A DNA stretch of 64,000 nucleotides. It comes from Okamejei kenojei (Eukaryota). Below are positions 1 through 64,000 of this stretch, in pieces. The translations under genes and the position numbers were made by a program. The first letter of the stretch is position 1. Each line of letters opens with the position of its first letter. The notes under the pieces were generated by a model that saw nothing but the letters and a program-made list of their open reading frames with translations, ran no database searches and had not been told where the DNA came from. The stretch covers positions 29,574,001 to 29,638,000 of the forward strand of contig CM069146.1 of assembly GCA_035221665.1 (NCBI GenBank), in the 5' to 3' direction.

Positions 1-199
1 GGGACTATGTGGATAGCTGTTCCTCAGGTGTGGAATTGACGGGCCCTGCTGTAACTGTTCTGTGATTCAGAGGACACCAAAGATTACACCTGGTTCATTG
101 AAATTTAGGATCTTTTTGTGTCCAAACAGAAGAGTGTTTATTATCATCTGAAGGGCAATGCCATAGACAGTATGCTGGTCAGTAAAGTTTCGTGGAAAA

Positions 200-580
200 C
201 ACTGGAATGGATTCAAAACCGGCTTACTGGTAGAAGATAGAGGGTTGTGGTGGAAGGACAATATTAATGCTGGAGGTCTGTGACCCGAGGAGTTCGCGGA
301 CCTCTATTGTTTGTGATATGTATAAATGACTTGGATTTAAATGTAAGTGAATTGGTTTGCAAGTTTGCAGATGACACCCAGATTGCTGGGGTCACAGACT
401 GTGAGGAAGGCTGTTAAAGTATACAACCGGATATTGATCAGCAACAGAAATAGACAGGTGGAGTTTAATCCAAGCAAGTGTGAGGTGTTGCATTTTGGAG
501 GACAAATGTAAAGGAAAATCAAAGAATTAATGTCAAGACCCATAACGGTATTGACAGTCAGAGGGGTCATGGGTGTGCCA
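200..580 (+). mobile_element. CR1-type LINE RT fragment (degenerate)
   Basis: Reads like CR1 ORF2 LFVIYINDLD...KFADDT (tttgtgatatgtataaatgacttggat...aagtttgcagatgacacc), with stops and indels. Confidence 0.8.
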
Positions 581-1374
581 CATTTTATATTTTTATTACA
601 AACTTAACCAGGCTGTTCTGAAAGCTCAATTCACAGTTGTGTTCATATTCTTAATCACCTGTATCATGATGAGTTTATAGTACTTTTGTCTCATTGGCAA
701 GATAAATCATTCATTGGATCCTATCCTCCACCTAAAATGAATGCAGGAAACACTCAGCGGGTCAGGCTGGATCTGTGGGAAGAGAAACAGAGATAATGTT
801 GCAGTCAAAGACCTCTCATCAGAACCCACAAAATTGTCTGAAGTGAAAACAAAGATACGATTACTATGAATAAATTTTAATGATATATATACCATAGGAA
901 TAAAACAGCTTTATTGCAAGTTGGGGAACAACTTTGAATTGAGAAAACAGCTTTTAAAAAAAAACACATTGCGCATAACTGATAGGATTAATTATTCTGT
1001 TGCAGCCTAATAAAATTGCAAAACATGTTTATCAGGCAAGAGATTGGGATCTCTATGCACAGCATATATGTAGCATTTTTGGAATTTCAGAATATTTTTG
1101 CTAAGTTGTGAATTTGGGAAAAATTTAATATATTTTGGTAATCACTGGTGTCTGTTAACCTGTCAAGCAGTTCCACATCTTATTTTTGTTGGGTTTGTAC
1201 TGTATAGAAATATACAGCAGTTTAATCCAGAAATACACCAACAAATATGTTTATCATTGGCACCAAATAGCTTTATTAAGATTGAAACTAGATTTGTTCT
1301 GAACCATTAAACGGTTTTACTCTACTGAAACATATAGTCTAAGAAAGTCTGATCAAATGATACAACTTATAGAG

Positions 1375-1475
1375 AAGATAGGCACTAAATGCTGGAGTAA
1401 CTCAGTGGGACAGGCAGTATCTCTGGTTAGAAGGAATGGGTGACTCTTTTGGGTTGAGACTCTTCATCAGGCTGG
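1375..1475 (-). mobile_element. Penelope-like pLTR/terminal repeat fragment
   Basis: tgctggagtaactcagtgggacaggcagtatctctgg...ctcttcatcag is the reverse complement of the repeat at 58419-58550. Confidence 0.65.
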
Positions 1476-2402
1476 GGAGTCTTATATGTGAAATGATCCA
1501 AAATAAAAATATTGAATAAGTTGAACTAAGGACCAACATGGTTTCCAGTAGATCTTTGTACTTGAACATGCTTTTTTAAAATGTTATTCATTCAAGTATG
1601 TGGGCATCACAGGCTGAGTCAGCATTTTATTGCCCATTTTGTAGTTGCCCTTGAGAAATGGTGGTGAGCGACATCCTTGAACAGCTGCAGCCGGTGAGGT
1701 GTGGGTATGCGCACAATGCTGTTAGGACCATTTTGTTTCTGCCATCTAGCATTTCAAAACTTGTCTATGCCTTTTTAGTGCTATCTTTGAGAATTGAAGG
1801 AGGTTTAGTGGTGTTGCCAGTCAAGCTCACTGGGTGGCAGCTCTTGTCTTGAAATCAGCTCCATTCGTTGCTTTGAAAGGATGATCACTTCCAGTTCTTG
1901 TGATACGACAAGCTGACAAGCTTTCATGGAGGCTCTAATTAAGCTTTGCAGCCAAAGGCTTTGTCTTTACTTTTGATTCACATCTGGAAAACTAACCTCT
2001 TTATAGCAAGCACATTTAGAAGCACGAATTGAATGTAGCTAGTTTTTTTTCCAATGGAATAATAGTTAAAATGTCAGAATGCAAAACAGTGGTTATTCAG
2101 GGAAATTTACACAGATATGCTGCCTCCTTGTTATTCATGTTCATAATTTCACATTGATACCAAATTAGAGAGCCAGCAAACTTCAGGGTAGAATACATAG
2201 GGGGTAATATTAGGGAGCTTTGAAAGTAAAAGAATATTGAAGGTTTGATCAGGGAAAAAGGAAATGTATGGCAGATATGTTCGGGATCAAGGGAATCTTT
2301 TGGGGAATATAGAGTGTAGTGAGAAAATGTAAGAAATAAATTTGAAGGGCAGAAAGGGGCTATGAAATATCCCTGGCAAGTAAAAGTAAGGAGAATAGCC
2401 AA

Positions 2403-3066
2403 TAGACAATAGGTACAGGAATAGGCCATTCAGCCCTTTGAGCCAGCACCGCCATTCACTGTGATCATGGCTGATCATCCACAATCAGTACCCCGTCCCT
2501 GCCTTCTCCCCATATCCCTTGACTCCACTATCTTTAAGAGCTCTATCTAACTCTTGATTGAAAGCATCCAGAGAATTGGCCTCCAATGCCTTCTGAGGCA
2601 CAGAATTCCACATTCACAACTCTCTGGGTGAAAAAGTTTTTCCTCATCCCCGTTCTAAATGGCCTACCCCTTATTCTTAAACTGTGGCCTCTGGTTCTGG
2701 ACTCCCCCAACAATGGGAATATGTTTCCTGCCTCTAGCGTATCTAATCCCTTAATAATCTTACATGTTTCAATAAGATCCCCTCATCCTTCTAAATTCCA
2801 GTGTATACCCTAAGCACAGTCGCTCCATTCTATCAACATATGACAGTCCGACCATCCCTGGAATTAACGTTGTGAACCTACGCTGCACTCCCTCAATAGC
2901 AAGAATGTCCTTCCTCAAATTTGGAGACCTAAACCGCACACAATACTCCAGGTGTGGTCTCACTAGAGCCCTGTACAACTGCAGAAGGACCTCTTTGCTC
3001 CTATCCTCAACTCCTCTTGTTATGAAGGCGAACATGCCATTAGCTTTCTTCACTGCCTGCTGTACC
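2403..3066 (-). mobile_element. CR1 LINE 3' end
   Basis: ORF 2769..3143 LYRALVRPHLEYCVRFRSPNLRKDILAIEGVQRRFT is typical CR1 ORF2 C-terminus; 3' UTR and short tandem tail near 2400. Confidence 0.9.
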
Positions 3067-3069
3067 TGA

Positions 3070-4700
3070 ATTCCAAGACATGTTACAAGAATATCAGGAG
3101 CAAGAGGGTAGCTGGGGAAATAGTGGAGCGGCTTATGGATCAATGGGATATTCTCTCTGTGGATCTAAGGATTGTGGGCAAGGTCCTAAATAAATACTTC
3201 TCATCTGTATTTACCAAGGAGAAGGATATGGAATACAGTGAGTTATGGGAGGGGTGTGTGGATAATCTGGAGCAGGTCAATTTTAAGAAGGAGTAGGCAT
3301 TTGGCATCATGGGACATATTAGGAAGGAGGTAGCTGGATTCTGATGGAGACTTTTGCTAATTATTAGTCGTAGATGCAGAAAACTGGAGGATAGCTAATG
3401 TTATTTTATTTAAGAAGGGCAGGAGGGATAAGCCAGGTGTCTAGAGGGTGGTGATTTTATGTAAATGATCGAGAAAGTATTGGAATTTATGTACATTTGG
3501 AAAGGCTGGGGCTGATCAGAGATAGTCAGCATGGCATAATGTGGGAAATCCTCACTTATTTGATTGAGATTTTTGGATAGGTAATTAAGCAGATTTATGA
3601 ATACAGGGCAGTCGATATTGGCGATATGGACTTTAGCAAGGCATTTGAGAAGGTCCTGCATGGTAGGCTGGTCCAGACGGTAATGTGTGTGGAATTCACG
3701 GCAAGCTGGATAATTGTATCGAAAATTGTCTTGGTTTTAGGAGGCAGAGGAAGGTGGTGAAAGAATGCTTTTCTGATTGGTGGTCAATCCTGGGACTATT
3801 GATGTTTGTTGTCTGTAATATATATTCATAACTTGGAAGTGAATGTATGATTAGTAATTTTGTAGATGATACAAATGTTGGTGGATTTCTGGAGAGTGAG
3901 GAAGTTTGTCTAAGGCTACAATGGTATATAAATCAGATGGAAAGCTGGGTAAGGCATTAATAGATGGGATTTAATCCTGACAAGTGTGAGGTTCTTGCAC
4001 ATTGAGATGACAAACAGAATGAATACAGTAAATGTGGGGCACCAAGGAATATTGATGAACAAAGGGAGCTTAGTGTCCACATCCATGGTCCTTTAAAAGT
4101 GGCAACACAGATCGAGAGGGTGGTAAAAAAGGTATATAATATTCTTGCCTTCATAAGTTGGGGCACATAATATAAACGTTGGGATGGTATATTGCAAGTT
4201 TACAAAACACTTGTTGAACTGGAAGGAGTTATTGTGTACAGTTCTGGTCAGCAGTTTTAGGAGGGATTTAGTTACAATGGAAAGAATGCAAAGCAGATTC
4301 ACTGAGATGTTGCCTGGATTGGAGGATTTTAGTTATGGGGAAAGATCAGGTAGGTTGGGCTTATTTTTCCTGAAATAAAGGAGGCTGAGAGGTGACCTGA
4401 CTGAATTATATAACGATTCAAGAAGCATAGAAAGAGTATTCAGAATCTTTTTTCCTTGGTGGGTGTATCAAAATCAAGAGTGCATAGTTTAAAGATGAGA
4501 AGGAGTTCCAAAGAGGATTTGAAAGCAAAGTTTTTTTGTATACAGAGAGTGGTTAATATCAGTAACATACTGCCAGAGGAGGAGGTAGATACAGTCACTA
4601 TGTTCCAGAAACATTTAGACGGGCACTTAAATAGACAAGATTTAGAAGGAGATTCAGTTTTGCAATTGAAAGCAGTTAGCATCCTGGAGTGATAGCTCAT
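3070..4700 (+). mobile_element. Old CR1 LINE ORF2 remnant
   Basis: Degenerate motifs DFSKAFEKVLH (3627-3661), FVDDT (3859-3873), ERMQSRFTEMLPGL and FFxQRVV. Confidence 0.8.
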
Positions 4701-4729
4701 AGTGGGTGTATAAAAAAGAATGCATACAC

Positions 4730-5120
4730 TAGTAGAACAGCCTGTTGGGAGCTGCCGCGTGGAGGTGAAATATCGTGTGGAGGGTAAGTGTAAAACTATG
4801 GCTTGCGAGGCTTTGGCGCAGAAGATAATGATGGGATAAGGTACAGTTTTTTTTTCTTTCTTTCGTAAATCTTCCTTTGTCTAGCACAGCAGATATGACA
4901 ACTGGGGCTGTGGTATGTGCCTCCTGCAGGATGTGGAAAGTCAGGGAAATTTCCAATGTCCCCGAGGGCTACACCTGGAAGGTGCGTCCAGCTGCAGCTC
5001 CTTACAGACTGTGATAGGGAGCTGGAGCTGCAGCTGGATGAGCCCAGCATCATCTGGGAGTCTGAGGAGGTCATAAGCGAAGTTACAGTGAGATGGTCAT
5101 GCCTAGGGTACGGGCAGTAA
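4730..5120 (+). mobile_element. CR1 5' region / ORF1 N-terminus remnant
   Basis: CxxC plus CVQLQLLTDCDRELELQLDE zinc-finger/leucine-zipper pattern of CR1 ORF1 (ORF 4917..5120). Confidence 0.65.
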
Positions 5121-5484
5121 CGATAGATATATGGCAAACATAATTCAGCACTAAAAATGTAAGAGGAAAAAGAACTTAGCAACCTCCCATCTTTAACATT
5201 TTCAAAGTGTTCCAAAGCACTTTACTTTGTATTCAAAATACTTATAAAGTGTCATCATGATAGTTATGGTGTCAACCCTGAAAACCAATTTGTCCACAAA
5301 TAGCTGTAAGATGGTTTACGAGACATTTGGTTAGAACATAAATATTGGCTAGAATTCCACCCTACGTCTTTTTTTAATATTGAGGCCCTTTACATTCAGA
5401 CAAGTTGGGCAACTATTAAGCAATTTAAATGGAAGCTGGCATAAGCCTTAGGAATGGCAACCAAGTTAAGGGTTTATAGGAGAT

Positions 5485-5790
5485 ACAAGAGACTGCAGAT
5501 GCTGGAATCTTGATTAAAAAACAAACTGCTGGTAGTACCCAGCAGGTTAGGCAGCATCTGTGGAGGGAAATGGACATACAATGTTTTGGGTTATAACCTC
5601 TCTTCATACTGATGGAAGAAAGGGGAAATAGCTGGTAGAGAGAGGTGAGGGGAAGGGGTGGTACAAGTACTGGCAAGTGATAGATGAATTCTGGTGATTT
5701 GTAGGCAAATAAGTCCGGTAGGAAGAGATGGAAAGATAGTAACCCAGGCGGGTGATGAGTCACAGAGAAGGTGTAGCTGAGATTCAATAG
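5485..5790 (-). mobile_element. Penelope-like terminal repeat fragment
   Basis: actgcagatgctggaatc...caggcagcatctgtggag motif shared with the other pLTR-like copies, followed by a purine-rich tract. Confidence 0.55.
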
Positions 5791-7699
5791 GATAGTTTTG
5801 CAGCATAATAATATTAATTATACAACGATTAAGATGCTGTTCATTGCATCAGGGAAAATGAAATAGTTCACAATTTTGAAACGATTTACACAGGCAAATA
5901 GAGAAAGCTCTAGGTAGTGGATGTAGAATTAGGAATAGCACTAGCCTTAAAAAGTGGATTGTTAGGAAAGGCTTATTTATGCAGCAATCTATTAAAATAC
6001 TAGGCATGGCTATTAAAACCAAGTAAATCATTTAAAAGGAAGTTAGCAAAGTATTTAAAGAACATGTTAAATAATAATAGGAGACAGAGCAAGGGAATGT
6101 GGTGAGTAAATTGTTCCCATGTGAAGCAAGCAATATAATTATATCATTAGTCCTTCCAAATATTCTAGAGAAGGCCCTGTAATCATGCCTTTTGCATTTA
6201 GGAATAATTGAAGGAAGATTAATAATTTACCCATGAATAGCTAACAAGTTTTTTTAATGGTTGGTAAGTATCTTGGGTTACTTAGAAAGACGTGCAATGA
6301 GGTCAATGAGATGCTGAGAGTTAATCGGTGAAGCCAGGTGACCCTTTGTCAGACTAGATTCCACCCAAGTGGTGTCTGTTTAAAAGATACTGGGCACTTG
6401 ACCTCGGTCATTACCTATACTTCAATGTATCAGTGAAGAAATAACTCATCTGAATAATAGATGTAGTGACAGCAGAAATATATTTATAATAAGTTCACAA
6501 TTTTGCATTAAAAATAAAAGTGCAGGAAAGAAGCTCTGTGTTATTCAGAGAGAGATATCATCAGACATGAGAAGTAATTTTAACATTTATTTTAGTCACA
6601 GATTGGCAAACATGGCAGATTTTCTTCACAGTAGGACATCAGTTTTTTATGACAACTCAGTAGGTTCATGGATACAGTTTCTAAGACAAGCTTTAAAAAA
6701 ACTGTTTTTGTGGTTTATTTAATGACTTGAATTTAAATTCCTGAGCTAGCGTGGTAGGATTTGAATGCAATGATCCAGTAATGGCACAGTGCAGAAAGGT
6801 CACTGATGCGCTACTGAACAATACAAACATTATGAGGTACCCAAATGGAGAAGATAACCTAATTCTCATACTTGGGTTGTACAAAACTTCAGTGCTTTAC
6901 CCAGTTTTTCAACACATCCATTGGTGAACATTGTGGCTCTAAAAAAAAAGCCTGGAAAACAGCTTGGGGTGAAATTCAGATCATCAGACAATCAAAACTC
7001 TCAGAATTGAAAATTAATCTCATGGACGGCACTCTGAAAGAAACAAAAATAAAATTATTTTGAAAGATTTCATTTTGTTTGAATGTTCGTTTACGATTTT
7101 ATAAAATATTGTAGAGACAGACAGAAAAATAGATGGTTCAACCAGGATGGATGATTTGCAACAAAACTTTCGAGAACTAAGTCTATACCCCTGGAGAAAT
7201 GTAAGCTAGGGAAGAAGATGGAATATTCTGAAAAAAATGTGTGGAAGACATCATTAAATATTAGAAATGAATTGTGATTAAATAGGACCATGTGTCTATA
7301 TACAGAGAAGGCGGTAGACTCGATGCTGCAAGTATTGAGCTTTAATTAGCTCTGCAGCAGGTTATTAAATCATGGAATAGTATGCTGCAGGTTTTTAAGT
7401 TGACAACATCTCAAGGATAGCGGATGTTGATAAGTACAAACTGATATAATTTCAGAGGACATTATCATCTTATTCCACTGTCAGAGGTACAAGGAATGAG
7501 ATGACTGCTCTATCAACCATGGAGGAGGGGAATCGATGGGCAAGGAGAAAGTAAGATCTTTCAGCGATACCTGTGGAAAAAGTCATCAGCATAGATACAA
7601 TGAAGATGGAGGAACTGGAAGGATTTACACTTCTGGATAGCTCTGAGTATCTGTATCTTATAATGATTATTGTAATATATAATTATTGGTGTTTGTTTA

Positions 7700-8160
7700 T
7701 TATCATCACCTATACTGGGATGCAGTGAAAACATTGTCTGCTTGCTATTCAGCCAAATCATACTATCCATGAATACAATCGAGCCACATGCAAGGACAAC
7801 AGGTAGTTGAAAAAGAAAAATACTAGTGCAGAAAATAGTGTTTCAACAATATAGTATTATATCTACAGAGAAAGTGCGGATTTTAAAAAGTGCAAGAGCT
7901 GCAATAAGATAGGTAAGGAGATCGGGACTATACCTTTGGCTTACAAGAGGTTTATTTATTAGTCTAATAACAGTGGCGAAGAAGCTGTTCCTGAATCTGC
8001 TGCTGCATGTTTTGATATATTCTGCCAAATAGGGAATGATTAGGGTCAAAATTGTCCTTGATTATGTTGTCTGAGGATGGAATAATTGCAGAAGAGGCCT
8101 GTTCGTGTGATGGATTGTGCTCATTTGCAATTCTCTGCAATTTTGTGCAGAAGTTATTCA
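7700..8160 (-). mobile_element. Rex1/Babar-like LINE 3' end
   Basis: Minus-strand TCSSRFRNSFF motif and 3' UTR, similar to 58260-58870 and 58875-59520. Confidence 0.6.
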
Positions 8161-10207
8161 CCAGGATGTTGCCTGGAATGGAGGGGTGCATTTATAAAGC
8201 TAAAGATTAAATGATGGAACACTCATCAATCGGGCAACAGTGGAGAGCGAAACGGTCACCTCTTCAGATGGAAGATTTTATGATCTTTAGTTACCATGAG
8301 CATGTGGATGTACATGCAGGCACTCTCCTGGCTGGCTGAGACATCTTGCTTCTGATCATCAGCATGATTTGCTAGTCCTGTGCTGGTGGTGCCTCACTTG
8401 TCAGCTTCACCAACTGGTGCTGCACTGATCTTCTTTACTCTTCGTTAAGCCATGCTTTGTGGCCCAGCTTGGTAATGAACGCGAGTGAGGGATATGTTGT
8501 GCTATGAGATTATAGATTGCAGGTGATGGCCCACAGAATTTAGTAGATGACCAGCTCTGAGCCACTGGCGGTAATTAAGTGATTCCACCTCCTTAGATAA
8601 GAGGTGGAATCACACAACAGAATGAGGATGAGGTCAAGCTCACCACTTACTTCAGCCGAGTCAGGCAGCGATGTCCTTTGACACTGAATCAGCACTGTCA
8701 GTATCATTGCAGCCAATCCATTCTCAGTGATGGACACTAAACTAACACTCAACACCTCTACCCTCTCTCATCTAAGTGGGGCAATAAATAGTGGTCAGCA
8801 AACGTTGCCTCCCCATATTTGGTGCTGGGGGATCTCTCTCAGTCCATTGTTAATATTGAAGATTCATTAGCAATCAGACTTTGAATCGTACCACTGTGTC
8901 CAGTGGGTTAGGAAGATTTAGAAGATCATCTGTATGATATGACTATGAAGACAAGTATGGCAGGCTCATTTCCAATTCCTTCCCACTTCTGGCCCAACTC
9001 CAAAGAGTTGAATAGGGAGGACATTGCAGGTTGATTGTCTAATTTATTGCCGAGAGTAATCCCATGTGGCCGATCCAATTTAATTCATATTATTTACTTT
9101 CTAGTCACAATTTCATAGACAATTAAGTCAACTAGATAGTTGTGGATTGAAGTCACATACAGGCCAGAACAGGTAAAGATGGTACATTTCCTTCATTAAC
9201 TATCGGGGTGAGACAGATATTTTTTAATAATCTAGACTATTATGGTCACCATTACTGGGGCTAGTCCCCCCCCCCCCCCCTGATATTTGTGAATTTAAAT
9301 CCTCTGCTGTTCTGGTAGTACTTAGCCTTTCATCTCCAGATTAGTATTCCAGACCTGTGGATTGTTAGTCCAGCTACATTAGGACTATATTACTGTGCAC
9401 AATGAGCATGATGTCAACACTATTTTGTTTGATTTTATGGTTTTCCCAACAAATTTTCCTCAACACCAGTGGACCTTCCTCTGACAAAGTTACAGTTCAC
9501 ATGGGATCACTGTTATTCAATAGATGTATAATTTATCTCATTAAAAATTCAGATCATTTGGAAGTCAAGAAACACATTTGCAGTACACGCTTTAGATCTG
9601 AGAGTATAGTTTTGCTTTTCCAAGCACTTCCAGTAAGTATCATGCAGTGCCTGACAGGTGTACTTTGGTTGCTGTCTTTGTAGTTCAGAAAAATCATGCA
9701 TTTAAACATTAAGAAACAAAACCATTGAGTCGAAATATTGCCACAAAGAGGACAGTATGTCAGTGTGTCTCAGTAAAATCTGATGGTCTGCGACAACTGC
9801 TGGAGAAAGGGTGTTTGAAATGACAAAGAGATGGTGCTCACTCACACTGACATGTTGCAATGAATGTCAAGGCAACAAGCTGTCCTGTTTTTGCTATTGA
9901 CAAAAGACTACCCGCCAGGGGTTTGGAGGATACTTACATGAGTGTATCCCGAGGCTGCTTGTGCATCTACCCATCAGTGCAGTACTGGATATAAACCCCA
10001 TGAGCGTATAGAGTGCAGATCTTACAAACTAGGAAGGAATGAGCCGTGGACTGGCTCTCAATTACTTTCACCTGGTGTTTCATCAATGCTTTGTACTTGT
10101 TTGAGAATATTTACAGCAGCACCACCTGGAACAAATTACCAAGCACAACACCCAGCCACAGAAGAAGAATCTTGAATTATTGGAAGCCTCACGCTTCACC
10201 TTATGGT

Positions 10208-10261
10208 GGGGTGGAAGATTGCAACCTTCACGTGGTCCGCCCTGTTTCAACGAATGCAATC
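10208..10261 (+). ncRNA. Minimal HDV-like (CPEB3-type) self-cleaving ribozyme
   Basis: P1 GGGGTGG/CCGCCCT; J1/2 AA; P2 GATTGCA/TGCAATC; P3 ACC/GGT; L3 TTCACGT; P1.1 G; stub P4; J4/2 CGAA with putative catalytic C10251. Nested double-pseudoknot order matches the HDV fold. Confidence 0.85.
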
Positions 10262-10347
10262 AACCCGCGTGCACAATCAAATAAGATCAAATGTAACAAG
10301 TTGTCCTACAACTTTAGGCTGTGCACGCCATATGCAAAGAGAAGAAG
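10208..10347 (+). mobile_element. Ribozyme-headed SINE, copy A
   Basis: TSD ACCTTATGGT at 10198-10207 and 10348-10357; GAGAAGAAG tail; homologous to 19424-19556 and 46016-46151. Confidence 0.9.
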
Positions 10348-10669
10348 ACCTTATGGTGAAGCCCACCTTTACACATAACTCCTTAAGCAGGTCCTTTGGA
10401 AGTTCTACCCATACTATTCACTGAGGGTTAATACCAGGACAGCCATACTGATATATGCAGCTGCCTGAGTATCCTGCACATCACTTCTCCATGCTACAGT
10501 AATGCAGTATGCTTATTTGCGTGGACCAAGTCATGTCTACTTCACAAATAGGGCCTGACCAGTCTGTAAATCTGTTAGTGGTGATATTTTGAACTTAAAG
10601 AATTCACGATGGCACTGGAATCGTGACGGCTCCTCTGTATAACTTCAGTGTAATCTAGTACACTTATAG

Positions 10670-12480
10670 CCCTGTCTCACTGTGCGAGTTGACCCATGAG
10701 GTACCCCGAGTGACAGACTCGTGGTTGTGCACGAGATCCCAAGTTGATGTTCAAGTGTTTGAACCGAGTTCCCACGGGTATAGTATTTTGCCGTTTACTG
10801 CGATGTTCCAAGTTCGTCTCCCATTTACTCTTGGGCTGACAACGTCTCCTGATGTACTCTTGAGCTGTCAACTTGTCCTGAAAAGTGACACAGTGTTTCT
10901 AACGGGCCCTTCGGCCCACCAGTCCGTGCCGACCAGCGACACTAGCACCACCCCACAGGAAAAGTGAATTTGATTTTAGTAATTTGACCAAAAGAAAAAT
11001 GGTGTATGCTAAGTAGTGTGTTGATATGACACTCCCAAAAATAACTTCTAAAAATCTGCAGGATTGTACGATTAGGAGACGTGCATTCTGCGTAATTATA
11101 TTAAAATAAAATACAGGAGAGATAACACTCCTTTTCTACATGCCTTTAGAAAGAAACTTGCAGTTATATTTGAAGTCTTGAATTGATTTCCTCCTGAGAG
11201 TCTGTGCATAGTCTAATACTCTGAGCCATTTACAGCGCTGTGTGGAAGACGCCCTTACCCGCACTAGTTGGGCGGGTGTATTTCCAGTGATAGTTAATCA
11301 TACTGTTCCTACTTAATAGTACAATGCTACATATATTCAGTTGTATAAGGAAGCCCTCCTTTCACTGATTTGCTTTGTTTCCTGATTTCGAAGACTAGTG
11401 TCAGTACTGTGCCGTGTCACAGTTTGTACGTTTTAAATTGAAAGGCACGGCCATTTGAACCTTAATGTCTTTATCTTAGTGATAAAGGGATGTAACATCC
11501 AACTCCGATTCAATTCTAAAGCATTGAAAAGCATGTCAGAGCATGGGGATGGTAAAACGGTGGGTGAATAGATGAAATGTTGACAACGGATCCGTTGAAA
11601 ATTAAATTCCATTATATTTGTACAGTTTCTTTATGAATCAGTTTGTGTTTAGTACTGAGAGATTTAATGATCGCAGATTTTTATTTCTGCATCTGAGGTC
11701 GATAGCAATTTTTTTTCTGTTAATGTCCACTAAAAGCTCAGGGTAATTTAGTAATTGATTCCAAGCACAGCGACTCACCAATGCCCGGTCTACTTTTGGG
11801 GTATTAACTTTGCTTATCTTATCTATCAGAATGAGATTACCATGCTAATTCACGGGCACCAATTGTCTTCAGGTCACAGGGGGGCACTGGGACCTCTTCG
11901 ACCGCAACACCAAGGAAAACAAGAAAAATAAAATCACAGACGTGATAAATATCCAGGAAATCCCTTCACAAAATGACTTCAAATACAAATCTGCATGACA
12001 TTGTCATGTTATTCCAAATGCTCTGTTGATTGAAACGATAAAATATGCGTCTTATATCAACAAAGGGGGACAATCGTGATGAATAATGTTGAAAAATTGA
12101 CAGGTGACAAGTGTTTAAAACCATGCGTTGGAAAACAGAAAGTGGTCTTTAAATTACCCTAATTAATGCCGAGTTCAGAGTGCCCACGGGTTAACACGTT
12201 AAACTCACGAGTTAATAAGGTCAACGCACGGGCCCCACGTTAATACTACGAGTTTAAATGTTTCAATTTTACACTTGAACAGTGAATTTGACTCGTGGAA
12301 AAAATCAAACATGTTTGATTTTTTCACGAGTTATCAAGTTTTGCGTGTACCTGCCGTTAGCGCCACGAGTGGACAAGTTGATCGCGCGAGTTCCGACGTT
12401 GCTGCTACGTTCATCATACGTGATCACCACGAGTGAAAACTCGGGGTCACTCGTGGGCCAACTCGCACCGTGAGACAGGG
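10670..12480. mobile_element. Non-autonomous DNA transposon (Harbinger-like TIRs), ~1.8 kb
   Basis: ~60-bp imperfect inverted termini: ccctgtctcactgtgcgagttgacccatgag (10670) versus ctcgtgggccaactcgcaccgtgagacaggg (to 12480). No transposase ORF; HE1 3' fragment nested at ~10890-10960. Confidence 0.7.
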
Positions 12481-12628
12481 AGTGCGAGTAACACTCTTGT
12501 ACTTCTGTATGATTTTGCTTATGTACACTAAGATTTTCATTGATTTGTGTGCAAAGGAATTTCACTGTACCTAGGTGCCTGAGACAATAAATAGCCATTT
12601 GAACCAGTGAACTGTGTTAAAGCAGTAA

Positions 12629-12946
12629 AAGCCCTGCCCCACTTTTCGAGTTCATTCAAAGAGTTCTCCCGAGTTTGCTCTGATTCGAACTCGGAGATTT
12701 ACAGTAATGGCCGCTCGCAGATACTCGGGCTCTTGTGGACATTTTTCAACACGTTGAAAAATCTTCACGAGTCTTCCCAAGCTTACCGCGTTTCCCAAGT
12801 ACCTGCCGTTAGTGTTACGAGCCACTAAGAGACGTCCCCGAGCTCCGACGTACCCGCTACGTTCATTCTATGTGCTTACCACGAGTTTGATTTTTTTTTA
12901 AACTCAGGAGAGCACTTGAATGAACTCGTACAGTGGGACAGGGCCA
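12629..12946. mobile_element. MITE, PIF/Harbinger-like
   Basis: TIRs aagccctgccccact...agtgggacagggcc with an extended inverted subterminal match (cgagttcattcaa/ttgaatgaactcg) and TAA/TTA-like flanks. Confidence 0.7.
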
Positions 12947-13019
12947 TTAGAAGCAAGTTTGAGCCTTACTTTGGCAGACAGGTAAATAGGAGTTGCTGTG
13001 AAAAGGACACAAAGGCTTG

Positions 13020-13396
13020 ACCACAGTTTGCTCACCCTGCTCTACGAAAGATGTTGTTAAGCTGGAAAGTGTGCACAGAAGATTTACAAGGACATTTCCA
13101 GGACCTGAGGTCCTGAGCTATAAGGAGAAGTTGGGCAGGCTAGGACTGTATTCCTTGGAGTGAAGGAAGATGAGAGGTCATCTTATAGAGGTGGATAAGA
13201 TCATGAGGGCAATAGATAGGATAGATGCACAGAGTCTGTTACCCAGAGTAGGGGAATCAATAACCATATGACATAGGTTTCCCTCCCTGAGAGGGGAAAG
13301 ATCTAATTGGAATCTGAAGGGTAATATTCTTACACAGAATATTCAGGTTGTTATATGGAATGAGCTGCTGCGGGAGTTAGTTGAGGTAGAAACTAT
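13020..13396 (+). mobile_element. CR1 3' fragment, left part (interrupted by DIRS)
   Basis: CR1 C-terminal sequence ending gaggtagaaactataa; resumes at 18554 with caacatttaaaagacatttggacagg. Confidence 0.8.
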
Positions 13397-16300
13397 AATA
13401 GTAAGATTAAACGAGAACTTAGCAGTTCAAAGTTTGATTGTTATTTTATGAGGAGTAACGATGAGGGATTACATGAAGAAGCCCCGCCTGGCGCTTGATC
13501 GGCATACTTCAAAGCAGCGGCATGAAAAACACAGAACATAATGGCCTGAGTAAAATAGTAAGGCTCAACATAGATTTAGAACTACCAGATAATCATTTAT
13601 TTTATGAGGGTCGGGAGTGGAGGGCACGTAATCCCTCATCGTTACTCCTCAAAAAATAACGATCAAACTTCGAACTGGTAAGTTCTCGTTTAATCTTACT
13701 ATTTTATGTCGGAGTCACGTGAGTGACTATGTGAAGATTTTGAAGCTTCTGTGTTTTTTATGTCGTAGACTCATTCCATACGATACTCTGGCTCAACCAA
13801 CATAGTAATGAGAAATAACACATTTTTTTCCCCAAACATTGCCTCAGTTTATGTGATAAATTTTTTCCCATTATAAAAGACTGAAAATAACGCCCTTTTC
13901 ATTGAAAGGCAAATTTATCACCAAAATATCAATTGATAATATAATTTGATAGTATAAACAAAGCAACAATTACAGAGAACCCAACACTCCGTGTCCAATC
14001 CTGACACCATGACTGGTTCCTTGTAACTTTAATATTTATTTTACACCCTCCTGCGGCCTTGAATCTTTGCTCGAGCGGCCCATCCTGTGCCATTCCTGTG
14101 AATGTATCTACCTCCTTAATGGAGTGATTTTCCACATCTCAATGTCTAGTTCCACTGAGTGTTAAACATGTTTTAACCATCTAGAATATAATTATCTAGA
14201 CCCATCAGTATTTACTGATACTTAATGTGGTTTTTGTGTGTAATAAGTAGTGCTGTCTCGCCACCACAGAGACTCTTACCTACTTTAACATATTGAGTCA
14301 ATGTTGACCCACACACAATTTTTGGCCGGCAGGATATGCTTAATTTTTTACCTTGGTTCCAGCTCTTCCTGGTCTGCTTTGTTTGGTAAATTCATAAACA
14401 TATAAGATAATGTAATCTGTAGCCACATGCAATTATATAACGTAACATTTGCAATGTTTGCACTCCTATGCTGACACTAAAGTCATGAGCATTATCACTT
14501 TCAATGTTAATCTTTTGAACCATTGATAGAATTGGAGTCCATTGCCCAAGGCAAATCAGGACTATGCTGATCTCCCAACTTCTGTATTTNNNNNNNNNNN
14601 NNNNNNNNNNNNNNNNNNNNNNNNNNNNNNNNNNNNNNNNNNNNNNNNNNNNNNNNNNNNNNNNNNNNNNNNNNNNNNNNNNNNNNNNNNNNNNNNNNNN
14701 NNNNNNNNNNNNNNNNNNNNNNNNNNNNNNNNNNNNNNNNNNNNNNNNNNNNCTCCTCAAAAAATATATATATATCCCTTTTTCATATTGGGATATTACA
14801 AATACAAATGAGCCCGATAAATTCTTGGTCAGCAATTTGTCCTAATAGGACGATAAACACTATGAGCTCTATTAGAGCTCTATTATTGGCTCTATCACTT
14901 AGATGCTGAGAAAAAATGCAATCCACAAGGAACTCCCATATATCTAATATGATAAAATAACCTTTACTGTCTGCAAGAGGCTTCAAATTTCTTATAAACA
15001 AAATATTGTTTTTAAACTATTTCTCCAAATTGCAGGTATGACATTCCTTTTGTACATAATTGTTATATTGTTATATTAGTTAAAACATTCATAGATCTCT
15101 TTGACCATCAAATTGTTATAATGGTCTGGTCAAACCTGCAGATAACCAAATTCATATCTTCATGCCATGGATGAATTTGTACAACAATAAATTACTGCAA
15201 CTATGAGTCATCATAACTGGTTCAAATATCACTTTCAACATTAATGAGAACCATGAAGGTCCGGTTTGGGCCACCAAAGCGCCCCTGGCAGCGTCCTGCT
15301 ACATTTTCATCAGACACTGCCCAATCAGACAAAAATGAGGAATATAAAAGAACATCTTTCCTCATGTAATTTTAGCGAAATACATCCACCGCTCCTGCTC
15401 TCGGTTTTCCCACAAGATCATTTGAGAGATTGGTGATTTAATCTGGATACAACCAGATTAATGGTAAGTAATCCATATTACTGACAATGTTTTTCCCCTG
15501 ATTTGTTGTCTGCGATAATATTGTCTCTTCCTTAGAGATAAACAGCTGAACTAAAATATTTTTAGAATACGCCACATCTGGTTACCCAGACAATCACTTG
15601 ATAATGATTTTACTTGACTCATGTGATTGATATATGCCACAGCCGTGGTATTGTTCACCTGATTTGACATGTACACTTTCATAATAGAACAATAGGCATT
15701 TAATCCATAAAAAGCTCCTGATACTCCAATGATTAATACAAATGTTTGGACAAAAATTTCTTAGGACAATCCATTTGCAATTCCCTGGTGTTATTGTCCG
15801 TAGTCCCCTAAACAAGGGATGTATCAAATATTAATTTGATAAGAATAGATATTATACTTATCTTAACCCAAATAATCACAGAAGCTATCCATCATCCGAT
15901 AATACTTGCTTCAGCTTGTAACAGCTGCTAAGCTTATATATTTAAAGCAGCGTGTGGAACCTTTTCTATCCACCACTTTAATTCTGATAATATATCATTT
16001 GGTATTTGCATAGGCCTGTCAAAAAGGTCTGCATACTCTTATAATGCTTGTGTTTTCCCTTTTTTGGAGCTTTTTTACTCTTTACCTAAGCTCCTTCTCT
16101 GATGGAGAGACAACGTTTGTCAACAAAGCAATGAGACATTTCCCCCCCTCATATGGTGCTGAATTACCTAAACCCAGAATAGTAATTGAGGAATGTTTAT
16201 GAATGCCTAAAGCATAGTTTTTATTGGATGGGCCAGAACCCTTGCCCCTCAACAGGCTTGTAATTGCTGCACTAATTTGCAGCTGACTCCTGATCAACCT

Positions 16301-18553
16301 TCCAATTTAAAATGTGATCAAGATAAACCATGACCATGTCCTCATTAGTGCAAGTGCTGATCTTCTTATCAGTACAATTGTTGTTCCAGTAATTATGTGA
16401 ACAGCCTAGAACTGAATTTAATCCATTAGACAATGTCTTAACTTGCACAGCTGACCCATTTTAATTAATTTCAAGCACCTGTAATATGATAATAAATTGG
16501 TACTAAATACCAATCTTTTGAGTCTTATAGTAATGATTAACAATTTGTTAATAACAACTGTTTTTCAATGTTGAAGATGTCCATTTTAATAAAATGTTTT
16601 TACACTGTAAAACTGTATTTAAAATGATGTTTTGTATGGCTTTACCACCACATCTTCTTTTCCCTTGGGGAAATTTATAATACAAATTTACGTACCTCTT
16701 CTTTATTGGAGATATTTTGGGTGCAAACCTAAAATCAATTTTTAGGTTTTCCTATACAGGTGAACCAATTCCTTCTACAATTGTTTTTTTGTAGTCCTTT
16801 GTTATGCCATATCATTGATCATAACACACCTGTAATCTCCCATAATTGGAGATTTCATCAACTTCTTCTGTAACAAGTTTTTGCACCTCTTCAAATGTAC
16901 ATGAAGCCTTCTCTTCCCAATCATATGGGTTCACATAAGGCTGTGTTGGATAAATATTTATTTATCATACTCTTGCCTTTGTTTTGATCCATTATCAAAT
17001 GTTTACATTGGATCATAATTTTTGCCAAAGTTTAATGACCAATCCTTGGTCTTTCCTTTGTAATCAATGTCTTTGATTTATCCTGAGGCAGGTTTACTCC
17101 ATAATAATCAGGAGTTTAACATAACTTGATGTGTTTTGACCTGCAAATCTAAAGTGCAAANNNNNNNNNNNNNNNNNNNNNNNNNNNNNNNNNNNNNNNN
17201 NNNNNNNNNNNNNNNNNNNNNNNNNNNNNNNNNNNNNNNNNNNNNNNNNNNNNNNNNNNNNNNNNNNNNNNNNNNNNNNNNNNNNNNNNNNNNNNNNNNN
17301 NNNNNNNNNNNNNNNNNNNNNNNNNNNNNNNNGCTCCACAAACTGATGGCAATTTATCTTTTATTTAAAATGTTTTGGTTATTGCACAATGTTTTATTTG
17401 TTTTACATAAGTAGTGATGCCACGCACCAGCTTGAAAATACTTTGGAATTGTATTTCCTTATGTCTCCATATAATTGAGACATGGGTACCATAAACGGAT
17501 TCACCGTTTATACCTTAATAAAACATAAAAGTTTTATCAATAATTCTGCTGTTTCAACCATAACAGCTTTGTTGAGAGACCAATTAATTTTGGTTTCCAT
17601 GGTTACTTTCCATGGCCTCACTCCTTCATTCAGGTATCGTACCTAGTACACCTGTATATATATATTTGTGCTGTGGTGTACCTTAATAAAACATAAAAGT
17701 TTTATCAATAATTCTGCTGTTTCAACCATAACAGCTTTGGTGAGAGACCAATTAATTTTGGTTTCCATGGTTACTTTCCATGGCCTCACTCCTTCATTCA
17801 GGTATCGTACCTAGTACACCTGTATATATATATATTTGTGCTGTGGTGGGTACTTTATGACCAGCCACCACTATCAATGCACCTTTAGGGTCAGTTTTTT
17901 CATATTCTTTTACTGCCCTGGTTACTCCTGAGTTTTTCCTCAAGGAGACTACCTCCAAAACAATCCGAGGTAGATATTCCCACATCGATAAATCCCACCA
18001 TATATATTAATATATGGAAACCCCTCAGGGTCTGTTTTGGGGAATATTCTGGGCCTTTTAAACCCTTTGGTTGAATTTTTTATTTTTGGAGTCTTTCTCC
18101 ATTAATTTTAAGCCATCTAGAGTTTTTCCTTTTCTTTTTAACTTTTAAACTCCATTTTTCCTCATAGCCAAAAGTTTGTGGAGTCTCCCTAACGGTAATT
18201 TTAACGGCCACCAGTATCGGAACCGGCTCCGCACTTAATCTGCCGTCCCGATCGCTGAGTTTTCCCCTGGGACGCTTTTTAAACTCCGGAGTATTTTCTT
18301 TTCATTTTAACTTTTATTTTATTTTTTGCTTTCAAATTCCATTTCTTTTTAACTCCTGGTGGCTCTATACACCAGCCACGGAGTTCGGATATGCCCTGTA
18401 AGTATTTCAACTGCACTTACCAGCGGGCCCGTACCTACCGCTGTCGAGGAGCTGCCTCTGCAGCTCTTGCTCTGCCGTCAGCGTCGACGTAATGCCGATC
18501 AAGCGCCAGGCGGGGCTTCTTCACGTAGTCACTTACGTGACTCCGAAGTAAAA
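13397..18553 (-). mobile_element. DIRS1-like YR retrotransposon, family 2, decayed interior
   Basis: Left end (reverse complement ttttacttcggagtcacgtaagtgactacgtgaagaagccccgcc) at 18553; right ITR plus extension 13397-13506; internal complementary region ~13626-13737. Remnants of RT (KMDIF, LSNGL, MVYLDH), MTase end (HPWH..LVICRF) and YR (HSIKEVDT..AAGG). Confidence 0.88.
17511..17848. repeat. Tandem duplication, 168/170 bp
   Basis: 17511-17678 is repeated at 17679-17848 with one substitution and one extra TA. Confidence 0.9.
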
Positions 18554-18712
18554 CAACATTTAAAAGACATTTGGACAGGTACATGGATAGGAAAGGTTCA
18601 GAGGGATATAGGCCAAATGCAGGCAGGTGGGACTAGTGTAGATGAGACACCTTGGTCGGCATGGGCAAGCTGGGCCGAAAGGCCTGTTTCCATGCTGCAC
18701 GACTCTGTGACT
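18554..18712 (+). mobile_element. CR1 3' end, right part
   Basis: Continuation of 13020-13396; ends gggccgaaaggcctgtttccatgctgcacgactctgtgactcta. Confidence 0.8.
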
Positions 18713-19205
18713 CTATCGGGAACAATGGTTGCAGTAGATGAGGTTAGAGGACATGCATGTAAATCTCTGTCTCCACGTGGAACAACTGCTGGGGTCCCTG
18801 AATGGAGTTGTGGGAGGATGTATAAGAACAGGTGTTACATCTCCTGTAGTTTCAGGGAAAAGTACATGGGAAGTGTATGGTCTGGCAGGGAAGGGATTAC
18901 GGACCAAGGAGTTATGGAGGGAGCGGGCGTTGAGGAAAGGCGGAAAGGGGTGGAGGTGGGAAGTTGTAACGGGTGGTGAGGTGACAGAAATGTCAGAGAA
19001 TGATGTGTTGGATGCAGAGCCTGATGCAGTGAAGGGTGAGGACTAGGAATTCTGTTCTCGTTGCATCTGATGGCGAGAACAGAACTCTGGGACACAGAAG
19101 AGATGCGGGTGAGGGATCCATTTATGACAGCCGTGGGGAAACCACTAAAATAACTAAAGAATGAGAACATTTCGGATGCCCTTATATGGAAAATCTCATC
19201 TTGGG
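18713..19205 (-). mobile_element. Penelope-like element fragment (RT C-terminus to GIY-YIG start)
   Basis: RQRFTCMSSNLIYC in ORF 18713..18907; homologous to 55750-56960. Confidence 0.8.
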
Positions 19206-19423
19206 GAAAAAAGAAAATGCTGGAATTCTGAAGTAAAATCTTCTGATAAAGTGTTTCAAACTTGAAATGTTCATTTTCACTCTCAACAGATACTGCCTTA
19301 CCAGCTGAGTGTTTCCGGCATTTTTATTTCTCTGGAGAGAAGCAGTTAATATTTCAGGAAGCTAGAAAATAAACATGTTTTAAGTTGCAGAAAAGGCAAA
19401 ATGGTGGAACGACTATAGAAAAT

Positions 19424-19556
19424 CTTCTTTCGTGTGACGTGCGCAGCCTAAAGTTGTTGGACAACTTGTTCTATTTGATCTTCTGTTTGTGCACGTCGAG
19501 TTGATTGCATTAGTCAAAGCAGGGCGGACCACGTGAAGGTTGCAATCTTCCACCCC
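19424..19556 (-). mobile_element. Ribozyme-headed SINE, copy B
   Basis: TSD TATAGAAAAT at 19414-19423 and 19558-19567; GAAAGAAG tail on the minus strand. Confidence 0.9.
19503..19556 (-). ncRNA. Minimal HDV-like ribozyme, copy B
   Basis: Minus strand GGGGTGG AA GATTGCA ACC TTCACGT GGT CCGCCCT GC TTTGA CTAA TGCAATC; P1, P2 and P3 intact. Confidence 0.85.
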
Positions 19557-19629
19557 ATATAGAAAATAATGTGATGGGATGTATACCAAGAGAAACTAAA
19601 TTACACAAATATTGGTGTCACATAATCTG

Positions 19630-19964
19630 AGTGTTTGACGTCACTGGGCCTAAATTCGCTGGAGTTTAGAAGAATGAAGAGGGACCTCATTGAAAAACAC
19701 AGAATAGTGAAAGGCTTGGATAGAGTGGATATGAAGTGGATGTTTCTACTAGTGGGAGACTATAGGACTAATGGTCATAGCCTCAGAATTAAGGGACTTT
19801 TTTTTCAGGAAGGAGATGAGGAATTTCTTTAGTCAGAGGGTGGTGAATCTGTGGAATTCTTTGCCACAGAGATTGTGGAGGCTAATTCAGTGATATTTAA
19901 GGCAGAGAGATAGATTGGTATGGGTGTCAGAGGTTATGGGGAGAAGGCAGGAGAATGGGGTTAG
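19630..19964 (+). mobile_element. CR1 3' fragment
   Basis: LGLNSLEFRRMKRDLIE...GHSLRIKG. Confidence 0.85.
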
Positions 19965-20816
19965 GAGCCTTGCTGAAGCTTACTGTGCAGGTCACGCTAC
20001 CAGTTACTCCCAGCCTGGTTAGACAGGCTGCTCCTTAGGCCCCTTCTGCTCCTTCGGACCCTTAGCAGAGCTCACTGAATAGGCCGCGCCTGCCAGTACT
20101 GCAAGCCTGGTTCAACAGTCTGCTCTTGCGAGTCCGAACTTGACTCGACAGGCAGCTCCTGCGGGCCTTCTGCCTATTTTCGTAGCCTTGCTGGGACTGA
20201 CTGTGCAGAACGCGCTGCCAGTTTCTCCCAGCCTGGATCGACAGGCTGCTCCTTTGGCCAACTGCTCCTTCGGAGCCTCAGCGGGGCTGACTGGACAGGT
20301 CACGCCTGCCAGTACTGCAAGCCTGGTTCAACAGGCTGCTCTTGCGGGGTCAACTAGTGACTCCCGAATGCTCCTTTCCGGAGCTTCAACGGAGGTTGCT
20401 GTATGGGTCGCGCCCGTCAGCTTCTCCACGTTCTGCCACCTGCTCCCTTTCGGAGCCTTTACGGCGGTAGCTGTACGGGCCACTCCCGTCTGCTGCTCGA
20501 GTCCGGCCGCCTGCTCCCATTTGGAGCCTCTAATGGCGGTAGCTGCACGGGCCGCGCCTGTCATCTGCTTGAGTCCGGCCGCCTGCTCCCGTTCGGAGCC
20601 TCCACGGCAGCAGCTGTATGGGCCAGGCCCGTCAGTTTCTCCGGGCCCGCTGCACGTATTTTCGGAGCAGCGGCCCGCTCCTGAAAAAAAAAATTCTTAC
20701 CTGCCTGAGCAGTTTCGGACTGCTCTGAATCCCGCGCTATGCATCGACGTATTGACGCGCATGCGGGCTGGCGGATTCTTCACGTAGTCTCATCACGAGA
20801 CTTCGATATAAAATTG
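19965..20816 (-). mobile_element. DIRS1-like 5' fragment, family 3 (left ITR plus repetitive gag-like N-terminus)
   Basis: Minus strand starts ttttatatcgaagtctcgtgatgagactacgtgaagaatccgccagcccgcatgcgcg, similar to the other DIRS left ends; followed by CAG|GTAAG and GC-rich ~63-bp and ~217-bp repeats. Confidence 0.7.
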
Positions 20817-21559
20817 TCATTTGTACTGAAAGCGAAACAATGAATTTTTTACAACAGTTTAACACATTTGTAAACAAAACAATCATAGATAACATAATAA
20901 AGAAAAAAATGCCCAGTAAATTAAACAAAAACATGATTTTTTGCCCCGAAAATACCCTGTCCCTAGCAAGCTGTATGAGAACAAAATGCTTAACCTGTGT
21001 AACACAGAACACACCAGGTACTCTCAGAGACTGATATTAATAAAAGAATACCATAAATACCCAACAGGTCAGGCAGTAGGTGAGAACAGAGAAGATGTCT
21101 CTGCCTGTTGATGCTACTCAATCTGATGAATATTTCCAGAATTTTTCAGTATTATTGCTTCCCCGTCAGTTTTCCCATCACTGTGCCATGTTGCAAATCC
21201 CACCTAGGTTATCTTGGACAGGGCTAGTGTGTGTCCTTCTCTTAGGAATCTGGCATATTTTCTATTCTAACTGGAACCTGTTGTGTCACATAAGGAACAC
21301 GTCTCGATGAGCAACAATTGGCTGCCGCCTCAGTGTGGGGCATGACCCTGAGGGGATGGGGATTGCAGTGCGATTGGGAGCGCTGGTTGTTGTACAGGTG
21401 CAATCTTCTCTGATTCCTCCCTGGGAATGACAGAATGGTGAGCATTATGGTAATGGTAATGGCAGGTTTCCGTTGATGTACACCACACAGTTGTGTTCAA
21501 TCTATGTATTGAGGGAGAGTTATGTAACTAGCTATGAGATGAAGCAATGATAGAGGGGC

Positions 21560-21890
21560 TTACAGAGATACAGCCCACTCTCCACACTGACCATCAACCA
21601 CCTTTCTACACTTACCCTGCATTAATCCCAACGTTATGCTCCACATATCCTCATCACCATCACCCCTCCTCCGCCCCCAATTTTTCCCACTTATGCACAA
21701 AGGGCAACTTGCAGTGACCATTTAACATTTCAACCTGCACATCTTTGAGATGCAGGGGGAAACCAGAGCACCCAGAGGAAACCCATGCAATCACAGGAAG
21801 AATGTACAAACTCCATACAGGCAGCACCTGAGATCAGGATTGAGTCAAGATCTCTGGCACCGTGAGGCAATGGTGTGTCACTGCATTGAT
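21560..21890 (-). mobile_element. HE1/V-SINE
   Basis: V-domain gaaaccagagcacccagaggaaacccatgcaatcacaggaagaatgtacaaactccatacag plus tRNA-derived head. Confidence 0.75.
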
Positions 21891-22714
21891 ATACAAAACT
21901 CCCAAGCACACATGGCAGTTATTTGCCAGTTCTCCTATTCTGAAAGCACTTAGCCTTAACAAACTGATGGCAGGAGTAAGATCCTTCCTTATGCGTAGGT
22001 GTTCTTCACCCAGGACATGACATTAGCAGTTATTTAAACAATTAGGAAGACACCATTAGTTATGAATAAAAAGTTAAATAACTTATCGATGTGGTGCTGT
22101 ACTACTACAATGACTCTCCCCTCAGTTCTTTATGAGAGCAGCAATCATCTCACACAGAAATATTCAATTGATGAAATTTATTATTAAAGCTTTTGATGTT
22201 TCAAAGAAGCTTTTATTGCAAGGTTTACTATTTAATTGTACAATATGCTGGTAAACCTAATAATGTCACAACATATGTTCAGTTTATATTTCAGTATTTT
22301 ATTGGCTGCCTTCATTTGTTTCTTTGTCTATCCATCTGCTTGTGTGTATCCACGGATATTAATTTATCTCAGTAAGTTGTATGTCACCTCAACATTGTCC
22401 ATGCAATCCATTCAGATATCGGTGAAGAATGATGGCATCATAATGACCAAAATGGTAGAGTTCATGTTTAACAAAGGAATATGTTTGGAAATTCTGAAGT
22501 GCTTGCTCAGTAAATGATTCCTTCATAAGGAGCCTGCCAATAAAATAGTCCATTCTATGAGCCATCTTCTCAAAGTAACCAATCTTATTGAGCAGTCATT
22601 TCTGATTGCAATAAGAAATCACTTTTCCTACCATCACTTGAACCGCAATTATTGTGACCTGCTACCTCTAAAGACAGTGCAACGAAGACACAAGACAGTG
22701 TCTCTTTGCTGGAA

Positions 22715-22875
22715 TCTGCCGCAAAAAAAACAGTTGCAAGCTAGGCAGCATCTGTAGAGGGAAATGGAATGTCGGCAGTTTGGGTCAAGGCTTTAAATCT
22801 GGACTCAATCCATTGTCCATTTCCCTCCGTAGACCTGCTGAGTTCCTCCCACAGTTTGTTTTTTGTTCCAAATGC
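22715..22875. mobile_element. Inverted pair of Penelope-like terminal fragments
   Basis: gcatctgtagagggaaatgga...ccatttccctccgtagacctgctgag fold-back arrangement. Confidence 0.55.
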
Positions 22876-24409
22876 AGTGCAATGCACCCTAGTACATTTG
22901 TAATGAACCCTTATCTCTTTGGATCACATGAACTTCATGCTCCGCATCTGCCTTCTTTCAGAATCGATTTGTTTTGGCTCACAATCAACCCATTTGATCA
23001 AATAGTTTTGGGAGCTGAGGTATATTTGCTTTGTCAATGACCACATCTAATGCAAGTTATTTTCATTGCTGAATCCATGCCTCAGTGTCAGACTCCCCCA
23101 TACCATTTATTGTGTTCATAAATGAATACATACTGTATAAACCACTATTTCCTGCCTTCTCCAATCCAGTGATCCTCATCTGCTGAACCTTATTTAGATA
23201 CAAAACCAGGCTATAAACCATGTTAAAAATCAGGTCAATTCCTCAAAAGCATCTCCTTTCCAAAAATGTAAAGTTAATTAGTTTATAAAAAGCACATTGT
23301 TCTTTCCCAAAGCAGTATAGTAAAGATAAAGTCAGCAGTGTGCATAATGATCAGATTAAATTACTATAATTTAGTTGCATAACACAGGAGAGAGCGTTCT
23401 CTCCAACGTTGTTTTGGATCAATTCCAAAGTGTGATGTATTTTATGCTGGTAAAGGATATGTTTTCAGGACAATGGGAAAAGAGCAGTGGACCAGGAACT
23501 GGTTGGCTACCTCTTCCACAGACACAGCACAGCCAAAACGACATTTGCTGTTGCACCCAGCATAAATGCCATACTTTAGATCAAATACCCATGGGTTAAC
23601 TACTGCCTAATACCCCAAGGTAGGAATCAGCGCCTAACTGCAAGGGCACATTAATTTCATTTCTCACACCAACCATCCTGTGTGACTAATTTAAACAATA
23701 GAAAGATTTATGTTATGTGGTTACACTCTTTAAACCCTGGATTGAGATTACTGAAGCAATTTTACTTTTACACCATCTGAAACAAGAGCTCTTGTCTCAG
23801 TGTAGTCAAAGGTTAGTTCTCTAACCCATCATGATTTTCTTTGCTTAATTTGTGCCAGCGATATCACTGTACAACATCCTAATTCCATACATTTAGCACT
23901 ACATATGCTTGTGTGCAGTGTGACATTTATCCCACTGCATAAATGATGCACCATATGGGCATCTAAGAAATACTGTGATTTATTTTAACCCTTGCTCTGC
24001 TAAACTGAAATCTAAATTACAGCATTATTATGAATAGCATTTTACACCTTATCCCTGTTACACATCCTTCCTCATCTCTCTTCTAAAGGTAAACACCTTT
24101 TCATTCTGAGGATGGGTCCTCCGGTCCTGGACTCTCCCACCAGTGGAAATCCTCTCCACGTCCAATCTATCCCAGCCTTTCATTATTCGGTAAATTTTGA
24201 ATGAGGTCCCCTCTCGTACTTCGCCATCAAACGCTCATCAAACATTAACATAATCATCTCCGGGATCAACATGTTAACCAGGATGTATTCTTCCTGGGTT
24301 CGATATGGTAAAATTCCAACTAGTGTCAAGAAGAATTGCCTGTAGCCTAGCAACAACTAGCAAATCCATCCCCCGGTCTACCAATTGCTCGTACATACAT
24401 GCAGATTGA

Positions 24410-24717
24410 TGGCGCAGCTGTAGAGTTGCTACCTTACAGCGCCACTGACCCGGGTTTGATTCTGACTACGGGTGTCGTCTGTACATAGTTAGTTCGTTCT
24501 CCCCATGACCCGCGTGGGTTTTCTCGGGGTACTCCAGTTTCCTCAAACATTCCAAAGATGTGCAGGTTTGTAATTTAATTGGCTTGGTAAAAAATAGTAA
24601 ATTGGCACTAGTGTGTGTAGGATAGTGTTAGTGTGCGGGGATCACTGGTCGGCGTAGACTGGGTGGGCCGAAGGGCCTGTTTCCACGCTGTATCACTAAA
24701 CTAAACTAAACTAAACA
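24410..24717 (+). mobile_element. HE1 SINE (tRNA-derived V-SINE), near full length
   Basis: A-box-like ggcgcagctgtaga, B-box-like ggtttgattct, V-domain, CR1-like 3' end gggccgaagggcctgtttcc and (CTAAA)n tail. Confidence 0.85.
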
Positions 24718-26829
24718 AGTCGGGTATTTGTAAACTGAGAAGGAATCGTATCCAGGCGAGTGTGGGAGGAGGAAATGTTGGGAAGACAATTCCGGAGCAT
24801 CATTCAGAACTAATCCACTTGGATTTTATTGTCTCTGTTGACTGTTTTTTTCCCAGTGTTTATCATTTCACACTTCTCCAGATTAAATTTTGTCAGTCAC
24901 CTACCTACCCAAATACAGTGCCCATCTCTGATATCTCGAAATGTATTACCAATCTCCACTACCACCACCCTTACACGCTTTGTGTCTTCTACTCATATGG
25001 GAATGCACATCTATTCCGAATTGTTAATATGCAATGAATGATAACAGCCCGAGACATTTCTATTAAATGCCTTCTTCAAAAAGCAATTCTCTCTGCTTTT
25101 GGCTTAAAGCCAATTTCTGCTGGATACAGATAATGACCCTTTAATTCCATGGGGTTTAGTTTTGCACACCAGCCTTTTATGTGTAAATTTATTAACTGTC
25201 TTCTAAAAATCCATGTAGTTGACATTCATTGCATTTCCTTGATTAACTGTCTCTGTTATTTCATCAAATAGTTCCGTCAGCTTAGTTAATGATTTGGTGG
25301 GCCGAATGGCCTATTTCCATTCTGCATCACTCCATGACCTTACTTCCAAAATATAGAGAAATACAAGCTATTTTTGTCATTGTTAAGGACCTCAACAATG
25401 CTGAAGATGTCTCCCCAATATTTTTTCCCTTTAAGTCCACTCAATCAGTACTATTATCTTCCATTTAGGTTTGATTTACTGGTCACGGCCAAGTGCATGA
25501 GATGACATGGTCCCATATCAGAGGGCCAGTGTGCATTAGCAGTGCCAAGTATGCGTCACACGGTTACTGACATCAGTGGCAAATGTGAGTAGGCACAACC
25601 TCCACACAAATGCTCACAATCCAGACTCACACTGTGAGCAAGTGCTCTCGAATTCTAGGCTGCGTTCCAGGTAAAATTANNNNNNNNNNNNNNNNNNNNN
25701 NNNNNNNNNNNNNNNNNNNNNNNNNNNNNNNNNNNNNNNNNNNNNNNNNNNNNNNNNNNNNNNNNNNNNNNNNNNNNNNNNNNNNNNNNNNNNNNNNNNN
25801 NNNNNNNNNNNNNNNNNNNNNNNNNNNNNNNNNNNNNNNNNNNNNNNNNNNNNNNNNGAGGGGGAGTCAGAATAATAGAGGGAGAAGAGAGGGGGGTGGA
25901 CAAAGAAAGAAAGGTAGAGAGAACAAGAAGGGGGCAAAGTAGGGGGGAAGAAGGAAGGGTAGAACAAGGCACAGATGATTACGGAGTGAGTGGGATATCA
26001 ACTGGTTTAATTATTGCTGGGAATACAATGCATTCAAAGTGATTTATTTCTTGCTTCCTCTAACAAAGTGATAGAAAGACTGAAAGAAAGAACACCTATT
26101 AATTAATTTCAGAGAAATTGTAACTCTTATCAGGAGCAAGTTCAATCAGAGGCACTGAATATTTTACGCAACAACGACATCATGACATTTTGAAGAAAAC
26201 CCTACATGTTTGTCAGAGACTGTTTCTTAATGGCCTGCACAATTGTGGCTGCCATCTACCCGCTGGTCTTTCTGTAATGCGACAATCTACAGGCACAAAG
26301 AACTGTCGGGGGGCATGACTAATGGCTCAAAACATTCTCTCTGCGATCCATGCAGCTTTAATGAGAGGAGGTTTATCAGCACGAAGGAACGTATACTGGA
26401 GTCCTAAACCCTGCAGAGTGCCCGTGGTGTGCAGTCAGCCGAGGGCTCATTACCGACTTCCATTTCCACTTCCTTTAGCACCGACTCTTTCAAAGCCTTT
26501 GGTGGAAACAATGAGCATGAGCAATGGCAAGATGCATATGCAGGCACTAGTACCTGCAGAGAACTGTACACAGGGGCACTGTATAAAATATAACAACCGT
26601 GGTCCCAGTGATATCAGTTCAATCTATGACAACCTTCTAGTCATCTGACTCGCTTCGTGTGGCCCTGATCAGTAAACATCAGAAACCGTTTCATTAAGAG
26701 GAACATTACCATGTCTTCATCGGACTTTCTTGTATTCATCATTGAACAAGAGTTACGTGCTGGCAAGCCATCAGATTACATTACCCCATACTCTTTAGGG
26801 ATGCTGAGCATTCCAAATTTGTCCCTCTC

Positions 26830-27670
26830 TCATGTACAGTAGAATTTGGGGTTCAAGTCCATAGCTCCCAGAAAGTGAAAACATCAGTAGGTAAAATGGT
26901 AAAGAAGGTGTATGGTATGCTTGATTTTATCAGTCCACACATTGAGTTTAAGAACAGGAAGTCATGTTGCAAATTTATAACACTTTGGCTAGGTCGCATT
27001 TAATAATTGTGTGCAGTTCTGGATAGCCCACTTCAGTAAGAATGTGGAGGCTTTGGAGAGGCTGCAGAAAAGGTTTACCAGGATGCTAAAACAAGGGGCT
27101 GCAGATGCTGGTTTGCAAAACAAGCCATAGGTGCTGGAATAACTCAGCGTGTAGGGCAGATGAATAACTCAGGCAACCTACTCAGTTACTCCAGCACTTT
27201 GTGCCAATATCTTTTACCAGAATGCTACCTGGATTACAGGGTATTAGCAGTCTGGAGAGATGAGACAGACTTGGATTTTTTTCACTGAAGTGTTGGTGGT
27301 TGGAGGGAGCCCTGATAGAAGTATGCAGAATTTATGAAGGGAAGATAGGGTGGACATTGAGAATATTTTTCTCAAGGCAGAATGTCAAGGACTAAATGCC
27401 ATAGCTTAAGATCAGAGGGGGAAAGTTTAAAGGAGATGTGTGGGGCAGGTTTTTTTACACAAAGAGTGGTGGGTGCCTGGAATGTGCTGCTGGGGATGGT
27501 GGTGGAAGCAAATACGATTGTGCCGTTTAAGAGGCTTTTAGATAAACACTTGGATATGCAGGGAATGGAATGATATGGATCACAAATAGAGGAAATTAGT
27601 TTAACTTCGGCATGATGTTCAGCACAGACATTATGGGCTGACGGGCCTGCTCCTGCGATGTACAATTCTA
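26830..27670 (+). mobile_element. CR1 3' fragment with nested insertion
   Basis: FFTQRVVGAWN...FKRLLDKHLD motifs; interrupted at 27089-27212. Confidence 0.8.
27089..27212. mobile_element. Short Penelope-like insertion with inverted segment and 15-bp TSD
   Basis: TSD tttaccag(g/a)atgcta at 27074-27088 and 27213-27227; internal gtgctggaataactcag / cagttactccagcac inversion. Confidence 0.7.
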
Positions 27671-28030
27671 TACGATGTTACTAATACACCTCACTCCCCA
27701 TTACAGACAGTCTAATGAATCAGGCTGTATGACTACCAGCTGGAGGACAGCTGCACCTCAGTGGTAGCAATCTCACCTCTGAGTCAGAAAATGGTGCTTC
27801 AAGTCCCCAGTTGAGAATAATGATCACATAGTCCAATCCTGGTAACTGAAAATAAATAATCTACTGATGCAGCTAGGTTGAAATAAAAACAGAAAATACT
27901 GCAAATACTCAATGAGATTAGGATATTGCTGAGTGCAAATTGACTCCAATATATTTAACATTACAGCAGTATTGCAGTATTCAGTAATGAGCTGTAAAGC
28001 AATTTGCAACAAAACGGGAGGAATATTTTT

Positions 28031-28335
28031 GCAGCGAGTAGAGTTACTGTCTCACAGTGCCAGAAGCCCCCAGTTCAAGTCTGTACATGCAGAGTTTTCC
28101 AGTTCTCCCTGTGACCATGTGCTTTCCTCCAGGTGCTCTGGTTTCTTCTACTTCCCAAAGATTTACTGGTTGGAGGATTAATTGGTTGCTGTAAATTGAC
28201 CCTAATGTGTGGTGTGTGGTAGAATCTGGGGGGAAGTTGGTGGGAATGTGGGGAGAATGAAAACATTGGGATTAATGTTGATTTTCTGTAACTTATGCTG
28301 CGCACAGCCTTGGTGGGTAGAAGGGCCTATTTTAC
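28031..28335 (+). mobile_element. HE1/V-SINE (degenerate)
   Basis: V-domain ttctccctgtgaccatgtgctttcctccaggtgctctggtttc and CR1-like tail gaagggcctatt. Confidence 0.7.
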
Positions 28336-31300
28336 ATGTCATTATTAGAAAGATGCTGTGCCCAATATATCAAAATACAATTCTGTTAAAACATAATGGT
28401 ATAATTAGAGTACAGAGATAAATGCCGATAAACCAACAATGTCGGAATGCAGTGCACACAGTGAGAGAAGGCCTTCAGGTCCTAGGGCCCAGAGACATGG
28501 ACACCCCCTCTCTGATGCTGACAGTATATTCTCTCCCAGGACCCTGATTGACCTATGCATCCTTCTGCATGTGAATCACATCCACATTCACTGAGACCCA
28601 CCAGCAGGAAACGTCATAGGCACAATGGACTCCCCCATAATTGCCACTAGTAGACAATACAACAACTTTGATTTGGGATTTCACAACAAGGTGAGAGAGC
28701 CTATGTTGCATTGGCAATGCACGGCACCTTGCGTGGCTACATACATAGCTGCATCAGGAAACAAATATATCACTTAATTGCTGAGATCAGGACATTCAAA
28801 TAAGGCCAGACATGCACGCCTAAGCTCAAAAATAAATGCGTGAGATAAATACACCCTCCCTTCCCAAGTAAACTTTACCCACAATATAGATATGACAGAA
28901 ATGTCATACTTCTACTGATGTAAGACCTTTCAAAACTGCATCCAATATGCTAACTGTTGCAGTTATTACATATAATTAATCATTATTAAAGTGCTTATGC
29001 TCTTGCTTTATCTAGTGGTATTGATTGCACCCTCTTCGCAATACCAATTAAATCCTCTGAGCATTCTATTTAATTTCTGTGCAGTCTAACTAGAAACACA
29101 GGCAGTAATTACATCCCTGGCATTGAGGATTGACTGCTCTAATAGTGGGATTCATAACTTCGCCAAGGAAGGGAGGCAGAGGATGAGTCTTTTGACCTGA
29201 ATAAACATTGGAGATAAAGAACCACAGCACAATTACATTTGTAACACAAACCGTTTTAAATTGGAGAGGTAGGGAAATTAAAACCAGAAGATCAAAACAG
29301 CAAATTCACTGCAACAAGGCAAGAGGCAGTTACGTATCTCCTAGATATCCATTCTTGGATCCCACACGTTTACTTATCTTTGTATGTATGTATGTATGTA
29401 TGATGTATGTGCCACATCTATTTTTGTTTTTGAAAATCTGTGTAGCCTTACCCGAGCCCTTTTGCTTAGGATTACTTTCAGATAAACTATTTTATCTCCC
29501 CCGTTATGGTAACTATACAGTTCCAGGACTTAGAAATGACAAAGAAGAAGCATCCTTTGAGAAGGATATGCTCATTTGATGAGAAATAAAATAATTCCTG
29601 TTTGTATTTGATGTCCAGTCCGAAAGGAATGTTTATATCACTGATCAATATCCTCGTCAAGTTAATACAGTGCACGTCTCACATCTCCCTTCATGTGCTC
29701 ACTGTAATATCACTAGGACAAGGTCAACCCATGCCTTCAGTGTATCCAATCAGTCCAGAACTCACGATACACCATATAACATGTATACCAGTGTAAGACG
29801 CATAATGTCTGATCAGCCACTTACTGTAGCTTCAATTCTACTAAAGAAGAGTTATTTCTGAGTGGAACATGAATGCCTCCAGAATCATTGACCACTGATC
29901 TTTGACCACTAGCCTTTTTCTCCTTGAACTCTTGTATCTGATGTTGTTTCCATTGCTGGCTCCATAATGGCACCATTAATGAAAGGACACAGGTTGTCTC
30001 CAGCAACGTCTGGTCTCAGACCTCAGTGCTGCTGAACATTAATACTGCAGTAGCCAAGGAAACAAATACTATTGGCTTGCTGTGCAGCCAACATTTACCA
30101 AACCCCAAACAAGTGTATTTTCTGGCCTCACGCCATAACATTAATATGTGCACCTCAATCACATCCCTTGAGTACCTCATGTACCCAGTGTGATACAACC
30201 AGTGCTTGTCCATTCTGCTCGTTGTCTCTCAGTGGAAGCTGAGTTACAAGTCCTCCCCATGTCATGCAGGGCTCTATTCCTGTGAACTGTTTGAAAGTCT
30301 GAAATGCAGCTGCGAGCTGAGTTTCCACCCAGCAGGAGATGCCTGCAACCCTGCAGCAGCCAACAAATACACCCCGCAGCTCTCCCAAACACCCGCTCAA
30401 AAGTGCGGGCTGTATACAAGTCAGACATTCATGAGCTGGGGAGGATCTATAGATGGTCGAAAAATAAATTGCTGCAGATGCTGGAAATCTGAGATTAAAA
30501 AAAGAAAATGCTGGAAACACTCAGCAGGTTAGCCAGTGACTTTGGGGAGAGACAGACTTTCAGGCACATTACCTTTCATTGTGACTGTTCTGAGAGAAGC
30601 AAATTCACAAGGAAGACTGCTGAAGTGGACGAGAGTGGGTTATTAAAGTGTTTGTTGTACCTACGATGCGTTGGTTTGTATACTTGCCGTGTGTTAGCTT
30701 TTATTTAGCTCGTGAGGAAGCATATGCCATGGTGGTAAGCCAAAGCAAGTAGTACAATATGTACTGTTGGGGAAGAGCAAAGTAGATTGTGAAGTTACCT
30801 GAGTCAGTCACAGACAAGCCTGGCCACCAAGAAGATGTCCCCATTGTCCACTCATCAACCTCTTCTCCTCTTTTATCTTCCTTCCCTTCCTCTTGCCAGT
30901 TAGTAAGGTTGTGTAATATAGAGCAGGCTACAAAACTGCACAGAATTACTGTTGTCGCCTGCTCTATCAGATCACATTCATTGCCTTTATGTTGCATCTC
31001 AGTTTTGCACCAGCAACCGTGTGGCTAAAGGACAACCCTTGATATCCAGTAGCCACTTGTCCGTTTCTCATTTATGGACAGCAGCTACAGCTGCAGAATG
31101 TGACTCACACAACAGCTGGTGGAAGTGGAGTCCCTTTCCATTATGGTACATTCGCCAAGTTGAAGACTGCACCCAGAAACTGGGCCACAAAGTGAGTGCA
31201 GCAGATGGTGGTATTACCAATCTGAAGGCCCAGAAATAGAGCTTTAAGAATCGTTATCAGGGTTATCTCTCATTTAGGAATATTCAATCCTGAGTCTGAT

Positions 31301-32029
31301 TACCAGTCTTTCCCAGACAGATACATTCCCACCGTGACCAACAAGGTGTTGGGCGACAGGTTTGGACAGGCATCAAGAGGGAACGGGGAACACAAGAGTT
31401 TAGGTAACAATCCCAAGCCCCATCACCACCGGCAGGATCAGACTAACACTGACAGAGGTCACCCACCCCTCAATATTTACAGTGTGCGCTGATTACACTG
31501 AGTCTTAATAAAAACTGCAGAGAATGTTGTTCCATATAAAACTAGGCACCGGGTCACTTTAGCAAGGTGCACTGCTCACTTATTGTGAACCGTGACCTTT
31601 TACAACCAATTTCTGCTGTCATATCACGTGATGCAATTTCCCGATGAGAGAAACCTTGCGGAAACTCCAAAACAGGAGTTGGTGGGTTTGGTGTTCAAGG
31701 AGGAGCGAAGCTGAGCGTTACAGCAAGGCTGCACGCAGATCCCTGTTGTCCCTGAGAGGCAGCATCCTCTCCAACTGTGGCAAGAGACATTAACTTGCCC
31801 TTTAACAACCAGCACCCGCCCTTTAATAGGAATAACTACAATTTATTATCAATACCTAACCTTCAACACTAGCATCTGTCCTTCAGTATGAATAACCTGC
31901 GGTATAACACTAATACTTAACATTTAGTGTAATTATCTGACACTTAATACCAATCTCTGTCATTTAATATCAATACCTGCCATTGCAAAAATGGTCCAAT
32001 GTACTTTATGAATACACAAATTTGCAGAG

Positions 32030-32588
32030 GGAGCAGGCAGAAAGGGTTGAGGACGGGAAGATGTGACTGGTGGCGGCAACACATTAAAGGTGGCGGAAAT
32101 GTTGGCTAATGTGTTAGATTCCAAGGTTAGTGGTGTAAAAGGTAAGGCAGGGGAACTTTATCCTTTTTCTGTCTGGGTGACGGGGGAGAGAGCAGACCGC
32201 AGGACAAAGTGGAGACACGGGTGAGGGAGCCATCTATGACAAAAGGAGGGAAACTATGTTTACTAACAAAAGAGGAGTTTTCAGATGTCCTAGAATTGAT
32301 AGCCTCATATTGGGAGCAAATGTGGCAGAAATGAAGAAATTGAGATTAGGGGATAGTATATTTGCAAGTGGCAGGGTGGGAGGAGATATCTGTGGGAGTT
32401 GGTGAGTTTGTGGTAGACTTCAGTTGATAGTCTATACCCTGTGATGGAGAAAGAGAGAACAAGAAAGGGGTGAGCGGTATCAGAGTTAGTCAAGTGAATT
32501 TGAGGACAGGTGAATTTTGTGGTAAAGTTAACAAAATAAACAAGTTCTGCACGGGCGCAGGGGGCAGCTCCAATACAGTCGTCGATGC
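32030..32588 (-). mobile_element. Penelope-like RT fragment
   Basis: Minus strand LSTEVYHKLTNSHRYL (the VYYKPTDSHSYL motif); homologous to 55800-56300. Confidence 0.7.
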
Positions 32589-32589
32589 A

Positions 32590-32810
32590 TCACATTCCCA
32601 TCAACACCCTACACAACAGGGGGCAATTCACCATGTGCAATTAACCCACCAACCTGCAGGTTGTTGAGACGTGGGAAGAAATCGGAGTGGAATGGGTGAA
32701 AATCTGCATGGTCACCGAGGAAACATGCAAATACCTCCAGCAGCCGAGGTCAGGATTGAACCCAGGATGCTGGTACCGTGAGGCAGAGGCTCCGTCTGTT
32801 ACGCCACTGT
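32590..32810 (-). mobile_element. HE1/V-SINE fragment
   Basis: V-domain and B-box-like caggattgaacccagg. Confidence 0.65.
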
Positions 32811-32958
32811 TAGATCTGATGTGCGGCAGTTTCCCTGTCACCAGGAGTTGAATGGAGTTCATTACCTCATGATTTCTTAAGCTGCATGTTGATGATGTTG
32901 GTGTATTTTTGATATTTATCTTGCTCAAGATTTGCTCTTTCTTTTACCACAAGTGCAG

Positions 32959-33248
32959 ATTCATTCAGCGACAGCAGCTCGGTGACTTACGAGGCCTTCA
33001 GAGAGAGCAGGGAGACCTCTCTGACACTGCCTGTCACCCCTGCTCCAACCAAGGCGGAGATGGAGGACAGCGATAGGAGCGAGTCAGTGGCGAGCAGCTC
33101 ATCCTTCGAGGACATTGAGCTGGAAATACGAGGTGTCGGGGAACGGCCCAACATCTCTCCGATTGCCGATCCAGAAGGCAAAAAGAAACCAGGTCAACTA
33201 ACAAACACAAAAAGACATTTAGACATCAGAAGAATAGAGGAAGAATAA
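32959..33248 (+). CDS. TEX264: Terminal coding exon of a TEX264 ortholog (ER-phagy receptor; acidic C-terminus with LIR)
   Basis: Polypyrimidine tract plus AG (ttgctctttcttttaccacaagtgcag|AT). Translation DSFSDSSSVTYEAFRESRETSLTL...SESVASSSSFEDIELE resembles the human TEX264 C-terminus as recalled (DTMSDTSSVSLEVSPGSRETSAATL...SESGASGSSFEELDLE). Stop at 33246-33248. Upstream exons not found in the window. Confidence 0.85.
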
Positions 33249-33427
33249 ATTGGATTAAGAATACTTCTTGATTCAATTGAAAACTTCCTACTGAACCTTA
33301 CTCATGAAAGCTTGCTGCAATATTATAGAAATGGCTTAAAATTATGGTTGACATTTGATTAGAGATGTAAACGTATCAGAGTACATGCAAATACTGTATT
33401 GTGAGCTTGAGTATTATTATCTTTTAA

Positions 33428-33433
33428 ATAAAT
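33428..33433 (+). terminator. Candidate polyadenylation signal AATAAA for TEX264
   Basis: AATAAA about 180 nt after the stop, followed by T-rich sequence; another AATAAA overlaps the stop codon. Confidence 0.35.
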
Positions 33434-34060
33434 TCAAATAATTTGCTTTTTGCAATTACGAAAGCTTTAGGTTTATGTATGTCCCCACAAACTGTAATTA
33501 CAATTTTGGGATTCAGAGTTTCTTAACTTTCTCACATATGGAAGTGAGGAAAGGTCAATTCAGTTAGTCTTGTTTGATTGACTGGCTTTTTTCCTGAAAT
33601 TTTTCGATTGGATATCTCAAGGTTGAGGCTTGGAAATAGAGTTTGACTGCCATGAAAATAGAGTTTCAGAAAACTCATGTTTCCCTTTCAATTACATGAA
33701 TTTCACCACACTAATTATTACAAGGGCCTTTGGAAGCTAACCCTCTGGATGATCAGTTTAGCATTCATCACAATATTGTAATGTGATTTAAAACAAAGAC
33801 CACTTCAGACCAAATTATACAAACGTGTGAACATTATTAAACAAAGAGACACCCAGGTTCACCTGGCCAATGCCACACAGTTGCAATACCTTGCAAATCA
33901 ATATATGTGGTCTCCATCTCATTTGTACCCATGTGAGTCTTGAGTGAAGGTGGCATTTCTGACAAAATGTTACAGCTGATTTTACTTCGGAGTCACGTGA
34001 ATACCCCACCAGCACGCATGCGCGACCTGCCATTGGACCCTAGACAGCACCTTACGGAAG

Positions 34061-35095
34061 GTGTGGTCTGATGGTGGAAGCCACAGTGATATCGCAGGGC
34101 CTGGGGAAGTCGGCTTGTCCGCTGCACATAGCAGGGACGGTCGCATAGAGCGGTTGGAGCTCTTAGTGGAGCAACTCCTCCAGCGGGACAGGGACCGGGA
34201 AGAACGGGACTCGCGGGCATCCACAAGCCGCGCAAGGAGTCCTTTCAGTATCTCGTCTTCACCAGCCAGAAGTGCCAGCAGTTGCCCAGCCGCTGTATTT
34301 GAAGACGGCCCGGGACAGCCAGTGACCGCTGAGCCAGAGCATGAGGAGGATATGCTGGACGTGGTGGGCAGGTTTGCCACAACCACACAAACAGGGGAAC
34401 CCCTGCACCACAAACTGGCGGGCACCATTGATTACCTGACTACTCACCAACTCCAGAGACAGGTACTCAATGACACTATGGAGAAAATAAAGCCACCCGA
34501 GAACTGCATCAACCTCAGTGTTCCCCTGGTTAATGCTCAAATCTGGGGACACTTGAGCACGGCCACCAGGATGCAGGATGTCTGCCTCCAGCGTATCTTA
34601 AAGGTCCTCTCCACGGGTATAACGGCGTTTGCTAGGACCCTTGATGGGGATAATGTGTCCAGTGAACAACAAGATGCCCTGGCACTCCTATGCAACACCC
34701 AGTATGAGATCAACTGCCTGCGTAGGAGCTCCATTAAGCCCACACTCAACCCCAAATTCGCGGGGTTGTGCCATCCATCAACCGCTCCACTGCCTCATCA
34801 ACTGTTTGGAGATCTGTCCAAACAAGTGAAGGAACTAGACGAGGTGGCCAAAACAGCTGGCCTAATGAAACCTCCTACGACTAGACCTCACCCATACCAC
34901 CGGCAACAACCACACACAAACTGGAAACCGCGGCCGCCGGACAGGACACAAAGGGCCTATCCACCTCCACTTCCCCAAACACAACGGCCTTTTTTAGGAC
35001 AAGGCCAACAGCGGCCTGCATGGAAGATGCGGCCGCCATCCCGACAACCTCCACAACGTCCACCCAAAACGACATACGCCAGGAACCGTCGTTAA
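34061..35095 (+). pseudogene. DIRS gag-like ORF1, N-terminally truncated
   Basis: 344 aa matching the C-terminal part of ORF 47140..48942. Confidence 0.85.
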
Positions 35096-37024
35096 CCATG
35101 GAGGTAAGGGGGTCTGGTTCCTCTCAGACCGTAGCATCCTTTCCTGCACAAATTGGTGGGCGATTGCGGGCCTTTTTGGAAATATGGAACACTATCACCA
35201 CAGACGAGTTTATTTTACAAAGTGTTCAAGGTTATGTTATAGAATTCATTGGTGGTAAAAATCCCCCTACCCAGCATTCGCCTCATCGGAAATTTACACT
35301 ATCCCAAAAAGAGGTGGAAGCTGGACATGCTTAAATTATACAGCTAGCAGCAAAAGGGGTGATGGGAAAAACAACGCACGAACCCCTTGAGTTTGAGTCC
35401 AACATTTTCACCAGAATTAAAAAAGATGGGGGGTGTCGAATTATAATAGACCTAACTGAGCTGAACACGTTTGTACAATATACCCACTTCAAAATGGATA
35501 CCTTTGAAACAGCCAAGCAGATGCTTTACCCGGGGTACTTTATGGCATGCATCGATTTAAAAGATGCATACTATACAGTGCCCATCACTGAATCTCACAG
35601 AAAATTTCTAAAATTTGTCTGGAAGGAACAATTATGGGAATACAAAGCATTGCCCAATGGAATCACCACAGCCCTAGACTATTTACAAAATTAGTAAAAC
35701 CTATATTGGCTCTTCTCCGACAACAAAATTACATGGTCATGGCATATTTAGATGATATCCTAATAGTGGGACAGACCCTCCAATTGGCTACACGGGCAGT
35801 GACAGCAACTAAGGCTTTATTCGAGAAGCTGGGATTTGTAATCCATCCAGACAAGTCAAAATTGCACCCGTCACGGGTAATGGATTATTTGGGGTTCACC
35901 CTAGACACCACCTTAATGATGATCACCATCCCAACCAATAAAGCTACCGCTATAAAAGAAGAGTGCCACAGTCTTGCTTGCGCCAGGGTACCGACCATCC
36001 GGCAAACGGCAAAAGTAATAGGGAAATTGGTAGCTACATTCTCAGCTGCACAATTCGGACCGCTACATTACCAAAATTTACAAAGAACAAAGATCGCAGC
36101 ATTAAAAGCAAATGCTGGGCACTTTGATCAACCAGTCCGGTTACCACCAAAGGCTAGAACCGAGCTACAATGGTGGATTGACAATATTAGCGAGTGTCGC
36201 AGACCCATCATAGTAAGCAACCCATCCGTCGTGCTACAGACTGACGCAAGCGCACAAGGCTGGGGAGCAACTGATACTATGTCCAGTTGTGGTGGCAGAT
36301 GGGACTCTCGTGAGTCTACCTTCCTTCAGTCACACGGGATAAATTATATAGAAATGTTAGGGGCGTTTCATGGACTGCGGGCTTACTGTACTAACTCACG
36401 GGACTTACATGTCCGCCTCCAAATAGATAACACAACAGTGGTGGCTTACATCAATCATATGGGTGGTATCAGGTCGCTTTGTGATGAATTGGCAAAACAA
36501 TTTGGCACTGGTGCATCGAGAGGAATATTTGGATTACAGCGACCTATTTGCCACGGAAGCTTAATACAGTGGCAGACACCAGGTCACGAGTATTCACTGA
36601 CAACATCGAGTGGATGTTGAACCCCCAAATTTTTGGAGACATTATAGCTCACTACGGGACACCAGATATTGACCTTTTTGCGTCCAGGTTGAACCATCAG
36701 ATACGAACGTATGTGTCTTGGGAACCAGACCCTGGGGCAATAGCAATGGATGGGTTTTCTATCCATTGGGGGAAATGGTTTTGCTACGCATTTCCCCCAT
36801 TTTGCCTCATCAGTCGGGTATTGCAGAAAATTAAACTGGACTCTGCAACTGGCATATTGATCATTCCCGACTGGCCTACACAGCCATGGTAGTCGATGGT
36901 CCTTAAAATTTTGAAACGACCATGGATTTCGATTGGGAAACACTCCAAATTGATTACTCACCCCATTACGGGGGATAGTCATCCATGCCATGGTCACCTA
37001 AACTTGTTGGCCTGCAGGTTCTAA
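35020..37024 (+). pseudogene. DIRS pol (RT-RNaseH-adenine MTase-like), disrupted
   Basis: IDLKDAYY, LPNG, YLDD, TDASAQGWG, DNTTVVAYIN, DIDLFAS and YAFPPF; stops at 35332 and 36890 plus frameshifts. Confidence 0.9.
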
Positions 37025-37940
37025 AAAGACCACTCATCAAGGCGGGCATCTCACCACGAGCCATGGAACTCATCTCAGCATCATGCCGAGAATCAACTCG
37101 GAAGCAGTACCTCACGCAGATCAGGAAATGGGAGGCATTCTGCTCTCGTACCAACACGACTTCCAACACGGCAACTATCCCTGATGTCCTGGAATTCCTA
37201 GCTGGCCTACATTTCGATGATGGCCTTAGCTACAGTGCCATCAACAGCGCCAGGAGTGCACTATCCTGATACCTGGATATAGGTATAGGCTCAAACCACC
37301 TGGTGTCTAAACTCATGAGGGGAGTGTTCAACACCAACCCTCCACGACCCAGATACACCTTCACCTGGGATGTAGGGATCGTTCTGACCCTACTGAGGAG
37401 CTGGGCTCCAATGAATGAGTTACTACTCAAACAGCTCACCCTCAAAGTGGTGATGCTGATGACATTACAAACACTGCGGCTGGATAGCATGGTGGCCACC
37501 CCTAATCAAATAAATTTCTTTGTCCAGGACTTATTGAAGCAGCACAGGCCAGGGGCTCATGGGCTGCAGTTGGAGTTTCGGGCATACCCTGTAGATGCCA
37601 CCCTCTGCATAGTCACTATATCCGAATTACAAGAACCATCAGGAAGAAGGAGCAGGGGCTCCTCATCAGCCACAAACCTCCGCATCATCGGGTGACTGTA
37701 CAGACTATCGTCAGGTGGCTCAGGGTGGTGTTGGGTGCAGCAGGAGTTGCTACTAACATTTTAAAATCTCATTCCACTAGGGCTGCATTCACATCAGTGG
37801 CGAGGGCCATGGAGGTGCCCATGGACCACATCCTCGCCACCGCGGGCTGGGCCAGTGAAGAAACCTTCCAAAGGTTCTACAATAAGGCACTGGTCGCCCC
37901 CGCGACATTCGCAGAAGCTGTGCTGGGAGCCGCTCAGTGA
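36985..37940 (+). pseudogene. DIRS tyrosine recombinase, disrupted
   Basis: HSTR..AGW..FQRFY motifs; stop at 37267; 27-bp deletion removes ALTTAQRVQ, which includes the putative catalytic Arg. Confidence 0.9.
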
Positions 37941-40844
37941 ATGGCTGTCCCCGAATCAGGGGTTATTTGTTTGTTATTATTTGATTAATAAATTGTGTTA
38001 CTTTTTCAGCCAGTTTCGACTGAACTGCATTAACAGCCTTCCTCTATCAGAATTGCGGCAGTGTGATAGCAATAACGTTGTCCAGGGCGTGAAATCACAG
38101 AGCTTTGAAATCTTCACAAAGTCACTCACGTGACTCCGAAGTAAAATAGTAAGATTAAACGAGAACTTACCAAATTTGAAGGTTGATCTTTATTTTACGA
38201 GGAGTCGGGGTGAGGGATTTCGTGCCCCCCCCCGCTCCCACCCTCTATCATAAGGTCAACTGGGAAGTTCTACGTTCTTCATCTTACTATTTTCAGTCAT
38301 GGTGCATTCTGTGATTCCACACCGCTGCTTTGAAGGATGTCGCGCATGCGTGCTGGCGGGGTCTTCACGAAATCCCTCACCGCGACTCCTCGTAAAATAA
38401 AGATCAACCATCAAACTTGGTAAGTTCTCGTTTAATCTTACTATTTTAGTGAGGAAACCTGGGAATTTCTCACCCAATCCCACACCAGTGCTGTATTTGT
38501 ATTGTGATGGTATGACGTACAGGCACCTCTAAAAAGATAAATGTTATTATTTCATTTATTGGTCATATTACATGTTTCTTTATTATCACTGCACCATATC
38601 ATCCTGCGTCTGTTGTTGGGAAAATGCTGGAGTCTGTGGTCAAGAAAATCACCTGTGCCTTAATCAGTTTTTGTCGTAAATGTTGCAGTAATCCTGATAC
38701 CCATAAGAATAGGTTCCTTAAGTCTCACTGAAGAATGACCTGTCGTCATTGTACAAGCAGTCAGGTCAAGTCAAGTTTATTGTCATATGGTGTGGTGAGG
38801 TATATGGTACAATGAAAATCTTGCTTGCTTTTAGGTAGAGTGATGGGAAAGATACACAGTGCAGATTATAGTTCACAGCATTGTGTACCAATTCCAGAGA
38901 CAAGTCTAAGTTACACAATGAGGTAGAGGAGAATCAAACTATACCCTAGCTGTATCCGCAAAGGGCCTGTTCCACTTACGCGCCCTTTACAGGAGACTGC
39001 TGGCACCCGTGATAGGTCGACAAAATTTTCAATGTTGAAAATTCAGCGGCGACCAGAAAGACGCTACGACTCTTTGGAGACCTCTCCTGACCATAGTCAG
39101 GGCTGCCAACATTGGGTAAGAGTTTGGAGTGAGAAATTTCGAGAGACCTAGCTCGAGTGAGCATACGACAGGGTGGGGTATGAGAGGAGGATGTCCCCCC
39201 TCCCATTGGTACGCAACTTTTGCATTTTTCAGCTTAAAATTGGTGCATACTGTAGCAAGTCTTGTAATTTACACGTGAATGCAATATATATGCTTTAAAT
39301 TAGATTAACTATGAATAAGGTTAGACTAAATTACATTCCCAATTACATTCCACAGTAGAGCCCAGGCTCTGATCAACATATCTGGCGCTAACATAAAGTC
39401 CCATATCTAACAGGTGCTTATCTAATGCAGTAAACATTTATGTTGCACTTCACAGACCAAATAATCTATAACAAAATTTGCTACATCCATTGGCTTCCTT
39501 GTTATCTAACATGCTAGTTACTTTGTCAAAGAAGTCATCAATTGGTTGAACACAATTTCTCATCCATAAAATTATACTCAATCAGTTGTATGTATGCTGT
39601 TACCATTTCTTTCATTTTCCTAACAAACTCCTGAAGTAATTTTCACCCCCAATATTTTCAGTATTTTGTTGTCTCTCAGCTGGAACTTTTCCGAAATGCA
39701 AAGTCCAATAACTATATATTTAAGCAATATTATTCTATTAAATGTGACCTTGAGAGTACGTTATATTTTCTGTGGTATTCATAACACAACTGATAAAAAA
39801 TACCTTTGTTTTGATTGCACCTACCAACATGCATACATTATATTACAGTTAATATATACATTTTTGTTCCATTGCTCCCCATTCCCAATTACTTTTACAT
39901 TGAAGTTATTGAAATCCAAGTAAAATTTAAATGGCATCATAAAAATCAAACCTCCGGAATGGATGATATTCATTACGTGGTTGGTTGAGGTCAGTATCAG
40001 CACAATTGCTATATTAAACTTTGAATCTTTAGATGTCCTGGTTCAAGCTAAAACTAAAGACAAATAATAATCTGCTCACACATTCCCCAGCAAGTATCTC
40101 TGTCATTCCTTTAAAATATTCCCCTTCTTTGAACAAGCTCTTAAATATCGCATCTGAATTAGTTTCCATCTGATTACACTCCTTGAGGATGTTCATCTAC
40201 GTATTCAATTAATAAAACAATGAGATTGGGGACTTTTCTATTCAACCTGTCAAAGGAATTTGGGGGGAGGGGGGAGGTTAGAAATAGTCAAACATAACAG
40301 TTGAGTGTTAAATGACAATAGTGCTACCATCCCAATATTTAACTGAAGGAAATAATGGGTTATCAGGGCTGTATGTTGTGACAGACAGCCTGATACCTTG
40401 CATGTCATTTTAATATTACACTTATCCCATCGCCCTGGATATTCCAGATTAATAATTTAAGGTTTTGTCAACTAATTACAAATCAGGCTAATTACAAATC
40501 AATAACATTAGCCAACTCCGAAACATTTAGCGCTGAGCATTGGGATCCAGACATCATGGACAACTGGCCTCAGTTCCCCGCTCACATCTGGCAGTGTTCT
40601 CTGTCTGAACCAGGGATCGTGGAGCGTTTTTGAAAGTGGGGAGGCTGAGCGATCACTGATCACTGGCCTTGGGGGTACCCGGTGAGGGAGTGGAGCAACT
40701 GAGTGGGGAGAGGGTGTGGAAGTGGGGTGTCCCCTCCTCCCAGGGTAGGGACTTTTTGAAATTTGATGTATTAAAATCATGTTTTAGTGCATTGTAGAAG
40801 TATGATTTCAATGTTTTTTGTATGAAGTATTTTTAAGAGGTAAC

Positions 40845-41075
40845 TTTTTAAGGGGTAACTTTTTCCACACAAAGGGTGGTGGGTGTGTGGAACAAGCTGC
40901 CAGAGGAGGTAGTTGAGGCAGGGACCATCCCAACATTTAAGAAACAGTTAGACTGATACTAGGATAGGGCAGGTTTGGAGGCATGGACCAAAAGCAGGTA
41001 GTGTAGCTGGGACATGTTGGCGGGTGTGGACAAGTTGCACTGAAGGGCCTGTTTTCACACTATATCACTCTACGA
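40845..41075 (+). mobile_element. CR1 3' end
   Basis: ttccacacaaagggtggtgggtgtgtggaacaagctgccagagg...gaagggcctgtttt. Confidence 0.8.
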
Positions 41076-41146
41076 CCACATTATACCTCCACCATGCATG
41101 AATGCTTCAAAATCAAGTGATTGAGTTTTGTTGCCATATACTCAAG

Positions 41147-41490
41147 CATAGAAACATAGAAAATAGGTGCAGGAATAGGCCATTCGGCCCTTCGAGCCAG
41201 CACTGTCATTCAATATGATCATGGCTATTCATCTAAAATCAGTACCTCTTTCCACGTCTTTTCCCCATATCCCTTGATTTAATTAGCCCCAAGAACTAAA
41301 TGTAACTCTCTCTTGAAAACATCCAGTGAATTGGCCTTCACTGCCTTCTGTGGCAGAGAATTCCACAGATTCACAACTCTCTGCATTAAGAAAGTTTGTC
41401 CTCATCTCAGTCCTAACTGGCCTACCCTTTATTCTTAAACTGTGACCCCTGGTTCTGAACTCCCCAACATTGGGAACATTTTTCCTGCAG
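41147..41490 (-). mobile_element. CR1 3' end with (CATAGAAA)n tail
   Basis: RTRGHSLRIKGRP motif; same family as 46163-46977. Confidence 0.85.
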
Positions 41491-41965
41491 TTACAGTAAG
41501 TGAAAATCTTGCAGGCAAGCAGGATGCTTTCTCCAACCACTGCCATATGAAGTCCACTATCTTCCACCGTTTCTACCCAGTGCTTGGTACTTACTTCCAG
41601 CAGCCACTGGTTGTCCTCCAGGATGCACCAACCCACAGCCTGGGCGGATTGGGCACAGAGACTCTCACGTCAGCGGCACAACGCTTCCAACGCCTCCGAC
41701 GGCCCGGGACTCTTGCACTGAGGCTGCTCCATGGCCGTAGTTGCAGTGAGCGACGCCAGCCCGGCAGACACTCACCAGCCCCGCTCCCCGTCCGCATCTG
41801 TCCCCGCTGCTGCTTCTGCTTCCAACACCCATGCGGTTGATATTAGTTTTGACATTTTCGTTGATCACAGAATTTCTTATGACAGAGCGTGAGAAATTTG
41901 TGATCAGCGTGAGAATTTGGCAAAATGCGTGATTCTCACGCTCAATGCATGGGAGTTGGCAGCCC

Positions 41966-42960
41966 AGCCTCTCTATCCCCTCTCTCCCCCTATCTCTCTC
42001 CCCTTCTCTCTCCCTCTCTCTTTCCCCTCNNNNNNNNNNNNNNNNNNNNNNNNNNNNNNNNNNNNNNNNNNNNNNNNNNNNNNNNNNNNNNNNNNNNNNN
42101 NNNNNNNNNNNNNNNNNNNNNNNNNNNNNNNNNNNNNNNNNNNNNNNNNNNNNNNNNNNNNNNNNNNNNNNNNNNNNNNNNNNNNNNNNNNNNNNNNNNN
42201 NNNNNNNNNNNNNNNNNNNNNNNNNNNNNNNNNNNNNNNNNNNNNNNNNNNNNNNNNNNNNNNNNNNNNNNNNNNNNTCACTCTTCCCCTCTCTNNNNNN
42301 NNNNNNNNNNNNNNNNNNNNNNNNNNNNNNNNNNNNNNNNNNNNNNNNNNNNNNNNNNNNNNNNNNNNNNNNNNNNNNNNNNNNNNNNNNNNNNNNNNNN
42401 NNNNNNNNNNNNNNNNNNNNNNNNNNNNNNNNNNNNNNNNNNNNNNNNNNNNTCTCCCCTCTCTCTCCTCCCTCTTCTCTCTCACCCATTTCTCCCTCGC
42501 ACCTCACTCTCCCCCTTGCTCTCCACCCTCTCTCTCCCCTCTCTCTTTCTCTTGTCTCTATGTCCTTTCTCTCTTTGCCCCCTCTCTCTCCCCCATTTCT
42601 CTCTCCCCCCCTCCCTCTTCCCCCTCTCTTTTTACCACCCTCTCTATTCCCCCTCTCTCCCTCTTTCCCCTCCCCTTCTCTTCTCCCATTCTCTCCTCCC
42701 TCTCTCCTCCCTCTCCACCCTCTCTCTTCCCTCTCTCACCTCTCTCTCTCCCTTTCTCCCCCTCTCTTCCCCCCTCGCTCTCCCCTTCTTCTTCTCTTTC
42801 CATCCCTCTCCCTCACCCCCTCTCTCTTCCCCCTCGCTCCCACACTCTTCCCCCTCTCTCTTTCCCCTCTCCCTCCCCTCTCCCTCCTCTCTCTCCCTCT
42901 CTCTCTCTCCCCCACTGTCTCACTGTCTCCTTTCCCTCTCTCTCTCCCCCTCCCTTTGAG
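41966..42960. repeat. CT-rich low-complexity tract with assembly gaps
   Basis: Polypyrimidine tract interrupted by N runs. Confidence 0.95.
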
Positions 42961-43904
42961 TCTCTGTCCCTTCGGAACAGCGACTGTCACGGCAGCGGCG
43001 CAACGCTTCCGACGCCTCCGATGGCCCGGGACTCTTGCACTGGGGCTGCTCCATGGCCGGAGCTGCAGCGAACGACTCGCCAGCCCCGCAAACACTCGCC
43101 AGCCCCGCAAACACTCACCAGCCCCGGCAAACACTCGCCAGCCCCGGCTCCCCGCATCTGTCCCCGCCCGCTGCTTCCATCCCTCCCTCCAACACCCATG
43201 CAGTTGATATGAGTTTTGAAATTTACGTTGATCACAGAATTTCTCACGACAGAGCGTGAGAAATTTGTGATCAGCTTGAGAGCGTGAGAATTTGCCCAAA
43301 TGCGTGATTCTCACGCTCAAAGCGTGAGAGCTGGCAGCCCTGCCATAGGAGACCTCTCACGACCATGCAGGCGACCCCTGGCGACATGTCGCGGGTGACT
43401 TCTCATGACCATAGGAGACCTCTCACAACCATATCATTAATATATATTGTAAATAGCTGCGGTCCCAGCACCGAGCCTTGCAGTACCCCACTAGTCACTG
43501 CCTGCCATTCTGAAATAAATTGTGTTATATTTTGAGTTATTTCATCTGTTAATCTGTTAATATAAAAGTCTGAATGTATTGGTATGGAGTGTATGTTTTG
43601 TTACAATATGTTCAGTTTGTGTTACAATATAATCAATAAAGGTTTATGATCAATATAATGTATTAGTGTGTCAATAAGTATCTTACATTAGTTCAGAGAA
43701 GTCAACATTTTTAATTTGCACCTTTGTTTTCAAATTATTATATGGTCTTGTCTCTTTAAATCTTTGTGATTGCTTCCAGCTGCACAATCTCTGGGATATC
43801 TGTGCTACTTCAATTATGGTGTCTTTGTATTTGCAATTTTAATTGCTACGTTGTTCACGGCTGTTTCTTCAGCTACAGGGTCCTAAAGCTATGTGATTTC
43901 AACC

Positions 43905-44292
43905 CCCATTCTCCCCCAACCCCTCTCTCCTCCCCGCCTCTCTCTCTCCCCCTCTCTCCTTTCTTTTTCCCTCTCCTCTCTCGCTCCATCTCTCTCTTCT
44001 TCTCCCTCCCTTTCTTGTGCCCCCCATTATTTTTCCGTTGCTCTTTCTCTCTCTGTCAATTCTCTCCCTTCCTCTTTTCTCCCTCTCCCCCCTCACCTCC
44101 CCCTTTCTCTACTTACCTTTCATTATCTCTCTTCCTCTTACTCCCATTTTCTCTCTCCCTCACCCTCTCTCTCTCTCTCTCACCGTCTCTCATCCCTTTT
44201 CGTTCTGACTCTCTCCCTTTCACCCACCTTCTCCCTCACTTACCTCCTCTTCTCTCAGTCCCCCTCAGTCTTTCTAAACTCTCTCTTTCTCA
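43905..44292. repeat. CT-rich low-complexity tract
   Basis: Almost pure C/T sequence. Confidence 0.95.
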
Positions 44293-45333
44293 CATGAAAC
44301 TCCTTCAGCCAGTTGCTTCACCTCTTTGTGGCTTGGTGGCAAAGTTGGTTCTGTGAATTGTTGAGATGTTTTATGCGCTCATGTTGCTTTATAAAGGCAT
44401 TACTGTTACAGTATACAGTACAATGTCAATTATATTCAGCATCATGTAAATATAATCTGCACAGTATTACAAAAAGATCAGTGTGATGTTAAAATATGAT
44501 CAGTTTAATCAGTGCGATGTAATGGGGCAATCAGTATAGTATTACCATGCAATTAACAAAACATTAAATAATTAATAGCATTAATTAATATTTGTCAACA
44601 CTGGTAACATTTTAATTTTACAATAGATTTAGTACTATGTAAGAATATAATCAACAATGACCAGTATGACATAACAATACAAACTATACTATTTCAAAAT
44701 AATTGCTTAAATCTCAATACAGTTAGTCTTGTTGTGAACATGATCAGTACAGCTTGGAATATGATCAATATACTGTTGCTATTTTGATCGTTAGTGTTAA
44801 AACTAACTCACACATGCAACATTAAACAACAGTAAAGAACTGCAGATGCTGGAAGTCTGAAATAAAAACAGAAAATACTGGAAACACTCAGCAGGTCAAG
44901 CAGCACCTGTGGAGAGAGAAAAACAAAGTTCATGTTTCAAGTCATAAACCCTTCATCAAATGAACAGTATATTGTTATTATAACAAATATTATTTACACG
45001 CTATTAAAATGTGAACAGACTAATATTATCAGTGTATTCTTATAATGTGTGATCAATTTTCAATAACATTGTGGTCAATATTGTGGATATTTTTAATCAC
45101 GAGCATATATGATGTCAAGTATCCAAGCCATAATATATTGGTGCAATCACTCTGCTGTAATATGGGCCCAAATCTAACTGGGTCAGGCTGGGTGGTTTCA
45201 AAAAGAATGCAGTTACACAGACCTGCCACAAACCTAGGATTTCCTAAGTGATAGATGCTGGTGCATCTGTCACCCTGTTTTGTCACTGGGCACCAAATGT
45301 GCCTTGCTATGCTGGGATACCTTGGCATTACCC

Positions 45334-45950
45334 TTCAAGGTTTCAAGGTCAGTTTATTGTCACATGTATCAATTAAGGTAGAGTGAAATTTGAGTTACCA
45401 TTCAGTCATACTAAGTGAAAAGCAACAAGACACACAATCACATAAAAGTTAACATAAACATCCCAGTGGATTCCACATTCCTCTGTGATGGAAGGCAATA
45501 AAGTTCAATCTTCTTCCTCTTGTTCTCCCGCGGTAGGGGCAGTCAAACCATCTGCAGTCGGGGCGATCGAAGCCCCTGTCAGGGTGATCGAAACTCCCGC
45601 GCGGGGCGATTGAAACTCCGTGGCATGGAGCTCCCGAGTCGGCATCTTCTTACCAGAGACCGTGGGCTTCACAATGTTAAAGTCCACATGCCCCGCGGTT
45701 GGAACTTCGATCCCCGGCAAAAGGGATCGCTAGCTCGGCGATGATAAAGTAACTCCTGCGGCTTGGAGCACCTGTCGCGAACTCCATGATGTTAGGCCGC
45801 AGTGGGGACGGAGATACGATAAGGAAAAAAAAATACTCCACCCCCACCCCCCACATAAAACAAACCAAGGAACACTAAAACACACTTTTTAACACATACT
45901 AAAAATAACAAAAAGAAGAAAGGACAGACAGACTTTTGGTGAGGCAGCCA
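45334..45950 (-). mobile_element. Non-autonomous LINE-derived (Rex/Babar-like) element
   Basis: Minus strand begins tggctgcctcacc, has a GC-rich non-coding core and ends gtgacaataaac with a (CCTTGAAA)-type tail; 3' part resembles 54372-54568. Confidence 0.55.
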
Positions 45951-46015
45951 CTAGGAGACTTGGGTATCCAACTCTCTGATCTCACAGATCAAGTGTGGCA
46001 TCAGTCCCCATTCAT

Positions 46016-46151
46016 CTTCTTCTTTCGTGTGGCGTGCACACCCTAAAGTTGTAGGACAACTTGTTCTATTTGATCTTCTGTTTGTGCACGTTGAGTTGAT
46101 TGCATTAGTCGAAACAGGGCGGCCCACGTGAAGGCGGCAATCTTCCACCCC
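46016..46151 (-). mobile_element. Ribozyme-headed SINE, copy C
   Basis: 12-bp TSD GTCCCCATTCAT at 46004-46015 and 46153-46164; GAAAGAAGAAG tail. Confidence 0.9.
46098..46151 (-). ncRNA. Minimal HDV-like ribozyme, copy C (P2/P3 junction mutated)
   Basis: GGGGTGG AA GATTGCC GCC TTCACGT GGG CCGCCCT GT TTCGA CTAA TGCAATC; one P2 pair and one P3 pair broken. Confidence 0.7.
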
Positions 46152-46162
46152 GGTCCCCATTC

Positions 46163-46977
46163 ATAGAAACATAGAAACATAGAAAATAGATGCAGGAGGA
46201 GGCCATCGAGCCAGCACCTCCATTCATTGTGATCATGGCTGATCGTCCCCAATCAATAACCAGTGCCTGCCTTCTCCCCATATCTCTTGATTCCACTAGC
46301 CCCTAGAGCTTTATCTAACTCTCTCTTAAATCCATCCAGTGCCCTTAAATCCTCCACTGCCCTCTGTGGCAGGGAATTCCACAAATTCACAACTCTCTGG
46401 GTGAAAAAGTTTTTTCTCACCGCAGTCTTAAATGGCTTCCCCTTTATTCTCAGACTGTGGCCCCTGGTTCTGGACTCGCCCAACATTGGGAACATTTTTC
46501 TTGCATCTAGCTTGTCCAGTTCTTTAATAATTGTATATTTTTCTATAAGATATCCCCTCATCCTTCTAAACTCCAGTGAATACAAGCCTAGTCTTTTCAA
46601 TCTTTCTTCATATGACAGTCCCTCCATCCCAGGGATCAATTTCGTGAACCTACGCTGCACTGCCTCAATCATAAGGATGTCCTTCCTCAAATTAGGAGAC
46701 CAATACTGTACACAATACTCCAGATGTGGTCTCTACAGAGCCCCATACAACTGCAGAAGAACCTCTTTTCTCCTATACTGAAATCCTCTTGTTATGAAGG
46801 CCAATTCCATTAGCTTTCTTCACTGCCTGCTGTACCTGCACACCAACTTTCAGTGACTGATGTACAAGGACGCCCAGGTTTTGCTGCACCTCCCCCTTAT
46901 CTAACCTCACCCCATTGAGATAATAATCTGCCCCCTTGTTTTTGCCGCCAAAATGGATAACCTCACATTTATCTATA
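46163..46977 (-). mobile_element. Young CR1 LINE, 3' part (interrupted by DIRS)
   Basis: ORF 46253..46690 is the CR1 C-terminus; continues at 52446. Confidence 0.92.
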
Positions 46978-47139
46978 TTTTACTTCGGAGTCACGTGAGT
47001 GACCGTGAAGACCCCGCCAGCACGCATGCGCGACATATCGTCGCGCGCATTTGCTAGACAAGCTGGGGGGGTGAGTGCGCTCTCTCCTCCAGCTCCTTCA
47101 TAAGACCGGCAGGTAAGTGCTTACCTTTACTCCCACAGG

Positions 47140-48942
47140 ATGGACAAGGGCAAGCGGAAGGCGACTCTCTCGAGGAGCCGTGCTGCTTCGACCAGCCAAC
47201 GGCCTTTGTCCCCGGAGCTGCAAGCACCACCGGCAGCTTCGGGACGTGTGGGGGCAAGAATGCGGAAGTCGGGCGCTCCTGCTACTCTAACGCCCGACTC
47301 ATCACCTGAATGGTTCACTGCACTGGAGCTGGAGACTGGTGATCCAGACTTCGAGCCCCCTTCCCCCAAGAAAAGAGGGGGAAAACAGGTACGTGGGAAG
47401 GAGCCTCGCTCAGCGACCTCACCCCGAGTGCCAGCAGACCCAAGGGGACTGGGCCGGGGGACAGCTGCACTACAGGGGAGCCCTGCAGCTGTGCACCACC
47501 ACGTACCACTGCCAGGGAGATCTGCCGTAGAGCAGTCTGGCAGATCTACTGCTGCGTCGAGCAGACCTGTAGGAGCAGGTGCTACCGGCAAAACACCCCG
47601 TCAGGCTGCGGTCAAGGGCGGTGGTGGCAGCAGTAGACGGTCGGTCAGCTTAGCTCTGGGAGCGGCCGACCATGCGCCTCCACGCCGAATATTGGGCGAC
47701 AGTGGAGGTAAGCCTGCACGGACTCCGGGGAGCCAGGTTCCGGGGGCCGGCGCCGATCCAACTCACCTGCCTTCGTATCAGACAGGTGGGCCGCCACAGT
47801 CTGGAAGAAGACAGACTAGCGGAGAGTCCGTGCGGGAGTCGTATGAGCCTACTCGGGCGGTAGGCCACGACGACCTGCCATTGGACCCTAGACAGCACCT
47901 TATGGAGGTGTGGTCCGATGGTGGAAGCCCCAGTGATATCGCAGGGCCTGGGGAAGTCGGCTTGTCCGCTGCACATAGCAGGGATGGTCGCATAGAGCGG
48001 TTGGAGCTCTTAGTGGAGCAACTCCTCCAGCAGGACAGAGACCGGGAAGAACGGGACTCACGGGCATCCACAAGCCGCGCAAGGAGTCCTCTCAGTATCT
48101 CGTCTTCACCGGCCAGAAGTGCCAGCAGTTGCCGAGCCGCTGTATTTGAAGACGACCCGGGACAGCTAGTGACCACTGAGCCAGAGCATGAGGAGGATAT
48201 GCTGGACGTGGTGGGCAAGTTTGCCACAACCACACAAACAGGGGAACCCCTGCACCACAAACTGGCGGGCACCATTGATTACCTGACTACTCACCAACTC
48301 CAGAGTCAGGTACTCAATGACACTATGGAGAAAATAAAGCCACCCAAGAGCTGCATCAACCTCAGTGTTCCCCTGGTTAATGCTCAAATCTGGGGACACT
48401 TGAGCACGGCCACCAGGATGCAGGATGTCCGCCTCCAGCGTATCTTAAAGGTCCTCTCCACGGGTATAATGGCGTTTGCTAGGACCCTTGACGGGGATAA
48501 TGTGTCCAGTGAACAACAAGATGCCCTGGCACTCCTATGCAACGCCCAGTATGAGATCAACTGCCTGCGTAAGAGCTCCATTAAGCCCACACTCAACCCC
48601 AAATTCGCGGGGTTGTGCCGTCCATCAACCGCTCCACCGCCTCATCAACTGTTTGGAGATCTGTCCAAACAAGTGAAGGAACTAGACGAGGAGGCCAAAA
48701 CAGCTGGCCTAATGAAACCTCCTACGGCCAGACCTCACCCATACCACCGGCAACAACCACACACTATCTGGAAACCGTGGCCGCCGGACAGGACACAAAG
48801 GACCTATCCACCTCCACTTCCCCAAACACAACGGCCTTTTTTAGGACAAGGTCAACAGCGGCCTGCATGGAAGATGCGGCCGCCATCCCGACAACCTCCA
48901 CAACGTCCACCCAAAACGACATACGCCAGGAACCGTCGTTAA
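47140..48942 (+). CDS. DIRS gag-like ORF1, open 600 aa
   Basis: Uninterrupted ORF in the first position of the element; disordered basic N-terminus, helical core, P/R-rich tail with PFL. Confidence 0.85.
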   Translation: MDKGKRKATLSRSRAASTSQRPLSPELQAPPAASGRVGARMRKSGAPATLTPDSSPEWFTALELETGDPDFEPPSPKKRGGKQVRGKEPRSATSPRVPADPRGLGRGTAALQGSPAAVHHHVPLPGRSAVEQSGRSTAASSRPVGAGATGKTPRQAAVKGGGGSSRRSVSLALGAADHAPPRRILGDSGGKPARTPGSQVPGAGADPTHLPSYQTGGPPQSGRRQTSGESVRESYEPTRAVGHDDLPLDPRQHLMEVWSDGGSPSDIAGPGEVGLSAAHSRDGRIERLELLVEQLLQQDRDREERDSRASTSRARSPLSISSSPARSASSCRAAVFEDDPGQLVTTEPEHEEDMLDVVGKFATTTQTGEPLHHKLAGTIDYLTTHQLQSQVLNDTMEKIKPPKSCINLSVPLVNAQIWGHLSTATRMQDVRLQRILKVLSTGIMAFARTLDGDNVSSEQQDALALLCNAQYEINCLRKSSIKPTLNPKFAGLCRPSTAPPPHQLFGDLSKQVKELDEEAKTAGLMKPPTARPHPYHRQQPHTIWKPWPPDRTQRTYPPPLPQTQRPFLGQGQQRPAWKMRPPSRQPPQRPPKTTYARNRR

Positions 48943-50960
48943 CCATGGAGGTAAGGGGGCCTGGTTCCTCTCAGACCGTAGCATCCCTTCCTGCACAAAT
49001 TGGTGGGCGATTGCGGGCCTTTTTGGGAATATGGAACACTATCACTACAGATGAGTTTATTTTACAACGTGTTCAAGGCTATGTTATAGAATTCATTGGC
49101 AATAAAAATCCCCCTACACAGCATTCGCCTCATCGGAAATTTACATGATCCCAAAAAGAGGTGGAAGCAGGACATGCTGAAATTATACGGCTAGCAGCAA
49201 AAGGGGTGATGGGAAAAACAACGCACGAACCCCTTGAGTTTGTGTCCAACATTTTCACCAGAGTTAAAAAAGATGTGGGGTGTCGGATTATTATAGACCT
49301 AACTGAGCTGAACACTTTTGTACAATATACCCACTTCAAAATGGATACCTTTGAAACAGCCAAGCAGATGCTTTACCCGGGGTACTTTATGGCATGCATC
49401 GATTTAAAAGATGCATACTATACGGTGCCCATCACTGAATCTCACAGGAAATTTCTAAAATTTGTCTGGAAGGAACAATTATGGGAATACAAAGCATTGC
49501 CCAATGGAATCACCACAGCCCCTAGGCTGTTTACAAAATTAGTAAAGCGTATATTAGCTCTTCTCCGACAACAAAATTACATGGTTATGGCATATTTAGA
49601 TGATATCCTAATAGTGGGTCAGACCCTCCAATTGGCTACATGGGCAGTGACTGCAACTAAGGCTTTATTCGAGAAGCTGGGATTTGTAATCCATCCAGAC
49701 AAGTCAAAATTGCACCCGGTACGGGTTATGGATTATTTGGGGTTCACCATAGACACCAACTTAATGATGATTACCATCCCAACCAATAAAGCTAACTGCT
49801 GTAAAAGAAGAGTGCCACAGTCTTGCTTGCGCCAGGGTACCGACCATCCGGCAAACAGCAAAAGTAATAGGGAAATTGGTAGCTCCATTCCCAGCTGCAC
49901 AATTCGGACCGCTACACTACCAAAATTTACAAAGAACAAAGATCGCAGCATTAAAAGCAAATGCTGGGCACTTTGAACGACCAATCCGGTTACCACCAAA
50001 GGCTAGAACTTTTTGGAAGTTCCTCTTCCGGTGGACCCCAAATTGATTACTCACCCCATTACGGGGGATGAGGTTCTAAACAGACCACTCATCAAGGCGG
50101 GCATCTCATAGGTGGATTGACGCGAGTGTCGCAGACCCATCATAGTAAGCAACCCATCTGTCGTGCTACAAATTGACGCAAGCGCACAAGGCTGGGGAGC
50201 AACTGATACTATGTCCAGTTGTGGTGGCAGATGGGACTCTCGTGAGTCTACCTTCCTTCAGTCATACGGGATAAATTATATAGAAATGCTAGGGGCATTT
50301 CATGGACTGCGGGCTTACTGTACTAACTCACGGGACTTACATGTCCGCCTCCAAATAGATAACACAACAGTGGTGGCTTACATCAATCATATGGGTGGTA
50401 TCAGGTCGCTATCTTGTGATGAATTGGCAAACACAATTTGGCACTGGTGCATGGAGAGGAATATTTGGATTACAGCGACCTATTTGCCACGGAAGCTTAA
50501 TACAGTGGCAGACATCAGGTCACGTGTATTCACTGACAACATCGAGTGGATGTTGAACCCCCAAATTTTTGGAGACATTATAGCTCACTACGGGACACCA
50601 GATATTGACCTTTTTGCGTCCAGGTTGAACCATCAGATACCAACGTATGTGTCTTGGGAACCAGACCTTGGGGCAATAGCAATGGATGCGTTTTCTATCC
50701 ATTGGGGGAAATGGTTTTGCTACGTATTTCCCCCATTTTGCCTCATCAGTCGGGTATTGCAGAAAATTAAACTGGACTCTGCAACTGGCATATTGATCAT
50801 TCCCGACTGGCCTACACAGCCATGGTACCCGATGGTCCTTAAAATTTTGAAACAACCATGGATTTCGATTGGGAAACACCCCAAATTGATTACTCACCCC
50901 ATTACGGGGGATAGTCATCCATGCCATGGTCACCTAAACTTGTTGGCCTGCAGGTTCTAA
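48867..50960 (+). pseudogene. DIRS pol (RT-RNaseH-adenine MTase-like), disrupted
   Basis: DLKDAYY, YLDD, DAS..GWG, DNTT, DLFAS and FPPF; nonsense at ~49146, +1 frameshift at ~49795, insertion 50010-50110. Confidence 0.92.
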
Positions 50961-51916
50961 AAAGACCACTCATCAAGGCGGGCATCTCACCACGAGCCAT
51001 GGAACTCATCTCAGCATCATGCCGAGAATCAACTTGGAAGCAGTACCTCACGCAGATCAGGAAGTGGGAGGCATTCTGTGCTTGTACCAACACGACTTCC
51101 AACACGGCAATTATCCCTGATGTCCTGGAATTCCTAGCTGGCCTCCATTTCGATGCTGGCCTTAGCTACAGTGCCATCAGCAGCGCCAGGAGTGCACTGT
51201 CCTCATACCTGGATATAGGTATAGGCTCAAACCACCTGGTGTCTAAACTCATGACGGGAGTGTTCAACACCAACCCTCCACGACCCAGATACACCTTCAC
51301 CTGGGATGTAGGGATTGTTCTGACCCAACTGAGGAGCTGGGCTCCAATGAATGAGTTACCACTCAAGCAGCTCACCTCAAAGTGGTGATGCTGATGGCAC
51401 TGACTACAGCCCAACGAGTCCAGACATTACAAACACTGCGGCTGGATAGCATGGTGGCCACCCCTGATCAAATAAATTTCTTTGTCCAGGATTTATTGAA
51501 GCAGCACAGGCCAGGGGCTTCATGGGCTGCAGTTGGAGTTTCGGGCATACCCTGTAGATGCCACTCTCTGCATAGTCACCCATCTCCACCACTATATCCG
51601 AATTACAAGAACCATCAGGAAGAAGGAGCAGGGGCTCCTCATCAGCCACAAACCTCCGCATCATCGGGTGACTGTACAGACTATCGCCAGGTGGCTCAGG
51701 GTGGTGTTGGATGCAGCAGGAGTTGCTACTAACATTTTAAAATCTCATTCCACTAGGGCTGCATCCACATCAGTGGCGAGGACCATGGAGGTGCCCATGG
51801 ACCACATCCTCGCCACTGCAGGCTGGGCCAGTGAAGAAACCTTTCAAAGGTTCTACAATAAGCCACTGGTCGCCCCCGCGACATTTGCAGAAGCTGTGCT
51901 GGGAGCCGCTCAGTGA
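50921..51916 (+). pseudogene. DIRS tyrosine recombinase, two frameshifts
   Basis: TAQR (R), HSTR (HxxR), AGW and FQRFY (Y) catalytic pattern, spread over ORFs 50921, 51382 and 51533. Confidence 0.92.
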
Positions 51917-52445
51917 ATGTCTGTCCCCGAATCAGGGGTTATTTGTTTGTTATTATTTGATTAATAAATTGTATTACTTTTTCAGCCAGTTTCGACTGAA
52001 CTGCATTAACAGCCTTCCTCTATCAGAATTGCGGCAGTGTGATAGCATGGACGTTGTCCAGGGCGAGAAATCACAGAGCTTTGAAATCTTCACGAAGTCA
52101 CTCACGTGACTCCGAAGTAAAATAGTAAGATTAAACGAGAACTTACCGAGTTTGAAGGTTGATCTTTATTTTACGAGGAGTCGCGGTGAGGGATTTTGTG
52201 CCCCCCGCTCCCACCCTCTATCGTAAGGTCAACTCGGAAGTTCTACGTTCTTCATCTTACTATTTTCAGTCATGGTGCGTTCTGTGATTCCACACCGCTG
52301 CTTTGAAGGATGTCGCGCATGCGTGCTGGCGGGGTCTTCACGAAATCCCTCACCGCGACTCCTCGTAAAATAAAGATCAACCTTCAAACTTGGTAAGTTC
52401 TCGTTTAATCCTACTATTATAAGTTCTCGTTTAATCTTACTATTA

Positions 52446-53012
52446 TACTGCATCTGCCACGCATCTGCCCACTCACTCAACCTGTCCAGGTCACCCTGCA
52501 ACCTCCAAACATCCTCTTCACAGTTCACACTGCCACCCAGCTTTGTGTCATCCGCAAAGTTGCTAGTGTTGCTCCTAATTCCCTCTTCCAAATCATTAAT
52601 ATATATGGTAAACAGTTGCGACCCCATCACCGAGCCTTGCGGCACTCCACTCGCCACTGCCTGCCATTCTGAAAAGGACCCGTTCACTCCTACTCTTTGC
52701 TTCCTATCTGCCAACCAAATTTCTATCCATGGCAACACCCTACACTCAATACCATGTGCTCTAATTTTAGTCTCCTGTGTGGGACCTTATCAAAGGCTTT
52801 CTGAAAGTCTAGATACACTGCATCCACTGGCACCCCTTCATCCATTTTACTTGTCACATCCTCACAAAATTTCAGAAGATTAGTCAAGCATGATTTCCCT
52901 TTCATAAATCCATGTTGACTTGGACTAATCCTTTTACTGCTATCCAAATGCCCCATTATTACCTCTTTAATAATTGACTCCAGCATCTTTCCCACCACCG
53001 AAGTCAGGCTAA
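52446..53012 (-). mobile_element. Young CR1 LINE, RT part
   Basis: SQHGFMKGKSCLTNL, YLDFQKAFDKVPH, GVPQGSV and FADDTKLGG. Confidence 0.92.
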
Positions 53013-54059
53013 CATTCATTTGAGAAAACAATTCTGCCACAAATGAGGAGGTAAAGGAAAGTTGTGTAACTCACTTTCACCCCTCACTTAATGCTATTCT
53101 AATAAATGCAATTATTTCTTAAACTCAATTTCTATTTATTTATTTGGTTTTGAAAGCTATATTTATTTTTTAATTATTTACAACAATTTCAAAAGCTACC
53201 TCAGCAATAGAACACCACAGACCACCTCTTGCACTGCCATGCACTTGTTTTCCAATAATGTTTTGTTTATTATGGTTTTGTTTTTGAGTATTTTTCTTTT
53301 ACTGTCTAATTTGCAGTATCTGTAAGTTATTGCATGACTATGTACCTGTGATATTGCTGTGAAGATTTTCATTGTTCCTGCACATCACTGTTCTTGTACA
53401 TATGATGATGAACATGCCTTTACTTGATTGCTATAGACAAATGTCTGAATAGCAGAGACACTTAAACACTGTTGCAAAACCTTAAACATTTTGACAGGGT
53501 CAGGCCTCTACCCTTGGTTCTACTTTCTGTGCAAGACTGTCAAGTGTTGCCAAGAAGGGGCTGAGGAGGACACGTCCTGGGCCTCTGCAGAGGGCTCACT
53601 GTCCATCATTGGCTTCAATTTGCACATCTAGGTTATGCCTTCAGGCTGCAAGTCTGTGCAGCAGTTGAATCCACTGTGACTTGGCTCAGTTTAACTTCAA
53701 TATTACACAAAAGCAATTTATTCACAGCCACCACCTATCTACTATTGACATAATCACCATCTGATCTAAATAGAGAGTCAGTGTATTATCAGTAAATATC
53801 AAATGCCGTGTCCTTGTCTTCTTCGGCACTTCTTTGGGATCGAGCATGACTTACTGCCACTTGTTTTCTGTGGGCACTGAGGAGTTGATGAGACCAAAGT
53901 GGCACCAGCAGTCTTTTATACAAGGTGGGGCAAGAGGTTGTTTGTGAGAGGGCACACTTCACCTACTATTTACTCCGGGCTTCTGTGTTCGTGGACACAA
54001 GGTTCTCCATACTATCCTGAATGCTCCTCCACATTCTGCTCCATCTCACAGCAACATAT

Positions 54060-54720
54060 CGGATGCAGCCGTACCACAATTCCTGAATGACAACATGCCA
54101 ACTGAACAACAAGACACGAGAGGTGGATAGCATCCCTGCCAAAGTTTTAGAACGTGGAGGTGAAAAGCTTCAGTGACAAAAGCTATTCCAGTATATCTCA
54201 GACAGCATAATGCTGATTATCTCCAAGAAATATGGATGAATATGACTGTGGCATCTCCAGAGAGCTCTCTTGCTACCTGCCGCAAGGAATGTCCACCTCC
54301 AATACTAATTCCATGGCCAGAGGACTGCTCCCCGAGTCAAAGTGCAGATTCCGTCCATACAGAGGCACAATCAATAAATCAATCAATCAGTTTTATTCAT
54401 CACAAACACAATAAAGTGCCGTGAATGTAATTTGCCAGCAGCGGTACAATCAAAAAAGAACACACAATACACAATAAAACACCCACCACAACATTCTTCA
54501 CTGTGGGTGGAAGGCACAAAGTACAGTCAGTCCACCTCCATTGTTCCCCCGTGGTATGGGCCATAAGCCACAATGGATGTGATCTTTACTGCTCCACAAC
54601 TTCAAACAAAATGCAGGGAGCAACAGCAGCCACAACACATGGCCTTCTTCAACCTGGTAGAGACCTTTGAATCTGTCAAATAAGGCGGAAGGTGGAGATC
54701 CCTCCTCAAATTCACCTGCC
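54060..54720 (+). mobile_element. RTE-clade LINE RT remnant
   Basis: DSIPAKVLERGGEKL, LLPESxCxFRPxRGTMDVIFTAxQLQxKCREQ..AFFNL motifs; interrupted at 54372-54568. Confidence 0.75.
54372..54568 (-). mobile_element. 5'-truncated retroposon 3' end with (ATTG)n tail
   Basis: TSD CACAAT at 54366-54371 and 54569-54574; removing the insert restores the RTE reading RGTMDV. Confidence 0.7.
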
Positions 54721-55749
54721 CACGGAAAGTGTCTCCACCTTCTGCCTCCTTTGAGAAAGCATGTTTCTAACCAATGGATTAATATCGGTGGGCTAGTGTC
54801 AAGCAAGGCCGTTGTACTGCTCCAATCCACTGCAATGCTGCACCTCAGCTCCAATACACTTCCTGCTCAACCCACATCATGTCCATTCCAAAGGTAGAGC
54901 ACCATTCCCTCCCTCCTGAGCTGAGGACCCGAACTGTGGCATGAATGCATTAATTACACCATTTTGGTGTGCTTTCAACTGCTTAGATCTGAAATCCCCT
55001 GCCTAAACCTCTTTTATCCTTCTCCTTTACCTTATGTGTATCTGTATTCTATTTTGTTTGATAACAATCTAATGATGCAGAGTGAACAGTTTAACTGTGC
55101 TTAATGCAATCTGTTGGTGCTTTGGTATGGGTTTACACATAAATAGCGCAATATAGAAATAAATTAAAAGTGTGATAAAACTGAGATTATGGAGTTAAAA
55201 GATGAGGAGGCCAGTGCTGTGATGATATCAGTGTGGAGTTCCAAGATGATCAATATTGTGATACAATATGATCGGTAGAGATTTATAACATGATCAACTT
55301 AATGTTACATCATGGTAAATTATCTTGCATTATGCTTGAAAAAGATTAACAATAAGGTCCATGCAGTCCTATAATTTGTCTCTGAACAGTTACAATGATA
55401 TACAGTTTAGATATGATCAATATACAGGAACAATTTGAATGTAAAATATATAGCCCATTAAACTGGTTACTATACTCTAATGATTTAAACAAGATAGTTA
55501 GTATGTATGATAAACAACACTGTAGACATGTTACAAAATAATTTCACTGTATAATTATTTGATTAACAATGCAGCGAGGGTATCCTATAAATAATGCAGG
55601 CAAATGTTAATGGAGGTGGGTTATTCTGAGAACTGAAGCAGAACTACGGTGGCATTGTGAGATAAATGTTGTCAAAGATTGATCAGTAAAACCAAAATCC
55701 TGACTTGATGAAGAACAGCTCCATCTATCGAGCATTTGGTGCCAAGCCA

Positions 55750-56990
55750 TTCCAGTGAAGTATCACCAACGGCCAAATGTGCACTGGCACCATCCCCCAA
55801 TTCTTTCTCTTCTACATCGATGACTGTAACAGGACTGCCTCCTGCACGCGTGCAGAACTCGTTTATTTCATTAACTTTACCACTAACTTCCACTCTGTCA
55901 TTAAATTCACATGGACTATCTCTGACACTTCTCTCCCCATTTTCTCGATCTCTCTTTCTCTATCGCAGGGGACAGACTATCGTCTACTACAAACCTACCG
56001 ATTTCCACAGTTAACTGGACTACACTTCCTATTTCTCCATCTCCACTGCATCTGTACCCAAGATATGGCTTTCCATTCTAGGACGTCTGCAATGTACTTA
56101 TTCTTTAGTAAACATGGGTTTCCCCTCTGCTGTCATAGATGGATCCCTTACCCACGTCTCTTCTATGTCCCATAGTCTGGCAATCGTCCCCCCACCTCCT
56201 AAACAGAACAAGGATAGATTTCCCCAGGTCCTCAATTTTCACCCCACCAGCCTTCGCATCTAACATATCATCTTTCAACGTTTCCTTCACCTCCAACGTG
56301 ATCCAACCACCAGTCATATATTCCCATCTCCACCCCTTCACTGCTCCCTTCACAATTCCTTGGTTCACTAATTCCTTCCCACCCAAACCATCCCCTCCCA
56401 GGGTACTTTACCATGCAACCACAAGAAATTTAACAACTATCCCTATACCTCCTCCCTCACGTCCATGCAGGGACCTTTGCAGTCTTTCCAGGTTAGACAG
56501 AGGTTCACATGCACCTCCTCTAACCTCATCTACTGCATCTGCTGTTCCCAACATGGCCTCCTGTACATCAGCGAGACTAAGCGTGGACTCAGCGACCATT
56601 TTACCGAACACGTGTGTTCGTTCTGAAGGCCTATTGGTTCTCCCTGTTGCTAACCATTTTACCTCTTTCCCATTTGCACAATGACCTCTCTGTCCTGGCA
56701 CCCCTCCGTTGCCAGAGTAAAGCCATAAGCAAACTGGAGGACCAACACCTCACATTCCACTTGAGTTGCATACAACCCTGTGGTAGGGACATAAATTCTC
56801 CAATTTCAGGTAACTACAAAACCTTCCCCTTCTCCCTTCTTACCCTACCCTCCACCCCCCTCCCCCCCACCTCTTCTCCTTCATCTCCCTGTGCCTCACC
56901 TGGATTTGCACCTATATATCTCCCCACCTCATCCTCTACCACCTACATCCTTTCCTCTAGCTTCACAATTTGCAAATCTTCAATCCTTTT
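55750..56990 (+). mobile_element. Penelope-like element remnant (RT end plus GIY-YIG endonuclease)
   Basis: FYIDD, VYYKPTDFHS, RQRFTCTSSNLIYCICCSQHGLLYISETKR..HF.EH. Confidence 0.85.
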
Positions 56991-57002
56991 ATTTCACACC
57001 CT

Positions 57003-57745
57003 AAAGGGCCTGTCCCACTTAGGCGACTTTTCTGGCGACTGCAGGAGACTATGCAGTCGCCACAAGGTCGCCACATGTTCGCAGGTAGTTGCCGGGGAGT
57101 CGCCTTCATGGTCGCATGGAGTTCCCGCATTCTGGGAACTAATTGCGGCCTCATTACAGTCACCGCAAATGTTTCAACATATTGAAAAATTAGCAGTGAC
57201 TAGAATGAAGCCGCCATGGAGAGTTTGGAGAATTCACGTATCGTAGGTGGGTTGCCAGGAGGTCCCCAGTGGATTGCCAGGAGGTCGAAGGTTCTCGGAG
57301 GTTCTCATAGGTTGTAGCCGGTGCTGACTGGTGAATTTCATTGGCTCATTGGGAAAACAAAAGGTAAGCAGTAGTTTTCTGATCCAAGGATAACTGACAG
57401 GTAATGTTAATGTCTGCCGAGCTTCACAGCCGTGTATCTCTGGCTTCTTAAAAATTGTCCCCACTCCTTCTCCACCCCTTCTCCACTCTTCCCCCCCCCC
57501 CCCCCCCGTCTTTTAAAGGACTTACCGTACATTGTGCTAGCTGTCTTAATTACAGCGCCAACCTTCCTGTTCATCGTGGTGTGTGTCTGTATCACCTTGG
57601 CTTTGCACCGTGTTAATTTTTTAGCCAGCGCTCCCACCGCTTGCCCTGTCCCCCGCCTGCATTATGGGCTGGTGAAGGAAGCGATGTGTTTGTGTGTGTC
57701 TGTGTGTTCCACTCTGACAGACACCGTTCCAGTTGCCAGTTTTTC
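57003..57745. mobile_element. Harbinger-like MITE, one end
   Basis: TIR aagggcctgtcccactta; second TIR not seen. Confidence 0.55.
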
Positions 57746-58259
57746 AGGTTCAATGAAGACCCCCCTCATTCTTTTAAACTCCAGTGCTGACAAAAACGTT
57801 CTATGTATTTTCTATATATTGTCTAAACGATCTATTGTCCGATTGTCTAAACACTCTATGTATTGTCTAGCTCATTATATCTGGGTGAGTACGATGCCGC
57901 TTCCTGACGTCTGGGCTGGTGTAACAACCTGCTCCTGATATCTTGATCAGTGTAATGTCCAGCCTCTGATATTTGGGTTGACGTAATTGCACTTGATATC
58001 CTGGTCTGCATGGTAATAAAACCCTGTCATTACGTCAAATTAAATATGTGGAAGGTTTTGTTCTGGTTCAAACATCAGGATGGTGTTTTTACTCTCACCC
58101 AAATTATGAAATCTGATCAATTCTACCTTCCAAAATCTCAGAAATGGGATGTCATTCAAATGAAATAACAGGTCCATGATACACTCACATGAACATAGCT
58201 TAGCATTATCCATCACAGATGTTAAACCAGGCAAACCTCCAAGACACTGCAAGCAATAT

Positions 58260-58870
58260 CCAAATATCAGTGTTTGGACATAGCTCAAAGACATCAGAAA
58301 CGGAACATTAGTGCAAACTAATTAGTCTGTCCAGTACATCACATAAACCAGCCTCCCATCCCCATCAACTCAATTTACATTTCCCAATGACTGGGGAAAG
58401 AAGCCAACATAATACAAGTCTGAAGAAGAGTCTCGACCCGAAGCGTCATCCATTCCTTCTCTCCAGAGATGCTGCCTGTCCCGCTGAGTTACTCTAGCAT
58501 TTTGTGTCTACCTTCAATTTATACCAGCATCTGCAGTTCTTTCCTACACATAATACAAGGACCATGTACACCCAGTCATTTTCTCTTCTCTCTTCTCCCA
58601 TCATGCAGAAAATACAAACATTTGAAAGAGTATGCTACCAGATTCAGGAACAGCTTCTTCCTTGCTGTAATCAGATGACTGATAACAGAAGAAACCAAGT
58701 GCCTTACCCTGATCTCCCCACCTACATCATTGCAGCCCGTTCACTTTTTTTCAATTGCACTTTATCTGCAGCTGTAACACTGTAACATTATGTTTTGTAC
58801 TGTAGCATTTATCTATTTGCCCAACCTATTTAACTTGTGTATTGTTTGTTTTTACTCGTGCATGCTATGA
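58260..58870 (+). mobile_element. Rex1/Babar-like LINE 3' end with nested Penelope-like repeat
   Basis: FSLLPSCRKYK..TRFRNSFF motif; insertion at 58419-58550 flanked by cataatacaag duplication. Confidence 0.65.
58419..58550 (+). mobile_element. Penelope-like pLTR fragment with degenerate hammerhead core
   Basis: CTGAAGA-stem-CGAAG then ttctctccagagatgctgcctgtcccgctgagttactctagca; TSD-like cataatacaag on both sides. Confidence 0.7.
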
Positions 58871-58874
58871 TTTG

Positions 58875-59520
58875 ATAGTTTAGTTTAGTTTATTATTGTC
58901 ACGCACCGAAGTACAATGAAATTGTTTTTTTTGTATGCTCTACAATCAAAGAAAAGACTATACATGAATACAATCAAACTGTCCACAGAGCCCAGGTAAA
59001 AGATAAAAGGTACAACATTTTGTGCATGATATACCGATAAAGTCCGATTACAGGTAGCTCAAACACATCAATGAGGTAGATAGCAGGTCAGGACTGCACT
59101 CGAGCTGATGACAGGACTGTTTAGTTGCCTGATAACAGCTGGGAAAAACCTGTTCCTGAATCTGGAAGTATGTGTTTTTAAACTCGTGTACCTCGTACCC
59201 ATTGGGAGTGGGGAGAAGAGGGTGTGAGTGGGGTGAGACTGGTCCTTGATCATGCTGGTAACCTTGCCGAGGCAATATGAAGTGTAGGTGGAGTCGATGG
59301 AAGGAAAGCTGATGATTTGTGTGATGGTTTAGGCTACATCCATAACTCTGCAATTTCTTGCAGTCTTGGATGGAGCTGTTCCAAAACCATGCCGTGATGC
59401 ATCCCTATAAGATGCTCTCTTCACCGCATCTATTGAAGTTGATGAGGATTTTAGGAGACATCCTAAGCGCTCAAAGGAAGTAGAGGCATTGGTGTGGTTT
59501 CTTGGCTATAGCTTCTTTGT
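58875..59520 (-). mobile_element. Rex1/Babar-like LINE 3' end
   Basis: IKDQSHPTHTLFSPLPMGTRY..TSRFRNRFFP (ORF 59068..59253) and (CTAAA)n tail. Confidence 0.7.
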
Positions 59521-60900
59521 TCATAAGTTCATAGGTCCAAAGGACATAGGAGTAGAATTAAGCCATTCAGCTCATCGAGTCTTCTGAAAATCCAAATAAA
59601 CAACGTCCACTGACTCTCCTTTGTCCACCTTGCTATTTATTTCTTCAAAGAACACATTTGTCAGGTAACATCTCTCCTTCACAAAACCATGATGAATTTG
59701 GTCTATTTTATTATATGGTTCTTACTAGGATATCTCATCCTTAATAATGGACTCAAAAATCTTGCCAACCACTGAAATCCAGACTAACCGGCCAGTAGTT
59801 CCCCTCCTTTGGCTTGCTCCCTTCTTGAACAATGGAGTAACATTTTAAATTTTCCAGTCCTCTGGGCCAGCAATTGACTAGTGATTCTTGAAAGATCCCC
59901 ACTAATGCATAATCTCTAAAGCTACCTCTTTCAGAATGCTGGTTGTAGTCCATCTGGTCCAAGTGACTGATCCAACTTCAGACCTTTCAGCTTCCCATGC
60001 ACCTTCCCCTTCGTAATGGCAACTCCACTGACATTTACCCCTGTCTCTCTTAAATTTCAGGCACATTGCTGATGTCTTCTGCTGTGAAGATTGACACAAA
60101 AAATTCAATTTAACCACCATATCGTTATTTCCCATTACTACTTCTCCAGCATAATTTTCTAGCAGTCCAATGTCCAATGTTCTCTTTTTGCCTTTCTTTT
60201 ACTCGTTGTATTTCTGAATAAACTTTAGGTTTCTTCTGTTATATTTTTGGCACGTTTGCCTTCATATTTCAACTTTTTTCCTCCTTATTGTCATTTTAGT
60301 AGCCTTCTGTTGGTTTTTGCAATGAAAACATCCCACGTTTTCCGAATTCTTTCCAGAAACTCCTGCCATTGCTGCTCCACTGTCTTTCCTTCTAGGGTCC
60401 CCTTTCAATCAACTTAAGCCAGCTCCACCCTCATGTCTCTGCAGATATTCAACAGTAATACCGACACGTCAGATATCATCTTCTCCCTCGCAAACTGCAG
60501 GATGAATTTGATCATATTATGATCACTACCTACTAATGGTCCCTTTAGTTTAAGCTCTATAATTAAATACAGTTCATTACACAACACCCAATCCAGATTT
60601 TCTTTTTTCTAGTAAATCCGAAGCCTTCTCATAGGCACTCCACAAATTCCTTCTCTTGGGATACAGTACCAACCTGATATTCCTAATCTACCTGCATATT
60701 GAAATCACCCATGACTACTGTAAGATTGCTGTACTTACATCCCGATTGTATCTCCTGAAATAATTTGGGCTGTACATCCTGACTACTGTTCGGCGGCCTG
60801 TATATAACTCACATCAGAATATTTTCACTCTTGCAGATTCTTAATTCAACCTACAAGGATTCTACATCTTCTGATCCTATGTCAACCCGTGCTAAGCATT
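59520..60900 (-). mobile_element. CR1 ORF2 remnant (endonuclease to RT start)
   Basis: VVMGDFN, SDHNMIKF and GNYWPVSL motifs on the minus strand. Confidence 0.75.
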
Positions 60901-61479
60901 GAATTTAGGATCGAACCTGGGTCTCTGGCGCAGTATGGCAGCAAATCTACTGCTGCGCCACTGTGCCGCACTTCTATTGGGGTAACATCTCATCTTAAGT
61001 AATTAGTTGGGTTAATGTCCAGTTTCTGATAATTAGATGGCATAGCAGCCAATGCTTAATTTTTAAACCGATGCAGTAACATGTCACCGGTAAGTTGTCT
61101 GACTACATTTCTAACGTTCAAATGGATCTCTGTCCAGACCTTGATGTTTGGATTAAGGCACTGCGGTGGAATGTATCCTCAATAAGGTTTGTATTATAGT
61201 TATTTGATAATTTAGTGTCTTAGATAATTTGGTAATTTTGTATTATCACATGTTACCACGGTTTTTGTTTGTAAATATTATTTTGTATCATAATTGAATA
61301 AATTATTTTTGATTTAAAAAAAAGATGTTTGGAATAAGCAAAGTCCTGTTCCCCACCTTCAGACTGGAGAAGTGTCCAGTTCCTGATATGTGAGTGGCAG
61401 CAATGTGCCATCCTGATACTTGATTGAAGTGGCACCCAGTTCCTGATTTTTGGACAGCAGCGAAGACTGAGATTCAGAA

Positions 61480-61735
61480 GTGTAGGAGACTGAGGGGTGA
61501 TCTTATAGATGTGCATAAAATCAGAAAGCACATATATGGAATGTGCTGCCAGAGGAAATAGTTGAGGCAGGTACAATAGCAATATTTAAAATACATTTGG
61601 ATCAATGCATGGATAGGCAATGTTTTGAGTTGTAGTGGTTAGGCATGAGCAGGTGGGACTAGGTGGGATGGCTATTTTGATTGGCATGAATAAGTTGGGT
61701 CAAATGACTTTATGTGCTTTATGACTCCGTGATTC
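61480..61735 (+). mobile_element. CR1 3' end (degenerate)
   Basis: aggagactgaggggtgatcttataga...ctgccagaggaaatagttgaggcagg. Confidence 0.7.
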
Positions 61736-62559
61736 CGAGGCCCCTGTTGCCAATACTTGGGTACATATAATTTGCAGGGATGAATGACAAGTGTTGCTGG
61801 TATTTGTGTTGCAGTTGCATCTTATTCATGACATTGGGTTTAATGCCCATTTCTCCAGATTTGGGTAAGAATAAAGCTCACTGAAATGCTGTTTACTTGA
61901 ACCAATGAACCGTTTCAGATAATGACCAGATCTTGATATCTATGTGGACTAACATTCAATTATTGACATTTAGATGGAGTAACCTTGAATCACCAATATT
62001 TGATTCCGTTTTCATCAATTCCTAATAATTAGATGGAGTGACCATCTAATAAACCAATAATCCATTACTTGTGAAAAGGAGCAGCTCTATCGGTACTAGA
62101 GCTCACCACATTACAGCATCCTGTTCCTGAGAATCGTTCATAACAAGACTGTTCATCAGTCTGAAATGAATAACAAGTGTATGGGAGAGGATCACAGAAA
62201 CCTCTGTGATGGAGCGAGTGGGCGGGGGAAGAACCACTGCTCACTGGCCTCACTGACTCAGTGAGTGGGAACTGAGTCTGTTCAGCGTTCCCCACCCCGT
62301 TCAGTTGACAGCCTCCGTTTGGGGATGCAATTGGAGAAGATGGGGAGAGAAGGCAACGATGCCTTGTTCCCACCCAGCAGAAGATGTCTGCAGCTTTGCA
62401 TCTGCTGGCAAATCCATTCTCATCAATTCTGCTAGTCTTCCAAACACTTATTCAAACATATGGGGAGTCCACAAGTTGGGCATCAGTAATCCAGGGAGGA
62501 TCTGTTTCTGAACCCAGAACAGATGGTAGATGGAGGAAGCTTAAGAAGCTCAGGCACTC

Positions 62560-63058
62560 CCTTATATTCATAGTGTGCACATTCTTCAGTTCTGTGAAAG
62601 CCATCTGTGGTCCAAATACTTAAGGTGCAAAAACCCACCTGCTGCTAAAACAGGGATAAGCTCATCAGGGACAGAAAGATTTTCAAAGTCAGACACGAGG
62701 AACACTTTGAAGATCTCCTCAACGGTAAATTGATGTGAGCACCCTTGACGATATCCAATAGCATCCTATATTTGGTCCAAAATTACTGTCACTCGCAACT
62801 AGCAACAGATTGAGAAGTCTGTATCACAACTCAAAAATGACCAGGCCTCGCGAATAGGCATTGTTAACAAAGTTCTAAAGGTCTGCACTGAAGAGTTTCA
62901 ATAACTGATCCATAATCTCACTATCCATATCTGGGAGGAGGAGATTCGTGGGAGCCACAGAGACTTCTTGACTATCTCCAAGAAAAGAGATAAAGCTGAC
63001 TCTGGTAACTCCAGAGGGCTCTCCCTGCTGCCTGCAACAGGGAAAGTTACCACATTGA
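62560..63058 (+). mobile_element. RTE-clade LINE remnant
   Basis: FFSSVKAICGP, EHFEDLLN and TISKKRDKADSGNSRGLSLLPATGKV. Confidence 0.75.
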
Positions 63059-63059
63059 A

Positions 63060-64000
63060 CTAGTGTGTCTAAGAATTCTTCCTTACATCTCAACCTGTTA
63101 TTCCTCATCTTAAACCTATGTGTCCTGGTTTTAAGACACTTTGGCATAGGTAAATATGTTGCACTATCTACCCTATGATCCCGCACTATGACTTCATAAT
63201 TTCTCACCATCTACCCTATGATATCTACGTTATGCCTCTCATAATTTTGTACATCTACATCAGGACTCCCTGAGGCTAATTTTCTCCGAGGTAAACAAAT
63301 CCAACCTATCAACTGTCTTCTCATAAGTGGAACACTCCATCCCAGGCAGCATCCAGGTGAATCTCCTCTGTATTCTCTGGGATGCGTTCATGACCTCCTT
63401 TGTGTGAGGTACCAGAATGCGCACATTGTGCCATTCTTGTTCTGACCAATGTTTTAGAATTTTGTACTGAGACCTCCCTGCTCTTATACTCTGTGCTTTG
63501 GTTAATGAAGGCAAGCACATTGTACATTTTCTTCTCCATCCTATATACCTGTGTTGCCTCCTTCAGGGATCTATGGAAATGTATGCTTTGTTCCTCAATA
63601 CTCTCTCAGACCCTACCATTTGTGGTAAATGTCTGACCCTTATTTAACCCTCAAAAGTGTATCATCTCACACTCTTCAGATTAATTTCCATAAAACACAG
63701 TACAGCACAGGAGCAGGCTCTTTGGCCCACAATGTATGTGCCAACATGACACCAAGACCAACTCATATTTGCAGGCCCATATTCTACATCCCTCTATTCC
63801 CTGCATATCCATATTCCTCTCAAAAGCCTCTAAATTCCACAATTATACCCACCTCCACATCCCCTTCAATTGTTGTCCCTCTCATCTTAAAGCCATGCCT
63901 TCTAATATATGATATATTATATCATGGGAAAAATGTCATCATTTTATGTACTTCTATCAGGTTTCCCCTCAACCTCCAGTGTTCCAGAGAAAACAATCCA
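63060..64000 (-). mobile_element. CR1 3' fragments (two, degenerate)
   Basis: QRIQRRFTWMLPGME and THRFKMR motifs; second 3' end starts near 63695. Confidence 0.75.

Follow-up and report, generated by a model that had tools for sequence, protein, structure and literature searches.

[quoted passage not shown]

Bipartite non-autonomous LINEs are known from the RTE, Ingi, Vingi and R2 clades (PMC5786205). The element described here, present three times in a 64,000-nt window (the whole stretch of Okamejei kenojei DNA that was analysed), is a bipartite, internally deleted LINE that has undergone its own amplification, with target-site duplications (TSDs) and a tail, and thus belongs to a class that is already known. 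Like the Vingi-1_EE derivatives, RTESINE and WALLSI3, it is built only from the 5' and 3' ends of its parent LINE, and it shares with the bipartite LINEs of that survey a true 5' end, TSDs and a microsatellite tail (Kojima, 2018; PMC5786205). In trypanosomatids, NARTc (with L1Tc), RIME (with ingi) and the SIDERs are likewise short, internally deleted derivatives with an Ingi-group LINE partner, and, as with their Pr77 hallmark, the element shares a 5' stretch of 77 nt with its LINE, here with a predicted HDV-like ribozyme, and is inserted at dispersed sites (PMC4035085). The trypanosomatid ribozymes have a P4 stem and have been assayed, and promoter activity has been demonstrated for the 77 nt of L1Tc/NARTc, whereas the head of the element lacks P4 and is a predicted ribozyme; L1Tc encodes an RNase H (PMC4035085), whereas the Vingi-type relatives of the element give no RNase H hit; and the element, unlike NARTc and RIME, occupies a large animal genome with over 16,000 copies. 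The R2 SIDEs of Drosophila also combine an HDV-like 5' ribozyme with a LINE 3' end and are spread in trans by the LINE protein, as is proposed for the element, but R2 is site-specific in rDNA and uses a different endonuclease, and its SIDEs are rare (Eickbush and Eickbush, 2012; PMC3414825).

Two groups of ribozymes provide the structural context. The P4-less drz-Mtgn-1 and theta ribozymes share the predicted core of the element's head, and P4-less ribozymes are active in vitro; nearly 99% of the minimal HDV-like ribozymes found in that study lie in phages, few eukaryotes (human, mouse and protists) having been searched, whereas here a ribozyme of this predicted kind heads a retrotransposon (PMC10879173). 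The mammalian CPEB3 ribozyme occurs once, in an intron, and reportedly has yet to be found beyond mammals (PMC8233481); its Rfam consensus (RF00622) agrees with the element in the L3 loop, the G1-U pair, the G-U that follows P1, and J4/2. The element differs from it in having its own P1, P2 and P3 sequences and no P4.

The three copies lie at the coordinates and on the strands given in the initial annotation (Table 1), and copies 2 and 3 show 87% and 86% identity, respectively, with copy 1. The individual TSDs of 10–12 bp (11 bp in copy 1 if G1 is counted) and the (GAA)n tails that it had described are also real, and a single extra base separates the TSD from G1 in copies 2 and 3. Its observation that tRNA A and B boxes are absent was borne out: ARAGORN found no tRNA in the 64-kb window, and the nearest B-box-like stretch, judged by eye, is two consensus positions off. 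No tRNA-, 7SL-, 5S- or snRNA-type Rfam match falls on the copies either, and the element is therefore not a canonical SINE. A tRNA-derived SINE was rejected on the same absence of tRNA from the window and on the LINE origin of the head (nt 1–77). Elsewhere in the window, a U2 snRNA-like sequence (15693–15888, minus strand) scores at the level of the Rfam cut-off (46 bits), is good only in its 5' half, and is probably a pseudogene. Two copies of a ~4.4-kb repeat (34023–38448 and 47871–52421), 95–96% identical and containing reverse transcriptase (RT) domains, have an inverted repeat of 83 bp close to the 3' end and represent a LINE family.

Table 1. Positions of the element, its parts and related loci. 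Plain numbers are window positions; L numbers are retrieved loci.
Feature	Position	Strand	Remark
Copy 1	10208–10347	+	Bipartite non-autonomous element, 140 bp
Left TSD of copy 1	10198–10207	+	Flush with G1
Right TSD of copy 1	10348–10357	+	
Predicted minimal (P4-less) HDV-like ribozyme	10208–10261	+	Equals 5' end of partner LINE; fold predicted
Predicted cut site of copy 1	5' of G10208	+	Predicted catalytic C is C10251
Remaining LINE-derived 5' part	10262–10283	+	Up to family nt 77
5' arm of predicted end-to-end stem	10267–10275	+	
Linker	10284–10305	+	Not in the LINE ends
Small hairpin in copy 1	10298–10304 and 10308–10314	+	First segment is an inverted copy of the second
LINE 3' end	10306–10347	+	Last three ORF codons and stop, stem arm, (GAA)n tail
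Stop codon of LINE ORF	10315–10317	+	
3' arm of predicted end-to-end stem	10320–10328	+	
Copy 2	19424–19556	-	Second subfamily; TSD of 10 bp; 5' junction with one extra base
Copy 3	46016–46151	-	Second subfamily; 12-bp TSD; one mismatch each in P2 and P3
Truncated LINE copies with inverted head	L112, L113, L134, L136, L140, L143, L156, L157		
Sister LINE families with CPEB3-like heads	L291–L311, L316–L324		e.g. G000:C14:7155335–7158450 (+)

The family is very large, as had been extrapolated from the three copies in the window. A 28-nt head pattern (up to one mismatch) matches the genome at least 13,263 times and a 35-nt junction pattern (up to two mismatches) at least 16,742 times, with no match to either reversed control; both figures are lower bounds on copy number. 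Twenty 10-kb stretches taken at round coordinates (200 kb) contained three copies, which suggests a genomic total of ~4 × 10^4, that is, tens of thousands, with a wide error. In a DNA search of the 2.76-Gb genome, the 40 scored of 1,439 candidates were all near full length. The insertion hallmarks were examined in 68 distinct near-full copies (alignment starting at or before nt 25 and ending at or beyond nt 125), most of them top BLAST hits filtered for length and hence biased to young, whole copies. A TSD of 7–16 bp flanks 59 of the 68, as against 10 of 338 mismatched controls, and the alignment runs from nt 1 in 62, of which 54 have a scorable 5' junction. G1 is flush with the TSD at 44 of these 54 junctions; eight carry one extra base (T in four, G in three, C in one) and two carry more, with an extra G in only four. 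When the head was left out of the query, 26 of 30 copies retrieved with the tail still began at nt 1. The copies fall into two subfamilies of 34 each, 2.9% and 5.4% from their own majority sequences in this sample biased to young copies. Common variant sites in the head fall at unpaired positions, at CpG or where the pair is kept, and the core bases C22, G37 and C44 are each present in 67 of the 68. Half or more of the sampled element words were present in sequencing runs from ten organisms, and the element itself occurs in contigs of four runs from four organisms.

The origin of the element emerged from its 3' part. In contigs from the runs of two other organisms, an ORF-like end is joined to the element at nt ~100, and this ORF-end motif has 430 matches in the genome. 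All but one of 30 retrieved motif loci continue into nt ~100–141 of the element, its last ~41 nt, and upstream of these 3' ends lies a single-ORF endonuclease/RT LINE in which an RT hit was found. The endonuclease region of this LINE has 34 genomic matches, and 8 of 30 loci examined carry the head in sense orientation; the similarity ends at nt 77, with 85–91% identity to nt 1–77 of the element. Locus L191 is a single 3,044-bp LINE that runs from G1 of the head through the remains of the ORF to the tail and is flanked by a short TSD, and both element ends also occur together on LINE copy L192. The element therefore consists of nt 1–77 of a 3.0-kb LINE joined through a 22-nt linker to the final ~41 nt of that LINE, a conclusion that we hold with very high confidence. 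Head and tail thus come from opposite ends of a single LINE family of this genome, which makes the element a bipartite, internally deleted LINE. The linker resembles a short repeat of the 5' part followed by an inverted copy of the 3' part, a pattern that a template switch could leave, and the family probably arose when such a switch during reverse transcription dropped the ORF. A short copy with its own TSD is also found inside its parent LINE (L199:299–436). A genome search with the tail alone returned short copies and not the parent LINE.

These data bear directly on the proposal in the initial annotation of a SINE headed by a ribozyme rather than by a Pol III promoter, a version that would amount to a new SINE class whose head was acquired independently of the LINE that donates the RT. 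The short length, high copy number, TSDs, tail and lack of a tRNA head all suit such a proposal, yet head and tail stand at the two ends of a single LINE copy (L191) and the head is LINE sequence as far as nt 77, so that we consider it extremely improbable. Transfer in the opposite direction, the LINE having taken its head from the short element, is opposed by the presence of heads with the same fold on distant LINEs. Two further parts of that proposal, dependence on a LINE RT and a start at G1 of an HDV-like fold, are supported by the shared LINE ends and by the 44 of 54 flush junctions. Given the shared ends and tail, the bipartite element would be mobilised in trans by the protein of its parent. 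No intact ORF of this LINE was present in 15 loci (longest open stretch, 414 aa) or among 45 scored candidates; every copy of the LINE that was examined is broken, and the family may thus have ceased to be active.

The parent LINE, about 3 kb in length, has a single ORF with an AP endonuclease and an RT. The closest intact protein (P0001, 1019 aa) is 75% identical over the RT piece of the LINE, the next matches reaching 40–56%, and is a candidate for an active relative or for horizontal transfer. P0001 and three other intact relatives of about 1000 aa all contain endonuclease and RT (4 of 4), and none gives an RNase H hit at E ≤ 0.1. The C-terminal zinc-finger region may also resemble that of Vingi. 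Endonuclease and RT in the absence of RNase H is the anatomy of Vingi, unlike that of Ingi (PMC13708176), and it is on the basis of this anatomy that the parent LINE is described as Vingi-type. An RTE partner was rejected, since the anatomy and relatives of the partner, from which alone this was judged, fit Vingi. A genome search with Pfam PF14529 was also set aside, its top 30 loci representing one unrelated young family without the head. Loci L031–L060 belong to a young, high-copy, endonuclease-bearing family, 95–100% identical between copies and unrelated to the element, of which L042 has a 1276-aa open frame. Loci L284–L290 are further Vingi-like LINE families with about 40% identity to P0001; three of them (L285, L286 and L289) have G-rich heads that look HDV-like by eye and failed the structural descriptor described below.

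The nested HDV-type pseudoknot that the initial annotation had read in all copies has every one of its stated parts in copy 1. There, P1, P2, P3, L3, the G-U pair, the 5-nt stub, C10251 and J4/2 are all present, and copy 1 is the only match in the window to an HDV descriptor that embodies the nested P1/P2/P3 order and the G1 wobble pair. Copy 2 has a G-C after P1 and failed the descriptor; in copy 3, P2 contains a mismatch and P3 a G-G mismatch, so that this copy is probably dead. The head has no P4, only the 5-nt stub, and a single P1.1 pair, and the missing P4 fits the minimal HDV-like subgroup (PMC10879173). The HDV and CPEB3 models of Rfam, which had been put forward as a check, gave the head no hit at gathering score; the best relevant hit, to HDV-F-prausnitzii, covers exactly 10208–10261 with 14.4 bits (cut-off 44; E 2.1). 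The minimum free energy of the head equals that of shuffles (z 0.04) in a program that cannot fold pseudoknots, and single-strand folding gave a significant z-score for neither the head nor the whole element.

Because copies decay after insertion, the fold was tested on other families rather than on decayed copies. Within 75 metagenome loci of distant relatives (266 kb), the descriptor matched five times in sense and never in antisense orientation; four of the matches are independent (L249 and L250 being one element), and all five lie 120–390 nt upstream of the protein match. Only 24 of the 75 loci reach the N-terminal region, and 19 of these were missed by the descriptor. The descriptor-positive relatives differ in their P1, P2 and P3 sequences and share the same core, with P2 changes visible in the four independent matches. 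LINE copies L191 and L201 failed the descriptor, as did 9 of the 10 loci L281–L290, which include more distant Vingi-like families; the single match, L282, is a head of the studied family. In a structure-blind MAFFT alignment of 14 heads, partly picked by eye, 94% of the P1 and P3 cells are paired, as against 48–55% in slid controls. Covariation across P1–P3, which the initial annotation had suggested examining, could be seen in P1 and P3, where 6 of 10 pairs show two-sided changes; P2 lies outside this count. The heads of the relatives carry P4, and those of the LINE and its short derivative do not; P1 of the LINE has a U-A pair where most short copies have U-G.

These comparisons also weigh against the reading that the fold is a chance property of a G/C-rich repeat end. 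The lack of an Rfam hit at threshold and the z-score near zero would suit it, but the descriptor found nothing in 20 mononucleotide shuffles of one strand or in the antisense strands, distant relatives show compensatory changes, and sister heads pass the CPEB3 gathering score (see below). Chance was rejected on these grounds, and we give it almost no credence. The HDV-like fold is instead supported by distant relatives of the LINE, in which it lies just upstream of the ORF and shows compensatory changes, and the first 54 bases of the element likely form a minimal HDV-type ribozyme.

A second structural feature connects the two ends of the element. On folding, nt ~60–70 are complementary to the sequence just 5' of the tail, with a z-score of -3.3 for positions 10262–10347 and of -1.9 for L013. 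For eight independent elements, the 28 nt after P2 were paired with 3' ends, and cognate ends (mean -14.2 kcal/mol) performed better than swapped ends (-8.3 kcal/mol; 15 of 40,320 permutations), with ends set by eye and the cognate end best in only four of the eight rows. L213 and L217 give no support for the stem, and that from L191 and L249 is weak. No report of a predicted stem that pairs 5' and 3' ends across families was found in the literature searched. Among 47 LINE 3'-end copies, eight carry an inverted head on the 5' side (Table 1); in six of these the inverted piece meets its target at LINE nt 61–83, and in six there is a TSD-like match, scored by loose rules without a control. Inverted heads occur in CPEB3-like families as well, and no report of such heads was found. 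Twin priming is known for L1, and the inverted heads resemble a form of it focused just behind the ribozyme. The inversion site is where it might be expected if the 5' end were held near the target.

Taken together, the observations suggest a mechanism for propagation of the element that, self-cleavage of the short derivative included, we regard as quite probable. Transcription of a copy, which the initial annotation took to be promoterless, would depend on read-through or on a weak promoter within the element, and the ribozyme would free the element RNA from longer transcripts by a cut precisely at base 1. The stem between nt ~60–70 and the 3' end would bring the RNA ends together, and the LINE endonuclease/RT, acting in trans, would prime at the (GAA)n tail and copy to G1, so that most copies would be full length. 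A different function for the head is compatible with the same two-ended origin: it could serve mainly as an internal promoter, or as a protein-binding or RNA-protecting fold, with cleavage slow or lost. Pr77 of L1Tc/NARTc doubles as a promoter and a ribozyme, and some of the SIDER ribozymes were inactive although well folded (PMC4035085); bipartite LINEs are expected to be Pol II transcripts (PMC5786205). The low Rfam score of the head (14.4 against 44 bits) points the same way, as does a possible competing hairpin in which G37-U38 pair with A43-C44 around a UUCG loop and which could hide the catalytic C. Capped RNA is expected to leave an extra G at the junction, and this base is found in only 4 of 54 cases, though G1 could mask it. 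Moreover, G1-U, L3, the G after P1 and the C-N-A-A motif are retained in families that otherwise differ throughout, and the in vitro activity of P4-less ribozymes (PMC10879173) also argues against a head without cleavage. On balance, we judge such a head unlikely and favour the self-cleaving one.

The suggestion in the initial annotation that L3 equals the loop of the CPEB3 ribozyme was confirmed by the consensus line of Rfam RF00622. The head itself gives no hit to this model up to E 10 (cut-off 35 bits), because its P1–P3 sequences differ and P4 is absent, and the studied element is a cousin rather than a CPEB3 match. Sister LINE families in the same genome do match: 30 of 59 scored candidates, dispersed over many contigs, pass 35 bits (best 66.8), whereas 0 of 14 control genomes were positive. 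One of them, L318, is a LINE with a sense CPEB3-like head, ORF remains, a tail and a 10-bp TSD. The metagenome LINE L249 (3117–6290), which has a head scoring 55.6 bits against the cut-off of 35, likewise retains ORF remains, a tail and a 14-bp TSD. P1, P2, P3, P4 and J4/2 of the CPEB3 ribozyme are all matched by the sister families, one pair of P2 having changed in a compensatory way. The closest heads, L292 and L293, agree with the consensus at 44 of the first 46 and at 56 of 67 positions (counted by eye), a match that includes P4 and the compensatory pair in P2. Heads of this family (L293, L297 and L299) adjoin inverted ORF pieces, and no sense full-length copy was seen for it.

Because stems vary freely among the other heads, identity in the stems argues for descent over convergence, and from these alignments we infer that the CPEB3-like sister heads and the CPEB3 ribozyme share ancestry, the direction apparently being from LINE to CPEB3. 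The sister LINE heads thus likely show where the CPEB3 ribozyme came from. A fuller scenario, to which we lean with some reservation, is that Vingi-type LINEs start with an HDV-type ribozyme and an end-pairing stem, which together suffice for a 140-nt parasite, the short parasite having the smallest form of the ribozyme, and that the CPEB3 ribozyme is a domesticated LINE head, the frequent insertion of heads as short inverted pieces offering a possible route for a lone ribozyme into an intron. The available text of PMC10919898 and of two bioRxiv preprints gives no origin for the CPEB3 ribozyme, and no report of a LINE or retrotransposon origin was found in the literature searched. Nor did the same literature (Repbase and Dfam lying outside its scope) describe the studied family, a ribozyme in Vingi, a high-copy animal retroposon headed by a P4-less HDV-like fold, or LINE heads that score against the CPEB3 model; Vingi-type ribozymes may already have been described as Ingi by Ruminski (2011), Kojima (2011) or Webb and Luptak (2011).

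If these readings are correct, more than 16,000 minimal-ribozyme copies in an animal genome would amount to a library of natural mutants and to a supply of potential cleavage sites within host RNAs. Ancestral reconstruction of the CPEB3 ribozyme lacked an outgroup (Bendixsen, 2021; PMC8233481), and the LINE heads, with 44 of 46 positions in common, would fill this gap, so that a retrotransposon origin could be tested directly. Vingi-1 is in use for gene writing, where the template carries both UTRs (PMC13708176), and a 140-nt natural template, a predicted stem and frequent 5' inversion would bear on template design and junction fidelity.

Two further short elements were noted in the course of these searches. 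Loci L312–L315 (e.g. G000:C1:8173675, plus strand) form another short family in the genome, ~165 bp long, whose different head is CPEB3-like, lacks P4 and has the same 5-nt stub; its members end in (GAA)n, and their two ends are predicted to pair in a stem. In a piece of ~90 bp (L306:1512–1605), seen in one copy, a (GAA)n tail comes almost directly after a CPEB3-like head; this piece is possibly a still shorter derivative.

Follow-up and report, generated by a model that had tools for sequence, protein, structure and literature searches.

Background

DIRS retrotransposons are widespread in animals and are not known to carry a protease. The accessible text of the papers on them describes three open reading frames (ORFs) and leaves aside the way in which pol and the recombinase are translated. 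DIRS1-like elements (Piednoel et al. 2011, PMC3266345; Dictyostelium DIRS-1, PMC7192593) are described there with inverted terminal repeats, internal complementary regions, an NTT-type terminus and the order gag, RT-RH-MT (pol) and tyrosine recombinase (YR), and the locus studied here shows these features, RH and MT being putative in its pol. The accessible parts of both papers describe ORF overlap and neither splicing nor frameshifting, whereas pol and YR barely overlap here and YR has no conserved start. In the accessible literature we met no account of splicing or frameshifting as a means of expressing DIRS genes. Both are known from retroviruses, and their combination in DIRS would be new. 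The slippery heptamer of HIV-1 is U UUU UUA, with a conserved Gly codon after it, as the available text of PMC4373837 has it. In mammals DIRS gag has been exonised in TMPO (LAP2alpha) and ZNF451, for which the authors infer that DIRS brought its own alternative acceptor (PMC4495291).

DIRS copies in the window

The window is the whole stretch of 64,000 nt that was analysed, and it holds DIRS copies of three families (Table 1).

Table 1. Coordinates of DIRS copies and of candidate expression signals in the window.
Feature	Position	Strand	Remarks
DIRS1-like retrotransposon, copy A, family 1	46978..52421	+	Decayed; gag open, pol and YR broken
Copy A, left inverted terminal repeat	46978..47036	+	46976-47003 pairs with internal complementary region, 47004-47036 with right repeat
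Copy A, right inverted terminal repeat and extension	52310..52421	+	
Copy A, internal complementary regions	52097..52200	+	52097-52124 to left end; 52118-52200 to right end
Leader splice donor D1 (candidate)	47110..47118	+	Top-scoring donor of the window
Acceptor A0 (candidate)	47124..47139	+	Strongest acceptor in copy A, rank 1 (47138); 26 nt after D1, 1 nt before gag ATG
Copy A, gag-like ORF1, 600 aa	47140..48942	+	Homologs 41-61% identity for C-terminal part
Heptamer T TTT TTA (48837-48843)	48835..48845	+	Coincides with A1 (AG 48843-48844); gag phase, pol in the -1 frame
GC-rich hairpin, candidate frameshift stimulator	48858..48883	+	14 nt past heptamer; contains AUG 48867
Pol-frame ATG 48945 and donor D2 (candidate)	48945..48956	+	ATG 2 nt past gag stop
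Copy A, pol: RT, RNase H-like, methyltransferase-like region	48945..50960	+	Broken
Branch-point-like CACCTAAAC (50931) and acceptor A2 (candidate)	50931..50954	+	A2 AG 50952-50953
Copy A, tyrosine recombinase (YR) ORF	50954..51916	+	Broken
Sibling copy B	33981..38448	+	96% identical to copy A; without leader donor and 5' gag
Decayed family-2 DIRS copy	13390..18553	-	Donor 18420, A0-like AG 18396, A2 15136
Third DIRS family, left end	20675..20813	-	Donor 20700, acceptor 20681, two leader ATGs

The inverted terminal repeats of copy A (47004-47036 and 52310-52342) are 100% complementary. Its RT domain matches Pfam PF00078 (E 1.1e-18); RNase H reaches PF13456 at E 0.01 only and MT has no Pfam match, while AFPP/FPP and P-W type motifs are visible in pol and some pol homologs match PF05869 or PF12237. 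The recombinase matches PF13495 (E 4e-6 in copy B), with PF00589 below the cut-off (E 0.0014); it has the HSTR motif and homologs with PF00589. When 79 of the 126 long open frames were scanned against Pfam for a host gene, the single match was one RT fragment.

Over 4461 aligned bases copies A and B differ by 4%, with no mismatch in the 73 bases of the signal windows, which at their overall identity is weak evidence for conservation of the signals. The family-2 copy is too decayed to show either A1 or D2, for which the alignment is uninformative.

Scoring of splice sites

An earlier note on this DNA had proposed that three proteins come from one transcript by splicing: gag from unspliced RNA, pol after a splice from a leader donor (D1) to an acceptor inside gag (A1), and YR after a further splice (D2 to A2). 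The motifs it named are all in place, namely D1 (CAG|GTAAGT, first intron base 47113), A1 (CCTTTTTTAG|G, AG 48843-48844), D2 (ATGGAG|GTAAGG, first intron base 48951) and A2 (CCTGCAG|GTT, AG 50952-50953), and copy B repeats those of A1, D2 and A2 (starting at 34988, 35098 and 37011; D2 35104, A2 37016-37017).

Splice sites were scored with approximate splice matrices on the 251 sense GT and 348 AG sites of copy A, and 7009 GT and 8091 AG sites served as window-wide comparison sets. D1 ranks 1/251 and D2 2/251, and 1 and 14 of the 7009 window sites, respectively, score as high. The corresponding figures are 8/348 and 132 of 8091 for A2, and 17/348 and 376 of 8091 for A1. Chance would rarely give donors as strong as D1 and D2; A2 is of moderate strength, and A1 by itself is unremarkable. 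As a predicted acceptor, A1 is the weak link of the earlier scheme.

The predicted intron between D2 and A2

D2 and A2 delimit a predicted GT-AG intron of 2003 nt (48951-50953) with a consensus-like donor, branch point and acceptor. D2 is in phase 0 of pol and A2 in phase 0 of YR, so that the join is in frame as the note had claimed, and it would remove nearly all of pol, whose stop (50958-50960) lies just past A2.

Outside the window, conservation was assessed on protein sequences. A phase-0 AG|GTRAG donor is translated as [EQK]V[SR]. Among 30 non-redundant pol extensions, 10 have this motif 9-25 aa ahead of the RT start, against 1.75 in shuffled sequences (0 of 3000 reach 10); the other 20, many of them short, are without it. 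[EQK]V[NKTIM], used as a control, shows no such excess (3/30, 4.3 expected), and neither does [EQK]V[SR] upstream of YR (1/102, 7.5 expected). An origin of the E/Q/K-V motif in the context of the gag stop was rejected, the next residue being S or R in 10/25 against a background of 13%; N, K, T, I or M follows in 4/25 against 32%. The relative P0160 starts with M-E-V 20 aa before GGRL (19 in the window) and ends in R-F-stop, as the window pol does.

The family-2 copy carries TCTGCAG|GTT on the minus strand, with AG at 15137-15136 as the note had read it; this acceptor ranks 2/313 there, and CTGCAGGTT is retained. In two unrelated gene models, P0006 (E|VLK) and P0179 (M|VVC), the join to YR falls exactly on the A2 residue; both are predicted models, and P0006 has a second, probably spurious intron. 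P0006 reaches YR from the -1 frame, five codons past the gag stop. At the C-R that ends pol, Arg is found in 29 of the 31 motif-bearing closest pols and in 12 of 51 others. Gln at YR -1, as a phase-0 CAG would give, is present in only 20/126 relatives and is not enriched among the top 15 (3/15). The predicted position of A2 in the window is therefore not general, and other DIRS would need another acceptor.

The earlier claim that this intron supplies the N-terminus of YR is supported by the phases, the rank of the donor and protein traces in distant relatives, and is limited by an acceptor position that is not general. We consider the intron 48951-50953 well supported as a prediction. The note had also suggested a search for genomic copies missing exactly the predicted introns; none came to light, and the alignment of copies A and B has no indel corresponding to them. 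The 5' loss in copy B and an insertion in copy A (about 50011-50121) have ends that are not at splice sites.

It might be argued that coding constraint and chance produced these motifs, and that DIRS genes rely on internal promoters or on some other route of expression. Acceptor scores like those of A1 and A2 are indeed common, and C-R and P-F-L-G could be protein motifs, but the two top donor ranks, leader donors in the non-coding DNA of three families, a donor peptide that is enriched when its control is not, and phase-matched D2 and A2 sites with an entry residue shared by two gene models make this explanation improbable.

Start of the recombinase

Residues G10 and S12 of the conserved G-I-S motif of YR are each present in 73/102 relatives and lie upstream of the internal Met16 (ATG 50999), which is found in 1/126. 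A Met at YR +1 to +9 is found in 5/126. By these counts YR lacks a conserved start Met and would need a borrowed one. Two other starts were rejected: ATG 50921 is in frame in both copies but is Leu in P0001, with no Met conserved upstream of YR, and the frequency of a genomic Met at YR -2 (26/102) is by our estimate close to the chance expectation from the pol Ala codon that overlaps it.

A single splice from D1 to A2, with D2 unused, could place translation at AUG 50999 and would provide D1 with a partner. This AUG is the first past A2, it has a GCCATGG context, and its Met is shared by P0001 and P0002. The rarity of Met16 among the in-register relatives, the G-I-S motif conserved upstream of it and the enrichment of the D2 motif all argue against such a start, and we find it very hard to credit.

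Entry into pol

The first ATG past A1 (48867) is in the pol frame, as the earlier note had it. The letters at A1 also form an in-phase slippery heptamer, U UUU UUA, which the note had overlooked; TTTTTTAG|G fits a splice acceptor as well. Only two in-phase X XXY YYZ heptamers occur in gag, TTTTTTA at 48837 being one of them. The -1 frame is open from 48585 on and continues into pol, and an open -1 frame into the downstream gene is also found in P0167, P0182, P0192 and P0242.

R-P-F-L-G is present in four of five gag matches, and in all four that bear the motif the gag frame reads F-L-G, never a CAG-type form; FLG is missing in P0153. FF[RS] in the -1 frame is seen in 4/7 long pol extensions and in the sea-urchin gene model P0006, and is missing from P0164, P0227, P0270 and P0231. 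In one sea-urchin element the two frames together fix the codons CCT TTT TTA GGC, one of 48 synonymous P-F-L choices. A pol-frame Met between the site and the RT start is absent in three of the four pol relatives bearing FF[RS]: none follows the site in P0167, P0182 and P0192, nor in the gene model P0006, and one is present in P0242. The first Met of P0167 and P0182 lies deep inside RT, and P0006 has none before the recombinase join. Relatives of this kind would need either a frameshift or an AUG from a leader exon. Family 1 of the window has two pol-frame AUGs downstream of A1 (48867 and 48945).

Of 200 shuffled sequences, 7 fold as well as the hairpin past the heptamer (z -2.2), and the sea-urchin relative has no comparable hairpin past its heptamer (mean z -1.05). 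The usual spacing from heptamer to stimulator is 5-9 nt.

Since A1 ranks weakly, the in-phase heptamer recurs and three of four pols have no Met before RT, a -1 ribosomal frameshift appears at least as likely as splicing for entry into pol. The earlier proposal of a D1 to A1 splice with translation from the first AUG is weakened by these points, and keeps some likelihood in family 1, with its two AUGs.

Another way into pol would be a stop at gag TAA (48940-48942) and a restart at AUG 48945, which would give pol from unspliced RNA and Met-Glu-YR from the RNA spliced at D2 and A2, the TTTTTTAG site being incidental. The short distance between the gag stop and this start, which has an ACCATGG context, and the M-E-V common to the window and P0160 agree with it. 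It has only a small chance of being right, as the sea-urchin element has no Met from gag stop to join (VTALPKE), P0167 and P0182 start so late, and the fixed codons of the heptamer would be left unexplained.

The candidate leader donor

A leader donor recurs in the three families, and in each a distance of 112-135 nt separates the top donor from the left end. That of family 2 is the best of 265 in its copy, with a weak A0-like AG; in family 3 a strong acceptor follows 20 nt downstream. Acceptor A0 is absent from the earlier account. From D1 to A0 the spacing in families 1, 2 and 3 is 26, 25 and 20 nt, respectively, below the minimum intron length of animals, which is about 65-70 nt. Family 3 has two leader ATGs, at 20762 and 20744, whose open frames share phase 2 with A1; the leader ATG of family 1 is in phase 0 and stops before D1, and family 2 has no leader ATG.

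A 68-nt intron from a donor D0 (47071) to A0 was rejected, as it could form in family 1 only, families 2 and 3 having no matching donor at a suitable distance. D1 is predicted to pair with complementary bases just downstream. Occlusion of D1 by such a hairpin, predicted in families 1 and 2, was rejected as well, shuffles being as stable in 173/200 and 102/200 cases. We take the predicted leader donor D1 to be real.

In the scheme of the earlier note, D1 to A1 would give pol from AUG 48867 or 48945, an added D2 to A2 splice would give YR, and no frameshift is needed; in other families a leader AUG could serve for pol. We regard this scheme as possible, if on the unlikely side. D1 outscores every other donor in the window, and the top leader donors of the three families need a partner; pol-frame AUGs occur in P0160 and P0242 as well as here, the family-3 leader ATGs fit, and the suboptimal in-gag acceptor has a precedent in foamy virus. 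All this has to be set against the modest rank of A1, a sea-urchin element in which the phase of the site and its exact slippery codons are preserved, the F-L-G read in all four gag matches that bear the motif, the relatives without a pol-frame Met, and leader ATGs that are unsuitable in family 1 and absent in family 2.

Proposed expression

The reading we favour, with a little less than even confidence, is that one transcript gives three proteins by a -1 frameshift into pol and by an exchange of pol for YR through the D2-A2 intron. Motifs, phases, ranks and the conservation of peptide traces are read directly from the DNA and its relatives; from these we infer splicing, frameshifting and the products. 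Some ribosomes would slip by -1 at T TTT TTA, near the end of gag, into the pol frame, and AUG 48945 would offer a second entry to pol in family 1. Unspliced RNA would serve as genome and yield Gag and Gag-Pol. Removal of the D2-A2 intron would take out almost all of pol and fuse the pol frame to YR in phase 0, so that spliced RNA would yield Gag together with either Gag-YR or, by a start at AUG 48945, Met-Glu-YR. This scheme leaves D1 without the partner it needs.

An extension to one clade of animal DIRS is more doubtful. Gag, Gag-Pol and Gag-recombinase would there arise by one frameshift and one intron swap, UUUUUUAG would be both slippery site and weak acceptor for the leader donor, and the donor-acceptor pair, being too close for splicing, would be a switch protecting full-length RNA.

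If true, this would be a mode of expression for which the literature we searched offers no example among tyrosine-recombinase retrotransposons, and it would explain why DIRS gag has repeatedly been captured as a host exon. The recombinase would be made as a fusion from spliced RNA, and those consensus annotations in which YR begins at an internal Met would be wrong. An acceptor built in before gag would also explain the one inferred in the LAP2alpha and ZNF451 domestications. The predictions of the scheme are exact and cheap: three junctions and one 75-nt signal.

Comparison with known systems

A0, directly before gag, would be an acceptor of the kind inferred for the exonisation in TMPO and ZNF451. 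The window gag has no Pfam match, and the link to LAP2alpha is a lead only.

In foamy virus (Spumaretrovirinae) the pol mRNA, according to the accessible text of PMC3705302, joins a leader donor before gag to a suboptimal acceptor inside gag, before the pol start, which corresponds to D1 and A1. Unlike in foamy virus, the acceptor here is also a slippery heptamer, several relatives have no pol AUG, and a predicted second intron swaps pol for the recombinase.

HIV-1 gag-pol, as far as PMC4373837 is accessible, is similar in having U UUU UUA in the gag phase, the Gly codon, pol at -1 and a downstream hairpin, in DIRS a candidate one. In contrast to HIV-1, the DIRS hairpin is 14 nt away and missing in the sea-urchin relative, and the same shift would also feed the spliced Gag-YR.

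A conserved alternative splice likewise sets the protein ratio in the Ty1/copia element EVD of Arabidopsis (available text of PMC5580714). There splicing gives a short gag-only RNA, whereas in DIRS it would put one enzyme gene in place of another.

Predicted splice sites in the DIRS copies

In the DIRS1-like element of family 1 (copy A), the best-supported part of the predicted expression plan is an intron that would remove pol, running from a donor at the pol start (D2, 48951) to an acceptor at 50953 (A2). The earlier note had listed these motifs together with a leader donor (D1, 47113) and a further acceptor (A1, 48844), and each was found where it had been placed. Sites were scored with splice matrices. 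D1 and D2 rank first and second among the 251 sense GT sites of copy A, and A2 and A1 rank 8 and 17 among its 348 AG sites. In the whole window, 1 of 7009 GT sites scores at least as high as D1 and 14 as D2, while 132 and 376 of 8091 AG sites reach A2 and A1, respectively. D2 is in phase 0 of the pol frame and A2 in phase 0 of the tyrosine recombinase (YR) frame, so the D2-A2 join is in frame. A1, D2 and A2 are also present in the sibling (copy B), as had been remarked, but since the copies are only 4% diverged this carries little weight.

DIRS copies and paired donor-AG sites in the window
Feature	Position	Strand	Remarks
DIRS1-like retrotransposon (copy A)	46978-52421	+	inverted terminal repeats, internal complementary regions
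gag-like ORF of copy A	47140-48942	+	open, 600 aa
Sibling (copy B)	33981-38448	+	96% identical by alignment to copy A; without leader and 5' gag
Second DIRS family	13390-18553	-	decayed
Third DIRS family	from 20813	-	left end
Donor-AG pair	47113-47139	+	20-30 nt apart
Donor-AG pair	48951-48974	+	20-30 nt apart
Donor-AG pair	38420-38449	+	20-30 nt apart
Donor-AG pair	18420-18396	-	20-30 nt apart
Donor-AG pair	20700-20681	-	20-30 nt apart

Pol and recombinase of copy A are broken, with Pfam matches to PF00078 (RT, E 1e-18) and PF13495, respectively. Within an insertion at 50011-50121 (+), two segments are copies of 50878-50912 and of 50952-50989, and the latter segment begins at the A2 AG. The insertion looks like templated repair; as a trace of the D2-A2 junction it was rejected, having no match to that junction. 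The left ends of all three families (46981-47003 +; 18550-18525 -; 20810-20785 -) carry a short hairpin-like inverted repeat of GTCAC..GTGAC type, with a donor-like loop in families 1 and 2. Tandem repeats are found at the right end of copy A (26-nt duplication, 52394-52447 +), in family 2 (168-nt duplication, 17511-17848) and in the family-3 gag region (72-nt array, 20369-20642). The RT fragment flanking copy A at 52726-53070 (-; PF00078, E 1.2e-8) is probably a LINE into which copy A inserted.

Predicted removal of pol

Conservation beyond the window was judged from peptide traces in relatives. A phase-0 donor AG|GTRAG translates as [EQK]-V-[SR], a pattern that was picked after viewing sequences, yet is the one D2 predicts. 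From 120 listed full-length pol relatives, 84 were anchored; in 32 the sequence ahead of the RT start was 20 residues or longer, giving 30 non-redundant extensions. The pattern occurs in 10 of these, at a distance of 9-25 residues from the RT start, whereas shuffles gave 1.75 (none of 3000 reached 10). The control [EQK]V[NKTIM] occurs in 3/30 versus 4.3 expected, and upstream of YR the donor pattern is rare (1/102). One pol relative, P0160, has an M-E-V start 20 residues before GGRL and an R-F-stop end, both as in the window pol.

For YR, 152 proteins were aligned, and 102 in-register relatives with upstream sequence were used; residues are numbered from the A2 join. G10 and S12, downstream of A2 and upstream of the internal Met16 (ATG 50999), are each kept in 73/102. 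Met16 is present in 1 of 126 relatives and a Met at +1 to +9 in 5 (P0001 and P0002, both with Met16, lie outside this set). YR would therefore generally need a start supplied from upstream. Two predicted gene models, sea-urchin P0006 (E|VLK) and Holothuria P0179 (M|VVC), enter YR exactly at the A2 residue. P0006 arrives in the -1 frame, five codons beyond the gag stop, and its N-terminus is also that of a protein labelled Diadema antillarum. Use of D2-A2 appears likely.

The last acceptor had been said to survive in family 2, which is borne out: CTGCAGGTT is kept there at A2. Gln at YR -1, found in only 20/126 relatives, counts against A2 being general, and the pol-terminal Arg holding its AG is present in 29/31 motif-bearing closest pols versus 12/51 others; hence the candidate A2 is clade-limited at this position. 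Other DIRS may use an acceptor at the TCAG of a pol-terminal S-G. YR +3 (P0004-P0152) is Arg in 79/102 relatives and almost never Trp (3), which fits a phase-2 TCAG|G acceptor there. D2, read in the gag frame, is in phase 2 and would pair with such an acceptor, fusing Gag directly to YR in other clades.

Entry into pol

Pol lies in the -1 frame relative to gag and is open from 48585. A1 coincides with T TTT TTA at 48837-48843, one of two slippery heptamers in phase in gag. The HIV-1 heptamer is identical and likewise precedes a Gly codon (PMC4373837). R-P-F-L-G occurs in 4/5 gag matches, and the -1 reading FF[RS] in 4/7 pol proteins that have 45 or more residues upstream and in P0006, and is absent from P0231. 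In the sea-urchin element the two frames together allow only CCT TTT TTA GGC, one of 48 synonymous choices. A hairpin at 48858-48883 follows the heptamer by 14 nt (z -2.2; 7/200 shuffles equally good); none was found after the heptamer in the sea-urchin element.

P0242 has a Met between the FF[RS] site and the RT start; P0167, P0182 and P0192 have none, and in two of them the first Met lies deep in RT. Splicing followed by the first AUG thus cannot make pol there, unless the leader exon supplies an AUG. A leader AUG of this kind may exist, since two ATGs of the family-3 leader are open and in the phase of A1; families 1 and 2 have no such ATGs. A 20-codon frame in the family-3 leader (20762-20701, -) runs open to the donor, where it is in phase 2, and its stop lies inside the donor. 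A possible third route for family 1 is stop-restart at AUG 48945, 2 nt past the gag stop. We rate frameshifting somewhat above splicing as the predicted entry into pol; both can coexist.

Leader donors and nearby acceptors

The best leader donor lies 112-135 nt from the left end in all three families (10.7-12.9 bits), so D1 is probably functional. In each family an AG follows 20-26 nt later: the top family-1 acceptor just before the gag ATG (A0, 47138), a 13.1-bit site in family 3 and a weak one in family 2. A comparable AG follows D2 by 24 nt (48974). The window has 50 strong donors, of which 7 have such a neighbour, 5 of the 7 in DIRS copies. Animal introns need about 65-70 nt at least, so these sites are too close to bound one; the pair may act as a switch between mutually exclusive sites, enhance the donor through its U-rich sequence, or give read-through transcripts an entry point. 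A0 fits the gag-borne acceptor that Abascal et al. inferred for DIRS gag captured twice in mammals (PMC4495291).

The family-1 leader (47071-47112, +) has a second donor at 47071 and an acceptor at 47092. Joining 47071 to 47138 would remove D1 within a 68-nt intron; no counterpart was matched in families 2 and 3. From A0 to D2, 47139-48950 (+) spans 1812 nt and holds exactly the gag ORF; its back-splicing into a gag circle is pure speculation.

Proposed expression

Unspliced RNA would serve as genome and make Gag, plus Gag-Pol via a -1 shift. RNA spliced from D2 to A2 would make Gag and a recombinase product, either Gag-YR through that shift or Met-Glu-YR started at AUG 48945. D1-A1 splicing may contribute Gag-free pol and YR messages. 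Every step from motif to product is one that we infer, and the whole combination of -1 shift and D2-A2 splicing has slightly less than an even chance. The earlier note had D1-A1 splicing giving pol, and D1-A1 plus D2-A2 giving YR, which is rather unlikely. Its D2-A2 part is the best supported, by the donor and YR peptide traces, but A1 is also an in-phase slippery heptamer and three pol relatives have no Met between that site and the RT start. Its observation was thus confirmed and its interpretation supported in part only.

Relation to known retroelements

Early papers by Goodwin and Poulter reportedly note that some tyrosine-recombinase elements contain introns, and spliced ORFs may be annotated in repeat databases, so novelty of the plan is provisional. 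No report of splicing or frameshifting in DIRS expression was found in the literature searched, including passages of PMC3266345 (with supplement S3), PMC7192593, PMC9341512, 10.64898/2026.05.21.726589, PMC8547959, PMC5941688, PMC6681497, PMC5633606, PMC4157794 and PMC12006353 and the abstracts of PMC4373837 and PMC5580714; splicing in PMC7192593 relates to a reporter intron. The predicted plan is conserved at the protein level in family 1 and in echinoderm and other relatives, and is directly testable. Foamy viruses express pol via a comparable leader splice (PMC3705302), which resembles the proposed Gag-free pol message from D1-A1. The element is of a known kind, and its predicted expression plan is provisionally a variation on retroelement strategies already known.
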